The notes under the pieces: model-generated
The model's input: only the letters and a program-made list of their open reading frames with translations
Databases searched by the model: none
What the model was told of the DNA's origin: nothing
Source: Nymphaea colorata
Taxonomy: Eukaryota
Direction: 5' to 3'
Assembly: GCF_008831285.2 (NCBI RefSeq)
Contig: NC_045138.2
Coordinates: forward strand, 20,584,001-20,648,000
DNA length: 64,000 nt
Position numbers and translations under genes: made by a program
Part shown: positions 1 through 64,000 of the stretch, piece by piece
Layout of the letters: the number at the start of each line of letters is the position of its first letter
How positions within the stretch are numbered: position 1 is the stretch's first letter

Positions 1-433
1 GAGTTACATGAAAAATCCTCTCAAATATAGTGAGTCTATACACAAAAACTCCCTAAGGGTCAAGTTGCAAGCGGATTGGATATGGCTTGAGGGTCTTGTT
101 ATGACATCAGATTCGGGCCCAGTCCTCTATTAATATATATAACTTATTCTGATCGGATATTGGTTGCAACGTGTATGCAGTTGAGAGAAAAAGAGTAGTG
201 AAATATTTATATATTATTCGGATCCCAGATATTGCAACCTTCTAGTAACTTGCTGGGGACCAGATGCCATCGATAAATCCTAATCTTGTCGGACAGAGAC
301 TCCGGCTAGGGGATTGATCAGTGAATGTGTGGATGCCAATTTTATTAGATTGTGTGTAATGCTTGTGTTCCGAGTATGACCTCAAATAGTTAGATTCAAT
401 GATAAGGTCAATTCATTCTAATTTGGTATACGT

Positions 434-467
<34 letters not shown>

Positions 468-866
468 ACACTAAATGACAGCTCAAACTAGCCAGCTATC
501 TAACCAGGGTCATCCAGTTCAGTTTATCTTCAGATAGATAGTTAAGAGAAAAATAAAGAGAAAAAAGTATGCATTAATACTAAATGATACCCATCAATTT
601 TTTTTATCCTAACTATCCATCATGATAGATCAGATAACTATCCATCATGATAGATCAGATAGTTTAGTAACTCTAAAAAACCAAAAAGCCAACCTCTAAG
701 GCTGAATAGTTTTATTTATGCAACATTAGCAACCGTGTAAGTAGAGCATTTCATGATGGCAGTTGATTGGTCATAATTCTTAATCAATGGAATGCACCAT
801 TTGAAATGGTTTTTAGCATTATAAAATATTGAAAAAAAAGAAATTAGACTATAGTGGTAGCTGGCT

Positions 867-937
<71 letters not shown>

Positions 938-2979
938 ATTGCCCATTAGCTTATTGGATATACAGAATGGGTACAAATTGAATACCTCATGCCTTTCCTT
1001 TATGAAGATATGGCAATCACAATTTGCTTCAACATGGAAGAATATGCTTACCATTGAAATGGAGACTTTAAGCTGAAATATTGAGATATAAGTGTGCTAT
1101 ATATCTACACTATTTTGAGGGGAGGGAGAAGAGCCAGGAGAGCATCACTAAGATGGGAAAAAGAGGATATACATATCAAAAGCTACGATGGTCGTGACGG
1201 GATAAGTGAAAGGGAAAAAGAAAGTAGGGAATAAAGTTCCGTCTGTTTTGGTGGAGCTTTACTCCCCGTATTAAAGTTCTACAACCACCCAAAAAGTCCC
1301 CACACAAAATTTTCAAGTTTGTTAGAGATGAAACTTTTTAACAAATTTGAACTTTAGTTTAACTTTCATAATACAGTTCTACCAATTCAAACGGGCCTTT
1401 AAGGAGGAGACAAATGTTATTCTGCAGCTGGTAGACCGCGTCCCAATGCCGACAACCCAAAGAAAAACATAATATTTTTTTTTGTTGCTTGCAGATTAAG
1501 TATGTATTACTTATGATGTCCTTCAAAGAGAACCCCATCATATATATATATAGTTGGTATAACCAGACCACTTGAATAAGAGACAATGTAGCCTTATAGA
1601 TATGAGCTTGAGAATGATTTGGTAAGAAACATATATTAAGTTAGTTGTTTTCCTTACTTAAATAATGACTTTTATTAATAAAAAATAACTGGTTCTTATA
1701 AAATCAAAATTTTGGCAGTAGAAAGATTGATTTTGATTTTAAACAAAAGTTACTTAAACATTTATAAACACATTAAAGGTTCACATTTTGTTTAAAACAT
1801 TTTTTAACAAGAGTTCAAGAGGTCAGATATATATATATATATATAAAATAGAGAGAATCGTGCGAATGACAACATTGCCTTTATGGGGGCAAAGCCAATG
1901 GGCCTGGCAGGGGCCATGAACCCCCTATGTTCTTGAAATGCAGTTTGACATTTCTAAAATTTTTAATTTGGCCCCTGTAATAATTTTCAAAACTATATAG
2001 TGGTCACCCCTTAAAAAAGAAAAATCAATGGCATGGACTGTTGTGCACTTTGCTTGATTTTTGAATTTGAAGTTCGCTTAGTTTGTCGCCGCTGACGATA
2101 ACCACAGTGAAGGTGGAAGAGGGCTGGATTTTTTTCCCAACCATGGATCAATATCACTTCACAAGTGGTTGCAGGAATCGAGAGGAGACAAAATAGAATG
2201 AAAAGGAGTAAGAAGATGGCTGGTCTTAAGTAATAGTTCTGAAGCGTATTGGGCAATGAAATCTGGCAGTAGAGCAACGATCTGTTACCTCTTGGTTTAC
2301 ACATGAGCCCGTGAGTGAAGTGCTTGCAAATGGATTATTAGATCCAGTTTGAGTGCTTTGTCATTTTCTATTTGAGTTCCCACCTCTAAAAATATATTCA
2401 ACTAATTATCCTGTAGTTTACAACCTCCTCTACAGATAACCTTCTAGTAACTTCTAGAGGACCAAATGTCATGAGGGAGAGAGTTTGACGTTCCCAAGTG
2501 GTTACTGGATCCGGTTTGGTGGCCCTGCGCACATAAAGTCGAGTGCCCTTTAACTAAAAATTTCTAGCTTGCTCCATCCGGATGGGGATAGTTTCATTTT
2601 TCCTCCAATTATGTTGTCCCTTTGTGACTTTATTTCACTACTGCTGCTGCAGGTGACATGGATTATATCAAATCAAATGTTGGGACAGGAGAATCAGATT
2701 TATATCGCTTGAAGCTCATCTTGTAAAATGAATGCGACTTTGGGTTTCATGAGATCACATATTGTATGATTGACTTCTTGAAGGTGGCGTAGACGTTCGA
2801 TTAACCTTTGTTGTTGTCAACCGTTGGCAGAGGGGAGGCTCAACCTGCTGAACCTTTTGTTGGATGAGCAAGAACAGTATTTCATTTTATTGTCCAACAA
2901 TAGAATCGAAACCCCCACCCTTCCCCTCATCCCTTGGGTGCCTATATATATCTAAAAAAATATATTGAAAATGTAAAAT

Positions 2980-3120
2980 TCCTAGGTTTTGGAGATATCT
3001 TGCTCTTGTTTTGTGTTGATGATCATACTCTATTGTTCAACAACGCAAACCTCATATACATAAGAAATTTGCGGGGAATTTTAGAAGAGTTTGAGGAAAT
3101 TTGTATGGAAAGTTAGTAAA
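2980..3120 (+). pseudogene. Short degenerate LINE reverse-transcriptase remnant
   Basis: Translation LLLFCVDDHTLLF...NLRGILEEFEEIC resembles the plant L1 RT segment HLLFADDTLLF...L..IL..FE..SG. No long ORF. Confidence 0.4.
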
Positions 3121-5704
3121 TACTGTAATGAGTTCCGATGGATTTGCTGTAATCTCAATCTACTGCATCCCAGCTATCATTATAGGTAACTGCTGTGTCT
3201 AGAGAAGACAAGAGATTAATAGCTTGCAGCTGCCGTGATGGAGGGGGAAGGATTCTAGAGGCTGATCCAAAATTCTATCATGCTGATGGATTCTTTTGCA
3301 CAGAATCTGATTTTGAATGCTCAAATGAAAGAGATGCAATCTGAAAATAAGCAGGTTGTTACAGTTTCTACTAATAAAGCCTGACTAAGGCGGATGAATA
3401 GGGAAGATGCAGATGGAGAGGAGCTTAAATCACGTGATTCCTGCCATCTATAAAACTAAATGCAGCGAGAAGCTACTGATTTCCAAGGCTTCACCTCCAT
3501 GTTGATTCTGTGTTGGTTTCAGTTCCAATTCAGAATTAATTATTCGACTTACAGATGGAGCAGTAAACCTGTTGATTGGACTGTATAATGAAAGTAATTG
3601 CAGATTACTCTGCAGCTTCTGAACTAATTAGGTGGTTCATTTAAACAGATTGTAGGACTGTACATTTTTCTCTGTCAGTATAATCCCTTGTATAGTAGTT
3701 GACTTGGTGTTGTTCATATATAATAATGGAAAAGGTCTACCCAACAATCTTCTCCTCAAAATAACTATGATAAAGCAGTTGTAGGTGCGGCTTAACTGCT
3801 GGACATGATATGTGTTCATTCAGATAAAATCAAAGAACCTTCATTTGTTTGTGCAGCTTCCCAAGTAGACTGGCATTTGGCAATCCATTGTTTCGTATCA
3901 CTCAATCGCTGACAGCATGGTTCCTCTGTCTCTGCACTTTGACGATGCATGTTCGGGTGATTCGGAGGAGGAAGTGGCCACACTTTATCAAATTTAAGTA
4001 GTAGATTGTTTCCTCCTAATGGAAGTAACTATACAAGCAGTATCAGATCTTGAACTTGTTGGTTCTTATTAGGAGAAGCTCTAATGCAGCTGAATTCCTT
4101 TTGGTTTATGCTTGGGCTTTGGTACGTAACAAAAAAATCCAATTACTATCTGATTCTGCATTCCAGGTGTTGATGAATGATTTAACAATGGGGTTTCTTC
4201 TTTACCATCAGATAAGGTGGCCAGTGGACCGGGTAAGAACTGACGTAGGGGCGGAGGCAAGATGTGGGTAATTGCCTACTCAAACTCACTAAAAATTTTT
4301 ACTTTTATATTGACACTTCAGCGTAATTTTGATCATTTATATATTGGTGTTTTTTAAAGATTTGAAACATTATAACTAATAGCCCTTAACTAAAATTTTT
4401 TGGCAATGGCCCTTCAAAACTGTCCCTGGCCTTTGAAAACTCCACACTTCACACTATTCAGCCAGGCATGGGCCCACGGGCAGAGTCAAAGTAGGGCTCG
4501 TCAAAAAAAATTTAAAAAGAAATTTATATTTAAATTTTAAAAAATTTCACTTGTTTTATATAAAAATTTTGTCAAAATTTAGAAACTTTAATTCAGCCTC
4601 ATGAAAAGTTTCTGGCTGCCCCTATATACGCCCGCATGCTGCAAGCTTGAGCTAAGAGAACTTAGATCAAGCCCGGTTTGAAACAGAGTTCCTGGGTGGT
4701 CTGAGCCAGCCTGACCCAGTTTGCCTTTCCGCTGTAAATCCGGTGGAAGATGAGCTCCCCTACCTTTGTTAAAATGAATGAAAGAAGACCCACTTCGCCT
4801 TTCACCTCATATTTCATATATATGATGAGGTACTATTATATAAAACCTTATCTTTGTTCAAATAAGTCTTCTCTTTCATTTTTTTCTTCACAGGTGTCAA
4901 CTATGACTGAGCTGGTAAGTGTATTGCTACATATACTCTTACTATTTTGAACCAACTAAAATGTTCCTTAGCTAGGGAAATTGATTCATAAAGAATATCT
5001 TCCAGTTGTAGGAGCTTAGGAATTTGAAGGTGAATTTCTTAGCATGACCTGGTCGGGGACTGGCAGCTACTCTAGCTAGAAAGAGAAAAAGATCATTGAA
5101 CAGAAGATCTTAAATGTTCTAGCAAGAGCAGAGGAAGAAATTTCTAGTTAAGGGGTACGAATAATAAATTTTAAATTTTTAAGAGACATCAACATGTAAA
5201 TGAAAAAAATTGTCTTGAGGTGTCAACATAAAAATAAGTATTTTTTTTTTGTAGGTCTGTGTAGAAAACGGCCCACACGTTGCCCAGGCCTACCTCTGCC
5301 CGGAAGTTCCAACCAACTACCATTTTGGAATCTGACTTTTTAAATGATAATCAAATACGGTCTTCATGATGAACATGGTGATTAAACCCCAAGGGATTCC
5401 ACGGAATTGATCACACTATTGTCTGGTAACAGAGTTGGTTACTGGTTTGATTCCTATAGGTACTAACCCACTATTGTCTGGTAACGAACCGTTGGTTACG
5501 GGTTCGATTCCTGTAGACACTAGCCAAAGCAGACATAAACTCTGCGAGTGGGCTAGCATCATAATTTTTTTGTTTAAAGTTGTAAAAACACGGAGGTTGG
5601 TCGTCAACCTGGAGCTTTAGCTTATAGAAGGCAGACCCATTAAATAATGGGGCTCTTCCAGCTTTTGGAATCACTCCAGTTCGACAAGGAATAGTCAGGC
5701 ACCA

Positions 5705-5761
<57 letters not shown>

Positions 5762-8581
5762 GCTAAGTCTTCATTTGGGATGAACAGGAAAAAGGTCAAT
5801 GGTTCATTTTCTGTTGCTTGCATGAAAAGGAAAGTGGCTTCAGTGGTTCTTTTTCTGATGAGTTACATACATGGCTCTCTCTCTCCCTCTCTCTCTCTCT
5901 CACAAAGCTTACCTCAAAGAGTGTGATTGTTAGACAAGGTCACAGGAGATCAATGATATATAAAGGCAAATCTAAACTTGGCATATTAATATTATATGAT
6001 ATTCTGATCATGGAGGTATCCTTGGTCGCACATACACAGTTCTATTACTTGTTTTAAGTTCATCACCACCCAATTGATTTTGTAATGTTAAGATGTTAAA
6101 AGAGTTTTTTAGATAAAAAATTATAAAACATACACTACCGAACTATAGGATTATATTGAGATAATGTTGTACATAGTGTTCCAAAATATTTTTTCCTAAT
6201 ATTTTGAAATTAACATTGTGATTTCTTTACAGTTCAAAATGACAAGAGGATCAAGATATTTTCAGATATTGGAGGTATTTTGTGATTATGGTGCTAAAAA
6301 GGAATTAAATTACAAGATCAGGGTCTAATTCACCACATTTTGATGCCGTCACACACTTAATTTCTTATATATGACTAATGTTGTGATCATTTCCTCAAGC
6401 TCTAAATCTCAGAAAAGCAAGTTTGCATGTTACTTGATCTTCTACTTTGGTGAGGTATCAGGATGTTCCCCCATTTAAAACCTAAAATAGAAAAGTAACC
6501 TGACAAATCCCTCAATAAATATTATTACAAACCAAACTTAAATTAACAACGTAATTCTACAACTTATAAAATTGAAAGATATAAGAAACATAGTGTCAGA
6601 TATAACCACAATGTAAAACATATGCATGAACTGCACCGCAAAAATTGAATTACATGACAAAAAAATAAAAGCAAATAAATTGGAAAAAAATAAGGAAAAG
6701 AAAGATATGCAACTTTTGATCAATAGCAATACTGGGACCAACTGTCACACCCCAACCTTTTTACCCCCAAATAATTTTTTTTTTCTAAACATAAAGCATT
6801 AAGGTGCGACGACACAACAATTCAAAAAAGAAAGAGCTATGCCATTAAAAACAACGGGGCAAACTTTCATTTATATAACAATTTCAGTTCATACAAAATT
6901 ACATCAATGTATATGATAAAAATGGCCCAAACTGTATGATTGATGTCTAACAAAAACAAGACATCAATATAACTCTGTTTGCATTCTAAAATTTTCATTG
7001 GTTTTGGAGTGCTTCAAAGAAATGAGGTTTTGTTTTGAAAGAGGAAATAAAGGGACTCGCCCGTCGGTACGAGGATAGAGCGTTTCTGGCGCCTTTATCG
7101 GGGGTAATCAATCCAAGGGTTATGTTTATCATTGATGCATTTCGTTTTAACTTAAACATCTTTTTGATTCTATATGCGGTGTAGAAAATATTGAAAGTTT
7201 GATGTTTCAAACTTTTGAAAAGGTTCTTGAAAAGTTCTTGAAAATGTGAAATGTTTTGAGGAAAAAGTGGAACTAGTAAATATCATTTGAAAAGCTTGTG
7301 AAATCATTTTGAAATCACTTTAATGTTCTCTTAAGACTTTAAGTAGGTTTGAGATTTTGCTCTAATTCGTTTACCACCTAGCTAGAGCTCCATCCCATCT
7401 TGCTTAAGTTTTTTTGGAGGTGTGCTTGTGATCATAAGTGAAATAAAGTGGATGAGAATGCATGGATGCATTTATCCTATATGATTGAAAGAATGTAAAA
7501 CATTCATACCACAACATTCATTTAAAGTCATTCCTACCACAACATACATCTAAGATTTTGTTGTTATAATTATTGTATATAAGAAGAAAAAGTTTTTGAA
7601 AAGGGACATGGATTGTAGACCATCAAGCATGATTCCAATATTGGGTTATTACTTGGTTTGTGGTATTAATGAAGTTGGTAAATAGAAAGTTCGTGAGAAA
7701 AGAATATTAAAAGAATACAAGAGATAAAACATTCTTATGAAAAGAAAGAGAGAGAGATAGAGAAAGACATGCATATAGCCATCACGTATACACATATATG
7801 AAAGCTTAAGAGAAAAAGATGTATTAATTTGAAGAGAAAGAATAGAGGTTTTAGAGGAAAAGAAAAATATACATACGTATATATGGGTATGAATAAGAAA
7901 TTTTGTAGGTGAAGATATTTGTCTTGAAAAGAGAAATAAAATATTTGAAAAAGAGGAAATATAGCACATATGCATACACATTCAAGCATATATGAAAATT
8001 TGTAAAATGGAAAGTGAAAGCATAGAGAGAGAAAGATGGGGGGTATCATCACGTGTGCATGGATGTATATAATATGTATATACATATGTGCCTTCACAAG
8101 ATTAGAAATCAAGGAATAACTTAACACTACCAACTTCAAGTTAATGTGGGCCGGAGGGGAGCTTGGACTCATGCAAGAGTCCAAGCTAAGTCCCTAAGGC
8201 TATGTTAAAAGATTGCTTTTGAAAATGTTTTGGAAAATATGATTTGTATAAGCATAGAATGTTGTTATTTAATTTGTTGTAAGAGATATATTTCTTTCAC
8301 CGTTGGGTATGGAAGAAAACAAGCAATATAACGAGACACTCATTAGGGTTCCTAATGGGGTAATTAGGAAGGAAACTTATACGCAATGACATGAGAATGC
8401 ATTTGTTAACATGTACATATTTGTGAAGGCTTTTCCGTGTTGGACAAGTCCCAACCTCAAAAATTAATAATAAGATAAAAATGAAGAACTCCAAGCCACA
8501 CTCTCATTCTCATCATACATTCACATATAGACGGAAAACCAAACAACTATGTATGAGTGATACATGGATAATATTCAAGGA

Positions 8582-8626
<45 letters not shown>

Positions 8627-8680
8627 GAAGAGAAAGATTCAACTAGAAAGGAGGGCATAATATAACTATGAAATAAATGA

Positions 8681-9660
8681 TCATCTCATCTTTCCATGCT
8701 CCCAGTGCACTTGAGCATAGCCTCTTGTCTCTAAAAAGAGATTGAGTGCTATCTCCTTTGGCCATGGGGAGATAAAGATGAGAAGAAAATAAAGAAATGA
8801 AAGCAATGCTGCATTCAATAAAAGGGAAAACATGATTCAATCGTGAAATGAAAGATTATCTCATCTTTCCATGCTCCCGGCGCACTTGAGCATAGCCTCT
8901 TGTCTCTAAAAAGAGGTTGAGTGCTATTTCCTTTGGCATGAAGATGAGAAGGGAAGATGAAAACAATAACAAGACTATGTTCAAGAAAAAGAAATAGCAT
9001 AATAATAACATATTAATGAAAAATAACAACAACAAAAATACTTGAAAGAGCATGATTTAATCATAAAACAAAATATCTTTTCATCTTCTTATGCTCTCGG
9101 TGCACTTGAGCATAGCCTCTTGTCTCTAAAAAGAGGTTGAGTGCTATCTCTTTTGGCCATGGAGAGATGAAGATGAGAAGAGAAAATGAAAACAATCAAC
9201 AAAACTATGTTCAAGAAAAAGGAATAGCATAATAATAAGAACATATTAATGAAAAATAACAACAACAAGAATATTTGAAAAAGTATGATTTAATCATAAA
9301 ATAAAATACCATATCATCTTTTCATGCTCCCGGTGTACTTGAACATAGCCTCTTGTCTCTAAAAAGATGTTAAGTGCTATCTCCTTTGGCCATGATGAGA
9401 TGAAGATGAGAAGAGAAAATGAAAACAATCAACAAGACTATGTTCAAGAAAAATGAATAGCATAATAATGAGAATATATTAATGAAAAATAACAACAACA
9501 AGAATACTTGAAAGAACATGATTTAATTATAAAATAAAATATCATCTCATCTTCTTATGTTCTCGGTACACTTGAGCATAGTCTCTTGTCTATAAAAAGA
9601 AGTTGAGTGTTATCTCCTTTGGCCATGGAGAGATCAAAATGAGAGAAAAATAAAGAAATG
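8681..9660. repeat. Five copies of a ~95-bp conserved core (GCACTTGAGCATAGCCTCTTGTCTCTAAAAAGAGGTTGAGTGCTATCTCCTTTGGCCATG) in ~180-235-bp tandem units inside the solo LTR
   Basis: Core copies start near 8685, 8862, 9082, 9315 and 9548. The A-rich intervening sequences are also related to each other. Confidence 0.9.
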
Positions 9661-9675
9661 AGATGATGATGATTA

Positions 9676-10081
9676 CATACCTCTAATAAGAAATGACCTA
9701 AGGAACATAAACACCTTCACTTGAAGATCACCTTGAAGCTCCAAGATGATGCCTCCAAGAGGATTGTAATAGCACTACAAAACAAATCTTATAATATATC
9801 AAAACATTTGCATGCATACATACATTCACTCACAAAACAATCATTCAATCACATCGCAATCCTAGGATCTCACAGTCATACCTCTAATAAGAAATGACCT
9901 AAGGAAGATAAACACCTTCACTTGAAGATCACATTGAAGCTCCAAGATGATGCCTCCAAGAAGATTGTAATAGCACTACAAAACAAATCTTATAATATAT
10001 CAAATCATTTGCATGCATACATACATTCACTCACAAAACAATCATTCAATCACATCGCAATCCTAGGATCCCACGGTCATA
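9676..10081. repeat. ~201-bp direct tandem duplication inside the solo LTR
   Basis: CATACCTCTAATAAGAAATGACC... starts at 9676 and again at 9877, with few mismatches. Confidence 0.9.
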
Positions 10082-11782
10082 GGAACACACATTCACACGT
10101 TTCATTCCAGGCAGGAATTTACCAGAAATACCGTCATACCTGTCGGGCGTCCACAAAACACTGAAAACGCCTCAAGCTTCACGTCTGATCGCTCAAAGTC
10201 TACGGGATATACACGGTGTACCTGCAAACATACACAAGTGGTAAATGACTAAATTCTCTATTGGTTTAGCTCCACAATCAAAACAAATAAAAAAAAAAAT
10301 CATTGAGGCATGGAATTGCCTCAAGATGGTGTTGACAGGTAGTGTCGACCTACAAAGCCCTCACAAATGTCTCTTCCCAACTCTTTGAGGTTGTGACCAA
10401 ACATCTAAACTCAAAGCTTCGAACAATCTATCACTAACACACATCTCATTAGCTTTTTTTAGTTGAATCGTCTTCCCAATAATACACCTAACTTGAATGA
10501 TCTTTTCCAGCTAACATCTAAAAACGCCCGCCGACAATAGTATGTACCACAAGTTGCAATAACGGTCCTATATCTTCTCAACCACATCCAACCTTTACCA
10601 TGTTTCCAAATAGCTTCAAAAATCAACACTTCATGCTAAAGAGATAGATATACACGTGGATTCTTGTTCTTCTAAAAAATAATCATAAACTTCTCCCAAA
10701 ATGACAACATCACTAAAATGCAATCCAAACCATCAAATCATGAGTCTAGCGTGTTCAAATAATAATTAATCATGCTCTAATAGATAATAGTCAACAATCT
10801 AAGCTCGATTAGGCCTTGCTCACCCCAAGTTAAAAGTCCAAACTGCTATGATGCTTTCAGCAGCCACCCTACAAATTCAAGTGATCCCCCAAACAACCAA
10901 AATTAACTGTCATCATCACCCCCCAAGTCTTCAACTCGTTGGCATGGGAGGATATGATGTGTCCCCAACTGCAATCCAAACCAACGGCCACCAAAATAAT
11001 CAAAAACAGCAATAAGGAGGTTAAAAGATGACCTTCCGCGGTGAAGAGCTGGTTCGGTTGAAGATGGGAGACACTCAGAGTGAGGACAAACTGGCGGAAA
11101 AGAGAGAGTGTGCAGAGGGAGAGTGCACGACTGAGGGGCTGCTGATGGAGGGGAGACTGACAGGGAGAGGGAGAGGGCAGAGGGGAGGGAAATCGAGTGG
11201 GGGAAATGGGAGAGATGGTGAGGAGGAGACAGATGAGACGAGGAGGGAGCTCGAGCAGAGAGGGAGAGAGAGAGAAAACGTGTGGGCAGAGGGTGCTGAC
11301 GGAGAGGGGAGAGGCTGCGTAGGAGGGAGGAGGAGAAGAAGGAAGAGGAAGGAGGAGGCGGAGAGAAATCGGAAGCCTCACCTGAGCACCACCGCCGCTG
11401 TTCTCGTCACCGCCTTGCACCAACCTTCGTCTTCTTCTTCTTATTCGCGTTGGCACGAGAGGCAACAAAGGGGGACTAAGAGGAAGACGAGGGAGAAGGG
11501 CCCTCGCGTCAGGTTCCTTCACGCCAAAGGGTTCGGGTCTGGGTCTGGACCCGCTCCAACTCGACCTGCAATAAAACGAGCGTTACACCAACAGCAAAAG
11601 TCACATTTTCCATAGACATAACCAACTCAAATTTTGAAATGGAACATATAATTCATTATTCATTTATATCTCTTGACTGATGAAATGGTTGACATAAAGT
11701 GACATTTGACATTTGATAAGGATATGCCATCCAAGCGCATCTCTCTCTCCCTCTCCCTCTCCCTCTCTCTCTTTTCTATGTT

Positions 11783-11814
<32 letters not shown>

Positions 11815-13563
11815 CCACCCTAGTTGTTGCCTTGTAATTTTCTGCTGTTTGTTTTTCATGAAATAGAAAACCTTTTTACTCCTGATGGAAATTTACAGTC
11901 TTTCTTGCCTTTCCAATGGAACTCAAAATTCTTCATCTTCGCTAACTATACTTTAGCTTGTACTTGTACGTCATGTGAGCTCATTTTGCAATACAGAAGG
12001 TCGATGCTTTGGGAATTCAAAATGGAAATTGACTACCTACTAACTCGTGTCCCAACTGTTGTGCCAACCTTTTTAAAGATAATTTAGTATTCATCATAAA
12101 TCCAACCATATAGATGGATGCAAAGTATATGTTAAATTTTATATGATCAAAAAATCATAAAAGAAATAGATGTATAAAATAAATTTATAATGTTTTAAAG
12201 TTAACTCTTTCACTTTTCTTGACACATAAAATTCTTTATAAACATCTGAATTTTGTAACTTTTTAGATTTATATCTTCATATAATTTATATCTATCTATA
12301 TGGTTAGATTTACAAGAAAAAACTTATCGCACGCACACGCACCCGCACATACTGGATAAGAGGATACATGTTTGTGTGTGTGTGACCTGCTTATACATTT
12401 TATTTTCACATATTTAAGCCAAAGTGTCTTCTGTGTGTGTGTGTGTGTGACCTGTTTACACAATTATACATTTATATAAAGAGAAAAAACCCAAAGTGCG
12501 TTCCACTTAAAACAAACTCAGGCATACTTAATTTGCGTGTGTGTGCGTGCATGCACACGAGTGTGACCGGTCTACACGATTATCTAAAGCGACACAAGCC
12601 AAAGTATCTTCATTCAACTTAAAAGGACACATGCATACTTTGTGCGTGTGCGTGCACGCAACCTACTTATACATTTATATGAAGAGAGACAAAGCCAAAA
12701 TGACTACTTAAAACACACACACACGTATTTTATGTGTGTATGACATGCTTTTACATTTATATAAAGAGAGACAAGCCGATAAAGTGCGTCTTCATTTTTA
12801 GTTCTTGTGCACTCATATATTTGCCTTTGGAATATAACTTCTGTGAAGATGCCGAAAGTAGATGCTACCGCTAACAAAGAACCGACCAAACGCATGGAAA
12901 GGAAGTAAAGGTCTGAACACCTTTCTCACTTCTGTCTACTCTTTAACTCCCAAGTAACTTTGTCCCTCTCTTTGCTTCTCCATGCAGGTTTTGCTTATCA
13001 TATTTCATTCCTCTACTTTTTAAGTGCTACTTTATTCTCCACCCCTTTTCTGCTTTGGAGGATCTATAAAGTTGCTAAAAGAAGATGTTAGTCATCTTAC
13101 ATAATGAAATCGGAAATGATTGAGAAAGCAACTTCGTTTTTTAGAATTCTTGTGAAAGGTGTTTTGATTATGAGATCCATATGTTATATATCTTTTTTCT
13201 TTTTCATTAATCCCCTTATCTTAATGTGTTACATATTCATTTTTCTGATCATATATCAGCACTGAATGTTTTTCGCTTCCGTTTTTAGCTCACTTCTTTG
13301 GAGGAGATTCTATAACTCCACCTGAAAACTCAGTTAATAAACTCAGTGGAGCTGAATTGGTTCTATTAACATAGTCTTAATGAGAAATCAAGGATCTTTA
13401 AAACTTCAATAAACAAGGGAATATTTAAACAAGTTCTATAGAAATGAAGTGAAAATGAATGACTTGTAATATATAGGGTTCATTCAAACCTCCTCATATG
13501 TGCTTCTTGCTTAAATTATATCATGATTTTCACTAGAATTGGCAAATTAGAGGCACTTCAAAT

Positions 13564-13859
13564 TAAGGGTGGATGTTGGGCCGGGGTCGGGCTGGCCCGG
13601 CCTGATTGGGCCCGAGCCTAGGCCGGGAAAAACCTGGCCCGGGCCCAATAGGCCAGCCCAAGTCAGCCCGTTTAGATTAAAAAATATATATTTTTTTTGT
13701 TTTAATAATATATATTTATTATTAATAAATATATTTTATATTTAAAAAATTATTTTATAATTAAAAAATTATTTTTAAATTTTAAATGGGCCTGCCCCGA
13801 GCCGAGACCCGAGCTATCGGACCGGGCCCAGGCCCGACCCGGCCCAATGCCCACCCTTA
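13564..13859. mobile_element. hAT-type MITE
   Basis: TIRs TAAGGGTGG.../...CCACCCTTA, GGCCCG-rich subterminal repeats and an AT-rich core. 8-bp TSD CTTCAAAT (13556-13563) / CTTCAGAT (13860-13867), 7/8 match. Confidence 0.8.
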
Positions 13860-14002
13860 CTTCAGATTTAGACATCATAAACTTGGAGACTATCAGATTG
13901 GCATCTGTTCTCCCTAACGTCAAATCCACTTTGACCAAATTTGCTTCTTTGTTTTTCTTTTTTTTTTCATGGGTTTTTTTCTTTGGATACTTAATTATCC
14001 AC

Positions 14003-14166
14003 ATTTTTATCCATCATAAAAAACATATTAGAGTTTTTAACGGGGGCAATTTCTTTAGAGAAAGATCACCACTGCTCCTCAACTTTCTTTCTTCTACGAT
14101 TTTTCCATTCCCTTTATTTATCATCCTTTTTTTTACTCCATTTTCCTTAATTTCCATGGCATTGAA

Positions 14167-14264
<98 letters not shown>

Positions 14265-14755
14265 GTTTAATGAAACCCTTTTTGCTACGTCGTTCAATCC
14301 TATATTTGAGTAGAGGCAAAAGAAGAGCTCCCATGCACTATGAAAGCGAAGAAAGTAGGGAAATTTCTATTTTTCGTCTTACCTTTTACTTTTATAATTT
14401 CAAAAAATGAAGCACTGTTTATTATTCCCTAAAAGAGACAGTTTCCGTAAAGCTGTTAAAAAAGGGCCAACGTTGACTTTTTTTTTGTTAAAAAAAATAC
14501 AAACACGTAGGTTCGCTTTTCAAGTTTACAAAAATTCACTTCATGCCCTTATATGTTTCTCGCCTTTTTAGACAATATTGTGTACACTGCTGTTCGTGCA
14601 GATGGAGAAATTCATGTTAACCATTTCAAATTCAGATTTGATCAGTGACGTGTTTACTTAATTAGTTAGTTCCAAAAGGAACCGAGGTGCGTTTCTATCT
14701 TTATTTTTTCAAGAAAGACAAAACAAATCAACCTGGAATTCACTCTTCCCGACTC
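14003..14755. repeat. Left copy of a long direct duplication flanking the PIF/Harbinger element
   Basis: Near-identical to 21447-22164. The differences I could see are (CA)/(AT) microsatellite length and a 1-nt indel (CTACGTCGTTC vs CTACGTCTTC). Confidence 0.95.
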
Positions 14756-15297
14756 GGGCCCGTTTGATGGGCGGGTGAAATTTAACACGGTAAGTTTACC
14801 AAGGTAAATTTTTCTAGAAAAATTTAGTGGATGAAATTTTACCCTCTTCCAAAACGAGACCCTGTTTGATTGTCGGGTGAAATTTAACGTGGTAAATTTA
14901 ACCCAGTTTGATGAACATGAAGAATTTAACGTGGTAAATTTAACCCTGTTTGATGCACATGGAAAATTTAACATGGAAAATGTTGTTTTTTTTTTTTCCT
15001 TCCCAATTCCACTTTGGAAGGAGCAGAACCCATATATTTCTTCATCAATCATCCCAAAACAAATCACCATACAACCAGTTCATTAAAAGACACGGCCATT
15101 CACACGATATATATAACAAAAAGCAAAAAAAAATATCTAGCAACACATTACAACAGAAAACACCTTCTTAACTTAATTTATAACTGCAAAAGTTATATAT
15201 TTGTTCCCAAAAACATTAAACAGAAATTGTCCACAAAAGTAACATGAGTACGAATCCACAAAAGGGTGTACTTTCTACTAAGAAGAAAAAACAAAGT

Positions 15298-15624
15298 TCA
15301 ATGAGTACATATCCAACAAAGAAAACATGTAATCACAAAACAAGTAATCCAACATTTCTGGCTGCACTTTCGTTCTTCAAACTTCGTGTCTTCTATATCT
15401 TGCTTTGCGATGACATCTTCAATGAGTGGAGACCTGCTTGCTTGCACACCATACTTGTTCTGGAGATACTCATGCATGTGATTTTCTGCTACTTGTAATG
15501 AATTAAACGATCTGAAAACGGCACCCTTGTACCGATAGACTAATGGTTGGCACCGCTCCCAGCTGTCATATATGCCTCGCTCACGTCCTTCGAAAACCAC
15601 ATAGTACTTTTGGTGGGGCATCAT
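15298..15624 (-). CDS. 108-aa protein with an RNase H1 N-terminal hybrid-binding (Cauli_VI / L9-like) domain and a hydrophobic Cys-rich C-terminal tail; third ORF of the Harbinger element
   Basis: KYYVVFEGRERGIYDSWERCQPLVYRYKGAVFRSFNSLQVAENHM matches the HBD consensus (Y-V-x-x-GR-x-G-[IV]-Y-x-x-W-x-x-C-x-x-x-V...F-x-S-x-x-x-A). ORF is open from ATG 15624 to the stop at 15298. Confidence 0.8.
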   Translation of the reverse strand: MMPHQKYYVVFEGRERGIYDSWERCQPLVYRYKGAVFRSFNSLQVAENHMHEYLQNKYGVQASRSPLIEDVIAKQDIEDTKFEERKCSQKCWITCFVITCFLCWICTH

Positions 15625-17044
15625 TTTCGTTGTCCTGTTGAAAAGAAAACAAATGTCAGACAATCAAACTGAAGAAGTAGTCAACATTTATAAACAAACT
15701 TACTAGTCAATTGATAATCTGTAAACATTTGAGATGATATAGCTGCTCTCAAAGCATTGTTGCTTCCTCGCTGATGTGTTTGGCTTGCAATTTCAGGTTC
15801 GCTTAAGACGAAGTTATCAATCGAAGGTGCATCTTCATCATCAAATTGCTCGGCATTTGGATTGTGTTCAATTATGAAGTTGTGTAGTACACATGTAGCA
15901 AGAACAATTTGAGCTTGTTTTTGGAAAGGATACTGAACTTGCATTTTCAATATTGGAAAACGACCTTTCAACATGCCGAAAGTTCTTTCTACTGTATTTC
16001 GAAGTGATGAATGCCTATGGTTGAATAATTCTTCTTCTGTTCTAGGTGAACGTGCTCCCCGAGTGTTAAACTCAGACATATGATAACGATGTCCTCGATA
16101 AGGTGTAAGCAAACCAACAATGTTTGGATACCCCCCATCAGCCAGATAAAATTTGCCTACAATTGAACACAATTTATTTATACATTGATACATGCTTCTT
16201 AATAAAAGACTGAACTGGTTGGTGGAACTACGTACCTTCTGGGACAACAAATGGGTCTGTTTCATGATCTAGTGCATTGTACAATACTCTTGAGTCTGTT
16301 GCACTTCCTTCCCATCCAGCCAAAACGTAGTGGAATCTAGTATCTAGGCCGACTACAGCCATGACGTTTTGAGAAATGAAACCTTTTCTATTGCGAAACC
16401 TTGCTTGATCTGAAAAAGGAACCCAAGCCGGTATATGTGTGCCATCGATTGCTCCTAAACAATTCTATATGACAAGGCAACTAGTTAGTCATGTTGTAGT
16501 TTGTCATGTTGTATGTGTCATGTTGAGTTCAAGATGATGAAATTACCTCAAAATATGGAAAGAATCGTTTAGAATGTCGAATATGTGCTGGCATCATCTC
16601 ATCATTGGGCCGGCGAACGTAATCCTTACCCAGTATACATATCGCTCGTAGCACTAGGCTGACATATTTACTTATTGTTTGTCCGGAATGTTGAAACGTA
16701 TTTTGAACAGCACGATTCCGTTTATTATGTCCAATTGTCAAAAGCAATATAGCTACTTGTTCTTCTACAGTAATGTCACGAGCATCCTCCAACAAATTTC
16801 TATTCCTTAGAATGTTGCACAATCTCATATATGTATGTCCTTCCATACGGAGTAAGTCCAAACAATTTCTAGGATGACCACGAAGCATTAGTTGGACAAA
16901 AGATGTACCAGCATCTCGAAATGGATGAACAATCCTCCTAGACGATGGTCGGTCTTTCAACCAAAAGAAGATGAAGACAAAAACCATTCGAATGATGAAA
17001 AGCACTCGTTCATCGTCGTCATCGAACATGTCAAAATCAATCAT
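15621..17044 (-). CDS. PIF/Harbinger (HARBI1-like) DDE transposase; exons 17044-16547, 16464-16236, 16156-15704, 15634-15621 (unspliced alternative stop at 15681)
   Basis: GT-AG introns join in frame. Motifs: HTH region VEEQVAILLLTIGHN...FQHSGQTIS, NCLGAIDGTHI, GWEGSATDSRV, FYLADGGY, FNHRHSSLRNTVERTFGMLKGRF, LATCVLHNF. No internal stops found. Confidence 0.93.
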
Positions 17045-17220
17045 TTCGACTAAACTGCATATACATGTAAGGTACTTGAATAACAAAATCAATCATTTCA
17101 ACTAAACTGCATATACATGTAAGGTACTTGAATAACAAAATCAATCATTTCGACTAAACTGCATATACATGTAAGGTACTTGAATAACAAAATCAATCAT
17201 TTCGACTAACCTGCAAATAC
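17033..17220. repeat. 52-bp tandem repeat (three full copies plus a partial) spanning the transposase splice acceptor and start
   Basis: AAAATCAATCATTTCGACTAAACTGCATATACATGTAAGGTACTTGAATAAC starts at 17033, 17085 and 17137, with a partial copy at 17189. Confidence 0.95.
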
Positions 17221-17338
17221 ATTGCAGCAATTTCTCACTACATGGATGTTCATGGAATAAAAAGAAAAACACACAACAAATTGAACTTGTGCTAAATGAA
17301 ACATACAAATAATTAAACTAACAGACATGGAAACTTAC

Positions 17339-18295
17339 CTACAAATCACCAAGTCTACGCGACAACCATGTCAGCCGGTCTTCAGGTGGAACGTTGAGAA
17401 AGATCATGGAATTGGTTCCCTCTCCTAATAGGTCCAGACTCATCAGTCTCGTATGACTATCTAGTAGCCCTGTGTCCACCATCTCTTGTAAAATTTCACA
17501 ACATTTGACATATTGAAACCCTCTAGAAGTATGTGTGAGGGAATCCACATTTTTAGCTATACCGTTCAACAAATTGTAATACATGTCATCGTTGGTTGAC
17601 TTGTTCCGTTTTGACCTACGTGTACTTGTATTGGTTGTCGGATTCTCAGTTGTAGGAGTTGTAGGTAGTGGCGACTGTGTAAATGACTGTTCACTATCAG
17701 GCTGCATGTACGAAGGTGATGTCTGAGATGCAGGTGTACATGGGAGTGGTTCAGTCTCAGCTTCAAGCACGTTGTTTAATGTGACTGCGTTTTGCCCAGT
17801 TGCATGAGATTCGCCATATACCTCGGCGAACTCATCATAGTATCTCCAGACTTTTGGACCTCTGTACTTTTTCCTATTTGGATATTTCTGAAAAAATTCA
17901 TGTGTTCAAATATTGCAGAAGTAAATACATGTGAGACAAAACCTAACAATATTAATTTTATAATTTACCTCAATGTAGTCGTTCCATACTTGGGGGTCGA
18001 CCTCAATGCATTTGTTAATTGGGTCGTAGCCAAACCCACTTGTGTTCAACATTTCCTTCATCACTGTCAAGTTGGGTTTGGAATACTTCAATTTGTTTTT
18101 TATTTTGTCTTTCGTGAATTCTAGACCGAATCTATCCATCATTGCTTTTTCAATAGCTGTGTATGCTTTGGGCTTCAAACCTCCACCGGATTTCATGCCA
18201 GGGATGCGTGACTGCTCCACAAGAAGCTGGACTAAGTAATCCATTTGTGGTTCAGTCCACGTAAGATTTTCTCTTGAAGGACCGCTGTCTTCCAT
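17339..18295 (-). CDS. Myb/SANT-like DNA-binding protein (PIF ORF1, L10-interacting MYB-like); exons 18295-17969 and 17887-17339
   Basis: WTEPQMDYLVQLLVEQ...KAYTAIEKAMMDRFGLEFTKDKIKNKLK...SGFGYDP...WNDYIE|KYPNRKKYRGPKVWRYYDEFAEVYGESHATG, followed by an S/T/P-rich linker and a C-terminal ...IFLNVPPEDRLTWL. Phase-0 GT-AG intron. Confidence 0.92.
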
Positions 18296-21200
18296 GTTAA
18301 CGTTTTGTATAATAATTCTTCACAGTAACAGTAATATAAATCTAGCATGAAGAACATACGAGAAACAACGACAAAGGAGCATCAGAAACCATAAAAGCAT
18401 AAGTAGACCTTTCATACACAGAAAAGAAAGGACAAAAGACGTCAGCAATAAACTGCACTCTAAATCCAATGAAAGTGTTTTTGTGAGAACGATGAGCTAA
18501 TGCTATATGTTATGTTCCATCCATAGAAAAGATCATTACATGTTTTTCTTTCGTCAAAAACATATAAGAGAACAATAACTGAGAATAGAACAATAAGAGA
18601 TGGTGACACAGTTTAAATATAAATGTGACCATAGTAAATCTAAAATCTGAACAAAACAAAGCTGTGAAAATAGAAAACACATCTAAATTCCAATAAAATA
18701 TATAACACATCTAAATGTCAATAAAAAAATATATAACACATCTAAATGTCAAATAAAATATATAAGGAACAACGATTAGATGCCACCAACTATAAGTTAA
18801 GCTAAAGCACTTTCATGTCTCCAAGGAGGGGGGGGGGGGCATGCAGGTGAAGGTGAAGCTAGACGAGGCTGAAAAGCATGTTCATATCTGTATTCTCAAA
18901 TTCTAATTGCTAGTGAATCCATGTGAATGAAAAATGTCCTTCCTTTAAGTAGATTTCAGTCAAATTTCCTCAAAATGATTCAAATATCATGGCTGTTTCT
19001 ACTATTGTTGGGCCCATAAATGTCTCTTATACTTGTTCTTTTGGTTAACCTTCCTTTCGAGAAATGAAGTTTCTATCATCCAGTAATTACCATTCATGTT
19101 CTTATTTACTCACCCTGTTACAGGGACAGGAATTGGACCCAGTGACTGCATTAACTGTGTAATGCTATTTGATAGCAGGTGCTTTCTTATTTTTGTTAAT
19201 ACGCACACACACACATGCATACGGAATTGTGTATCAAATGGATTTAGTTCCAATTGGACCCAGTGACTGCATTAACTGAGTAATGCTATTTGATAGCAGG
19301 TGCTTCCAATGACAAAGTATATTGATACGATTTTCATTTTCAAAAACAAGGAGCCAACATAAAATATTTATGTTTTTTAGTTTATAAGTCATATTAAAGA
19401 AGTTTTTGTTCTCCCTTTTTTGGCTTATAAAATGTCAACTGAACAAGAAGGACCTTCCGTTAATTATTAAACTTCTAGACGTGGACAAGTTTCAACTATA
19501 AGAGCTTTTGTGTAAACTCATATTTCACCAAACTGTCTAAAATAGACAAGTCTTCAGCTTATTTAATAAATTTAACTTCTGTCTTCAAGAAATGAAGATT
19601 GGGAAAAAGTGTATAAAGCAGGAATTGCTCCAAAGTCTCTAAGGTGAATTGACCAACAAAATGTACCCATTTTAGAACAGTATGTTGTTAACTGTCTGCT
19701 CATTGGGTAGACTAAAAAAACAATCTTTTCGTAACTTTACATCATAACTTTACAGGTAAAATAGATCTACTCTTAATTTCAAGAAATATTCAAACCCCAT
19801 TCGACTCAAAAGGCTAGGCAGAGTGCCTGGTGACTTGGTGTGGATTGGCTTACAGGTTACTGTGAACAGGACGCTGAGGTCCCACGTTTTTCACATCAAG
19901 CTGTTTGAGTGAGAGCACTTGCTCACAGCCAAATCTTGTGGGTCCTGCAGCCACATGGAACTTGCACCAATTTGTCAAGGCCAATTATATGGCTGGAACC
20001 AGGACCATGAGCTTCCTCTCCCAGACCAGTCCAACAGAACCTACAACTTCATAGCAGGTGTGGATACATTCACAACCACTTAACTATGAAAAGAAAAGCA
20101 TTTGGTTTTGGTAGCCCACAACTTCACCAAATCATTGATGACTAAACAAAGGCGTCAACAGCATAAGAAATTGAACACAGAGAGAGAGAGCAACTTCACC
20201 AAATAATTGAATGCCTAAACAAATGCATCAGCAACAAAAGAAATATGATATTGGATGTAGCAAAGACGAGAGAAAGAGGGAGCAGAGCAGAAGAAGAACA
20301 GTTTATGCTCCTTTTGTCTTTGCATGGAACTGGGAACCACAAGAGAGTCATCCTATTTGACTTTGTAAAACAGGTAAAGGACACACCAAACTCACGGGCG
20401 GCCATTTTTGAAAGAAATATTTGAGCATCTTCCCTTTCTGCGTCTCTTGACAGTCCCAGATAGACAACCCATTATAAGTTATAAGGCACTGTGGTACTCT
20501 TAATGTTGGTCTTTCACAAAAGAACTTGAGAAGGCAGGACAGGAACTCCAGGAACAGAGATCGATTACTCATTTGTCAGATAGGTTCCTGTACAGGCAAC
20601 TTGCGTCGCTGAAATCTAAGCCCCGTTTCTATCTAAGCACCCAAAGGCCGTAATAAGGGATAACATAATGAAACTCAGAGAAAAGAACGGCGATACTGAT
20701 AACGAGATAAGGTTAAGGCAACCATTTCTATGCCTCCAGGGGCTAAGAGAAAAGAACGGCGATACTGTAGGCGATCATCTGCTTTATCAAGATAAAATTC
20801 ATGCGAAAGAAACAGCACAGAGAAAGGGGGGAAATGTGGGCAGCTAGCGACGGGGAGAGAGAGAGAGAGAGAGTGACAGAGAGATATACCGGCAGAAAAA
20901 TGTCCGACGCCGGCCGCTTGAGGGTGTTGCGACGGTCGACTGTGAAACCCTGACAGTGAGAAGGAACGAGGGAGGAAAAAAATTGGGGCATTAGTCTACG
21001 CGAAAAAAATGGGGGCATTTGAGGGTGCTACCCAGCACAGAGAAAGGGGGGAAATCTGGTGAAGAAAGGTAAGAAATGTGGGCAGCTAGCGACAGAGAGA
21101 GAGAAAGAGAGAGAGAGAGCGACAGAGAGATATACCGGCAGAAAAACCTCCGACGCCGGCCGCTTGAGGGTCTTGCGACGATCGACGGTGAGACCTGGCA

Positions 21201-21333
21201 GTGAGAAGGCACGAGGGAGGAGGAGTTGCGGAGGGAGGTCGAGCGTTGCGGAGGGACTTCGAGCGCTGCGGAGGGAGGTCGAGCGTTGCGGAGGGACTTC
21301 GAGCGCGGCAGCAGAAAAGCATTGATGGGTATA

Positions 21334-21365
21334 TTTCGAGCGGGTGAAATTTCACCCGCTCGAAA
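21334..21365. repeat. Perfect 32-bp palindrome in the right subterminal region of the Harbinger element
   Basis: TTTCGAGCGGGTGAAA|TTTCACCCGCTCGAAA; each arm contains the inner TIR motif GCGGGTGAAA. Confidence 0.95.
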
Positions 21366-21446
21366 GTCCGAGCTCGGTGAAATTTCACCCGCCCGTACAA
21401 ATTTTTCCTCCCCCGCCCACTTTCACCTGCCCATCAAACGGGGGCA

Positions 21447-21610
21447 ATTTTTATCCATCATAAAAAACATATTAGAGTTTTTAACGGGGGCAATTTCTTT
21501 AGAGAAAGATCACCACTGCTCCTCAACTTTCTTTCTTCTACGATTTTTCCATTCCCTTTATTTATCATCCTTTTTTTTACTCCATTTTCCTTAATTTCCA
21601 TGGCATTGAA

Positions 21611-21674
<64 letters not shown>

Positions 21675-22164
21675 GTTTAATGAAACCCTTTTTGCTACGT
21701 CTTCAATCCTATATTTGAGTAGAGGCAAAAGAAGAGCTCCCATGCACTATGAAAGCGAAGAAAGTAGGGAAATTTCTATTTTTCGTCTTACCTTTTACTT
21801 TTATAATTTCAAAAAATGAAGCACTGTTTATTATTCCCTAAAAGAGACAGTTTCCGTAAAGCTGTTAAAAAAGGGCCAACGTTGACTTTTTTTTTGTTAA
21901 AAAAAATACAAACACGTAGGTTCGCTTTTCAAGTTTACAAAAATTCACTTCATGCCCTTATATGTTTCTCGCCTTTTTAGACAATATTGTGTACACTGCT
22001 GTTCGTGCAGATGGAGAAATTCATGTTAACCATTTCAAATTCAGATTTGATCAGTGACGTGTTTACTTAATTAGTTAGTTCCAAAAGGAACCGAGGTGCG
22101 TTTCTATCTTTATTTTTTCAAGAAAGACAAAACAAATCAACCTGGAATTCACTCTTCCCGACTC
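21447..22164. repeat. Right copy of the long direct duplication flanking the PIF/Harbinger element
   Basis: Matches 14003-14755 from ATTTTTATCCATC to CTTCCCGACTC. Confidence 0.95.
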
Positions 22165-22552
22165 TTCTATGGAAGAATAAAGTGTGGAAAGTTTTCCATA
22201 CCTGTAAACGCGCTCCAACCAATGGAAAAGGCTTCAGACACCAATCTTGCTTGCTGGATGCTGGTTAACAAGAAAAACGGAGAATATCCCAATTCGAAGC
22301 AATGTCTTAGTACTTTATCGAACTTTTGCTTCCTAACTTCCATAAAGCTTTGGTGGGTCCTCTTCTGTTTTCTTTTCTCAATGTCAGCCAAAAGTCTTTC
22401 TTTCTGCTTTCATGGCGACAGAGTCAAGTCCTCTCTCTCTCCTCCCACAGATGTATATAAGGTGTTTGACGTGTTGGTTTTCTTGTGCTTCTTTTCCCGT
22501 ATTGCGAACTGAGTAAAGAGGGGAGAGGGAGACACGAGACGAGGGGAGAAAA

Positions 22553-25503
22553 ATGAGGCGCTCTCATCTGCTGCCAATTGTGAGGTGCGTGGCAGCAGTA
22601 ACGCTCCTCTCTTGCTGCTGCTGCTGCCTGGCTGCGGAAGGCGGCAGTGAGGTGGATGGTAGCTCACTTCTCCTCCAAAGCCACCTCCGAAAGTCCACTG
22701 TCATCTTCCCCATGAACGGCAGCGTCTATCCTGATGGGTGGGTATTAAGATACTCTCTCTCTCTCATTCACGCACGCACACAGACACAGGCTTATGGATG
22801 ATGACGAATCATAGTCTAAATGGGTAAAATCGAAAAACAAATCAAATTACAGTTATTCGACATGTTTTATTGATTTTATGTGGCTTGTCTGGTTGAATCC
22901 TCAAAATTACCTCAACAAATGGTGGAAAATCGCATCCCATCAAGGGAGACTCTGCCGGATTCACGGTGACCAAGTCAATTTGAATCTCTTGGATTAGGGC
23001 CAACACGACTCTGGTTTCTTGCAGTTTTCAGTTTTGAAATCCCATCTGTGAATAAACAGTACCATGAGAAGATGGGGAGGCTTATTTCTGCGCTTGCCCG
23101 CAAGTTTTGATGTTACCTAAGAATTTCACGGCGAAGCCTGCCATCCGAGCGTCTAAGATCACCACCTTTCTTCATTTGCCATGCTAAAATGAATCTCTAA
23201 TATTCCCCAACTCTGGCCCCTGTTCAACTGAAATGAACCGAATCAGAGTGAAGATCGTGTTTAAGAAATGACCCGAATATCATCATGATCGTCTCAATGA
23301 ATAGCTGGTGTTCTGCAGGCTTTTCTATGTAACTATGTGGATTGGCAAGCCTCCCAAACCATACTTCCTTGATGTGGACACAGGGAGTGACCTTACTTGG
23401 CTCCAATGTGATGCCCCCTGCATTAGTTGCTCTCAGGTAATAAAAAATGGCAACTGTTGAGCAAAGCTATGATGATTTCTGTTATAATCTGCTTTTCGTT
23501 CTTTTGGTTTGTCTGTATTTACCGATGGCATCCATCTTGTAAACGCTTGTAGGGAGCGCACCCTCTCTACAAACCAAAGAAGACCAACTTGGTTCCTTGT
23601 GGGGATCCGCAATGCATTTCTTTGGGTTCACTAAGGGAGTATGAATGTGAAAAGCCAGACCAGCAATGCGACTATTTGATTGAATATGCAGATCGCAGTT
23701 CGTCACTCGGTGTCATTGTGAAGGAAACCTTCTACCTTCGTTCTGCAAGTGGTACCCTGCTTCGTCCTTCTCTTTCATTCGGGTAAGTCGCCATGCTTTG
23801 AAAGGATGGATGGATGCATATTGCTGGATGTTCATGATAAAACTGCTTCTCATAATTCATATCCGGTTCGCTATTGTTTGCAGTTGTGGATATGATCAAC
23901 GAGGCTCCTTAGCGAATCTTCAATCTGCTGCTGATGGCATACTCGGCCTTGGCAGTGGGAAACCGAGCATTGTTTCTCAGTTGAAGGATCATGGAATTGC
24001 CACAAATGTGATTGGCCATTGTATCAGTCCACAGGGAAAAGTAGGGTACCTTTTCTTTGGCGATGATCTTGTACCTTCTACTAAAAGTGCTACATGGATT
24101 GCAATGCACAGCCATCCATCAGGGTAATTAGCTCTCCACATATTCTCTTCCTAGAGAGTCTATGGTTTCAAATCCTTTTATCTCTTCTCTTCGTTTACAT
24201 TGTTGCTCTTACTTGAACCTTAAGTATTTTAAAGAAAGTAGCTGTTGTCGTACCATATTTTGTTGGTTTAATGCATTCAGTATATGTTGCCTCACATGTC
24301 AATTTGCCTAAAATTTTGTTTACATATGAAGAGAAAAAATATGGTGCTTCTAGCCTATTGAAATCCCTTTTCTAAGGCGCTGGTGTGCCAACCATGCAAT
24401 CAGACACCTAGGTTCCTGGTCTTGTACCTTAGTTATAAGCATGGATGTTTCCCTTTGCTAATGAATTACAGAATGCAGTGAAAGTAGAACTTTTTTTGTG
24501 GCTAAACCTTGGGCTTCATATGTTCAGGAAATACTCCCCTGGACCTGCAGACCTGGTTTTAGGCAAGCAGCGGATTAAAGATCTTATGGTCATCTTTGAT
24601 AGTGGCAGCTCATACACTTACTTCACTTCCCGTGTATATGAGGTGCTGCTCTCAGAGGTCAGTTCAAATGAAACAGGTGGAAGGAAAGCCTTTCTAGTTA
24701 TACTATTCCATCTCCTTGACAAAGCACCTCATTTCTGTGTTCTCAGATAAGCAAAGATCTTTCAGGAAAGCCCATCAAGAAAACGAGAGAGGATATAGCA
24801 CTGCCCTTGTGCTGGCAAGGTCCAAAGGCATTCACTTCTTTTTCTGAAGTCAACAATTACTTCAAGCAAATGGTTCTGGAATTCAAGAACAGCAAGAAAG
24901 CTAAGCTTACAATGTCGCCAGAAAATTATTTGATCATCACTGTATGTGTCTCCATCACATGAGTTCCTATCCTGATCCTTTTACTGCTTTTTTAAGTTTT
25001 AGAAAGGGAAAAACAAAAAAGTGACACTGAATTTTCTTCAGGCACAGGGAAATGTATGCTTGGGCATCCTGAATGGAACTGAGGTAGACCTTGGCGACCT
25101 GAATCTTATTGGAGGTAATAATGGTTGAAATGAACTGCACTTGACATTGTCACAAGTGATGAATCTAAACTGCGAGAATTGATCTTCTTTTGGCCTCTGT
25201 TCTCAGACATCTCGATGCAATCACATGTGATCGTGTATGACAACGAGAATCATCAGATTGGCTGGGCGCCTGCAAACTGCAACAGGCTTCCAATGTTCGA
25301 AGCACATTCTTTGTGAACTTAGTTTCTTATTTTTGCAAGGTTAGTAATTAGCTAACTATGAACAGATATCTCTGACCTCTTTTCTTCTGCACAGTTTTGA
25401 TGGTGCCACTCAGTTTTCATCCCAGTGTCATGGCGCAGATGTCCCAGCGAACGAGTTCAAGCAGTGTCCTGCTGCTTACCTGAAACCAGCTGAGTCTGGC
25501 TGA
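22553..25503 (+). CDS. Aspartic proteinase Asp1/nucellin-like (A1 family), copy 1; exons 22553-22737, 23319-23436, 23553-23782, 23884-24123, 24528-24657, 24747-24941, 25042-25114, 25207-25294, 25395-25503 (stop at 25316 if the last intron is retained)
   Basis: Signal-peptide-like N-terminus, GSVYPDG, catalytic LDVDTGSDLTWLQCDAPC and IFDSGSSYTY, DGILGLG, NVIGHC, NVCLGILNG, YDNE..QIGW.PANC. GT-AG junctions keep the frame. Confidence 0.92.
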
Positions 25504-25784
25504 CTACCTTCCAATAGAAAAAGGCTGACTAGTGTAGTATACCATTTTTTGGTTTGCACAAAAATTAGTCACAGTCATGGGAAAAGGGATTATACACAAT
25601 GTACGACGCAAAATGAAAGTATGACAATGAAAGCCATGCTCTTTACTACATCTTTTTTGCTGTTTCTAGGGGGTGACCCCATGGTTTTACTATCAAATCA
25701 ACAGGCCTGGCATATGTAAGATCGGACCCACCTAGTCCTTCGTATGAGGATAAACAGTCGTCAAATTCGATACAGATGGAAATG

Positions 25785-25856
<72 letters not shown>

Positions 25857-25885
25857 CCTCTAATTCGTTTTGCCCCAACAAGTTG

Positions 25886-26184
25886 ATATTGCTTAACCAA
25901 ATTCTCACGGTTTACCGTTTACCCATAATATTTACATATTCAATATTTACCCCTTAGGGGACAGACAAAATTCCCTTTTTGCCCTCATGCTTAATAGGTA
26001 CAGTCTTGCATTTAGATACAATTTCCATATGCAAATCCATATTGCTTAACCAAATTTTCAGGGTTTACCCATAATATTTACATATTCAAGATTTGCCCCT
26101 TAGGGGACAGACAAAATTCCCTTTTTGCCCTCATGCATAATAGGTACAGTCTTGCATTTAGATACATTTTCCATATGCAAATCC
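25886..26184. repeat. ~150-bp tandem duplication
   Basis: ATATTGCTTAACCAAATT...TAGGGGACAGACAAAATTCC...CATATGCAAATCC starts at 25886 and 26039. Confidence 0.9.
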
Positions 26185-27879
26185 CTATTCCCATGCTAAT
26201 CAGACCTTTCGGAGAGGGGAAGAGAAAAATATTTCCAGATAGAACCTAGAGACAGTAAAGGGAAAACATGAGCCAAAAATTAGTGTTACATATATAGAGA
26301 GCCAATATAAGGCAACTGTGAGATGAAATTGCTGTTTTATTTCGTTTACAACACGAAGAAGTTTATAATGGTTTTCTTTAATTAAAAGTTGTACATAAAA
26401 AGGAGTTTACAGAATCTTATTGATCTTTGACTCGTGAGCTTCTACAGAGCGCTTCTATTCATCTGGCTCTCGCCTATTTCTAATGAATTTTGATCATCGG
26501 AGGGATGCTGCACAGAGCAAGGAGCTGAACCAATATGAACAGAAACATACCAAACAACCTTTACATGCCATCATTCTTGCCGCACCATGCAAGCACGAAT
26601 GTCTGAAGTTCAAATAGGCATATCTGCTGGACTGTGGCCAGAACTGTCTGCTCGACTTAGTTTTAGCTGAGGTCCAGTCTTTTTTCTCCTAAAAAATCAA
26701 AAAACGATCAAAAACTTGAACATCATTATGAGCAGCAGTAGAATATCTTGGGTATTTTCCTTTTTACACTAAGTGGGCATTTGGTAACAGGAATACTGCT
26801 TTCTTTGAAACAAGATGTGTGTTAGCATAACAGATTACATTCACAAGACAACAGATTACATTCGCAAGACAGAGAAGACCCATTTTTTACATACGAAGCT
26901 TTCTTTTTAGATTCAATTCATTTATCCTTACATTTGAAACTCTCATTTTAGGGCCAATTCATTTTGTTTTAGTTTTCAATACCAAACAAACCCACTTTCC
27001 TGATTTTGGTGTCTTTCTTTTTATGATTCAATGCTTATGGAATTCAAATTTTGTTTCTAACTAATAAAAATTAAGGTTTTTCTTCAATAAAACACAATTT
27101 CATCTCATAGAGCACAAAGTTACTTAGGCAAAGATTTTGTTGCAACATGAATGCATATAAGTGTAGTTTATGACTCAATGTTACATAATTGATGCTCCAT
27201 CAATAGACTACATGTTTCCTGTGCACGAATTGTTGGAAAATTAGTGTTTGTGATGCTATGCGCAGATCCAAATTTTACTACAAATAAGAGAGAATATTTC
27301 ACTATGTGAAAAGGAAGAAAATATTTGAATTTATGTTATGAAGCTCATAATTTATTAGCTTAGTACTCTTAAATGCAAATTTTGCTAAGCTAAGACATGG
27401 TAATAAATGAAGTCACTACAATTTTATGTCTATATAGGGGTAGTTTGGCGACAGTGACATTCACAAAGTGTTTCTCCTACCAAACAACCCCATAAGGAAT
27501 AAGAATGCCTCGATGCACATAAGAAACACATTATGTTGATTAAAATGTTATAGTTGCATTTGCCATTTGAACGAATCACTTTATTTAAGAACTTAAGTTA
27601 GGAATAACCAACGGACATGTTTAAATTCATCATGATAATTAGGTAACAATTAGTTTAATTTAATGAATATTAAATCTCATACTTGAAAGAGCAAATAAGA
27701 TAGGAGCAAAAGGCAAGATGGAAGCCAAACATGACGATGGATAAGATCTGATGACGGCAATTTCTATCTAGGAAACCTCCTGTGGCCAGATCATGGGTTG
27801 ATAAGTGTAGATCGGAAAACTAGGAATGGGAAGATCTTGCATATTTGATGTTTGTTCAGGTGGAGGGGAATGACCGAGA

Positions 27880-30800
27880 ATCTTGATTTTCGCATCCATG
27901 GTGGAACAGCTTAATAAACCCTTTCAATTCATGGAAATCACCTACTTTATAGGTGATTCTACAAGAAAAAGTATGGATTTCAATTATATCGTGAAAAGTT
28001 ATCAATGCTCTAGAAGGATGTGGATAATCTATGCTTTTCATTTCTTAGGCAAAGATCATTGTTTGTTAAGATCATTGTTTGTTAAAGTCCACAATGAAGA
28101 TAGTTAGCAAATCCTTCTCTAAGAAGGGGCATGGAGGCTTCGAGAAAGAACATTAGTTGCAAACCATTGGAAGCCAAGGCGTTCCTTTAAGGTGGAGGAC
28201 TCTCTTCAGGTGCCTCTATGGATTAGGTTGCCTAATCTTCTATTGTTGTTGTGGCACAGGGAAGTGTTTAAAACTTTAAATCAATAGCAAAAGCCATTTA
28301 AGTTGAATTGATTGAAGAAGATGAACTGACAAGAGTAATGTCGAGAATTGTGTCTGCTTGATTGAAAATTGAGGTTCCTCTTTTCTTTGTTCCCAAACAG
28401 GCAATTGATGTGTTCCGCGATGATGGTGTTAGAGTTTTACAGGAAGTTTAGTATGAGGGTTACTAGTATCAAGTTACGCATTCAGAGTTAACACCCATCT
28501 TACAGAAGATTATAAAGTGCGCAAGGAACATTCCGCAACTAGAGGTTTGGGACTCGAGCTAAAGAAGTTTGCTTAGAGGTCAAAGTGTCTTGCAAACAAT
28601 GGAGGGGAAGACAAGGTTGGGGTGACCTTCGTAGGGAGCAGAAGCATATCCAAACATAGAGGGGTGAACACATATGAGAGTCAGATGTCGGTTGACTTTG
28701 AGGCAATGAATCCTAGTAAGGAGGATTTTCTAATGGCACATGAAGAGGCTTTCTATAAGTAAGAGGTCATCAAGGAAGAATGCTGATCCAGGTATGTCCT
28801 GTCTCTATTCTTAGGTTGTTTGATTCTTTGTGAAATTGTGTAAATAAGAAGAATGAGATGGAGAAGAAAAATAAGATGAGTGCACCCAGCTCTCGGCATG
28901 ACCTATTAGGGAAAAGGACAAATAAGAAAGAGTTGGTAGAGATTTAGCTTTCTGAGGCCCCTTTAAAACTGGTTAGAAGAGGAAAGGTAGACATGGAAGG
29001 GAGAAGCCAGTTAGAGCTTTAGCTCCTTATGATTGACCTAAGAACAGTAAAGACAAGATGCCTCTAGAGGATACCACCAACACTGAAAGCATCTTGCCTA
29101 ATGTTGATGATGATGAAGAGGCTTGCGGTAGGGGTGTGGATCCAAGGAGGCCAACTGTGAAATAGAAATGAAAGAAGTAGATTTCTTAGTCCCAAAGCCA
29201 TTGTAAAATGTTGCCTCATGAAGATCATTTCATGGAATGCAAGAGGTTTAGCTCTTCTACCTCAAAGAGTTGAACATCTATATAGAGACAAAACGGCCGG
29301 AGCTATTCTTTATATATACTCAATGATCAGTCCCAATAATATTGAAAGATAGAGGATGAGACATCTCAATTTTGCAATTGCATGATGTATGTTTGTTGCC
29401 AGAGCACAAGTACACATAATCTTGGGTTGGAACCTAGAGAGGTTATCGGTGAAAGAGGTGGATATAAACGAAGAATGGATAATTGCTATGAGAGGTGCCC
29501 AACAAGTGATTTGTATTACATGTGTAAATTTGAGTCATAACATGTTGGTTAGGAGGGCAACCTTTAGAAATTTATCAATTAAGTTGTAGAGGATTGTGCA
29601 TCCCAAAATTGTGATTGGTGATTTTAATGCTCTAAGAGGCTCTAGAGATAAACTAGGCAGACATCTTAATGCATTAGCTTGTCTAGACTCAGTCCCAATC
29701 AGTAATGATGTTAATGTGGTATCTAAATCTTAGATGTCTCCCATGGATAGTGTCTGATCATTGTGTTTTAGTTCATAGTATTTGTAATCCTACTGTTTTT
29801 AGATTTGATAGACATCTTTTTTTACATTTCAGCTGTTGGGATTTTAAAGAATGTTGTGGAGTTAAAAAAGTTGAAAAGAACGAGTAAAATGTAGGAATGC
29901 AAAACTCAGTGAGCATGTCTCTTAGTATTATGGTAGAGCTAGAGATGATGCAAAGTATTTATGGTTTCAAATCTCTCCAACTAACAGAGTATGAGTTGCT
30001 TCTTAGGAATGAGCTATAACTTCACATTAAAAGAGGAGGAGTTGTATTGGCAGCAAAGATCTAGAACTAACTAGTTGCATAATGGGGACAAAAATACAAC
30101 ATATTTTCATGTCATGTAAAAAATAGTCAAAATAAAAGGTAGGTAATGGTTATGGAAGTGGTTGGTTATAGAGTTGGGAGGGGAAAGGATCTCCATGAGG
30201 CTTGCATATTGTACTTTGAAAAATTTTATAGAAGCAATGGTTTTGAAGGCTTGATGATAGAAGCTTATGGGTCAACTCATTTGTTAGTAAAGAAAATAAT
30301 GAGAAATTGCACTCTCTTATTCTTGACTCGAAAATTTGTTAAAAAAAGGTTCTGTTTCGTAGGCACAACAATAAAGCCACAGGCCACGATGTCTTCGGGG
30401 CTGATTTTTATAGGTAACATTGGAAATTTGGTGGCTTTGTTGTATCCAAGGCAGTGCATGATTTTTTCAAAATTGAAAAAAAATCATGAAAAGTGTGAAC
30501 AAGATACACTTAGTCCTTATAAAGAAAAATAATAGAAGCTCTTAATATAAAGGAGTTTAGGCAAATTGCTTTGTGAAATTTTCATTGCAAAATAATCTCA
30601 AAATGAAGGTGGGTCATATGAATTAATTTTGGCAGAAATCATGGGATTTGATTAGAGAGTTGTCCTCCCTAATAGAATGATCAAGCATCACATTATAATA
30701 CTTCATGAAATCATTAATAATGTGGACAAGTCATCAAAACAATCAGTGCTCATGAAATTAGATATTTCAAAAGTATATGATAATGTCGAATAGAATTTTT

Positions 30801-31845
30801 TTTGAGGCAGTATTGGTGTACCTTAATTTTAGCTATTTCTAGACATCTAGATTAATGACTTGTGTTACATTTTTTAATATGCCTTGGTGCTTAATGAAAG
30901 AGAAGGTAAGGAATTTTATTGTGGAAAACGACTCCGATAAGGAGATCCTTTGTCACCATTTCTATTCTTAGTTGTGGTTGAAACCCTTTCCCATAGGCTT
31001 AGAATGTTTCATTATGGGAGAGTAGAAACTCTAATAGGGCTAAATTTTAGACTAGATTCTCCTATAGCCTTCTATGGAGATGACATGATATTGATCAGCA
31101 AGGCTAGTTTAGAATCTATCTCCAGTATAAAGGACATCTTGGTTGAATTTGCTGGTAGCGCATGACTATTTTACCGATGGTCAGAAAATATCAGTAAATG
31201 TAAACGTCAGTCAATAAAACTTTTACTGATGCCTTCCCCGAACATCGAGGAATAAAATGTCAGTGAATACTATCACCAACATTTCTGTTACACACATCGA
31301 TGTAGATTGTATTCACTGATGCATGTTGAATGTAATTGAATATACTATTATGTGACATCTATGATAGTATTAGCGACGATGGCATAAACATCGGTGATAA
31401 TGCCCTTTGACGATTGTTGAACATCGTTAAGGATTTTTACTGATGTTCGTCTGAATGTTAGTCATAGTTTTATCAACGTTTTTCATAAATGTTGATAAAC
31501 ATTTGACCAATGTTCAGAGAAACATTGATGATATTCTTTACGATGCACTACCATGTGTTGGTAAAGATTTGAATTTTTTGTTTTGTTGAAAAATCAATAA
31601 ACAAAAAGTCTAGTTGATGTCACTTCAATGTATCTAATGCTCAATGTAATCAGACTGCAACATTATTGGGATAGAATCTTGCGACTCTCCCTTCTATTTA
31701 ACTAGATTTACCACTTATTATTGGTAACTCAAAGTAAATATGTGTGAGAATCTGAAACATAATCTTAGGAAGTTTCAGTAGCAAAGTGGACTTGCACAGG
31801 GATGTATGGAAAGTGTGAGATGGGAAGAGGGTGGTTTAGTTACAT
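27880..31845 (+). mobile_element. Decayed L1-type LINE (ORF1 remnant; ORF2 endonuclease + RT remnant), interrupted at ~31165-31580 and at its 3' part by a Copia insertion
   Basis: ORF1-like VPLWIRLPNLLLLLWHREVF (~28210). ORF2 start MKIISWNARGL (29218), IGDFNA, SDHC, YWQQRSR, GDKNTTYFH, KLDISKVYD, GDPLSPFLF, FYGDD. Many stops and frameshifts. Confidence 0.85.
31165..31580. mobile_element. Probable DNA-transposon (CACTA-like subterminal repeat) fragment inserted in the LINE
   Basis: Repeated ACCGATG/ACTGATG/CATCGGT-like motifs in both orientations interrupt the LINE RT. No clear TIR or TSD. Confidence 0.4.
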
Positions 31846-31850
31846 GAACC

Positions 31851-34800
31851 TGTAAGATCATTTGGTGGGCCGACATATGTCTATGAGGAATTTCAGACAT
31901 TATAGATGTCTTAAAATAAATATCCGCTTAAGTGATTGCATTTTGGGATATTATGTCATTTTAGATGATATGGGGTAATTTTGAAATGTATAGATACCAG
32001 TACGCAATTATGGACTCTTTGATGGGCGGAATTCGTAATTGTCCTCATTATAAAATGGTAGTGGTCCCTAGGGTCGTGCAATGGTTGCCTGAAACGTTGG
32101 TTTCTAGGGTTTTCCTCTTTCCCATCTGAGAGAGACCTCAAGCGCGCCGCACGTACCCTGGAAGACTCTACTTCGATCTTCCCGTGCACCAGTTCAGATG
32201 GATTCAGGTATACTTTCGCTTCAGTTTAAGGTTTTGTTTATTTCAATGATTTAGCATGAGCATGATCCTGTTTTAGGGTATATACGTTTGGTTTTGTATA
32301 TGCATGAAGGGGAGAAATCCCTACAATTGGTATTAGAGCCTATGCTCATTGTTGAATCGTTGATCTTTTGGATGATTTTTTTTCGGGCTTCCGCTACAGT
32401 CGCCTGAGACACAGGGAAGTATGGCGAAGGGACGGCCAAGCAACCGTCGCCGGAAGGCAAACAGCCGTTTGCCGGCCGTCCTGGCGCGACCCGCCGCCGG
32501 CCCGTCGGTGGTTCCCCTGCGTCTGTCGCAGCCACTCAAGAGGAAGAAAAGGGAAAAGGGGCAGATTTGAAATCAAGGGGAAACCGGCCAGAATCGGCCT
32601 GTTTCCGGCGGGCGTCGGCCCGCCATCGTGGCGGCCGACGTCCGGCGACGCTGGCGGCACCCGCCGGCGGCCACCCACGGTGTTGGGTGGCCTGCCGGTG
32701 GAGCTTCACCGCCCGCCTGCCGTTCGGCAGGCGAGCGGTGGAGGCAACGCCCGCGATCGCTCACGCGGGCAGGCGGACCGGGTCGGGTCTTGCAGACTCG
32801 ATCCGGATCCATCAGATTTAAAAAAAAAATATTCATTTTGCCGCCCGCCCGCGCCTCTGTATCCATGCGGTTTAAGTTTTTTTGAGAAACGGTTCATCCT
32901 TGTCAAACCGGTTCTGAAAAGAGTCAAACGGGTTCATTCGGTTACAGAACGATTCAACTCGATTCAGAACCGGTTCAGACCTTTTAGGGACCGGTTCGGA
33001 CCTTTTGGGGGCCGATTCGGATCATTTTGGGTCCGGCTCATTAAGTTTAAATCCGATTCAGACAGTTTCGAACCTTTTGGAGACCGGTTCATTCAGTTTT
33101 GGAGCCGATTCGGTCCATTTTCGGACCGGTTCAGTTATTTTTCAGTCGATTCAGTTGATTTTCAAACTGATTCAGGGCTTTTCAGACCGGTTTATTCAGT
33201 TTTAGAACCGATTTTAGCCATTTATTAACCGATTCAGTGGGTTTTTTTGAACCGATACGGTCTATTTTTTGACCGGTTCGTCCAATTTTTAGACCGGTTC
33301 AGCCCTATTTAGGGGCACGTGGGTGTTCTAGTTGTGGTTTAAGAACGATAAGGGCCACTTTAAGGCCGATTTAGTGGTTCTTGACCCACTTAAGTACAAT
33401 TATGGTATCGGTTTATAAAATTTTGGACTCTTTTGGGCCCATATCATTGAACCATTTGGTTTTGAATTCAATATAAGACAATTTTGTATGTGTCACATCA
33501 TTGAATCATTTGGTTTTGGATTTAATGTAGAGCAAATTTGTATGTAAATTTTAATTCATGTATCATGTTTTGCATGTTTTAAATTTGTGGGTGTACTTTA
33601 AATGAATGTTTGGATTATGAATTTGATCTTTGGCCATGTCTGTTGTTTAAAATGAGTAAGTTTGTATTTTATGTCGCCAAAATGACCTCTGTTGTACGAA
33701 TTTGCCTGTTTTGAACATTAGATGATAGTATACTTGATCCATGCGGGCAATGATCAACCCAAAGGAGGATTGTTGTTTGGTCAGGTTTAAGTATACAGGG
33801 CAATGAATATGTGATAATTTTTCATGTTTTCATGTAAATAGCGAGTCAATCCAAAGATAGGCTCGTTGTTTGACAGGGTTAATTATCTATATTCATTGTT
33901 GACCAAAAATACCACTTGCAGTTAGTATTTCAATCCCAAGATTGGATATTAACGTTGCACCGATACCTTGTGATGGGATTTAGGCCATTGTACCTTGTGA
34001 TGGGATTTAGGCCATTGTATTTAAATTCATTTATATTTGCTATTTCATTTTTGTACATGTTTTGATTGTGAGCATGTTTGGTATTTTTGTTCTTTGTACA
34101 GTGAGTTCTGCTTTCATGATATCTGTAAATTTGAGTACTGTTCCTCAGTTAAATGGTTCGAATTTTAAGGACTGGAAAGAAACTGTTATGATTGTTCTAG
34201 GTTATATGGATTTAGACCTTGCATTTAGGGAGTTATGCCTACCTCATCCAACAGATCAAAGTTCCCATGAAGATAAGCGGTACTTTGAACGGTGGGAACG
34301 CTCAAACCGCATGTGTCTAATGATCATGAAGAGATCAATCCTAGAAAATTTTAAGAGCTCTATTATTGAAAAGGCTAGTGCCAAGGCGTTCCTTAAAGAG
34401 ATTAAAAAACGTTTTGCTAAAAATGAAAAGGCTGAAACAAGCACTCTTTTGAGTAAACTTGTGACGCTGAAGTATAAAAGTAAGGGGAACATACGGATGC
34501 ACATTATGGAAATGTCTCATCTTGCTTCAAAATTACAGGGGCTAGGTCTGTGGTTATCTGAAGACTTTATAGTGCATATGGTTCTTCTTTCTCTTCCACC
34601 ACAGTTTGGACAGTTTAAAGTTAGTTATAACTGTCAGAATGAGAAATGAGCTCTTAATGAGCTCATTTTGCACTGTGTGGAAGAAGATGAGAGATTGAAG
34701 CATGATAGGATAGAAAGTGCTCACTTGGCTACTACGCCTGAAAGTAAGAAAAAGAATGCTATTAAGGAAGTTGCAGTTGATCATGCATCCATCAAGAAAC

Positions 34801-37641
34801 AAAAGAAACATAAGGAAGACAAATCAAGCTGCTTCTTTTGTAAGGATGAAGGTCATATAAAGAAGGATTGTACTAAGTATCACGCATGGCGTGAAAAGAA
34901 AGGTACGATTTTTACTTTGGTTTGTTCTGAGGTTAATTTAATTTCAGTAACAAGGCACTTGTGGGTAGATTCAGTTGCTACTACTCACATAAGTGTTTCC
35001 GTGCATGGCTGCCTAAATTGTCGGACGCCAATTGCTGCTGAAAGATTCATCTATGAGGGCGATGACATGAAGGCGAAGATTGAAGCCATAGCAGATTTTT
35101 GAGTTATTGTTAAAGACTGGTTGTTATTTGAATTTGATAGAAACTTATGTAATACCGCCTTTTAGACGGAATTTGGTTGTTATTTTCTTACTGAACAAAT
35201 TTGGTTATTATTGTTTATTTGGAGGAAGTAAATTTACGTTGTTTCTGCACTCAAATTTGATTGCCAGTGGTTCTTTGTCTAGTAGCGATAACCTTTATTT
35301 GCTTGATACGGTTGCTTCATATAATGAAACCTTGCGTGTTACGTTTAGTGGTACTAAAAGAAAATTAGTCAAAGAGAATTCTGCTATGTTATGGCATTGG
35401 CGCTTAGGACATATCTTTGAAAATAGAATATAAAGGCTTATGTCAAAAAGAATTCTTGAGTTCCTTGATTTTGCAGACTTTAATGTTTGCATTGAATGCA
35501 TAAAGGGAAAATGAACAAACATTATGGGGTTATAAGTTTTTATAATTCATCCAGTAAGTTTTTCTTTTAAACGGCAAACACTCATTTCTTTGAGGATATT
35601 GAGTTTGGGAGGTGATCAGGTTATGAACATTGCCTTTGAATAGGGACCTGAGTCCACTCTATTCAGAAGAAGGCAATGATGTCGATCTCCATACTGAAGA
35701 ACAAACTCAACAACCTCAAGAAAATTAAGTTGAAGTGTCACTAAGGAAATCCATATATGGACTAAAGCACGTTTTGCAGTCATTACAAACTTCATCAAGT
35801 TATAGTTTCATTTGGTTTCGAAACTAATATGGTTGATGAATGTGTATACCAAAAGTTCAGTAGGGGCAAATTTATCTTTCTGGTTTTATATGTCATTGAT
35901 ATATTGCTAGCAAGTAATGATGTAGGCATATTGCATGAAACTAAGAATTTCTTGTCAACAAAGTTTGACATGAAGGATCTTGGTTGTGCATCTTTTGTAT
36001 TAGGGATCCAAATATTTCGAGATCGTTTTCGGGGTATTCTTTGGATTATCACAAAAGGCCTACATTAATAAGGTGTTTCACTGATATGACATGAAAAGTT
36101 GTAAACCAGAAAATACTCCACTTACTAAAGGAGACAAGTTTAGTCTCAAACAGTGCCCTAAAAGTGAAATCGAATCTAAGGAAATTGAAAGGATTCCCTA
36201 TTCGTCTGTTGTGGGAAGCCTTATGTATGCTCAGGTTTGTACTCGTTTGGATATTGCATTTATCATCAGAATGTTAGGCAGATACTTAAGTGATCCTGGT
36301 ATGGATCATTGGGAAGCAGCCAAAAGGGTATTGAGGTACTTACAAAGAACAAAATGTTTTATGCTCACATACAAGAAGTCAGACCAGTAGGAAATCATTG
36401 GGTATTCAAATTCTGACTTTACTGGGTGCCAAGACAGTAGCATAGCATGTTACGAGGCATCCAATCAAGTTTTATAATTGCGGAATTTTGTCACGGGGCT
36501 GCGCATTATGTATAGTGTAGAAAGACCACTAAGGTTATTGTGTGACAATAATTTAGCAGTCATGTACTTTAATAACAGCCACAGTTTGTCAAAGTCGAAA
36601 CATTAAGTTTTTGGGTTGTTAAAGAGATGATACAGAATGGTCAGGTGTTTAGAGCATATTGGGACAAACTCCATGATTACGGATCTGTTTACCAAGGGTT
36701 TAACACATAAGGTCTTTCATGAAAATGTTGTTCGTATGGGGGTGTTATCCTTGGACGATGTGCAGGTTTAGTAGGAGTTTGTATTTTGTTTGCTCTTATG
36801 TATGGACACATATTCAGTTTTCTGCAGAATAAAATTTAAAGTTCTTTGGTTCCATTCTGTGTTTATGTTTTGATCTCCATAAGGTTTTAAAGTTGGACCA
36901 GTTGAAAATAGACATATTGTAATCACATTACATGTAATTCTCATGCTATACATCCATATCAGATCTATGTCATTGATTGTGTTAACATTTATGATCATTG
37001 AAGGTTTAGCTAATTTTAGTATAGCGAAAGTCGCGTTGGTTCTGTGTTGATATGGTCATGGACGAGATTGGTGAAAATGACATTTTAATAAGATAGCAAT
37101 TATGAGCTCCTAAGGTTTTGTGTAATGTCTGAATGTATAAAGTCATATTTGGTCCAAGTGGGAGATTGTAAGATCATTTGGTGGGCCGACATATGTCTAT
37201 GAAGAATTTTAGACATTATGACTGTTTTAAAATAAATATCCGCTTAAGTGATTGCATTTTGGGATATTACGTCATTTTAGATGGTATGGGGTAATTTTGA
37301 AATGTATAGATAACAGTACGTAATTACGGACTCTTTGATGGGTGGAATTCGTAATTGTCCTCATTATAAAATGGTAGTGGTCCATGGGGTCGTGCAATGG
37401 TTGCCTGAAACGTTGGTTTTTAGGGTTTTCCTCTTCTCCATCTGAGAGAGACCTCAAGCGCGCCGCACGTACCCTAGAAGACTCTACTGCGATCTTCCTG
37501 TGCACCAGTTCAAATGCATTTAGGTACGCTTCCACTTTAGTTTAAAGTTTTGTTTATTTCAATAATTTAGCATGAGCATGATCCTGTTTTAAGATATATA
37601 TATTTGGTTTTGTATATGGAAGAAAGGGAGAAATCCCTACA
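31851..37641 (+). mobile_element. Ty1/Copia LTR retrotransposon, internally deleted and non-autonomous
   Basis: 5' LTR 31851-32325 and 3' LTR 37167-37641 (475 bp, TG...CA). PBS TGGTATTAGAGCC (32328-32340, tRNA-iMet type), PPT AAGTGGGAGA, TSD GAACC/AAACC. Gag (WERSNRMCLMIMK, zinc knuckle CFFCKDEGHIKKDC), protease (WVDSVATTH), GAG-pre-integrase (LWHWRLGH), RT (LVLYVIDIL, YSSVVGSLMYAQVCTR) and RNase H remnants. Integrase core missing; stops and frameshifts. Confidence 0.95.
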
Positions 37642-38059
37642 AAACCATCACAGGGATGCGCCTAGACCCCCGGCCATCTTTTGGGACAAATGAAACCATA
37701 GTTCAATCTGCTTGTGTTTAAGGAGGAAGTTTAAGAAAACGATGTTCCCTATGCCAGCAGCTTGCGTTGGAAAGGGCAAATATGATGATTAAATACTTTT
37801 ATATACATAAAATAATCGAAAGAATCAATCCTACAACTTAAATGATAGATCGTAAAGAATCAATCTAAATGATAGATCGTTCTTTATAAAATATTTAAAG
37901 AAAGAGCTGTCTTTATTCATGTCTGTTTTTGGATTTTGAAACACCCATGATTTGACAGAGGAAGCTTACGAAAACACAAAAGGCTTATCAAGAATTTTCC
38001 CTTTACAAACCCACCATTCAACTACGGTACCCTTGCCCTCTCTTGCTCGCTTCCTGTAA

Positions 38060-38980
38060 ATGGCGTCCGAGAAGAAAGCCATGAAGATCATCACCGGAGC
38101 GGACGACTTCGGTTGCAAGCTCAAGGATGCCGTTGTCGCCCATCTCCGTTCCAAAGGCATCGACGTCGAGGACCTCGGCACCGGCAAGTATTACTCCGTT
38201 GGCGAGGAGATCGGCCGCCGCGTCAGCCTCGCCCACTCCTCCGGCAACGACGGCACGGAGACCCGCGGCATCCTCGCTTGTGGCACTGGCGTCGGCGTCT
38301 CCATCTTTGCCAACAAGTTCCCTGGCGTCTATGCCGCCACCTGCGGCACCATCGATGAGGCCGTCAACTGCCGCTCCATCAATGACTCCAACGTGCTTTC
38401 CCTCAGCGGAATGTTCACTCCGCCGGAGCTGGCCCAGGGGATCGTCGACGCCTGGCTCGATACTCCATTCAAGTCTCCCTGCCGGGCGAGCGGTGGCGTC
38501 GCCTGGCCGGGCGAGATCGACACCTTTCTGAGTAACTCCCTGTCCGAGATGTCGAAGATCCCTGGCGCGAGCTCCGCTGGAGGCCCAGGGGGCTCCTGCG
38601 CCATCTGCTCGTTGAGGGAAGGTCGAGAGTTTGAACCCGTGGCGATCATGCCCGGTGGGAGCATGAAGATTGTCCGGCAGAGCCCCACAGCTGCCATTGT
38701 GAGGTTCGCGGCCGGCAGCCTCGAGCCGGCCCACCACCATACGTTCGGCCACGACCTCGTGGTATTGAGCGGCAGGAAGAAGGTGTGGAACCTGAGCAAG
38801 AAGGAGAGCTACGAGCTGGGGCCTGGAGATTACCTCTACACCCCGGCGCCGGATGTTCACAGGGTCCAATACTTCACTGACACGGAGTTCTTCATCAGGT
38901 GGGATGGCGATTGGGATATCTTCATTGATGAAGATCTTGCCGCCGCTGCCGCCGCCACTAAGGGGAGCTCAGATCCGTAG
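38060..38980 (+). CDS. DRT102: DNA damage-repair/toleration protein DRT102 (RpiB/LacAB domain + C-terminal cupin), intronless, 306 aa
   Basis: MKIITGADDFGCKLKD...RGILACGTGVGVSIFANKFPGVYAA...CRSINDSNVLSLSG (RpiB fold), then PAHHHTFGHDLVV...GDYLYTPAPDVHRV (cupin). GC-rich uninterrupted ORF. Confidence 0.93.
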   Translation: MASEKKAMKIITGADDFGCKLKDAVVAHLRSKGIDVEDLGTGKYYSVGEEIGRRVSLAHSSGNDGTETRGILACGTGVGVSIFANKFPGVYAATCGTIDEAVNCRSINDSNVLSLSGMFTPPELAQGIVDAWLDTPFKSPCRASGGVAWPGEIDTFLSNSLSEMSKIPGASSAGGPGGSCAICSLREGREFEPVAIMPGGSMKIVRQSPTAAIVRFAAGSLEPAHHHTFGHDLVVLSGRKKVWNLSKKESYELGPGDYLYTPAPDVHRVQYFTDTEFFIRWDGDWDIFIDEDLAAAAAATKGSSDP

Positions 38981-39011
38981 GACGGAATACTTTGGTCGGG
39001 GACCAGCGATG

Positions 39012-39196
39012 GATGGTGGTGCTCCCAGGTGGCTGTCTTGCAGTCTTCTTCTCTGCTTCGCTTTGTGTTTAGGCTTTGATTAGACTACCATAGTATGTAT
39101 ATGCGATGGTGGTGCTCCCAGTTGGCTGTCTTGCAGTCTTCTTCTCTGCTTCGCTTTGTGTTCAGGCTTTCGTTAGTAATACCATAGTATGTATAC
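39012..39196. repeat. ~92-bp tandem duplication in the DRT102 3' UTR
   Basis: GATGGTGGTGCTCCCAG.TGGCTGTCTTGCAGTCTTCTTCTCTGCTTCGCTTTGTGTT...ACCATAGTATGTATA at ~39012 and ~39105. Confidence 0.9.
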
Positions 39197-40806
39197 GCTT
39201 GTATAAGAGACTTGAGTGTTCCAATGTCTTCCTCTTTGCAAATAAAATTTGGAACTTCCCCTCTTGCTGTAGTGGTTGTGACGGATAGGCGATTTTTCTG
39301 CTGTTTATGTCATTAAGACTGTCTGTAGTTCGAGCACAGGAAATGCAATTGCTTGCTCGCTTATCTAGGTGAGTGAGCATATCTTCTATGAATACAATTC
39401 ATGATACTCTGAAATGCAGGCAACCTAATTCTTGTTCAGCCAAATCATTGTGCAACAGTCCCTTTTTAAATTCAATACTAAGCATGAGTTTACCTGTCTG
39501 GTGCTGTGTTTAGTTATGAATTAGGTGGGTTTTCCTTCTTTTTTTTCTGGGGGGGTTTGAACTGTTCAGAACAAGTACATTAGTCCTAGTCCATGGAGTC
39601 ATGTATGTGCAGTCATGTAATTGATAAGTAAATCTGGTCTTCTTCACGCGGAATGTGGACAAAGCCTTTGCAAACAATCCAACTTTCGGGCATCAGAGTC
39701 CATGAATGGAGATGGTTATTGGGAAGAATTCATTGAATTCATCATCTTAGCTGATAACAAATTAAAACTTGCTCTTGTATGGAAATTAAAAGTTGCTTCT
39801 GTCACCTAGGAGGACCTTCATCATTATATAAGGTGTTCCTGAAGTAGAAATAGGACAATCTGATCCTCAATATAAGGACTTCCATTTCTGCTACAAAACA
39901 GTGTATTTCATTGCTTTCAATTCCCAGAAGGTAGTCACTACCTGAGCGATAAAAAGTGTATTTTGACCATTAGCTGAATAAGCGCATCTAACATTTTGAT
40001 CTATTTGATTGTTCTAACAGAAAAAGAGAAGATTGAGCTGTAAATCTTCTCTAAAAGAGCAGATAAGATATCTGAGCAGATAAAGTATCCCAACCACATC
40101 AGCATCTTGGTAATGCAGGAGCAAGAAAAGAATTAGAAATAGAAAATGGCTCTCTATTTCCTTGTACAATTATGAATCTTTGTGTCCTGAGGATGGTTTT
40201 ACGGGCGCCCGGTTTGTTATGTGTTAATCTAAGTGGCTTATGTTTGTAAGGAGAATTCAGTTGCTAAGTTCCATTGGAATTAACAGAATAGTGTGTGAAG
40301 CCCCCTAATTTCAGTGGGTAAACATTCAGTGACTGTATTATGGGACTTGAACCAGACTACCGCATGAACAGCTTCTACACTTGTTGAGGACCTTTCTGCA
40401 ACTGCAAGTTGGTGGATCCACCTTGTAATGTATGAAAGTCTGAATTTACAAGCACACTCATATAAGATGGTTCATAAAAATGCATCTCGAAACATAAATC
40501 TACTAGTTTTAGGATGACAGCGCTGAGCAGTAACTAGAAGCTCCGAAGCCAAGCAATGTTGTATGATTATGGATTCAGGAAGTTGGCAGCGAAGATGAAG
40601 GTGATATTGTGGAACATGCCTGCTCGTAGTAGAAGGCATTGGGCAGCTTTATCTAGACTTTGATAGGTAATTAATTCAATCAGCCAATGTCAATTCCTGA
40701 TTTTGTGAATGTGAATGGCTGTCAAGTTTTCATCGGCCGTACAAAGAGATATTAGTTCATCTTCTCCTTGCTCAATGTTCTATCCAGTCATTGGTGTCTC
40801 TTTAAC

Positions 40807-41639
40807 CAGTGCTTAAACTCGCCGAGTCAACTAGTTGATTTGGTTGACTCTGTTTGGCTCAGTCCTCTATTGGGTCGACCCAATAGGGGGGGACTTATTT
40901 TTTTGTTGGAACTCGGCATGAATGGGCCATGACTCGGCTTTTCTTGGGTATGGCTCGGTTTGGCTCTGCCAAAGCCCTGTTGACTCGGTGTAGTTCAGTG
41001 ATAAATTTTTTGTATTTTGTAATTGGCAATTTGATTTGTTTTGTAATTACTTAATGACCTACTTTTTGACTTGAATCTTCAAACTTATTGAAATATAAGA
41101 ATTTAGTAAATTTTCATATTGCAAATGAAAACTTAAAGCTAATTAGGCTTTACTTCTTGTAAGGTGTATTTATTTGAATTTTTAGGACATTGTATTCTTT
41201 ACTTTTGGACTTTTAGTTTTACATAATATTAACATACATGTCGAGCCTGTTAACCGTAAATAGTTGCAAATGTTGAATATAGTAATCTTAGTGTTGGTCT
41301 TCATCGACTTGTTTTTCATTGATAAGTTGACTCTTGCCACATTTTTTTTGAAATATACAATTATAGAGTAGGAACATTAGGTTAACTGTCCAATTTCTTG
41401 TTATCAAAAAAAAAAAAGAAAATGTAACTTAATTATTATTTGATGGTATGAATTATATATGTCAAGTCATTTCACAACTTTTTTTTTATGTTTAGATGAC
41501 AACTTATATGTTGTTTTTCTTTCTTTTAAAAACAATAGTTAACGAAATCTATCTAGTCCGAGTCACCAAAGTTAACCCACCGCACGAGGAGTGAACAATA
41601 AACGAGTCGAGTCCTGAGTCACCAGATTTTAAAACATTA
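40807..41639. mobile_element. Non-autonomous hAT-like element
   Basis: Degenerate TIRs CAGTGCTTAAA / TTTTAAAACATTA, GACTCG/CGAGTC subterminal repeats, 8-bp TSD TCTTTAAC / TCTTTAGC (7/8). Confidence 0.65.
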
Positions 41640-42299
41640 TCTTTAGCGTGTGACTCTTTCTCTCTCCCCACAAGGTAAAACCAGATTCTTTCTTCCATGT
41701 CTCACAAGCATCAGCCGCAAAAAAGATATGGATTGTGTGGATCACTCTTCATCGTGAGATCCAACGGTTCATGAGCGTTGCCTGGTGACTAAGCTAAAAA
41801 AGGGTAGCGAGAGAATACTACTGGCATGTCCGAACTACCCTCCATCTTAGAAGTGGAAGATAGAAGAAAGGCATCGGTGATTCTAGCAAAATCACCGACA
41901 AATCACATTCTTAGGTTGATCTGACATGTGAGACTCGTCGAACCACTTTAACTAAAAAGTATCAGGTAACGGATGCTGAAAAGGAGCAATCTATTGTTTA
42001 TATTATGTGACTTCTATCAAGAGAATGCATGGTAAAGACGTTAGATATCTATCAAAAAATGTGTTTTCTATACAAAATGTGTGTTGGGTGCGGGGGCTGA
42101 TGGAGTGCAAAAGTGGCAATTTTTACAAATAAATTTGGTGTAGGTGCAACGAATATATATATATAATTTCATTTGTAATATAGTTCTTCAACTACTTAGT
42201 AGTCTTATTATTTATTTATATTTATATATAAACTTTTTTTATTAAAGATAGTTTAGTTATATATATATATATATATATATATTTAAAACAGTAAGTTTT

Positions 42300-42830
42300 G
42301 ATTAAGGTTGGGCCGGTGGGATAGCCCGATTCAGCCCAGGCTTGAACCCAAAAAAAAATCACCGAGCCAACTCGATAACTTATTGGGCCGGTCCAAGTGG
42401 GCCTGAATATGTCCGGTTCATCTCAATAAGACTTTTGTAATATATATTTTATTGATTTATATATATAATTATAATATTTTATTGTGATTAATTATAGTTA
42501 TATATTATTTTAAATTAAAATATATTTTTAAATTTAATTTAGCCTGGCTTGGACTTGGGTTATAGGTGTCGGGCTAAACCTGGGCTCGAGTTTTTAGTGT
42601 CGGGTCGGCTCGATGCTCGGGCTTAATTTTGACTAGTTAGACAAATCAAATGTGTTAGAAAAGCACTAGTATGGCTAAGCACCGGGCCCGGCTGGGCCGT
42701 CACCGGGCACCGGACAGCCCGTTAATTTACGGGCTACCCCATTTGGGTGTCGGGTCGAGCCCAGTATGACTTTTGAGTGTCGGGCAGCCCGGCTCCTTGT
42801 TGGGTCAAACCAACTCGATGTCCAGGCTTA
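42300..42830. mobile_element. Cluster of degenerate hAT-MITE-like sequences
   Basis: GGGCCG/GCCCG/TCGGG repeats flank AT-rich cores, similar to the MITE at 13564. Boundaries not resolved. Confidence 0.5.
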
Positions 42831-43523
42831 ATGGCGGACCAGCATCGATGGGTGCGAAAGCTATTTAAAACCACACGTAGTGTAATTTTGACTGCTCACG
42901 GAATCCGTTCGACACCAAGGATGCCACTTTCTGTATGGCACGCAGCAGCAATTTAAATTAGTCCTCAGAATATGGTTTGCTTCACTTCAGCATCATCCGT
43001 GCAGAAAAAAGGAGGTGCAAAACTTCCACTTTGCGGTAATAAAAAGTGCTTGGAGTGAGAATAGAACACAACGACAACCCAGAAAGAAATCGCTTCATCC
43101 CAAATTAACAAGAGCAGCCAAGATGCTAATGCTTTATTCCCCTTCCTCCTATCCTCCCTTGACCCCCAAGAAACATACCCCTTCCTGAACAAGATTCATT
43201 TTGCTCTTTATATGGGGCCAGCTCTCTTCTCTTCCCTTTCTAGAGTCCCCAAGCTCATCATCTTCCTGAAAGGCCAAAACAACAGGTACACTACCCCACC
43301 ATGAATTGAGAGGACCCCTCAAGCCATTCCCTCTCTTTCTTGTAGGTAAAGTTTCAACTGTGGGTCCATCCATTTCTTCCCCATGTCAACCAAGTCCAAC
43401 TCTTCTTTTCACTTTGTTTTCTGATTGAAAATAGAGAGTGTGTGCGTGTGCTATATATACACACCTTTTCCTTTGTATATTGGCAACTTAACAGGTAGTT
43501 GTGCTTGGAAGTCCCAAAGAGCT

Positions 43524-46500
43524 ATGGTGACGATGGGGGAGAAGAAGATGGGGAGGTTCGTCGGGCTCACTGCAGTAGTGGTCTTTGTGGTGTTCTGCAA
43601 CTTTGCCGCATTTCAGTTTCCCGTCTGCCTTGCTGGGAGAAGCGGCGGATTTACCGGCGGCGTCGGACGCCGTGGCAGCTCGTCTACCTCCCTCGTATTG
43701 CCTATCAGAGGCAGCGTCTATCCTGAAGGGTAACCTCTCTTTCACTCTCTCGATCAATGCTTAAATTCGGGGTCGTTAACTCGCTGTGACAGAGAAATTA
43801 GAAATTCCGTATGCTTGGTGACGAATCTTCTCGAAACTAGTGAATTCATGCAATGAACTGAACATCTCGAGTTACGTGCCACACAGCAACCCCTGTTAAT
43901 GTCATCTCTGCGATTTCCTAAAGAATGGCTCCGTATCAGTATCTTTGCTTTTCTGTAAGCGGTCTACTACCCTCTTTGGATGATACCAATTTGTGAATGG
44001 TTTTATAAAATCTAAGTTTTTTAAACTTGGTTTAGTTACTGGGGGATACCCAAATCTAGTTTTTGTCTTTTTAATAGTTTTACTCTGTCATATAAAATCA
44101 TGTTTTGGTTTTGGATTTTCTAACTCAGTTTTGACAGCACCCAACACTCCAAAAACTTAGTTTTAAAAGAAAAACTTGGTTTTGCATCAAACATTTGGTT
44201 TTGAAGTGTCATTCAGACGCGGTTCTCTAGAAAACGAATAAACAAATGGTTTTAAAGCAGTCCGGCGTGGCTCTTGTCTTGCTGTCCATATCCAAGAAAA
44301 GGAATGAAAAAAAGAAGTAGCCAATTGAAAATGGCCCATTCCTTAATGTGAAAATGGTGATCGTTGAAATGAAAAGAGCCAATTGCAGATGCAACGGTGA
44401 TTTCAGGACCCACCTTATCAGCAACCTTTCTGCAGGTTCGAGGGAAACAGGGTGGTTTCTGGGCGACGCCATTGTTAACCAAATGAAAGATTTGTATTTG
44501 CAGGTTGTTTTACGTGACACTGTGGGTTGGGTCGCCCCCTAGGCCATATTACCTTGACGTGGACACAGGCAGCGACTTCACGTGGATCCAATGCGACGCC
44601 CCTTGCGTCAGCTGTTCTCAGGTAACTACTCTAAGCAGAGCTTAGATGGGCAAGAAAAATACTGTGCGACAAGTTTTATGAGTCTACCATTTTTCCCACG
44701 CTACCAAACACAGAAGAATTTTCTCTGCCAAATTAAGCGGATCTGGATAAACAATTCTCGGAAAAACAAGTCAGGGGCACAAAGGTTGAAAAGACAAGAG
44801 AGTGAGGTGAGGGTCATTTTCGTCTTTTTGAGAAAAAAAAAAGGTGGTTTCCCTTCCTCCGGAAAAACTCTGCTGGGGGATAGACCCCTGCTTGGTAGAA
44901 GAATATTTTTTTCCTTTTTTTTTGTGGGGGTTCTTGTCCTTGCAGGGGAAAAGAATACTTTTTCCCTTCTTTTCAGTTTTGGCCTCTTAGGGGGAAGGGT
45001 GTGCAACCCAGTGTTATGAAAATCGGCCCAATATCTGAAATGTTGATTTAAAGATGCCTAATGTCGCTTGCCAAAGATTATTTTGATACATTTTCAATTT
45101 TTTATCTTTAAAGTTTTTTATATGTTTATTTTAATTATTTTAAGGACAATTATTCTTTTAATATATTTGGCCAATTCACCTAAATTGGCGATGGTCTTGG
45201 TCTCACCGATTCGGCTGCTGAATCTATTTTAATAACACCACTTCAAACGATTCTTTTAGTACCTCCCAAAAAAATAGCATATCATGTGCTATTGTAATTG
45301 TACAAAAAGTAGGCAATTGCACGTCAAAAGTTGAAATTTTAAGCTTCCTTCTACTTTTGCCGTATAAATGTGAATTTTATAGTTTAAAAGCCTGCAAATT
45401 TACTCTTGGATGGGTCTTGGCTCTTTCTAGATAAGTGAATACGACTTTATAAGGAGTGAAAGGTTCTTTAACGTTTTCCAACTTTCCAAGTTCAGTAACC
45501 TTATTTAGAAGAACGAATAATTGGGCATAAGATTGAACTTAAGAGCTTCAAACTATTGTGATTTCATCCGTAGGGTTCAAGTTCTTGTGGAACGTCAGTC
45601 ATTTTCATAGTCACCAACAAAAGAAGTTGGGAATTCCATTGCAACTTACATACTACTTTTCCCACTTCATGGTGAGCAGTTGAACTCCAATGTCAGAAAA
45701 AGTCCAACGCAAATTTGGCTATTTGAGCAAACAAAGCTTGACCTAGTTTATGGGAGAGTTCTTCTAAAAGAAAGAAAGTAGAACCATGCCAAATTTGATA
45801 AGTTGGTTCTCTGTTTGCTCCTCTTTGTTATTTTTCTTTGCAGACAAAGATTTCACCAATGCAAGGAAACTTTAGTTGTCCTTTTGGTGGCATAAAGCCC
45901 GATGTTGATACTTTCACCCCCAGTGGTGGAACCATAAAATTTTGGCTCCAAGGTGCTGATGTCTCGATGGCTTAGTGGGTTGGGTGTAGGGGTGTACAAG
46001 GAGTCGACCTGGGCTCAACTAGAACTCAATTCATTTATAATCGAGTCGAGCCCGGGTTTAAAGTTATGCTTGAAATGTTAAACAAGTTGAGTTCGAGTTG
46101 TAAGAACCAGCTTGTTTAAATTCCGCTCAGCTTGACTACATAGATGCATCATGAATGAGAGATTTCTGTTGCTAAGTTTTTCATTATGGGATACTTAGAT
46201 GCAGAATATGTGTACTATTTCTTGGTAGTTTATAGTTGAATTTGTTAAAAGAACCCAGTTAACTAAGTTAAAAGAAACAACATGGATTCAGTTACTAGAA
46301 ACAAGTTAAACTAGTTGAGCTTGAGCTCGACATTGTATCGTAGAGTTGAGCTCGAGCTCAACCTATTGCATGGAGCAGGACACTCTGCTCGTGTGCAGCC
46401 CTAGTTGGGTGCCTGGACGACACTGGTTGGGTCTATTATGGGTACTACACATGTTTGGAGCCTAGTCCAGCTCCACACCAAGATCCACATAGCTCCAATA

Positions 46501-48367
46501 CCACTCGCCCCACGGACTATGCTTGCTTTAGCTTGTGGAGTGAATGGCTTTCATGGAAGTTGAACTCCAACAGATTTCGTGTTAGCCATGGCTCTACCCA
46601 CTATGCTAAGCCCTTCCATCTCATCTTATTAAAGGTGGATTTATCGGGATATGTTTCAGGGACCACATCATCCATACAAGCCAAAGAAGATGAACCTTGT
46701 TAGTTGCAATGATCCCCAATGTGTTGCATTGGGCTCGCTGAGAAGGTTCAAATGTGAAAGTCCCAGCCAGCAATGTCATTACCAGATCCAATACATCGAT
46801 CTCAGTTCATCATCGGGTGTTCTTGTCAGGGATGCGCTCTACCTTCATGCAGCCAATGGATCAATGCTTCAAACCTCTCTTGCTTTCGGGTAACTGTTTT
46901 TGTAGGAGATTGCACATGTTTTGAGGTTTTGATCACAAGGTGTGAACTTACATAACGTGCTCATGAACTTTTAACTGTTTCGCGACCATTCAAAAGCTGC
47001 GGCTATGATCAACAGAGCCCTCAGCCAACCCCTGTATCCGCAACAGACGGACTCATGGGCCTTGGCAATGGGAAATCCAGCATCAGCTCTCAATTGAAGG
47101 AACAAGGACTAGTCAGGAACGTAATTGGCCATTGCATCAGTGGACAAGGTGGTGTAGGGTACCTCTTCTTCGGCGATGAACTTGTACCTTCAACTGGTGT
47201 TACATGGATACCAATGCACAGGAATCCTGCACAGTAAGCACACATACCAATCATGAAACTAGATAAAGAGCTACTTGAATTGCCTAAGGATCGGAGTTCT
47301 TTTTCTTTTCAGACAAAGGAACTTGGATCATTCGTCTTATATAGACCGAACTTGAGTAAAGGTCTAATTTATGCATGAAAGATGTCATGTTTGTCTTTTG
47401 TTGTTCCGTATCAGGAAGTATTCGCCTGGGCCTGCAAATTTGATATTCGGAAAACAGAAGATTAAAGATCTCATGACCGTATTTGACAGCGGAAGCTCCT
47501 ACACCTACTTCACTTCTCGTCCTTATCAAGCTTTAGTCTCTGCAGTAAGTCACAATCATGGCACATTATTTGTTAATTTTTTTTTCTTTTTTCCATGATA
47601 ATCTCTGTATATGCTTAATGCTAATTTCCAGATAAGCAAAGATTTAGCAAACAAGCCAATCAGAGAAACGTCTCAAGATATCACATTACCCCTGTGTTGG
47701 CAAGGACCAAAGGCATTCACATCTTTTTCTGATGTCAAGAACTATTTTAAGTCATTCACACTGGACTTCAAGAGCAGCAGGAAGGCACGGCTCGAAATAC
47801 CACCAGAAAATTATTTGATCATTACTGTAAGCATCTCCATCAACAGAATTGTTGATCCCATCTTCCAAATTCACCTTTCTTCGTTTACCTTTAAACTCGT
47901 AGTAAAATGTGCAATCCTTGCTCGTGCAGTCACAGGGCAATGTTTGCTTGGGCATCTTGAACGGCACCGAAGTTGGTCTGAGAGATTTCAATCTCATAGG
48001 AGGTACAATTGTCTGTTAAGATATTCTATTTTCACAATTGTTAATGACGGTGGACTCCTGACGCTTGAGCTTCAATTGTAAAATTGCAGACATCTTTATG
48101 CAGTCATATATGATAATATATGACAATGAAAAGCATCAGATTGGTTGGACTCCTGCAACCTGCAATAGACTTCCCAGGTAGGGAATTTATCCTCGATGTT
48201 ATGTTCACACGGTTAGCATTCATCAGCTGTAGACAAAATTCTGAAGTGCATCTGTTTCCAGCAACAGAGGCTCCACTGAAGGTGCGGCAGTCAACATGAA
48301 TATCTTAGCAAATAGAGGCACCCCGTGCTCTGCAACTTACCCGCCGGGAACAGCTGAGTGCAGCTAG
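43524..48367 (+). CDS. Aspartic proteinase Asp1/nucellin-like, copy 2; exons 43524-43729, 44504-44621, 46660-46889, 46997-47233, 47415-47544, 47632-47826, 47930-48002, 48090-48177, 48262-48367
   Basis: Hydrophobic N-terminus, GSVYPEG, LDVDTGSDFTWIQCDAPC, VFDSGSSYTY, NVCLGILNG, YDNEKHQIGWTPATC. Same intron positions as copy 1. Confidence 0.93.
45987..46403. mobile_element. hAT-type MITE in intron 2 of Asp1 copy 2
   Basis: TIRs TAGGGGTGTACA / TGTGCAGCCCTA, GAGCTCGAG subterminal repeats, perfect 8-bp TSD GTTGGGTG (45979-45986 and 46404-46411). Confidence 0.85.
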
Positions 48368-50782
48368 TGTAAAGGAGATTCGCTTATACATATTTGTACA
48401 CAACAAAATTTCATTTACAGGCACCAATTTGATGTATGAAGGCAAGCACTGTTCAGACTGAACGAAATACATGAAGATGACACTTAATGATCTCCATTAT
48501 GAAAATTGACCTGAACTTGAGCAAACCTTCATGGTTAGTGCTGACAGGGAAGATGCTGTGAAGAAATTCCTCCTATCTAATGCTGACTCAAATTGGCCCA
48601 ATATCAGCGCAATGTTATCCATTGTCTTACGCCTTTCATATGTACATGAATTGTGTATACAGGTCACAGCCTCTTCCTACTGACATACAAAATCCAGTGT
48701 AGTTCCATGCGAAGCTTTACATCATTGTTTGCACCCTTAGATTCACAGTCAGTGACGATTCCTAGAAAAATGAAATCCAATCTGAACAAAATTTAGCTCA
48801 TGCTTAGTGGTTGTTAATTGAAGAATCCCAGTTAAGCAGTTGGAAAGAAACAAGAGATGTAACGATAAGTAATGTTGTAAATGTACCATATCTTAAAGTA
48901 TTGTAATCAAGCTGTAAAATTATTTTTAAATTCATAAAAACAAGAAAAATGGAGAAATTTCAAAAAATTAAGAAAAATCTATTTTGTATAAAAAAAAACT
49001 CATCACAGGTAATGAATATTCATAATTCGTCATTCATAAGCCATAATATGTTTTGTTATCAACACATCAAGAAAATAAAACAAATCTCTTCATAAAATAA
49101 ATACAAACCTATGATAAACTTTAGAAAATTTCTACGTGTAAAACTTGAATTGAGATATTGTATACCTTTTGTAGAGAAACACAAAACCCTCTTTTCTGAA
49201 ACATGGACAGTTCTTGCATGAGCAAATGTCATTTCAAACCGGTGATTTTTCCCTCAAATCAACAATTTATTTGGCAATTTCTATCCAAAACCAACAAAAA
49301 TTCTTCCTCCCAAAGCTCTTAAAAGTGTTGAAAATAGAAGGGAAGAGGCAGTTTAAAAAAAAAAAAGATCTAGCAAAAGGGGTGTCGTGCTCATTTTTTT
49401 AAAACTTCACCATATCATAAGACATGGCCCATATCGGTCATATTGTACGATACACCACCATAGCATATGATATGGCACATATACATATGATACACATGAA
49501 AAATGTGTATTCTAAGCGTATCATACAAGTATTGTCGACCTATATGATACAAATTGTATGATACGGATAAATACTAATAATAAGCATGCAGCAACACATC
49601 AAACTAAACAAACAATGCTTGAGATGCACAAAAATTGTTTCGCCAGCCATTTATGAGAATAGAAAACTAGTAGAAGCATGAAAAAATACACAAACAACAT
49701 CAACAATCGATATGGAAAAACAAAAACACACTTCATGAAAAAATACGCAAAAAACACAATCAATATGGAAGAACAAAAGCACACACCAATGATGTGAACT
49801 ATGTCAGGACACCTTTAAAAGGGGTGATGCATCACTAACTGATGCTTCAGGACACAGGTATAGATGCAGCCAGGAACCTGGACGCAGCTGTACTTGTGTA
49901 GGATGCAGGTAACAAAACTATGTCTCATTGATTCAAAACTTGATCTTGATCAACTCTGGTTGAGTTCATATTTGTCGAAGGAGACTTTTGAGACTTCAGA
50001 CAGGCTTCAAGTAGGTCCTCTATGTCTCACTTCTCCTCTTGAGACACGTGCCCCACACACACACACACACATAGAAAGCAAGTCACACACATGTACACAT
50101 GCATGAAGACATAAGAATGCATCACAGCTAGACTCTGGAGGAAACTTGTGTCTAGGTTTTTTCCGCAGAACTGCATAGATGTGAATTCTATGTCTAAAAG
50201 CCTGTAATACTAACAATATTGCAACTGGGGATTATGATCCACCAACCTACTAGTTCTTTTACGAGATATAAGCAGAAGAAATAGTTCTTTTATGAACATA
50301 GAGATTGCATTACAATGTCAGTACACTGGAACAAAATAAGGACTAGGACTTAAAAAATATATGTAATGATTGGAGAAGAACTGCGGCATATAGTTTGGTG
50401 GAACAAATTGTGGCATATTATGCTCTGTCCATCACAATATGTTATGCATACATTTTAACAATCTGCGGCACACAATGAAGCATTAAATTTGAATAAGCAG
50501 GTCCATTTATTTCTGGTCCATCACACAGATTCCATATAGGAGCAAAAGAAATTCCTCAATTTCCTAACATATTCCAATAGAGGTCATACTGAAAACTATT
50601 ATTTAACAGGCAAGCCAATTTTTAAGTAATCAGCATAATATAGAAGATACGGCAACCTTATTTTACCCGATCCTCCCATTACAGTTTAGTTTACGGGCAT
50701 TACTAGTTGAAAATATTTAACAAAAACAAACTAACTTACCAACATATATGCATAATCTCTGAATAGTTCTTCTATCATTACA

Positions 50783-53700
50783 CTATGAGACATTAGTTGC
50801 GCACTGCAGGAAGAAAAAAGACAAATTATGACCTTATATTAGTTAAGCAGTAATGAAGGGCGAGGATGGACAAAATATTGTGGAATACAAAGTGACCAAA
50901 CTTTCTGATTAGGTTATAAGCTAAGTAATTTTTTATTGTTTAAAAAAAAATTGGATACACCCATCACACCATGAAGGCCCTCCATTTCTACTATTCTCAA
51001 TCGAAAATGAAGCCTTTTGTCTACATAAGTGACAGGAAACTAATTTTAGGAAAACATTACCAGAAATTTTTGGACAGCATATTCAGTGTATTTATTTGAA
51101 TAAAAACATTGCAGTTAAAAGAGAATGTAAAAAATTTTGAGTGCTTCAACTGTAATTTATCAATGATAAAGATAATGCATCGAATGCATAATTCCTCATT
51201 CATGAAGTTTAAAATAATAATTTGTTAGATGAGATCCACTAAGATCACTCATGGAATATACATGAAGAATTGAAGATTTTGAAAATATTATCTCCTTTAG
51301 TTCTAAGAATAGATATGGCATGACAAGTGGCAGACTCTCTTCCGAGGTTTTCCAGTAATATCACATCAATAGGTAACTAAATCCATTTTGAATCCACTTA
51401 GGCAACCCAAATCCTTCATTTCTTTTCAAGAGGCCCACCTGGATCCCTCATCACTGAGTATAATAGTGAAGAGGTCAAGTAGAGTAATAGTGAAGGAAAA
51501 GTTGCCTATGAAAAGTTGAAAACCATAGTCACCATGATCCCGTGAAACACAGTTTCGTTTTCTGGATTTATCACATACATTTATTGATTTAGTTTTCATG
51601 TTTTGGGCTTTTTAGCCAGATCTATTTGCGGCATGAAAAGCAGGAGATGTAGGCAGCCCAGAAGTAATAAGGGGGCTATGACTTATTATAAGTTCTAGAT
51701 TCTTTAAGATATACGAATTTGAACAAGCATATTTTCAATACAAAATGTCCACAGACGTTGGAAGTTGCAACTCAGAATATGACTTGCTAACAGAACAGTT
51801 GCTATGTTTGTTTTAAAAGATACAAATCTACCCAAAAAGAAAAACGAGAGAAAACTCATGAGATTCCAAACAAAGTTGGGCATTTATCAATTGTAAAATG
51901 GTAAACCATAGCTATGTATGTGTGTGTGCATGAAGAGACAGAGAGAGAGAGAGAGGGATAGCAAAAGAACAAGCAACTACGTATTTTATATCTTACCCCA
52001 TTTATAGAAAAACAAAACTCTTTACTCTATTCAAAATAAAATACCAATTCATGTTCATAAAACTTTTATGATTATTTTATCCTGACATTTCATTTTTCCA
52101 TATTTATTTATTATCCCTCCTGAGATAATTTCCTTCATTTATTGAAAAGACAAAAACTCAAACATATTTTAACACCTTTGCATGACAGATTTTTGTAATA
52201 GCTTCAATGTGAACGCTCTGCAATTCTTCAAGCGTAGTAACATCAAGGCCAACAAGGTCGTCACCCTGGCAAGAAAGCTAGAATTAATCATTAAATAAAC
52301 AACACAATTGCTGGGACTAAAAAATCATTTACTTTGTCCATGCAAGGCTAAATTACATGGATAAAAACCCGGAAAAAACACCTTACACACAAACATCATC
52401 AAAGAATACAACGTAATATTCTCATGCAAGTAAATCTTAATTTAACTGAAAGCACATGCCAGGATGTCAAGTCTATGAAATAACCACTACCCAATATTTT
52501 TGAACAATTAAAAGTCCCAACAATAGTGACCAACATACAGAAAGAATTTATGACATGCTCTTTAAAACTACGTTTTTCCATTTATCAGAAAAACTTCATA
52601 TGCTCTAAAAAAATTATAAATTTAGGAGAAAACATTAACTTGTATGTCTATTAGCATTTTCTTTCAAAACATATGACAAACATCCATAAAAATTTCTGAA
52701 AAACATAAGAGAAGAACAGAAACAGAAACATAAAAAGGATTTTATCAATGGGAGCTGCAGGTGGGGGATTGGGACCTGACACTGGTCTTTAAAAAATAAA
52801 AAATAAAATTTTAAAAAAAATAAATAAGAAATTAACATCTTCCCTTTCATTTCTTTGAAAAACACAAACAGCCGCTAATTGGAAAAAGATTCCAGATCTG
52901 TCGCTGACATTAATCTGGCAGTAACATGACTTCATACAGATATATATTTTCCAACATAATTGACTCAAAAATGCTGACAATATCAAGATATTTTTAAAAT
53001 TTGGCATATAGTGCAATTTGGTTTGAAATTTTAAATTACAGTAACTATAACGAAAAGGTTAATGTACCTTTAATCTAGAAACGAAGGATTCAAGCTCTTT
53101 GCACTTTTTCTTCTCAGTTTCATAACATTCATATAGTTCTTTCAGCAATTTCTGCTCACCAACAACATTAATTTTCCCATCCTGGTTACTTTTTATGCCA
53201 TTAGATGGTATCACATAATCTTTCACACTCTGCTGCAATATTATTCCTGTGTTCATCCCATCAAATGTTAATTCTTCTGATACAAGCCCTGCCTGCTTCA
53301 TTTTTGCAAAAAGCACCCACATATTTGCAAGTTCATGTTCCAAGTCCTTTTCCCGATGTTTTGCTTCCTCAATTTTCTTTTGCAGTTCTGCTTCTCTTTG
53401 ACCTTTCTGAGATAATGCAGACTCCAAGGAAGCCTCTCTTTGGCATCTAACAGCAAGTTCATTCTTCAACTCTTCTATTAACACATCATTCAACCCTTTT
53501 GGACATTCATCACTTTCGATTCCATTATCTAGTTCACAATGTCCATAACTCAAAATATCTTGCTGACAGCAACTGTTCCTGCAGAATGTCTCTTCCTTGG
53601 CTGCAGTAAGGTCAGTGTTCAATCTTGCATTGTGATAAGTAAGTCTTGTAACCTCTTCAGCCAAATTCCTAAGTTCAACTGCTGCTGCAGATGCCAACTC

Positions 53701-56700
53701 TTTGGCATATGATGCTTCCTCTCCAAGCTTCTGGCACTGAATCTCGAGCCCTCCTTTTTCTTCAAGCAATGTGTCCTTCTCTTGTTTAAGTTTCTCGATC
53801 TCTTCAACCTAAGAAGACATTCATAAAAAAAGCATAAAAAAAAAGGGGGCAAGTCAGATAGCTAACATTGAAAGCAAAGTCTTCAAACAAATGGTTAAAA
53901 AATGAGTTGCAAAATTGAATTTAAACAAAGAAAACTAGAGAAGAGTAGTAATAACCAGCAAAAAGTTCTTCTCTTGCAATAGTTGACTGTTCTCGCATGA
54001 TGTACAAGTATTTTGTGAAGACATTGCAGACAAGTTTATGACACTTGTTGGTGTATTTGCATCAGTACAACTCTCATCAAATGAAAGATCAAGATCAGTC
54101 CATTTTGCCGCTTCCTTGGATCCATGTACAATATATTTTTCTTGAGCTGAGCCTTTATCCATCAAAGAGCTCATTTGTTGCCTCAGCAGCAGAATAGTCT
54201 CTTGCATTTCTGCATTTTCAGATAACTGACAGGTTCAGGTAAAAGATATGTTAGTATACAAATTTCTAGCCTTTAGAAATTGATACTCTAGAATTGACAA
54301 TGTCCAAATACACGTTAACAGGTCAATATGATTGCCAGAATTTCACACGGGAAGAAGAGATTTTTTGAAGTTTTATAGAATTCTACAGCATTTACCTTCA
54401 ACTGAAGCTGCTCTTGAAGAATCCTGTTGTCTGCAGACTTGATCTTCATATTTCATTATCAGACAATAGAATGCAAAGCAAAACAACATCAGGATACATT
54501 GGAACAACATTAAGATACATAAAACAATTACTTGAATGCAAGAGGCGTACCTCAAGTTCAAAAGTTTTTTCATTTAACTGGGTTGCCAGCTTTGAGAGAG
54601 CCTGAATTAAAACTTCAACACATAAGACAAGCACCACAACAGAGACTACAAGGTAAATGAAAATTATGTGAAAATAAAGAAATAAGGTGGAGATAAAGAA
54701 GACATATGCCAGCAAGGGAATTTCTTGTAACAAGGCATGTAAATTTGACAAATCCTCTTAACAAATATAAAGCAAAAAACTTAACAAATATAAAGCAAAA
54801 AACAAACACTCATTAGTTAAAAGTTAAAGAAAGCCTAAACCATGGTTTAGCAAAACACAATAATAGCCAAAGGTTTCTTAAACATAGCAAAGGCATAAAA
54901 TTACATTTAATTTTCACTAAAGAAAAGAAAAAGGTAAACCAATCGGTATTATGATTAGCAACGTTTTGATGACGATCATGAGCCTGTACTTCGAAATATG
55001 CAAAGCAACCCTATTTTTGCTTTTGGGTTTTCTTTATCAAACTCATCCTATTGCAAATTACAAATTCATACCTGTCTAACTACAAATGACAAATCAACCC
55101 CTGCCTTTCATTTATATTTTAGATTGGTCCTTGAAGCTAAATTTGCGGTTAAAGGAAACTCATTTATTGATTATGCACCCTTAATCCTTTCTTAATAAAC
55201 AGGGATAAAGGTCAACAGTCAAGTTACAAAAATAATTCAGTAAATAAACAAAAATTGCAAAATAGTACTGCCAACAGTTTAATATATCCTAAAACCCTTT
55301 TTACTAATTATTAACTCTTCTCAACATTTGTTACATATAATATTGGTTCTACCTACTCTTAATAGCAAAACAAAGGTAATCACTTAACATGAAATGTAAC
55401 TGCCAAAAGAGTACCACTAATGTCATACAAATCAACCAAGTTACCTGGGAAATATCAAATGTACCAATTGATCGAGGAGTCACTTCAACCGTCCCCAGCA
55501 TTCGTTGTTCAAGAATGTGCATTTGTAGCCTTTTTTCATTGATTTCATCTTTTAGCTTCCGGATTTGCCCCTACAGGAATGAATGTCAACACATCAGAAA
55601 TTCCAGGAAAAAGGGAAGAACGACAAGCATATGGTTTCTTCATATGATCTTGTGACCCACTTGGAGTTTAGAATCATCAGGCCTTTCAGCTGCTTGTTCA
55701 GCTAATCGCTTTAATGAACTTGTACATAAGGCAACTTCTCCCGCCAACATTTTAACCTGTTCTCGAAGTAGATCCATCTGGTCTGTGATAGTGGTTCCAG
55801 TCTGCAGAAATGGAAGTAAAATTCATTTTTCTGACCAAGTTCAAAGTCAAAATTTAAGTACATAAGCTTTTAAAGAGATAATATTTAAACAATGAAACAT
55901 ATATTATTTCCAATTCCAATAATCAACAATACAACTCATCCTGGAAATGAGTGGTACAATTAAATTATCAACAACTTCAATTTATGATAGGCACATTAAA
56001 GTAACACTTGAAGAGAAGGAACTGTTGGTCACTAAGGTCTAATTAACTGTAACACCTTATCTGGATTCTGGACCTTAGAAAAATTCTATATTGAAGTTTT
56101 CGAAAAATCTTGAGGATTTTATATACCCATGCACTATACTAACGGTTGACCTGATTAGTGCCCTCTTGACTGCAACCAGAGCTGGATTAGGCACTGCCAT
56201 TGATATCGTGATGTTTCGAAAATAGCATGATGTTAACGAGGAAAAACAGAAAAAGAAAAATGTTTTTTTAACATGAAAACAGATTTGTGAAAATTTTTTC
56301 GCGTTTGTCCCATTTTTTGTTTTTTTTTTTTCTCATGTTTTACATCAATATATTCATCTTCAGATTTAAACTTAAATGAAGCTATTTGTCATCATTTTTA
56401 TCATCACTAAAAAATTATTTTTATCATTTTATCTAGTTTTTTTAATTTTTTGATTAGTTTCTCATTTATTTTAGTTTTACGTAATTTTCAGATTTTTCTT
56501 TTTTCTAAGATTTTTCTGACAAAACAACTTTGATGAAAAATACCCAAGAAGAACCTTGCCATTAAAAACCTGATAATGATATTTGTGACAATGATTAGGA
56601 TGCAAATCAAAGCCAGCTATGAAGTGGGTTACAATCCAGCACTCGGACTTGTTTTGGCCAAGTTGTTACATTAACACAACATTGCCTTCAGTAGCAAACA

Positions 56701-58803
56701 ATACATTTATTGTGTACTGTGCATTAAGTAGGAACAGTATCTCCCACATGCTTGATGCAGTTTATGATGTATATGCAATAAAATTGTGCCCACTACCAAA
56801 GAGAAGAAGAGTGAAACCTTAGGTTAGAATTAAGAAATAAGCACAAAAGATATCATATTCCATGTGAACTGGATCTAGTCCCATGGTCAATAAATGGTGT
56901 GCTAGAATAATCATAGTTAACTCTTCAAAAATAGTTGCTCATTGCCCTAAAATCTATAAATTTAAAAAAAAAAAAAAAGCCTGTCTATTAAACATGGTAA
57001 GATAGATAAAAGCTTTCAAGAATGTATGAAAAGCAAAGGCTTAAATCCTATTCCAATATTATGAAACCAATGTGTAAGTGTAACTTAACTATTATGCAGG
57101 CTTTTTATTTTCCAAAAAAAGTTGTATCAGTAACTGTGAGCAGAGGCAGAGTTTGCGGTAACTTTTTGCAGTCAGGTGAGCTTCCTAAGGAAGAGTTTTG
57201 GAGTGTACTGATTAAAAATATGTCCATCTCAGATTTTCAATACGGCACATGCCTTTCTACTGGAACTAAGCCCTTTATCCTAGTGCACAAGAGCCTATTT
57301 CTGATACTAAACCTCTCAAGAGCACAAATACTGCTGAAGGTACCATAAGTGGCCAGCACAGGTGCCAGCGCAGGTTAAGATTGCGGAAAGGTAGCTTCAA
57401 GTTTCAGCACTAAAGTGAATAAAATCGAACATGAAAATGTTCCTAATTCAAATAAATTAATCCAACTGCTTTTGTAAATCAAATAGACTATATTGTCCTA
57501 ACACAGCTCCAATTGGCTAATACATTTTATAAAGAATATTTATTTGTTTTTTAATATGAGAAAACAATTTGATGTTACCATTATCGGTTGAAATGAAACA
57601 GCTTGTATTGGACATTGACACCAATATGCAAAATTAGGTAAAATAACCGTAATGCTATGGACATTTGGGGACATCAAAATCACCAATTCAGCAAGAATAG
57701 GACACCAGACTGTGAAAATTAATTTCAATTGTATCTTATGACTGGTCTTAGTTTTGAGGGGAAACAACATGTGTAGATGCTTCAAACTAAACATAATCAT
57801 GCCATATGCAGAACCATCAAATATGTCATATGAGTGAGAGGTGTTCATGGAGGGGGTGCCTCTGTGTGCATGGCGTATGCATGTGCAAAAGTTTGTATAA
57901 AAAGTTCTTTTCTTATAAATTACAAAAGAAAAGTTTTACAAATTGTAAAATAGGGCTCTTTCTAAAAAATCAATATTTGAAAATAAAAAAGATGAGATGA
58001 ACCTATCCTAAGTATACATTTGCTCTTTCAGTTCCAACGCCTAGTTGCTTCTGCTAGCTCCTTTCTGCCACTGCCAAGCCAGGTATCTGTTCTCTCCTTC
58101 TTCCTTCTCTTCTTCTTCCTTTTCTTGGTAAAGTTACCACACCAAAGCTGCAACAGCAGCCACATCCACACTGCATTGCATCGACAAGTGTGTGGCAGTG
58201 TTCATAACTGGTCCATGTGACACAAAATAAGAAGCACAAGCATCACATTTTTTTCTTTCACAAAAATTGGATGAGCTCCTCCCTTGGGCATCATCCAATT
58301 GTCCTTTTAGATTCTCTAAGGCTTCAGGGTAGATAAAATATCTGGCAGCCACCTGTGGTTACATTGTCAATCTTCTCTTACACCCACTGCAATGACCTGC
58401 ACTATTTTGCTCACATATCTTCTTGTTTATCTTTCATGTATTTTGTTGAAGTTCACTGTCCAAGATATTTTACAAACTACAGGTAATAAATAGGGAACCA
58501 ATGTAACATTTTCATGGTATTTTCATGTACAGGTTGCAAAGCACTAAATATCTTAGGAAGTTGGGAAGGATGGAGACCATTAGCTTAACAAAGATCTAAG
58601 ACAGACTCTCCCTAACCAGTGTAACTCCATCTAAAAAAGAGACTCAAGCAAGCAAGACACTGATCTCTGAAAGAAGATTTGACCCTCTTTCAGGGAAAAT
58701 GAGATTAAACACTAAATCAGTGAAACTTCATCCAACCAAGATACCATTCCAAGAGTTTAAACTGTAAACTATCTCCTCTCTGAAGGAAGATGCGGAAAAG
58801 TTT

Positions 58804-58875
<72 letters not shown>

Positions 58876-59560
58876 GGAAGATGACCTTAAGGTTTAAGCT
58901 ATAAACCAGTGTCACTCCATCCAAGCAAGAAAGTATCAGCACACATTAATTTATACGCAGCGCCAGATGGAAGATGAGTTGAAGCTCTAGTCCTGTGTAA
59001 CTCCATTCAAGCAAGACTATATCATTGCACACAATTTTTTTTCTTATGTGTGGGTGAAAAAGATAAAAAAGGAAGCAGATGAGTTTAAATTCTGAACCAG
59101 AGTAAATCCATCAAAGCAAGAAAATATCAGTACCAATATTTCCTTTTTCATGTGGGTGCAGAGGATAACAAACTTGAGCAGAGGGATAAGTTCGAACTGG
59201 TCTAATCCAACCAAGAAAATGCCATTTTTAACATTACCATTTTGGTGTCTGGTTGTACACAAGATTGAGTTATTAGAAACATATTTCCAAACTTATTAGA
59301 AGCAAAAGTTGCCAGCTTACAGGAGGAAGACCACGCCCTCTTGGAGCAGCACAAAACAAGTCGCCAGCTTGTGTTCTCTCCTGAAAGGAATTGGTGATTG
59401 AAGAAGCATCATCAACTGCTCTACTCACGGACTTTCTTTGTCCATCCTTCATATCCAAGACTAGATCCTTCTGCTGAGATGACCGTGAAGATGCAGGAGA
59501 GCCGCTTGCTGAACTTTCACAATCAGTATTAGAAGCTATTCCTCCAAAATTTTCAGGGCG
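50783..59560 (-). CDS. Kinesin-7 family protein (KIN-7C/MKRP1-like), C-terminal coiled-coil part only; exons 59560-59321, 55801-55661, 55570-55445, 54601-54551, 54443-54396, 54225-53956, 53808-53068, 52265-52176, 50803-50783; motor domain lies beyond the window
   Basis: Phase-0 GT-AG exons give TQAGDLF...TGTTITDQMDLLREQVKMLAGEVALCTSSLKRL, LNEKTFELEIKSADNRILQEQL, EEASYAKELASAAAVELRNLAEEVT, LEHELANMWVL, GDDLVGLDVTTLEELQSVHIEAITKICHAK. These are typical of plant kinesin-7 tails. Confidence 0.88.
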
Positions 59561-59593
59561 CTGTGAAAAAAAATTCCTATGTCAAAACAAGCA

Positions 59594-59857
59594 AATAAAG
59601 GACACCTTAGCAAGCCAACAAAAGAAGACTATACACGGGAATCTGCAATTGCAGGTTATGCCAAGGAAGGAACTAAACTCTTATTAAGAAACAACAGGAA
59701 CTTGTAGTTTAGATTTTAGAGTACAATAAAGGACACCTTAGCAAGCCAACAAAAGAAGACTATACACGGGAATCTGCAATTGCAGGTTATGCCAAGGAAG
59801 GAACTAAACTCTTATTAACAAACAACAGGAACTTGTAGTTTAGATTTTAGAGTACAA
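59594..59857. repeat. 131-bp near-perfect tandem duplication in a kinesin intron
   Basis: AATAAAGGACACCTTAGCAAG...TTTTAGAGTAC starts at 59594 and 59725; one substitution seen. Confidence 0.95.
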
Positions 59858-60365
59858 AACCACATTACAAGAAATTTTGCAGAGTGATAAAACCAAACAG
59901 AAATAAAATACAAACAAAAAAAATGCTACACAAGGGGGCAAAAAAAAAACCATTTATAAAAGGAAGCTGACAAAGAACGGCAATAGCCTTAACCCATTCA
60001 TGAATAAAATAAAGAAATAGCAAATAAAAGCACAATAAAACTAACACAATTTAGCTGGCAAACTATAAAACCAGACTTCAAGATCACTCAAGAGAGTCTT
60101 ACAGCATGGACAAATAATTGTGTTTGCAGATCCTTTGTACTAAAAAATTTAAGAAACAGAAGAAAAAAAAAAAGTTGACAACTTTCAGAACTAAGCTACA
60201 TAAGTATAAAGGAGAACTAAGAGCCAAACACCAAAATGGCATAAATTTGTGCACCATATTACATGTGAACATTGGTTACAAAATGTGTATGCTGCTGTTA
60301 CATTTTAAAAAAAAAACTGGAGGTTATATATAAAAAGAGAGAGAAAGAGAGGAACATGTGTATAC

Positions 60366-63300
60366 TGTTGAAATAAGAATGTTTATGTTTCTAGGTGGTT
60401 CTTTGTAATATTAAAGAGTTATAAGATTTCTTTAATATTTCCTTTATTTTAGATTGATGTAATATGTAAATCTTCTTTCTACCCTAATCTCTTTATAATA
60501 GAGATTAGGGTTAGTGAATGGAACGTGTTCTTTTCTTCTCAACTCTCACGTCTTCAGCCCTCTCTCTCTCTCTCCACGTTTCAAGGCTGCAACATGGTAT
60601 CAGAATGGGACGTGACTGGCGACGCGACTTGAACAGCCGGTGATAGGCTGCAGACGTCGGTGAATCTGGCGACATGACGTGAACAGCCGGCGACCCTCCT
60701 TCTCCTTCTCAGGCTATCTCTTCCACCGTCTTGTTCTCCTTCCTCTTCTTCCGTCTCTTCCTTCTTCTCTTCTCATTTGTTCTAGTTGACTGATTTCCAG
60801 CAACGGAACTAGGTGGAGGAGTCTATTCACGCTAGGAGGTATGCGTGAATAGACTCCAGTCGTGGAGACTCTTATGGTTTGATGTGGTCTATGATCAAGG
60901 CAGCCAAGTGGAGGACTGCTCTTTATGATTTTTTGTGGCAGTTTACGTTGAATACATTTATCTTTTGTCATTATTCATGATGTGTGAAAATTAATGTGTG
61001 GTACAGCTGCGTTAGATACATAAATAGACAAGTTGTTGGTTGGAGCAGATTATTGTGGGCTTGCTGTTAGCAGTTTTTTTTAGATTGCTGTTCTTTTTGG
61101 CCGTGGGTTGCTGTCAACAGTTGGACAGCGGTTTGCTTGCTCTTATGCATCTAACCTGGCTGTGTGGGAAGTTTGGTCTTGCTGATCAGTCTCTTTTTTC
61201 AATATATATATATATATATATATATATTCTCTTGCCTGTGGTGGTTGATCTCTTGTGGATAGATTTGCAATGGCTGAAAATCTCAGGACTGATTTTTCTC
61301 ATGAGGTTAAAAGTGGAGGAAATCCATTCTCTTATGGTTCTACGGTAAAGTTAGATGGATCTAACTATGAGATTTGGTCTCATGTGTTTATAATGTCAGT
61401 GATTGGACATCAGAAGGAGCATGTTATAGAAGAAAATGAGTCTGTCGAAAAAAGTGGAAAATATGGTTCATGGAAGGGAGATAATAATATTGTCATGTCG
61501 TGGATCATGAATAGTTTACAACCACAAATCGCATCAACTATTGCATACTGTACCTCGGCCAAACAAATGTGGGATTTCTTGGAACAAACTTACTCAAATG
61601 ACAAGAATGTTAGCAAGATATTGCAGGTGGAGGAGGAATTACTTAATCTGCAACAGGGTGATCAAAGTCTTGCTCAGTACTTCGCTTCCCTCAAGTCCAT
61701 CTATGAACAACTTAAAGCATTACGTCCCCCATGTCCAACATGTCATAAAACTCATGGTGAACAGTCTATGGTTGCGAAGTTTTTACAGGGTCTCGCCCCT
61801 GACTATGCTGTAGCAAAGGCTCAGATGTTGACTGGAGCAGAAATCCCTGACCAAGCCGAAGCTTACAACAAACTTAGTCGTCTTGTTGTGACCCTTTCTC
61901 AGCCCTCTAGTGACTTACAGGCTTCTGCCTTGGTAGCCTCAGGAGGTTGTGGACGCGGTTCATTCAGGGGGAGAGGCATTGGTCGTGGGTCAGGAGGAGG
62001 TAGGGGGAGATTTCAGTGCACCTATTGTGGTAAAATAGGACATTTAGAAGACAGATGTTGGGATAAACATGGTCGTCCTTCCGTTGCATCCCTAAGAAGA
62101 AATGTTGCATCTAAGCAGGGCAAGAATTCTTTACCGTCTCCTATTGGGTCTGCTCAGGCAGCTTCATCAGTTGTAGATGGGTCTTTATCTTCTTCTCACC
62201 CTAAGACAGTGACAGTGAGTATCAACAAGTCTGAGTATGAGGACTTCCTAGCACTCAGATCTTCCCAGCCGTCGGCCTCTACAGTCATGATAGACAGTGC
62301 TACGTCCGTTGATAGTGTCCCACATGATACAGGTACTACCTGGACCGAAGCATCGAGACACTTTTGTAGCAAACCTTCTATGTTTATTGTGCTACACATG
62401 TTGCCTCAGGCACGTCATGTGAAACTTGCAGATGGTAGATGGTCACCTATTCTGGGTTATGGTGATATCAAGATTTCTCAGTCTATGACTATTCCTAATG
62501 TGTTATATGCTCCTAAGTTCCCAACAAATTTGTTATCAGTTGGACAATTGATTAATGACTTACACTGTCGTGTAACATTTGACTATGGTTTATGTTCATT
62601 TCAGGACTTGCAAACTGGGAAGACGATTGGTGGAGGCTATGAGAAAGGAGGCATCTACTTCCTGTCGGATCCAATGGGTATTGCAGCATCATCGATCACC
62701 TCACCGTCCTCCTCTTTCCAGTGGCATCTCAGATTTGGTCATCCATCTGTCTCCAAGCTCCGTCACCTTCTTCCTCAGCTTTCAATACCAGAGTCATTCC
62801 AGTGTGAAGCCTATCAACTTGGCAAACACATCCGTAGCAGTTATTCATCCGTCCAGTTGTGGACTATTTGATCTTCTTCATGTTGATGTGTGGGGTCCTA
62901 GCAGAGTTGCTAGTAGGTCAAGATTTCGGTATTTTCTTGTCATTGTTGATGATTATTCTCGAGTCACTTGGGTCTTCCTTTTGAAGGAAAGGTCTAAAGT
63001 AGTATGTATTCTCAAAAATCTTGTTATTGAAATAAAGACCCAGTTTGGTATTCTTGTTAAAAACATTCGCACTGATAACGCCCTTGAGTTCAAAGCCTCA
63101 ACCTTAATGAAGTTTTACTCCGATAATGGCATTTCTCCTCAGTTTACTTGTCCTCATACCTCCCAACAAAATGGAGTAGCTGAACGTAAACATCGCCAAC
63201 TCTTAAATGTGGCTCGTTCCCTAATGCTTCATACCAAGTTACCTGCATCTTTTTGGGGAGATGTCATCCTCACGGCCTGTTACTTAACCAACCGTTTACC

Positions 63301-64000
63301 CTCATCCTCCATTGACAACAAGGTTCTCATTAAACTTGTGCATCCACAACGACCCTTATTTCCAGTGGCTCCCAAAATATTTGGTTGCACATGCTTCGTT
63401 CACATACTTGGACCCACACGTGATAAATTGGGAGCCCAAGCCATTAAGTGTATCTTTATAGGCTACTCCAGAAACCATAAGAGCTACAAATGCTTTGATC
63501 CCTTAACTCAAAAGGAGTATATCAGTGCGGATGTCACATTCTTTGAGTCTCAACCTTATTATAGCTCATCTTCCATCCTTCCTGAGATGCCACCATCACC
63601 AGACCTACTACCTATTCCTCCTATTCCTTTGGAGTCGTTCCCGTTTGAATCTCCTTCTACTGTAGTGTCCAAGTTTCGTGATCCTCCGCTGGTCTACACA
63701 CGTCGACAGGACCCTTCTCATAATCCTTCGCCAACCGTTTCTCAGGAGGTAAGTACATCTGAAGTGCATAGCCCTAGTCATTCTGATCCCTGTCAAGACT
63801 TACCTATTGCTCTTCGCAAAGGCAGGCGGCAATGTACTTTACATCCTATACCTCATTTTGTGTATACTGATGGTGTTCGTAAAAATATGCAACAGTTCAT
63901 TCAAGCTTTGGCTGCTCATACAGTTCCTACGTGTCACCAGCAGGCTTTATTAGACACCCAATGGAGACGGGCTATGCAAGATGAGAAGGATGCCTTAGTG
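60366..64000 (+). mobile_element. Ty1/Copia retrotransposon with a short LTR (Ale-like), inserted antisense in a kinesin intron and truncated by the window end
   Basis: 5' LTR TGTTGAAA...CTGCAACA (60366-60594), PBS TGGTATCAGAAT (60595-60606), gag-pol starting at 61270. Confidence 0.9.
61270..64000 (+). pseudogene. Copia gag-pol, frameshifted near 62850
   Basis: KLDGSNYEIWS, zinc knuckle CTYCGKIGHLEDRC, protease DSG/DTG motif apparently lost (TTWTEASRHF), WHLRFGHPS. A second frame continues with integrase LHVDVWGP, IVDDYSR, IRTDNA, QNGVAERKHR and runs to WRRAMQDE. Confidence 0.85.

Follow-up and report, generated by a model that had tools for sequence, protein, structure and literature searches.

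A PIF/Harbinger element between two copies of a 0.72-kb host segment in Nymphaea colorata, a candidate for one-ended insertion finished by host repair

One-ended integration of HIV and ASLV, as described in the accessible part of a published account (PMC5041404), leaves one normal end and a second that is often truncated, with short homology and with host DNA duplicated over hundreds to thousands of bp. In Arabidopsis, templated insertions that match the flank of the break are a hallmark of TMEJ in the available portions of two reports (PMC10923293, PMC13031928), the first of which, in that portion, gives the mapping of filler as reliable only from 6 nt. PIF/Harbinger elements carry TIRs that begin GG(G/C)CC (PMC4423477 Table 1). 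A limited literature search, with most subscription journals lying outside it, turned up no published PIF/Harbinger element flanked by a long duplication, which is a weak negative. Here we describe such a configuration in a 64-kb window (the whole stretch of Nymphaea colorata DNA that was analyzed), in which an element of 6,687 nt (14756..21442, genes on the minus strand) lies between two copies, A1 and A2, of a host segment.

The left TIR of the element (14756..14780, plus strand) begins GGGCCC, which fits the PIF/Harbinger form, is complete to its first base, and is followed by 42-nt subterminal repeats that run to about 14981. Script-predicted splicing yielded two stop-free products from the minus strand, a predicted DDE transposase of 400 aa (15681..17044; exons 17044-16547, 16464-16236 and 16156-15681) and a predicted Myb/SANT-like protein of 291 aa (17339..18295; exons 18295-17969 and 17887-17339). 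DDE_Tnp_4 (Pfam PF13359) matched two of the transposase exons, and the Myb/SANT-like second ORF matched Myb_DNA-bind_3 (PF12776) with an E value of 7.5e-16. The predicted spliced transposase carries D173, D249 and E299. The spacing from the second D to the E is near 47-48 in PIF and 35 in Pong, and the 49 residues that separate D249 and E299 come close to the PIF value. A third ORF of 104 aa (15298..15612, minus strand) encodes an RNase H1 N-terminal (Cauli_VI) domain (E 4.9e-17); deep family cover in the contigs of public runs places it in the family generally and not in this copy alone, and its homologues were all from Nymphaea (7/7). This domain is of an RNA:DNA-hybrid-binding type. None of the six frames of the element interior at 19.4-19.9 kb holds a long open frame. 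Judged by its sequence, with a DDE_Tnp_4 transposase, a Myb/SANT-like ORF, the TIR start and the TTA/TAA TSD of its family, this is a predicted autonomous PIF/Harbinger element.

The last base of A1 (14003..14755, plus strand, 753 nt) directly precedes the start of the left TIR at 14756, and A2 (21447..22164, plus strand, 718 nt) follows the right end. A BLAST comparison of the copies returned the coordinates given for both in the first-pass annotation, and the near-identity that it had reported was borne out by 0 substitutions across 657 non-microsatellite bases; a near-identical 0.72-kb pair abutting both ends of the element is well past chance (E 0.0). The copies differ solely in length, with (CA)3(TA)45 at 14168-14263 in A1 against (CA)5(TA)26 at 21612-21673 in A2, and with one extra G in A1 at ~14292 that may equally be explained by consensus error. 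The 0/657 count sets an upper bound of 0.46% on divergence, corresponding to a probable age for the duplication of under about 0.2-1.1 million years at rates of 1.3e-8 to 2e-9, which are an assumption of the analysis. With no substitutions in 657 bases and no TWA flank, the earlier description of the event as recent and non-canonical holds. A reading of A1 and A2 as LTRs was rejected: they start ATTTT and end GACTC, without TG...CA termini, their outer flanks (CCAC and TTCT) differ, so that no short TSD lies outside the repeats, and in a relative the duplicated unit is host DNA that apparently occurs once. A2 lies upstream of the likely start codon of the next gene, at a distance of 1,106 to 389 bases; this is a host gene of the aspartic-protease type (22553..25291, plus strand, start codon and extent approximate) with a TAXi_N domain (E 2.3e-13).

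The two junctions of the element are unequal. At the left junction the flank is CTC, which agrees with TWA at 1/3 bases; there is no TTA/TAA, filler or microhomology, and the nearest TTA/TAA begins 13 bases to the right of the breakpoint. The right TIR (21421..21442, plus strand) matches the left at 21/22 bases and lacks the final 3 bases of the family end. A2 had been placed just after this TIR, which in fact stops 3 bases short at 21442 and is separated from A2 by a 4-nt filler (21443..21446, plus strand). The right flank reads GGCA/ATT, the nearest TTA/TAA beginning 8 bases to the left or 4 bases to the right of the breakpoint, and the lack of TAA/TTA on both sides was read correctly at first pass. 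Where a canonical insertion has intact TIRs and identical TWA, this copy has CTC on the left and a 3-base clip with filler on the right. The filler is identical to 14045-14048 and 21489-21492, and together with 6 nt of microhomology before it and 4 nt after it reproduces a 14-nt site that lies 36 bases into the duplicated unit (14039..14052, plus strand; second copy 21483-21496). In the 64-kb window this 14-mer occurs at 14039, 21437 and 21483 only, placing the repeat 46 bases from the junction. Once microsatellites, tandem repeats and element termini had been masked, a junction-like repeat lay within 100 bases of 227 out of the 55,671 window positions that were left (0.4%); an unmasked background of 76/3,000 random positions (2.5%) was set aside as inflated by microsatellites and tandem repeats. 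Because a filler of 4 nt is below the 6-nt limit for mapping, the case for templating rests on the 14-nt match including its flanks.

To place these junctions we compared six (X1-X4, X6 and X7) of 20 public runs, all of short contigs, the best of which shares 0.63 of the stretch's words. Family-end contigs that stop matching at 21442 numbered 18 and came from 4/4 public runs (5 in X1, 7 in X2, 1 in X6 and 5 in X7); past 21442 they continue with a consensus CCC (CCT in X6) and then TTA/TAA, which is replaced by TCA in one single contig among those listed. These right-end flanks of other copies suggest that the family makes 3-bp TTA/TAA TSDs. None of 92 records from X1, X2, X6 and X7 was a transposon-end contig reaching the 21444-21451 bin, and an intact right-TIR variant ending GGGGGC was rejected since no transposon-end contig extends past 21443. 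One listed X1 transposon end reads GGGGCC.

A contig of 7,823 nt in run X7 runs from the upstream unique flank through the head of the unit and on for at least 3.4 kb, and its length and loose end indicate a putative single-copy empty site in the relative; 14002|14003 matches this contig and bears no footprint. The right junction was bridged in 0/4 runs (X1, X2, X6 and X7), whose short contigs show presence and not absence, and the left junction by none of the pieces among the matches listed for X1-X4; 21447-21610 was without cover in X1, X2 and X6, where absence from short contigs proves nothing. A 4,108-nt X1 contig has 477 letters on the unit's tail and 3,631 more, reaching 25795 (by arithmetic) in the next TA tract. 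We rejected it as proof of the empty site because the join of unit to downstream flank exists in the filled allele too, and two X2 contigs ending at 14755 were judged uninformative as equal-length allele pairs. The X1 contig is without the extra G, like A2; A1 would then be the changed copy, whereas A2 is the new copy in the simplest synthesis step.

We propose, with a probability of roughly one half (0.52), that one end of the element inserted at an off-consensus site and that host repair of the polymerase-theta type joined the other end, copying 0.72 kb. Transposase would have attached the left end to the off-consensus site CTC|TTC (22164|22165 in empty-site terms), leaving the right end unjoined. 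The right end lost its last 3 bases, as the sequence and the family contigs show. The free 3' end of the right end would then pair through 6 bases with the site 36 bases into the future unit, be extended by 8 bases and released, and re-pair through the last 4 of these at the unit's start. A templated insertion of this pattern is the footprint that polymerase theta-mediated end joining leaves; the footprint is present in the sequence, and the enzyme is putative. Synthesis towards the first joint, or a long-stagger fill-in, would copy the 0.72 kb and close the gap, giving the giant equivalent of a TSD.

This one-ended reading is supported by the asymmetry between a left TIR that is complete, without filler or microhomology, and a right TIR that is clipped, and by the 18 family ends that run on to CCC/CCT and TTA/TAA and thereby expose the clip. 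The recurrence of the junction 14-mer, set against its 0.4% background, supports templated repair, and since the right end's 3' strand points to the left joint, the polarity fits one-ended integration. The locus has one end that is exact, another that is truncated and shares short homology with the appended host DNA, and a large direct host duplication on the polarity-predicted side that is apparently single copy in the empty site, judged from one X7 contig. Counting against the reading, the filled allele is in no run compared (short contigs), and this is a single event in a single assembly. As the family is strict about TWA and the CTC target departs from it, joining of the left end by transposase is a candidate only; blunt ligation yields the identical left-junction sequence.

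That latter route forms part of a passive capture, in which transposase did the excision alone and the element, once excised, served as a patch in an unrelated chromosome break already under repair as a tandem duplication, one break end having over-extended on the sister chromatid before end joining, the element's left end being blunt-ligated and its right end joined through TMEJ. The lack of a TWA site at either breakpoint favors it, and available text from the cited work supplies precedents: end joining places excised mPing in Cas9 breaks, for the most part at full length and with no TSD (PMC11254759), and in worms and Arabidopsis over-extension with TMEJ yields tandem duplications (PMC13031629, PMC13031928). 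The long (TA)n tract of the unit would also be a plausible fragile site. Passive capture, however, requires two rare events simultaneously; captured mPing, in the portion of PMC11254759 available, usually keeps flanking TTA/TAA bases, whereas here there are none and the cut falls exactly at the first base of the TIR, and the mutants cited have tandem duplications that, in the accessible text, measure about 25 kb and more. We consider this account unlikely.

The first-pass annotation had offered three candidates, of which break repair with long synthesis is now backed by the templated filler. Its other two, recombination between two insertions and alternative transposition, would leave termini intact and flanks of the TWA type at each junction, or else another element end close by, and are disfavored by the lack of any of these. 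Routes of this kind (hybrid element insertion, sister-chromatid or reversed-ends transposition, or unequal exchange between insertions 0.73 kb apart, with the junctions damaged later) do place a transposon at a direct-duplication junction, natural maize cases spanning 116-1,262 bp in the part of PMC3744419 available; the TTA that lies 8 bases to the left of that right breakpoint would allow an 11-base loss plus filler from a once-normal junction, and the microsatellites of A1 and A2 differ in make-up as two haplotypes might. Yet in the maize cases, in the same part of that source, the junctions are still those made by transposase and the first repeat has a further element or element end at its start, whereas neither another TIR nor another subterminal motif of the family occurs in the 64-kb window, and the lack of a footprint at 14002|14003 tells against such a route. 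In RET, SCT or HEI both junctions are transposase-made, with the original TSD on one side; this locus has no TWA and a repaired right junction. Separate secondary damage would be needed at both junctions, on the left a loss of 16 bases that spared the TIR, and we find these routes very doubtful. An assembly artefact, in which a false duplication arose when two haplotypes or a chimeric read were merged, is in keeping with the absence of the filled allele from the independent runs compared (short contigs) and with every A1/A2 difference being one of length. Haplotype merging cannot, however, invent junctions: both of them, including the one with the templated filler and the 3-base clip, must come from molecules, and an artefact would therefore require that each of two haplotypes had undergone its own abnormal insertion. 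The runs, moreover, share at most 0.63 of the stretch's words, and their contigs show presence, not absence. We regard an artefact as quite improbable.

The element is predicted to be unable to excise normally, and may still supply transposase; recombination between A1 and A2 is predicted to remove it without trace. If real, the locus records in nature, and with unusual legibility, how a cut-and-paste step failed, with both joints accounted for base by base, and ties a plant DNA transposon to the route of one-ended integration plus repair known from retroviruses. It would also mean that 0.7 kb of promoter DNA can be duplicated by a transposon that has no partner element, and that such copies escape TSD-based annotation. 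We treat it as a single irregular event, an accident of a known kind that leaves the mechanism of PIF/Harbinger transposition unchanged and is no new way of jumping. It seems improbable that PIF/Harbinger transposases regularly commit one end off-consensus and leave polymerase theta to finish, producing a hidden plant class with kilobase-scale 'TSDs'; were such a class to exist, its copies would be locked-in transposase sources that duplicate promoter DNA and vanish without a footprint through repeat recombination. On this reading the third gene of the water-lily family, with its RNase H1 N-terminal domain, could affect targeting. The value of the case hinges on the frequency of recurrence.

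Among the systems compared, TATSI (mPing/Pong in Cas9 breaks) shares with this copy its superfamily, a near full-length element, host end joining, no TSD and a predicted inability to re-excise, but differs in its small junction deletions and usual TTA/TAA remnants, and the accessible portion of the report gives no long flanking duplication (PMC11254759). Ac/Ds reversed-ends transposition and P-element hybrid element insertion place a transposon exactly at a tandem direct duplication junction; as far as the available text of PMC3744419 goes, they need two nearby elements or a resident element and their transposase-made junctions keep TSD relations, whereas the water-lily copy has no second end, no TWA and one repaired junction. 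Polymerase-theta tandem duplications and T-DNA capture in Arabidopsis show the same microhomology and flank-copied filler at the joint, and T-DNA can have one end joined by TMEJ and the other blunt; in the available parts of these reports the duplications are far larger and have no transposon at their junctions, and T-DNA is a different substrate (PMC13031928, PMC13031629, PMC10923293). Aberrant retroviral integration resembles the locus in that a truncated end is primed on nearby host DNA and a large host duplication replaces the short TSD, but in the accessible account it was forced experimentally in cells, for HIV-1 with a suboptimal integrase inhibitor or weak integrase and for ASLV with one mutant end (PMC5041404). 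Here, in contrast, the element is a natural plant cut-and-paste PIF/Harbinger transposon whose clean end lies at an off-consensus target, and for which enzyme-made joining is putative.

The PIF/Harbinger element at 14756-21442 (6,687 nt, genes on the minus strand) is flanked by two copies of a host segment, A1 (14003-14755, 753 nt) and A2 (21447-22164, 718 nt), and end-to-end alignment confirmed the coordinates that the first-pass annotation had assigned to both. Outside a microsatellite the copies show no substitutions in 657 bases, which bounds their divergence at 0.46% and, depending on the rate assumed, would place the duplication within roughly the last 0.2-1.1 million years. Differences are confined to the microsatellite, which reads (CA)3(TA)45 in A1 and (CA)5(TA)26 in A2, and one extra G near 14292 in A1; these length differences, which slippage, consensus errors or haplotype differences could explain, were not used as evidence. 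Several tandem duplications, near-perfect and with units of 131-233 nt, lie at 8604-10081, 25917-26189 and 59594-59857, so short tandem duplication is common in the region. A MITE-like element of ~300 nt (13563-13862) sits 140 bases upstream of A1; it has an AT-rich core between inverted ends and is unrelated to the TIR of the large element.

The final base of A1 directly precedes the left TIR, with no filler, no base lost and no microhomology. Neither junction carries TTA or TAA (TWA, the normal 3-bp TSD), as had already been claimed: measured to its first base, the nearest such triplet is 13 bases to the right of the left breakpoint and, for the right breakpoint, 8 bases to its left or 4 bases to its right. 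The first-pass annotation also had A2 starting just after the right TIR; A2 does lie near it, but the TIR is clipped and four filler bases (21443-21446) intervene, damage that had been overlooked. When contigs of other family copies from public sequencing runs were aligned on 21380-21610 (92 records), family contigs left the match at 21442 and continued with the consensus CCC and then TTA or TAA (five in X1, seven in X2, five in X7), one contig in X6 reading CCT followed by TTA; transposon-end contigs contributing depth in the bin 21444-21451 were absent from the 92 records. The family thus has a right end that exactly mirrors the left TIR in inverted form, and it generates normal TWA sites, whereas this copy lacks the last three bases of its right end and carries four additional bases ahead of A2. 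The 14-base string spanning the right joint (6 of TIR, 4 of filler, 4 of A2) has perfect copies at 14039 and 21483, each 36 bases inside the unit, and at no other site in the window; a comparable repeat within 100 bases occurs at 227 of 55,671 window positions (0.4%) with repeats masked, and at 2.5% of positions unmasked. Read from its sequence, the right joint is the footprint of microhomology priming, short extension, release and re-priming, which passages of PMC10923293 and PMC13031928 call a mark of end joining mediated by polymerase theta (TMEJ) in Arabidopsis.

We favor, at slightly better than even odds (~0.52), a one-ended insertion completed by host repair as the explanation of element and duplication. 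Transposase would have inserted the left end and host enzymes would have joined the right, whose free 3' strand would pair at 14003 and, being directed towards the left joint, would yield a duplication and not a deletion. When retroviral integrase inserts a single end and host enzymes the other, repeats measuring hundreds or thousands of bp result; the cases described in PMC5041404 share with this locus an exact end, a clipped end that primed on host DNA close by, and a lengthy direct duplication. The weak point is the left target, CTC, which matches TWA at one of three bases; the clean left joint may be a blunt ligation instead. The off-consensus target counts towards a rather unlikely alternative, in which an excised element was captured in a break under repair and blunt-ligated at the left. 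Portions of two papers describe TSD-free capture of mPing in Cas9 breaks through end joining (PMC11254759) and tandem duplications arising from over-extension plus TMEJ (PMC13031629), but under the capture reading two rare events would have to coincide and the TWA overhang would have to be lost to the exact base. A distinctly improbable reading is alternative transposition or unequal exchange: following PMC3744419, its joints should be made by transposase and another element or end should be present, the 64-kb window contains no such element or end, and later damage would be required at both joints.

The right junction was bridged in none of four runs and the left by none among the contig pieces listed, the best public run sharing 0.63 of the window's words as contig data; the filled allele, seen in no run, is therefore documented by the assembly only. 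An assembly artefact is nonetheless improbable, as haplotype merging would not create a clipped end and a templated filler. X7 comes from an organism whose sequence here diverges by ~7% (11 differences over 160 bases). One of its contigs, 7,823 nt long, spans 21447-21605; ahead of this it carries the unique flank found upstream in the window (13973-14002 match except in a T-run), and to either side it extends by 3.4 kb or more. Among the X7 contigs listed, one entering a family end stops ~66 bases inside, so the 7,823-nt contig, judged by these lengths and not by its far sequence, most likely misses the element, and the unit is most likely single-copy in this relative. A 4,108-nt X1 contig links the unit's tail to ~3.6 kb of further sequence and, by arithmetic, stops at the next TA tract, at 25791; it is compatible with an empty allele, and also with the A2 side of a filled allele. 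We consider the event most likely real, a single, well-resolved irregular insertion.

On its minus strand the element carries genes for a Myb/SANT-like protein (PF12776, E 7.5e-16; 291 aa from two predicted exons) and a DDE transposase (PF13359; 400 aa from three predicted exons, D173/D249/E299). With the predicted splicing both frames are open, so its coding capacity may suffice for autonomy. A third minus-strand ORF (15298-15612, 104 aa) encodes an RNase H1 N-terminal (Cauli_VI) domain; its seven homologues (61-92% identical) all bear Nymphaea names, and deep family cover in all four runs together with this restriction suggests a lineage-specific extra gene of the family. A limited literature search found no report of a plant Harbinger with such an RNase H1-domain ORF, which is possibly more novel than the duplication. 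The family is high-copy, with summed contig depth over the genes of hundreds to thousands versus ~40-46 for single-copy DNA (X1). X1 and X2 also hold a deletion derivative, 16184 joined to 18130 via a 20-nt filler, a non-autonomous relative that might be mobilised by the intact copy. The element contains internal 52-nt and 40-nt tandem repeats, and its Harbinger features were compared with those in part of PMC9179366.

Elsewhere in the window lie a copia-type LTR retrotransposon (31851-37642; 476-nt LTRs with 37 mismatches, a primer-binding site, gag/zinc-knuckle domains and stops), a second copia-type gag-pol frame (61249-62871, plus strand, 540 aa open) and an intronless gene with RpiB/LacAB and cupin domains (38060-38980, plus strand, 306 aa), which we take to be DRT102-like. 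Upstream of an aspartic-protease-type gene (22553-25291), A2 takes up the interval from ~1,106 to 389 bases, and the insertion moves that gene's more distant upstream DNA 7.4 kb away. This gene has a paralogue at ~44500-48174, ~22.9 kb apart and 67-76% identical in aligned blocks.

Altered flanking TWA inhibits mPing excision (PMC4561436, in part). Because TWA is missing here and one TIR is clipped, the copy is predicted to stay fixed at this site; recombination between the two 0.72-kb repeats would permit its clean loss. DNA transposon insertions in rice are generally precise (from a portion of PMC4423477), and somatic insertions in Arabidopsis carried TSDs in 119 of 122 resolved cases (from a portion of PMC12312487), which makes the event at this locus rare. 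A literature search, with most subscription journals outside its reach, found no PIF/Harbinger case with a long flanking duplication. The kind of accident is already known from retroviruses, and a comparable outcome, reached by other routes, is known from Ac/Ds and P elements.

Follow-up and report, generated by a model that had tools for sequence, protein, structure and literature searches.

Plant PIF/Harbinger transposons have been described with two ORFs (PMC4482050, PMC2213677, PMC4423477, PMC11161486), and their terminal repeats follow the consensus GG(G/C)CC (PMC4423477, Table 1). In Medicago elements of the MtPH-M/Master type, GGGCC-type repeats accompany a Myb/SANT ORF (orf1) that is followed by an intron-bearing DDE_Tnp_4 transposase (PMC2213677, PMC4423477, PMC4482050). 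An element of similar design lies in the window, by which we mean the whole 64,000-nt stretch of Nymphaea colorata DNA that was analyzed. It is 6.7 kb long and bounded at both ends by 25-nt inverted repeats (14756-14780 and 21421-21445), which read GGGCC on one side and GCCCC on the other, in agreement with the PIF/Harbinger consensus. Its minus strand carries a Myb/SANT ORF (ORF1, PF12776, E 6e-16), the second ORF typical of PIF/Harbinger, a DDE transposase (PF13359) and a further ORF of 108 aa (ORF3, PF01693). The DDE_Tnp_4 match falls in exons 2 and 3 of the transposase, whose spliced frame from 17029 is open over 392 aa. Because of these ORFs and inverted repeats, the element is classified, from its sequence, as a PIF/Harbinger transposon. 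Its features are as follows.

14756-14780, no strand: terminal inverted repeat at the 3' end of the element, starting GGGCC and identical to the other end at 22 of 25 nt
15298-15624, minus strand: ORF3, 108 aa, with an RNase H1 hybrid-binding-type domain (aa 6-48), a disordered linker and a hydrophobic C-terminal helix (aa 86-107)
15619-15634, minus strand: start of the shared last exon, a 10-nt leader and then ATGATG; the transposase TGA is at 15623-15621
15635-15703, minus strand: 69-nt phase-1 intron (6 reads), containing a weak alternative donor (15699) and the stop codon that the transposase frame reaches without splicing (15683-15681)
15704-16156, minus strand: transposase exon 3, the DDE core (PF13359, E 1e-16)
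16236-16464, minus strand: transposase exon 2 (PF13359), with a phase-1 donor at 16235 that also joins 15635 (3 reads)
16547-17044, minus strand: transposase exon 1, with the start at 17044 inferred from the Nymphaea thermarum model P0262 and an alternative start at 17029
17032-17222, minus strand: 52-nt tandem repeat before the transposase, multiplying the acceptor and ATG; only the ATG of the last copy (17044) opens the transposase frame
17339-17887, minus strand: ORF1 exon 2, with a terminal TAG and the donor (17338) immediately after it
17969-18295, minus strand: ORF1 exon 1, with the Myb/SANT-like DNA-binding domain; its ATG follows the end of an AG by 22 nt
21421-21445, no strand: terminal inverted repeat at the 5' end of the element, pairing with 14756-14780

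The borders of the element differ from those of known PIF/Harbinger insertions. The sequences beside its ends are CTC and AAT instead of a 3-bp TAA/TTA duplication, and in place of the latter a direct duplication of about 0.7 kb surrounds the element (14003-14755 and 21447-22164). The absence of the 3-bp duplication would follow from the position of this copy between the two flank copies, since such a rearrangement would remove the first insertion site. Apart from an (AT)n tract and a single 1-nt gap, the flank copies are identical. This duplication suggests either a very recent transposition-linked event or an assembly artefact. Just beyond the element, a host gene (22500-25300) encodes an aspartyl-protease-type domain, TAXi_N, and has a paralogue about 66% alike at 44500-48200. 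The window also holds a degenerate tandem array (8640-10080) and a 476-nt duplication with 92% identity (31851-32326 and 37167-37642).

The intron of ORF1 (17968-17888) was spliced in 9 RNA reads. Before the transposase, the 52-nt repeat supplies four copies of the acceptor and ATG, the first three of which give ORFs of 16-19 codons. The CAG acceptor of the transposase stands 10 nt before its ATG, a distance also seen in ORF3, and ATG-A is the sequence at both starts.

An earlier note on this DNA had proposed that a 69-nt intron places the transposase stop codon on the start codons of ORF3, and the geometry it described was reproduced. On the minus strand, the donor CTA/GTAAGT is present at 15703 and the acceptor, which reads TTTTCAACAG, at 15635. 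Joining the two gave a transposase ending in T-R-Q-R-K-TGA, and on the joined sequence the TGA (15623-15621) overlaps both ATGs (15624-15622 and 15621-15619). RNA reads showed the same junction: in run X21, which is from a related water lily, exactly 15635-15703 was skipped by 6 reads, each with its own start. The RefSeq N. colorata models XP_049934366.1 and XP_049934859.1/60.1 finish in ...DYQLNRQRR, which is the spliced transposase end with the same TGA. RNA runs were picked by species label and joints were listed from 3 reads upward. About 6 in 100 of X21 was sampled, giving 367 aligned reads; because most of these are 90-99% alike to the window, they come from related copies and not from this locus. 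Another 161 reads were aligned from X23 and 0 from X24, and neither run yielded a joint. The exact 69-nt joint was not among the joints listed for X22 and X23 at the threshold of 3 reads, nor among those listed in a second alignment, in which 18334-21245 is almost without coverage.

The acceptor at 15635 received three donors in X21, namely 15703 (6 reads), 16235 (3 reads) and 17338 (6 reads), which makes ORF3 a shared last exon. The donor at 17338, at the Myb stop, was joined to 15635 in an X5 contig from a second organism as well (depth 22), and an X11 contig stops exactly at 15634. Both transposase donors (15703 and 16235) are phase 1, and both frames terminate on the TGA that overlaps the ORF3 ATG. 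In the Myb isoform, TAG and the ORF3 ATG are separated by 10 nt, without overlap. The proposal of one mRNA for the transposase and ORF3 is supported insofar as reads splice from transposase exon 3 into the exon of ORF3, but the acceptor is common to three donors. Similarly, AUGA as a putative coupling signal is found on the transposase isoforms, whereas the Myb isoform with its 10-nt gap is as frequent (6 vs 6 reads). The overlap of stop and start is only one aspect of a last exon that several isoforms share. With a random leader of 1-15 nt and a random intron phase, the upstream frame stopped over the ATG in 0.124 of trials; a single overlap, arising about 1 in 8 times by chance, is weak evidence and not far beyond chance.

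Our preferred reading, to which we give a probability of roughly 0.45, is a three-gene PIF/Harbinger element in which ORF3 is a shared last exon translated by restart just after the upstream gene. A Myb or transposase donor would splice to 15635 and thereby place ORF3 last on the mRNA. If the spliced RNAs are full-length bicistronic mRNAs, ribosomes would finish the upstream ORF and reinitiate at the nearby ORF3 ATG with low efficiency, and the short stop-to-start distance, not the exact overlap, would be what counts. Reinitiation is favored because each listed junction read has a long ORF upstream and because the frame pattern recurs; in X21, the 15 reads listed for a junction at 15635 (6+3+6) all come from donors inside or ending a long ORF. 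Leaky scanning to ORF3 is implausible because 24 and 31 ATGs precede it in the mRNAs. The motif UGGGA is characteristic of TURBS. A TURBS-type mechanism was rejected because, although stop and start are adjacent, this 18S-complementary motif, placed 40-90 nt upstream in such systems, was absent from the 120 nt upstream of the overlap or gap in both main isoforms (Myb and exon 3). It occurs at -89 in the minor exon-2 isoform, in conserved coding sequence. A further point against this reading is that reinitiation after long ORFs normally depends on a viral helper or on an element in cis (PMC10275272, PMC5902531). In plants it is described with the TAV protein of CaMV, where no cis element is needed and close stops and starts help (PMC5902531).

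The same junctions could arise if ORF3 were the first ORF of its own mRNA. A leader exon, an internal start or a deleted copy would then splice to 15635, and the Myb and transposase mRNAs would borrow the poly(A) site of the last exon. Donors at or before the upstream stops would let these mRNAs escape intron-triggered decay, leaving the overlap as a by-product. In plants, an intron located more than 50 nt past a stop codon triggers decay (PMC3711448). Here, the junction is 0 nt past the stop or 11 nt ahead of it, as that rule demands. All three ORFs of the element begin 10-25 nt after an acceptor-like AG, as splicing of a common leader would give, and A stands at -3 of the ORF3 ATG. Two predicted N. 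thermarum models point the same way: P0016 joins sequence resembling the 5' part of the element (window 21374-21174) to the ORF3 exon, and P0008 likewise joins 5'-like sequence, in a stretch it has in common with the start of P0261. Among the listed joints and loose ends, however, none runs from a leader to 15635 and none ends at 15634; this objection is weak, as those listed are only some of the joints and loose ends detected. The leader is also barely covered. In X21, the ORF3 exon reached a depth of 33, somewhat above the sum of transposase exon 3 (11-13) and Myb exon 2 (8-14). By rough bookkeeping, 15 of about 21-23 callable junction reads are explained and the intron depth of 2-5 covers part of the remainder, so any further isoform is a minority in X21; up to a handful of the roughly 22 reads stay unexplained and would suit a separate ORF3 mRNA. 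We regard such an mRNA as a serious possibility, close behind reinitiation and at less than even odds. If it exists, the overlap is incidental and the interest of the locus rests on the third gene alone.

The overlap was also compared among relatives. The proteins closest to ORF3 belong to N. thermarum and N. colorata and share up to 88% identity with it across most of the protein. The residue after the ORF3 methionine was M, I or K in 20/20 Nymphaea proteins, down to 56% identity, and ATG-A is kept in all 20 because every codon for these residues begins with A; the 20 are related sequences and represent three residue-2 states only. Among controls with the domain at the N-terminus (n = 159), 38 must and 19 may carry A after ATG. 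Spacing of three codons from the acceptor to ORF3 was preserved in 15 of the 16 models that reach upstream. Conservation of the overlap is thus compatible with all 20 proteins, but one highly expressed copy apparently lacks it. Reads from run X22 that span the junction (29, with 7 starts) show 8 letters there, compared with 9 in the spliced form of the window. By our reading, this 1-nt shorter junction would shift the transposase stop about 41 nt inside ORF3, with loss of the overlap, and the X22 copy may be defective. Sense reads of X22 heap at 16642-17043, 15704-15837 and 15168-15435, with an estimated depth inside the intron of about 100-fold. If the library is 3'-tagged, these peaks suggest that transcripts end ahead of ORF3. 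The greatest sense depth in X22, up to 1426, is confined to transposase exon 1 (16642-17043) of a related copy and possibly reflects a truncated, early-ending transcript.

Relatives also bear on a -1 ribosomal frameshift at GAAAAUG, which the earlier note had offered as a route to a transposase-ORF3 fusion. With respect to the spliced transposase, ORF3 is indeed in frame -1. Slippery sites are heptamers of the form X XXY YYZ, a pattern that GAAAAUG does not follow and for which no conserved instance exists at this junction. Position 15625 differed in 29/29 X21 reads and 34/34 X22 reads, in X20 and X11 contigs and in most X5 contigs, so the proposed slippery site is removed in nearly all relatives. 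Frameshifting is therefore hardly credible here.

Genes resembling ORF3 also occur outside water lilies. Short proteins with the PF01693 domain, some with a hydrophobic tail, are present in Nicotiana, Rhododendron and Zingiber records. An atlas search, in which all matches were below 0.9, yielded two Streptophyta clusters of short PF01693 proteins as a lead. A pattern scan of metagenome contigs returned 31 loci, 19 of which were set aside as bacterial RNase H or as non-plant by translation. The remaining 12 read as plant DNA, and 9 were analyzed after exclusion of L010 and L013 (near-copies of L003) and L011 (without an ATG). In six distant plant loci, presumably grass elements, the ORF3-like gene lies downstream of PIF-type Myb or transposase pieces. 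It follows a Myb-like ORF in L022 and L032 (PF12776 below the cut-off, E 4e-4 and 2e-3, respectively), ORFs resembling the second exon of that type of Myb-like ORF in L019, L029 and L030, and a piece of transposase exon 1 in L027 (E 4e-13).

An acceptor-like AG was found 2, 5 or 8 nt before the ATG in 9/9 distant loci, which is a single frame class. ORF3 on its own mRNA leaves this one-frame distance unexplained. That explanation gains from L015, where a GC-rich stretch, an acceptor and ORF3 follow one another without an upstream Myb or transposase match and without ATG-A. A putative phase-0 donor would stop over the ATG in 6/9 loci, with the overlap absent in L003, L015 and L030. The three strong upstream donors that were scored, all of them predicted (L022, L032 and L027), are phase 0. 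By chance, the frame pattern has a probability of 0.11 to 0.01 for 3 to 5 independent cases. We treat it as suggestive only, because it comes from few lineages (about 3-5) with putative donors and because the acceptor rule for these loci was revised after the first pass had picked intronic ATGs in L015, L022 and L029.

Several distant loci have further features in common. About 50 nt past the Myb-like stop there is a motif (L019:331-399, L022:799-864, L027, L029 and L032:620-684), with a complementary GGGT 55-60 nt later in the forward direction of ORF3; the consensus stem after this stop folds weakly (-2.3 kcal/mol). Downstream of ORF3 in L029 (1678-2028), L022 and L032 lies a convergent ORF that contains the stretch C-x-F-x-E-W-x-D and encodes a helical region as well as a hydrophobic tail; we take it to resemble GRF zinc-finger proteins, a likeness for which Pfam gave no confirmation. 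In L013 (2925-7000), an ORF3-like gene stands beside B3-domain ORFs (PF02362, weak) without a Myb or transposase match, and for this reason other plant elements may carry the domain as well.

A phase-1 donor would instead fuse the upstream frame to ORF3 in 8/9 of the distant loci, as would be expected if ORF3 were mainly a C-terminal domain of the transposase or Myb protein. In the window, the donor 4 nt downstream of the main one (15699) yields an open 501-aa frame, which would be a membrane-tethered fusion. Five N. thermarum models (P0007, P0009, P0258, P0260 and P0261) use a donor at this position and read through the junction as ...QLNSKTTKMM or similar. However, the +4 site TAA/GTTTGT is a weak donor, both RefSeq N. 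colorata models use the main one, and the corresponding 65-nt joint was not listed at the threshold of 3 reads, against 6 reads for the 69-nt joint. The methionine before the domain was retained in 9/10 distant loci checked, as for a start codon. A fusion as the main form of ORF3 is unlikely on this evidence. In a Pfam scan of 47 longer or plant-like homologues, Myb and PF01693 were joined only in P0020 (Nymphaea), and the transposase was joined to the PF01693 domain in 0/47.

The ORF3 protein matched the PF01693 profile with E 4e-17, and its model has the three-strand, two-helix fold of a hybrid-binding domain. Trp22 is a conserved residue of ORF3. Its predicted structure (pLDDT 79.5) has a confident domain, a disordered linker and a helix at 86-107. 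The model superimposed on the hybrid-binding domain of human RNase H1 (3bsu) with an rmsd of 0.9 A over 45 columns, and by sequence ORF3 matched yeast 1qhk with E 7e-10 and 3bsu with E 0.006. Several models of caulimovirid TAV were matched with E 1e-5 to 5e-4, and phage and giant-virus proteins were matched as well. The hydrophobicity of the tail was 1.5 in the window and 2.0-2.5 in four distant loci. ORF3 is predicted to bind double-stranded RNA or RNA:DNA hybrids and to be membrane-anchored through its tail, and its most plausible predicted role is that of an accessory or anti-silencing factor. An RNA-binding membrane protein of this kind, if real, would be a candidate silencing suppressor. 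ORF3-like loci were seen in contigs that are viral by contig name: 2 in one scan, 3 including the same two contigs in another and none in two further scans.

The domain family shared with TAV allows a bolder variant, in which a polycistronic PIF/Harbinger element encodes its own reinitiation helper and ORF3 lets ribosomes restart, both from Myb to transposase and from Myb or transposase to ORF3. The RNase H-like dsR domain of TAV binds TOR, eL13 and eL18 and is part of mini-TAV, and the ORFs of CaMV abut within a few nt (PMC5902531). ORF3 belongs to the same PF01693 family as caulimovirus TAV/P6, but the fold match is not specific to TAV, since phage, giant-virus and human RNase H1 structures match about equally. 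TAV/P6 has about 420-530 aa with binding regions for eIF3g, eL24 and RISP, whereas ORF3, at 108 aa, has no counterparts of these. We consider a self-encoded helper quite improbable. In its account of TAV, a 2018 review knew of no TAV-like factor outside Caulimoviridae (PMC5902531); a TAV-like ORF3, if true, would be the first such activity outside that family and a possible cellular source of it.

Herein, the more solid novelty is the conserved third gene in plant PIF/Harbinger elements, more than the overlap. A literature search by title and abstract opening, mostly among open-access papers, found neither a third RNase H1-type ORF nor a polycistronic mRNA in plant PIF elements; supplements and Repbase entries may mention a third ORF. 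The main text of PMC13547354 contains no Harbinger, PIF, polycistronic or RNase H. Present in water lilies and in distant plants behind differing ORFs, the third gene would represent an accessory factor that annotation has missed in a large superfamily of plant transposons; gene predictors wrongly label it 'Ribonuclease H' or fuse it to the transposase. Reinitiation after a long ORF, if true, would be a natural plant nuclear case of a mainly viral mechanism that is rare in plant nuclear genes, at a short junction open to an easy reporter test.

Among systems with comparable expression, the maize Spm/En (CACTA) element makes several proteins, including TnpA and TnpD, from one alternatively spliced unit, with a dicistronic isoform among its products. 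Its downstream protein is thought to be made from its own monocistronic isoform. Spm/En belongs to another superfamily, and its monocistronic route corresponds to ORF3 having an mRNA of its own. Green-algal bicistronic genes are also nuclear, with two long ORFs on one mRNA, but they use leaky scanning past few upstream ATGs (PMC11291117), whereas ORF3 is preceded by 24-31. Caliciviruses, influenza B and SART1 have an AUGA-type stop-start overlap after a long ORF (PMC10275272, PMC5902531). Here, in contrast, the overlap lies in a plant nuclear DNA transposon, is made by splicing, coexists with an isoform that has a 10-nt gap and lacks UGGGA in the main isoforms; coupling is putative. Relative to the two ORFs of known PIF/Harbinger elements, the element in the window adds a conserved third ORF as a shared last exon.

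Follow-up and report, generated by a model that had tools for sequence, protein, structure and literature searches.

Structure of the Element and Its Surroundings

The window, that is, the whole stretch of 64,000 nucleotides of Nymphaea colorata DNA analysed here (contig NC_045138.2, positions 20,584,001 to 20,648,000), carries on its minus strand an element with genes for a Myb protein, a transposase and a small protein with a hybrid-binding domain (HBD, PF01693), in this order (Table 1).

Table 1: Features of the three-gene element, in window coordinates and in the order of the minus strand.
Feature	Position	Strand	Remarks
Three-gene element	21445 to 14756	minus	bounded by 25-bp TIRs
Right (5′) TIR	21421..21445	minus	outer end damaged, 22/25 letters match left TIR
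Donor-like sites, duplicated	21136 and 20890 (20890..21136)	minus	a CT-rich tract follows each; possible ends of a leader exon
Myb exon 1	17969..18295	minus	PF12776, E 4e-16
Myb exon 2	17339..17887	minus	ends TAG
Donor D2 (GTAAGT)	17333..17338	minus	0 nt after Myb stop; seen joined to 15634
D2-to-last-exon intron	15635..17338	minus	GT..AG, 1,704 nt, contains transposase
52-bp tandem repeat	17032..17222	minus	TRF: period 52, 3.7 copies, 97%
Transposase exons 1-3	17044-16547, 16464-16236, 16156-15704	minus	DDE_Tnp_4, wholly inside D2 intron
Last-exon start	15621..15634	minus	element's strongest acceptor, 13/14 pyrimidines; shared by Myb and transposase mRNAs
Third ORF (HBD)	15298..15624	minus	108 aa; PF01693 at residues 6-48, E 4e-17; hydrophobic Cys-rich tail
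Left (3′) TIR	14756..14780	minus	intact GGGCCC end

A DDE_Tnp_4-type transposase, a Myb/SANT ORF and short TIRs, three hallmarks of PIF/Harbinger transposons, are all present. The transposase matches PF13359 on its exons 2 and 3 and contains the acidic-triad motifs. Neither CACTA ends nor matches to Transposase_21 or Transposase_24 were found in the element; its ends and Pfam matches are PIF-type. It is not a CACTA (En/Spm) member and at most works like En/Spm.

Two of the mismatches between the TIRs fall at the outer, damaged end of the right one, where the sequence is similar to a word located 60 nt into the flank. A 3-bp target-site duplication (TAA/TTA) is absent at the element flanks. Instead, a 718-bp direct repeat (21447-22164 and 14003-14755) abuts both TIRs exactly, the two units differing by 2 mismatches, one 1-nt indel and the length of a (TA)n tract. 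A giant target duplication, a template switch or an assembly artefact might account for this repeat; the copy is filed as rearranged rather than as a canonical insertion. In relatives, among the loose ends listed, those of three contigs from RNA run X20 show an intact element end followed by TAA (agreement 0.62).

The closest relatives come from Nymphaea thermarum, N. colorata and Victoria, named as in their sources. The gene model P0141 contains Myb, DDE and HBD parts in the identical order, and all seven proteins matching the third ORF are from Nymphaea, open and alike down to 61% identity; the three-gene layout is therefore a family trait. Elsewhere in the window, on the plus strand, lie an intronless GC-rich ORF (38060-38980, 306 aa) with RpiB/LacAB and cupin domains, presumably a plant DRT102 gene, and Copia-type gag/pol ORFs (61270-62871 and 34074-34649).

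The Myb Stop and the Repeat-Filled Spacer

Spliced together, the two Myb exons encode an open frame of 292 amino acids; the relative P0018 ends at the same residue. The sequence-only reading had noticed that the Myb stop codon TAG (17341-17339) is directly followed on the minus strand by GTAAGT, and this is confirmed in the sequence. Given the base composition of the element, GTAAGT is expected behind one given stop with a chance of ~3e-4 and a bare GT with a chance of 0.06. Donor D2 scores 8/9 against the 9-letter donor consensus; among the 6,576 GT sites that the two strands of the window contain, 24 score equally and none better. The AG of the donor consensus is provided by the Myb stop codon itself. 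Translation as a Myb-HBD fusion, as modelled in P0022 and P0149, was rejected because the donor lies behind the stop, at which 10 of 18 Myb tails end. Leaky scanning through Myb to a downstream ORF was likewise rejected, as the Myb ORF contains 24 ATGs. A protein of 616 aa from Victoria cruziana (P0008) contains three tandem Myb domains like that of the element with a single C-terminal tail and is possibly a domesticated derivative.

Between the Myb stop and the transposase ATG (17044), where a gap of ~295 bp had been described, we measured 294 nt. The further description of a spacer filled with repeats carrying TGCAG acceptors, the proximal of which (exon start 17054) leaves 10 nt before the transposase ATG, proved accurate: 178 of the 294 nt belong to the 52-bp repeat, and four TGCAG acceptors are present, with exon starts at 17210, 17158, 17106 and 17054. 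The transposase ATG sits within the last repeat copy, so that all four acceptors are followed by an ATG at a distance of 10 nt; those behind the three upstream acceptors open dead ORFs of 19, 16 and 19 codons. Each transposase acceptor is preceded by 8 pyrimidines in 14 positions, compared to 13 at the last-exon acceptor. None of the TATA-like or AATAAA-like words searched occurs in the spacer. The expansion of the repeat has likely created three decoy units of acceptor plus ATG, which would lower transposase output further in the window's copy. Near the right end, a 160-bp duplication (20821-20976 and 21063-21221, 88%) copies a donor-like site and its CT-rich tract and represents the second duplicated splice signal in this copy.

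Transposase and Third ORF

The three transposase exons joined to the last exon (four exons) encode an open frame of 397 aa, 79% identical to P0036 from end to end, and the start in relatives is the equivalent of 17044. Once the last intron is removed, the transposase stop (15623-15621) overlaps the HBD start at 15624, in agreement with the stop-start arrangement that had been read from the sequence. This HBD ATG lies exactly 10 nt on from acceptor 15634. The transposase exon opens at the same distance from its ATG, and the two exons share 7 letters around it. At the last transposase donor (15700-15704) a second GT follows 4 nt further on, and a shift to it yields, in the window's copy, an open in-frame transposase-HBD fusion of 506 aa. 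Among 15 proteins that carry the tail motif of the transposase, 5 are fusions of this kind, all of them N. thermarum models, and PF01693 is present in one of 102 transposase matches.

The best PDB matches of the third ORF product are yeast RNase H1 (1QHK, E 2e-9) and human RNase H1 (3BSU, E 5e-4). Its tail (15301-15354) contains a Cys-rich hydrophobic 17-mer with a mean hydropathy of 2.1, which is kept in P0002, P0005, P0035 and P0138 and is possibly a membrane anchor. Viral contigs gave five matches, confined to residues 5-52, one of them to a 219-aa ORF on a 129-kb contig. Atlas leads were all below 0.9 and pointed to small plant PF01693 proteins. Five of the 40 RNA differences listed (of 964) fall into the HBD ORF: two are silent, one changes stop to stop (18/18 reads) and two are conservative, a small and selected sample which would fit a coding ORF.

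Gene Models and Splice Joints in Relatives

RefSeq transposase models of N. colorata from three loci (P0036/P0134, P0137 and P0139) end as predicted by splicing of the last intron to 15634. RefSeq isoforms rest on RNA alignments. At one locus, isoform X2 starts at the transposase ATG and isoform X1 (P0134) carries an N-terminal extension of 23 residues. For the first 19 of these, the best match among 127,882 six-frame window positions is at 18027 (score 44, next 28), which corresponds to the end of Myb exon 1 read in a shifted frame, and all 19 are codon-compatible with a Nymphaea Myb (19/19). The 10 nt ahead of the transposase ATG encode the residues that link the extension to the transposase. 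From this match it follows that in the model the donor of Myb exon 1 is spliced to the transposase acceptor lying 10 nt ahead of the ATG; Myb exon 2 may have been lost from the DNA of this locus. In P0039, a RefSeq model from a distant subfamily, the end of Myb continues into the transposase.

RNA reads from four of 24 listed runs (X1, X5, X20, and X21) were aligned at 80% likeness. They stem from relatives, with 6 of 638 X21 reads at least 99% alike; the joint counts are very small, combine diverged copies and are distorted by the likeness cut, and a ranking of the genes by read depth was rejected. Out of 46 joints 15 were listed, four of which have GT..AG ends. The Myb intron (17969 donor D1 to 17887) is represented by 12 reads in X21 and by contigs in X1 and X5. 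For introns 1 and 2 of the transposase there are two X21 reads each, in addition to contigs. In addition, D2 was found joined to the HBD acceptor: the joint 17339 to 15634, with both ends exactly on the predicted splice sites, was detected in six X21 reads from six starts and in one X5 contig of depth 22, hence in two organisms. It was not found in the rows listed for X1 and X20, and it may stem from a processed or deleted genomic copy.

Joints to the repeat acceptors, including that from the Myb stop to 17054, were not detected among the 15 of 46 joints listed. A leader-exon joint was absent from the same 15 as well; relatives hardly align over 18559-20374. A second X5 contig (record 21, depth 19) departs from the window sequence at 17339 with 29 letters beyond, and X5 record 17 stops at 15703, matching the prediction from the first GT of the last transposase donor. 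Two further joints, 14852-21212 and 14781-21377, connect the two ends of the element and represent transcribed or assembled short derivatives, which point to a MITE family in relatives.

A Probable Alternatively Spliced Unit

Taken together, we consider it probable that this PIF/Harbinger-type element is one alternatively spliced unit, in which D2 removes the transposase as an intron and rarer transposase mRNAs are made via a weak acceptor. In the main message, as seen in the RNA of relatives, Myb exon 1 would be spliced to exon 2 and the Myb stop to the last exon, and the Myb mRNA would share the single 3′ end of the element. The intron that begins 0 nt after the stop would take the three further introns with it. 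In plants, an intron located more than 50 nt behind a stop is described as a trigger of nonsense-mediated decay (NMD) (PMC3711448). The donor may abut the Myb stop because no intron then lies more than 50 nt behind it, so that the Myb mRNA would escape intron-based NMD. According to the gene models, the transposase acceptor would be reached from a Myb donor, and the transposase would stop a few codons into the same last exon. The weak transposase acceptor, set against the strong one of the last exon, would keep transposase low relative to Myb. In the Myb mRNA, the HBD ORF would begin 10 nt after the Myb stop, and in the transposase mRNA it would overlap the transposase stop; its translation by low-level reinitiation is probable and the least secure step of the model. 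Ribosomes might gain access to the transposase and HBD starts by inefficient reinitiation or on leader-exon isoforms.

This differs in part from the sequence-only reading, which had proposed that all three genes are read from a single spliced mRNA. The use of D2 in RNA of relatives, and reads and a RefSeq isoform according to which the three genes act as one transcription unit, uphold that proposal. The continuous message finds no such support: the one partner seen for D2 among the 15 of 46 joints listed is the HBD acceptor, which removes the transposase; moreover, leaky scanning is excluded. In a tricistronic mRNA, three introns would remain beyond the 50-nt limit downstream of the Myb stop, together with 1,527 nt as far as the HBD stop, and such an mRNA is predicted to be an NMD target. 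We regard it as quite unlikely that one tricistronic mRNA is the working message, with the HBD protein aiding reinitiation like the transactivator TAV of caulimoviruses. In its favour, the junction from the Myb stop to 17054 can be built in the window's copy with a gap of 10 nt, the transposase acceptor is used in P0134, the HBD ORF shows the stop-start overlap, P0039 runs through from Myb into the transposase, and X5 record 21 has a partner beyond 17339; in addition, the miniTAV region (P6 residues 111-242) is described as overlapping an RNase H domain (PMC3836500). However, the required junction is missing among the 15 of 46 joints listed, in which the competing skip is present, and the TURBS word TGGGA does not occur in the last 120 nt of either the Myb or the transposase ORF. 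The TAV-like helper role suggested for the third protein finds little support: of its 108 residues the 43-residue HBD alone is shared with the domain class of TAV, the best PDB matches are the RNase H1 proteins of yeast and human, and TAV binds L24 and initiation factors through sites described in another domain (PMC3836500). It seems very doubtful that HBD, as a counterpart of the RNase H-like core of miniTAV, is a transposon-built translation helper at both stops, itself reinitiated, which feeds back to let ribosomes reach the transposase behind Myb on a minor tricistronic isoform, the default splice meanwhile deleting the transposase; if true, this would be a splice-plus-reinitiation switch for transposition, undescribed in the literature searched.

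An unlikely though not negligible explanation is that a leader exon from the right end is spliced to any of the three acceptors, yielding three monocistronic mRNAs without reinitiation and with the HBD ORF as a silent passenger in 3′ UTRs. The identical 10-nt spacing and shared letters of the transposase and HBD exons, the donor-like sites at 21136 and 20890 and isoform X2, which begins at the transposase ATG, agree with such a leader, and it would resolve the translation problem posed by the 24 Myb ATGs; yet no joint of this type is among the 15 of 46 listed, relatives hardly aligning over 18559-20374, and isoform X1 carries Myb exon 1. The same isoform speaks against two ordinary genes for Myb and transposase with separate promoters, in which case the skip would be read-through splicing noise from decayed copies and HBD a captured fragment without a role. 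This is highly improbable in our view. The reads are indeed few and from diverged copies, PIF elements are reported to capture host sequence (PMC2528002), and ORF order varies among the PIFs described in PMC2213677 and in our distant loci, where 10 of 80 have a same-strand Myb, always downstream. Nevertheless, the skip joint occurs in two organisms and reaches, in X21, half as many reads as the constitutive Myb intron; the HBD ORF, moreover, is open and alike in seven Nymphaea proteins down to 61% identity, with a stop-to-stop change. Least probable of all appears the production of HBD mainly as a C-terminal transposase fusion via the second GT, perhaps steering insertion to RNA-DNA hybrids. 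The shift does open the 506-aa product in the window's copy, and one third of the proteins with the tail motif (5/15, all N. thermarum models) are fused, but the second donor is much weaker, the first GT is the one used in the RefSeq models from three loci and predicts the end of X5 record 17 at 15703, and the Myb skip mRNA cannot yield the fusion.

Distribution and Relation to Known Systems

A first metagenome scan gave no match. The second yielded 80 distant PIF loci, 20 of which comprise 900 nt upstream and 49 of which comprise 500 nt downstream of the transposase; within these limits a same-strand Myb was found in 10 and never upstream. No HBD was detected at these loci by local profile (0/80), nor was PF01693 in the 93 flanking ORFs searched of 226 candidates (0/93). 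At ten loci (L002, L009, L026, L027, L045, L048, L049, L055, L065, and L067) the Myb ORF follows the transposase at a short distance and on the same strand; these are candidates for shared transcripts with reverse gene order.

Among plant PIF/Harbinger elements, those of lineage M (DcMaster and MtMaster), as described in PMC2213677, resemble the element in their intron-bearing DDE_Tnp_4 transposase, the tandem upstream Myb/SANT ORF and short GC-rich TIRs, a likeness that is not a tree-based lineage assignment. They differ from it in the third ORF with PF01693 and the splice removing the transposase, both features of the Nymphaea element as compared to that description. No PIF/Harbinger element with a PF01693 ORF or a transposase-skipping splice was found in the literature searched, outside which lay most subscription papers and Repbase; the accessible part of PMC13668399 contains nothing on splicing. 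The domesticated PIF genes APLG1 and APM1 of Anopheles, annotated as dicistronic (PMC9710019), likewise place a transposase and its DNA-binding partner on one transcript. They are, in contrast, an insect pair of two genes, for which neither a transposase-skipping splice nor a third ORF is described in the accessible text of that source.

With RNase H1 the third protein has the hybrid-binding domain in common, while it lacks the catalytic RNase H domain and adds a hydrophobic tail. The caulimovirus P6/TAV protein is described as having 520 aa, with a minimal transactivator at residues 111-242 and the sites for L24 and initiation factors elsewhere (PMC3836500, PMC5902531). It shares the 43-residue domain with the 108-aa protein, a comparison made by domain map alone. 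PF01693 has one described precedent in a DNA transposon, the capE gene of the fungal (Pleurotus) helitron HELPO1.3 (PMC4289320); unlike capE as presented there, the PF01693 ORF of the element belongs to the family as a whole in Nymphaea and is integrated into its splicing. The conserved HBD gene offers a test case for the use of R-loops or double-stranded RNA by a DNA transposon, and its position at the stops of both mRNAs makes it a natural, virus-free test case for reinitiation after long plant ORFs.

The papers searched contain little on how PIF/Harbinger elements balance the amounts of their two proteins, and the Nymphaea family would give a concrete answer. One alternatively spliced unit would also explain why fusion models of Myb, transposase and “Ribonuclease H” are numerous in the annotations of Nymphaea. 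A parallel in logic is maize En/Spm, a CACTA element, for which TnpA and TnpD are described as products of alternatively spliced transcripts of one gene (PMC13547354, PMC8195511). Like En/Spm, the element would be one unit with an abundant accessory DNA-binding protein and a rare transposase, set by a splicing choice. It is unlike En/Spm, as characterized in these sources, in its superfamily and proteins, in the alternative intron beginning at the accessory stop and in the shared exon that holds a separate third ORF. A transposase housed in an optional intron whose donor directly follows the Myb stop would represent the logic of En/Spm, reached independently in another superfamily.
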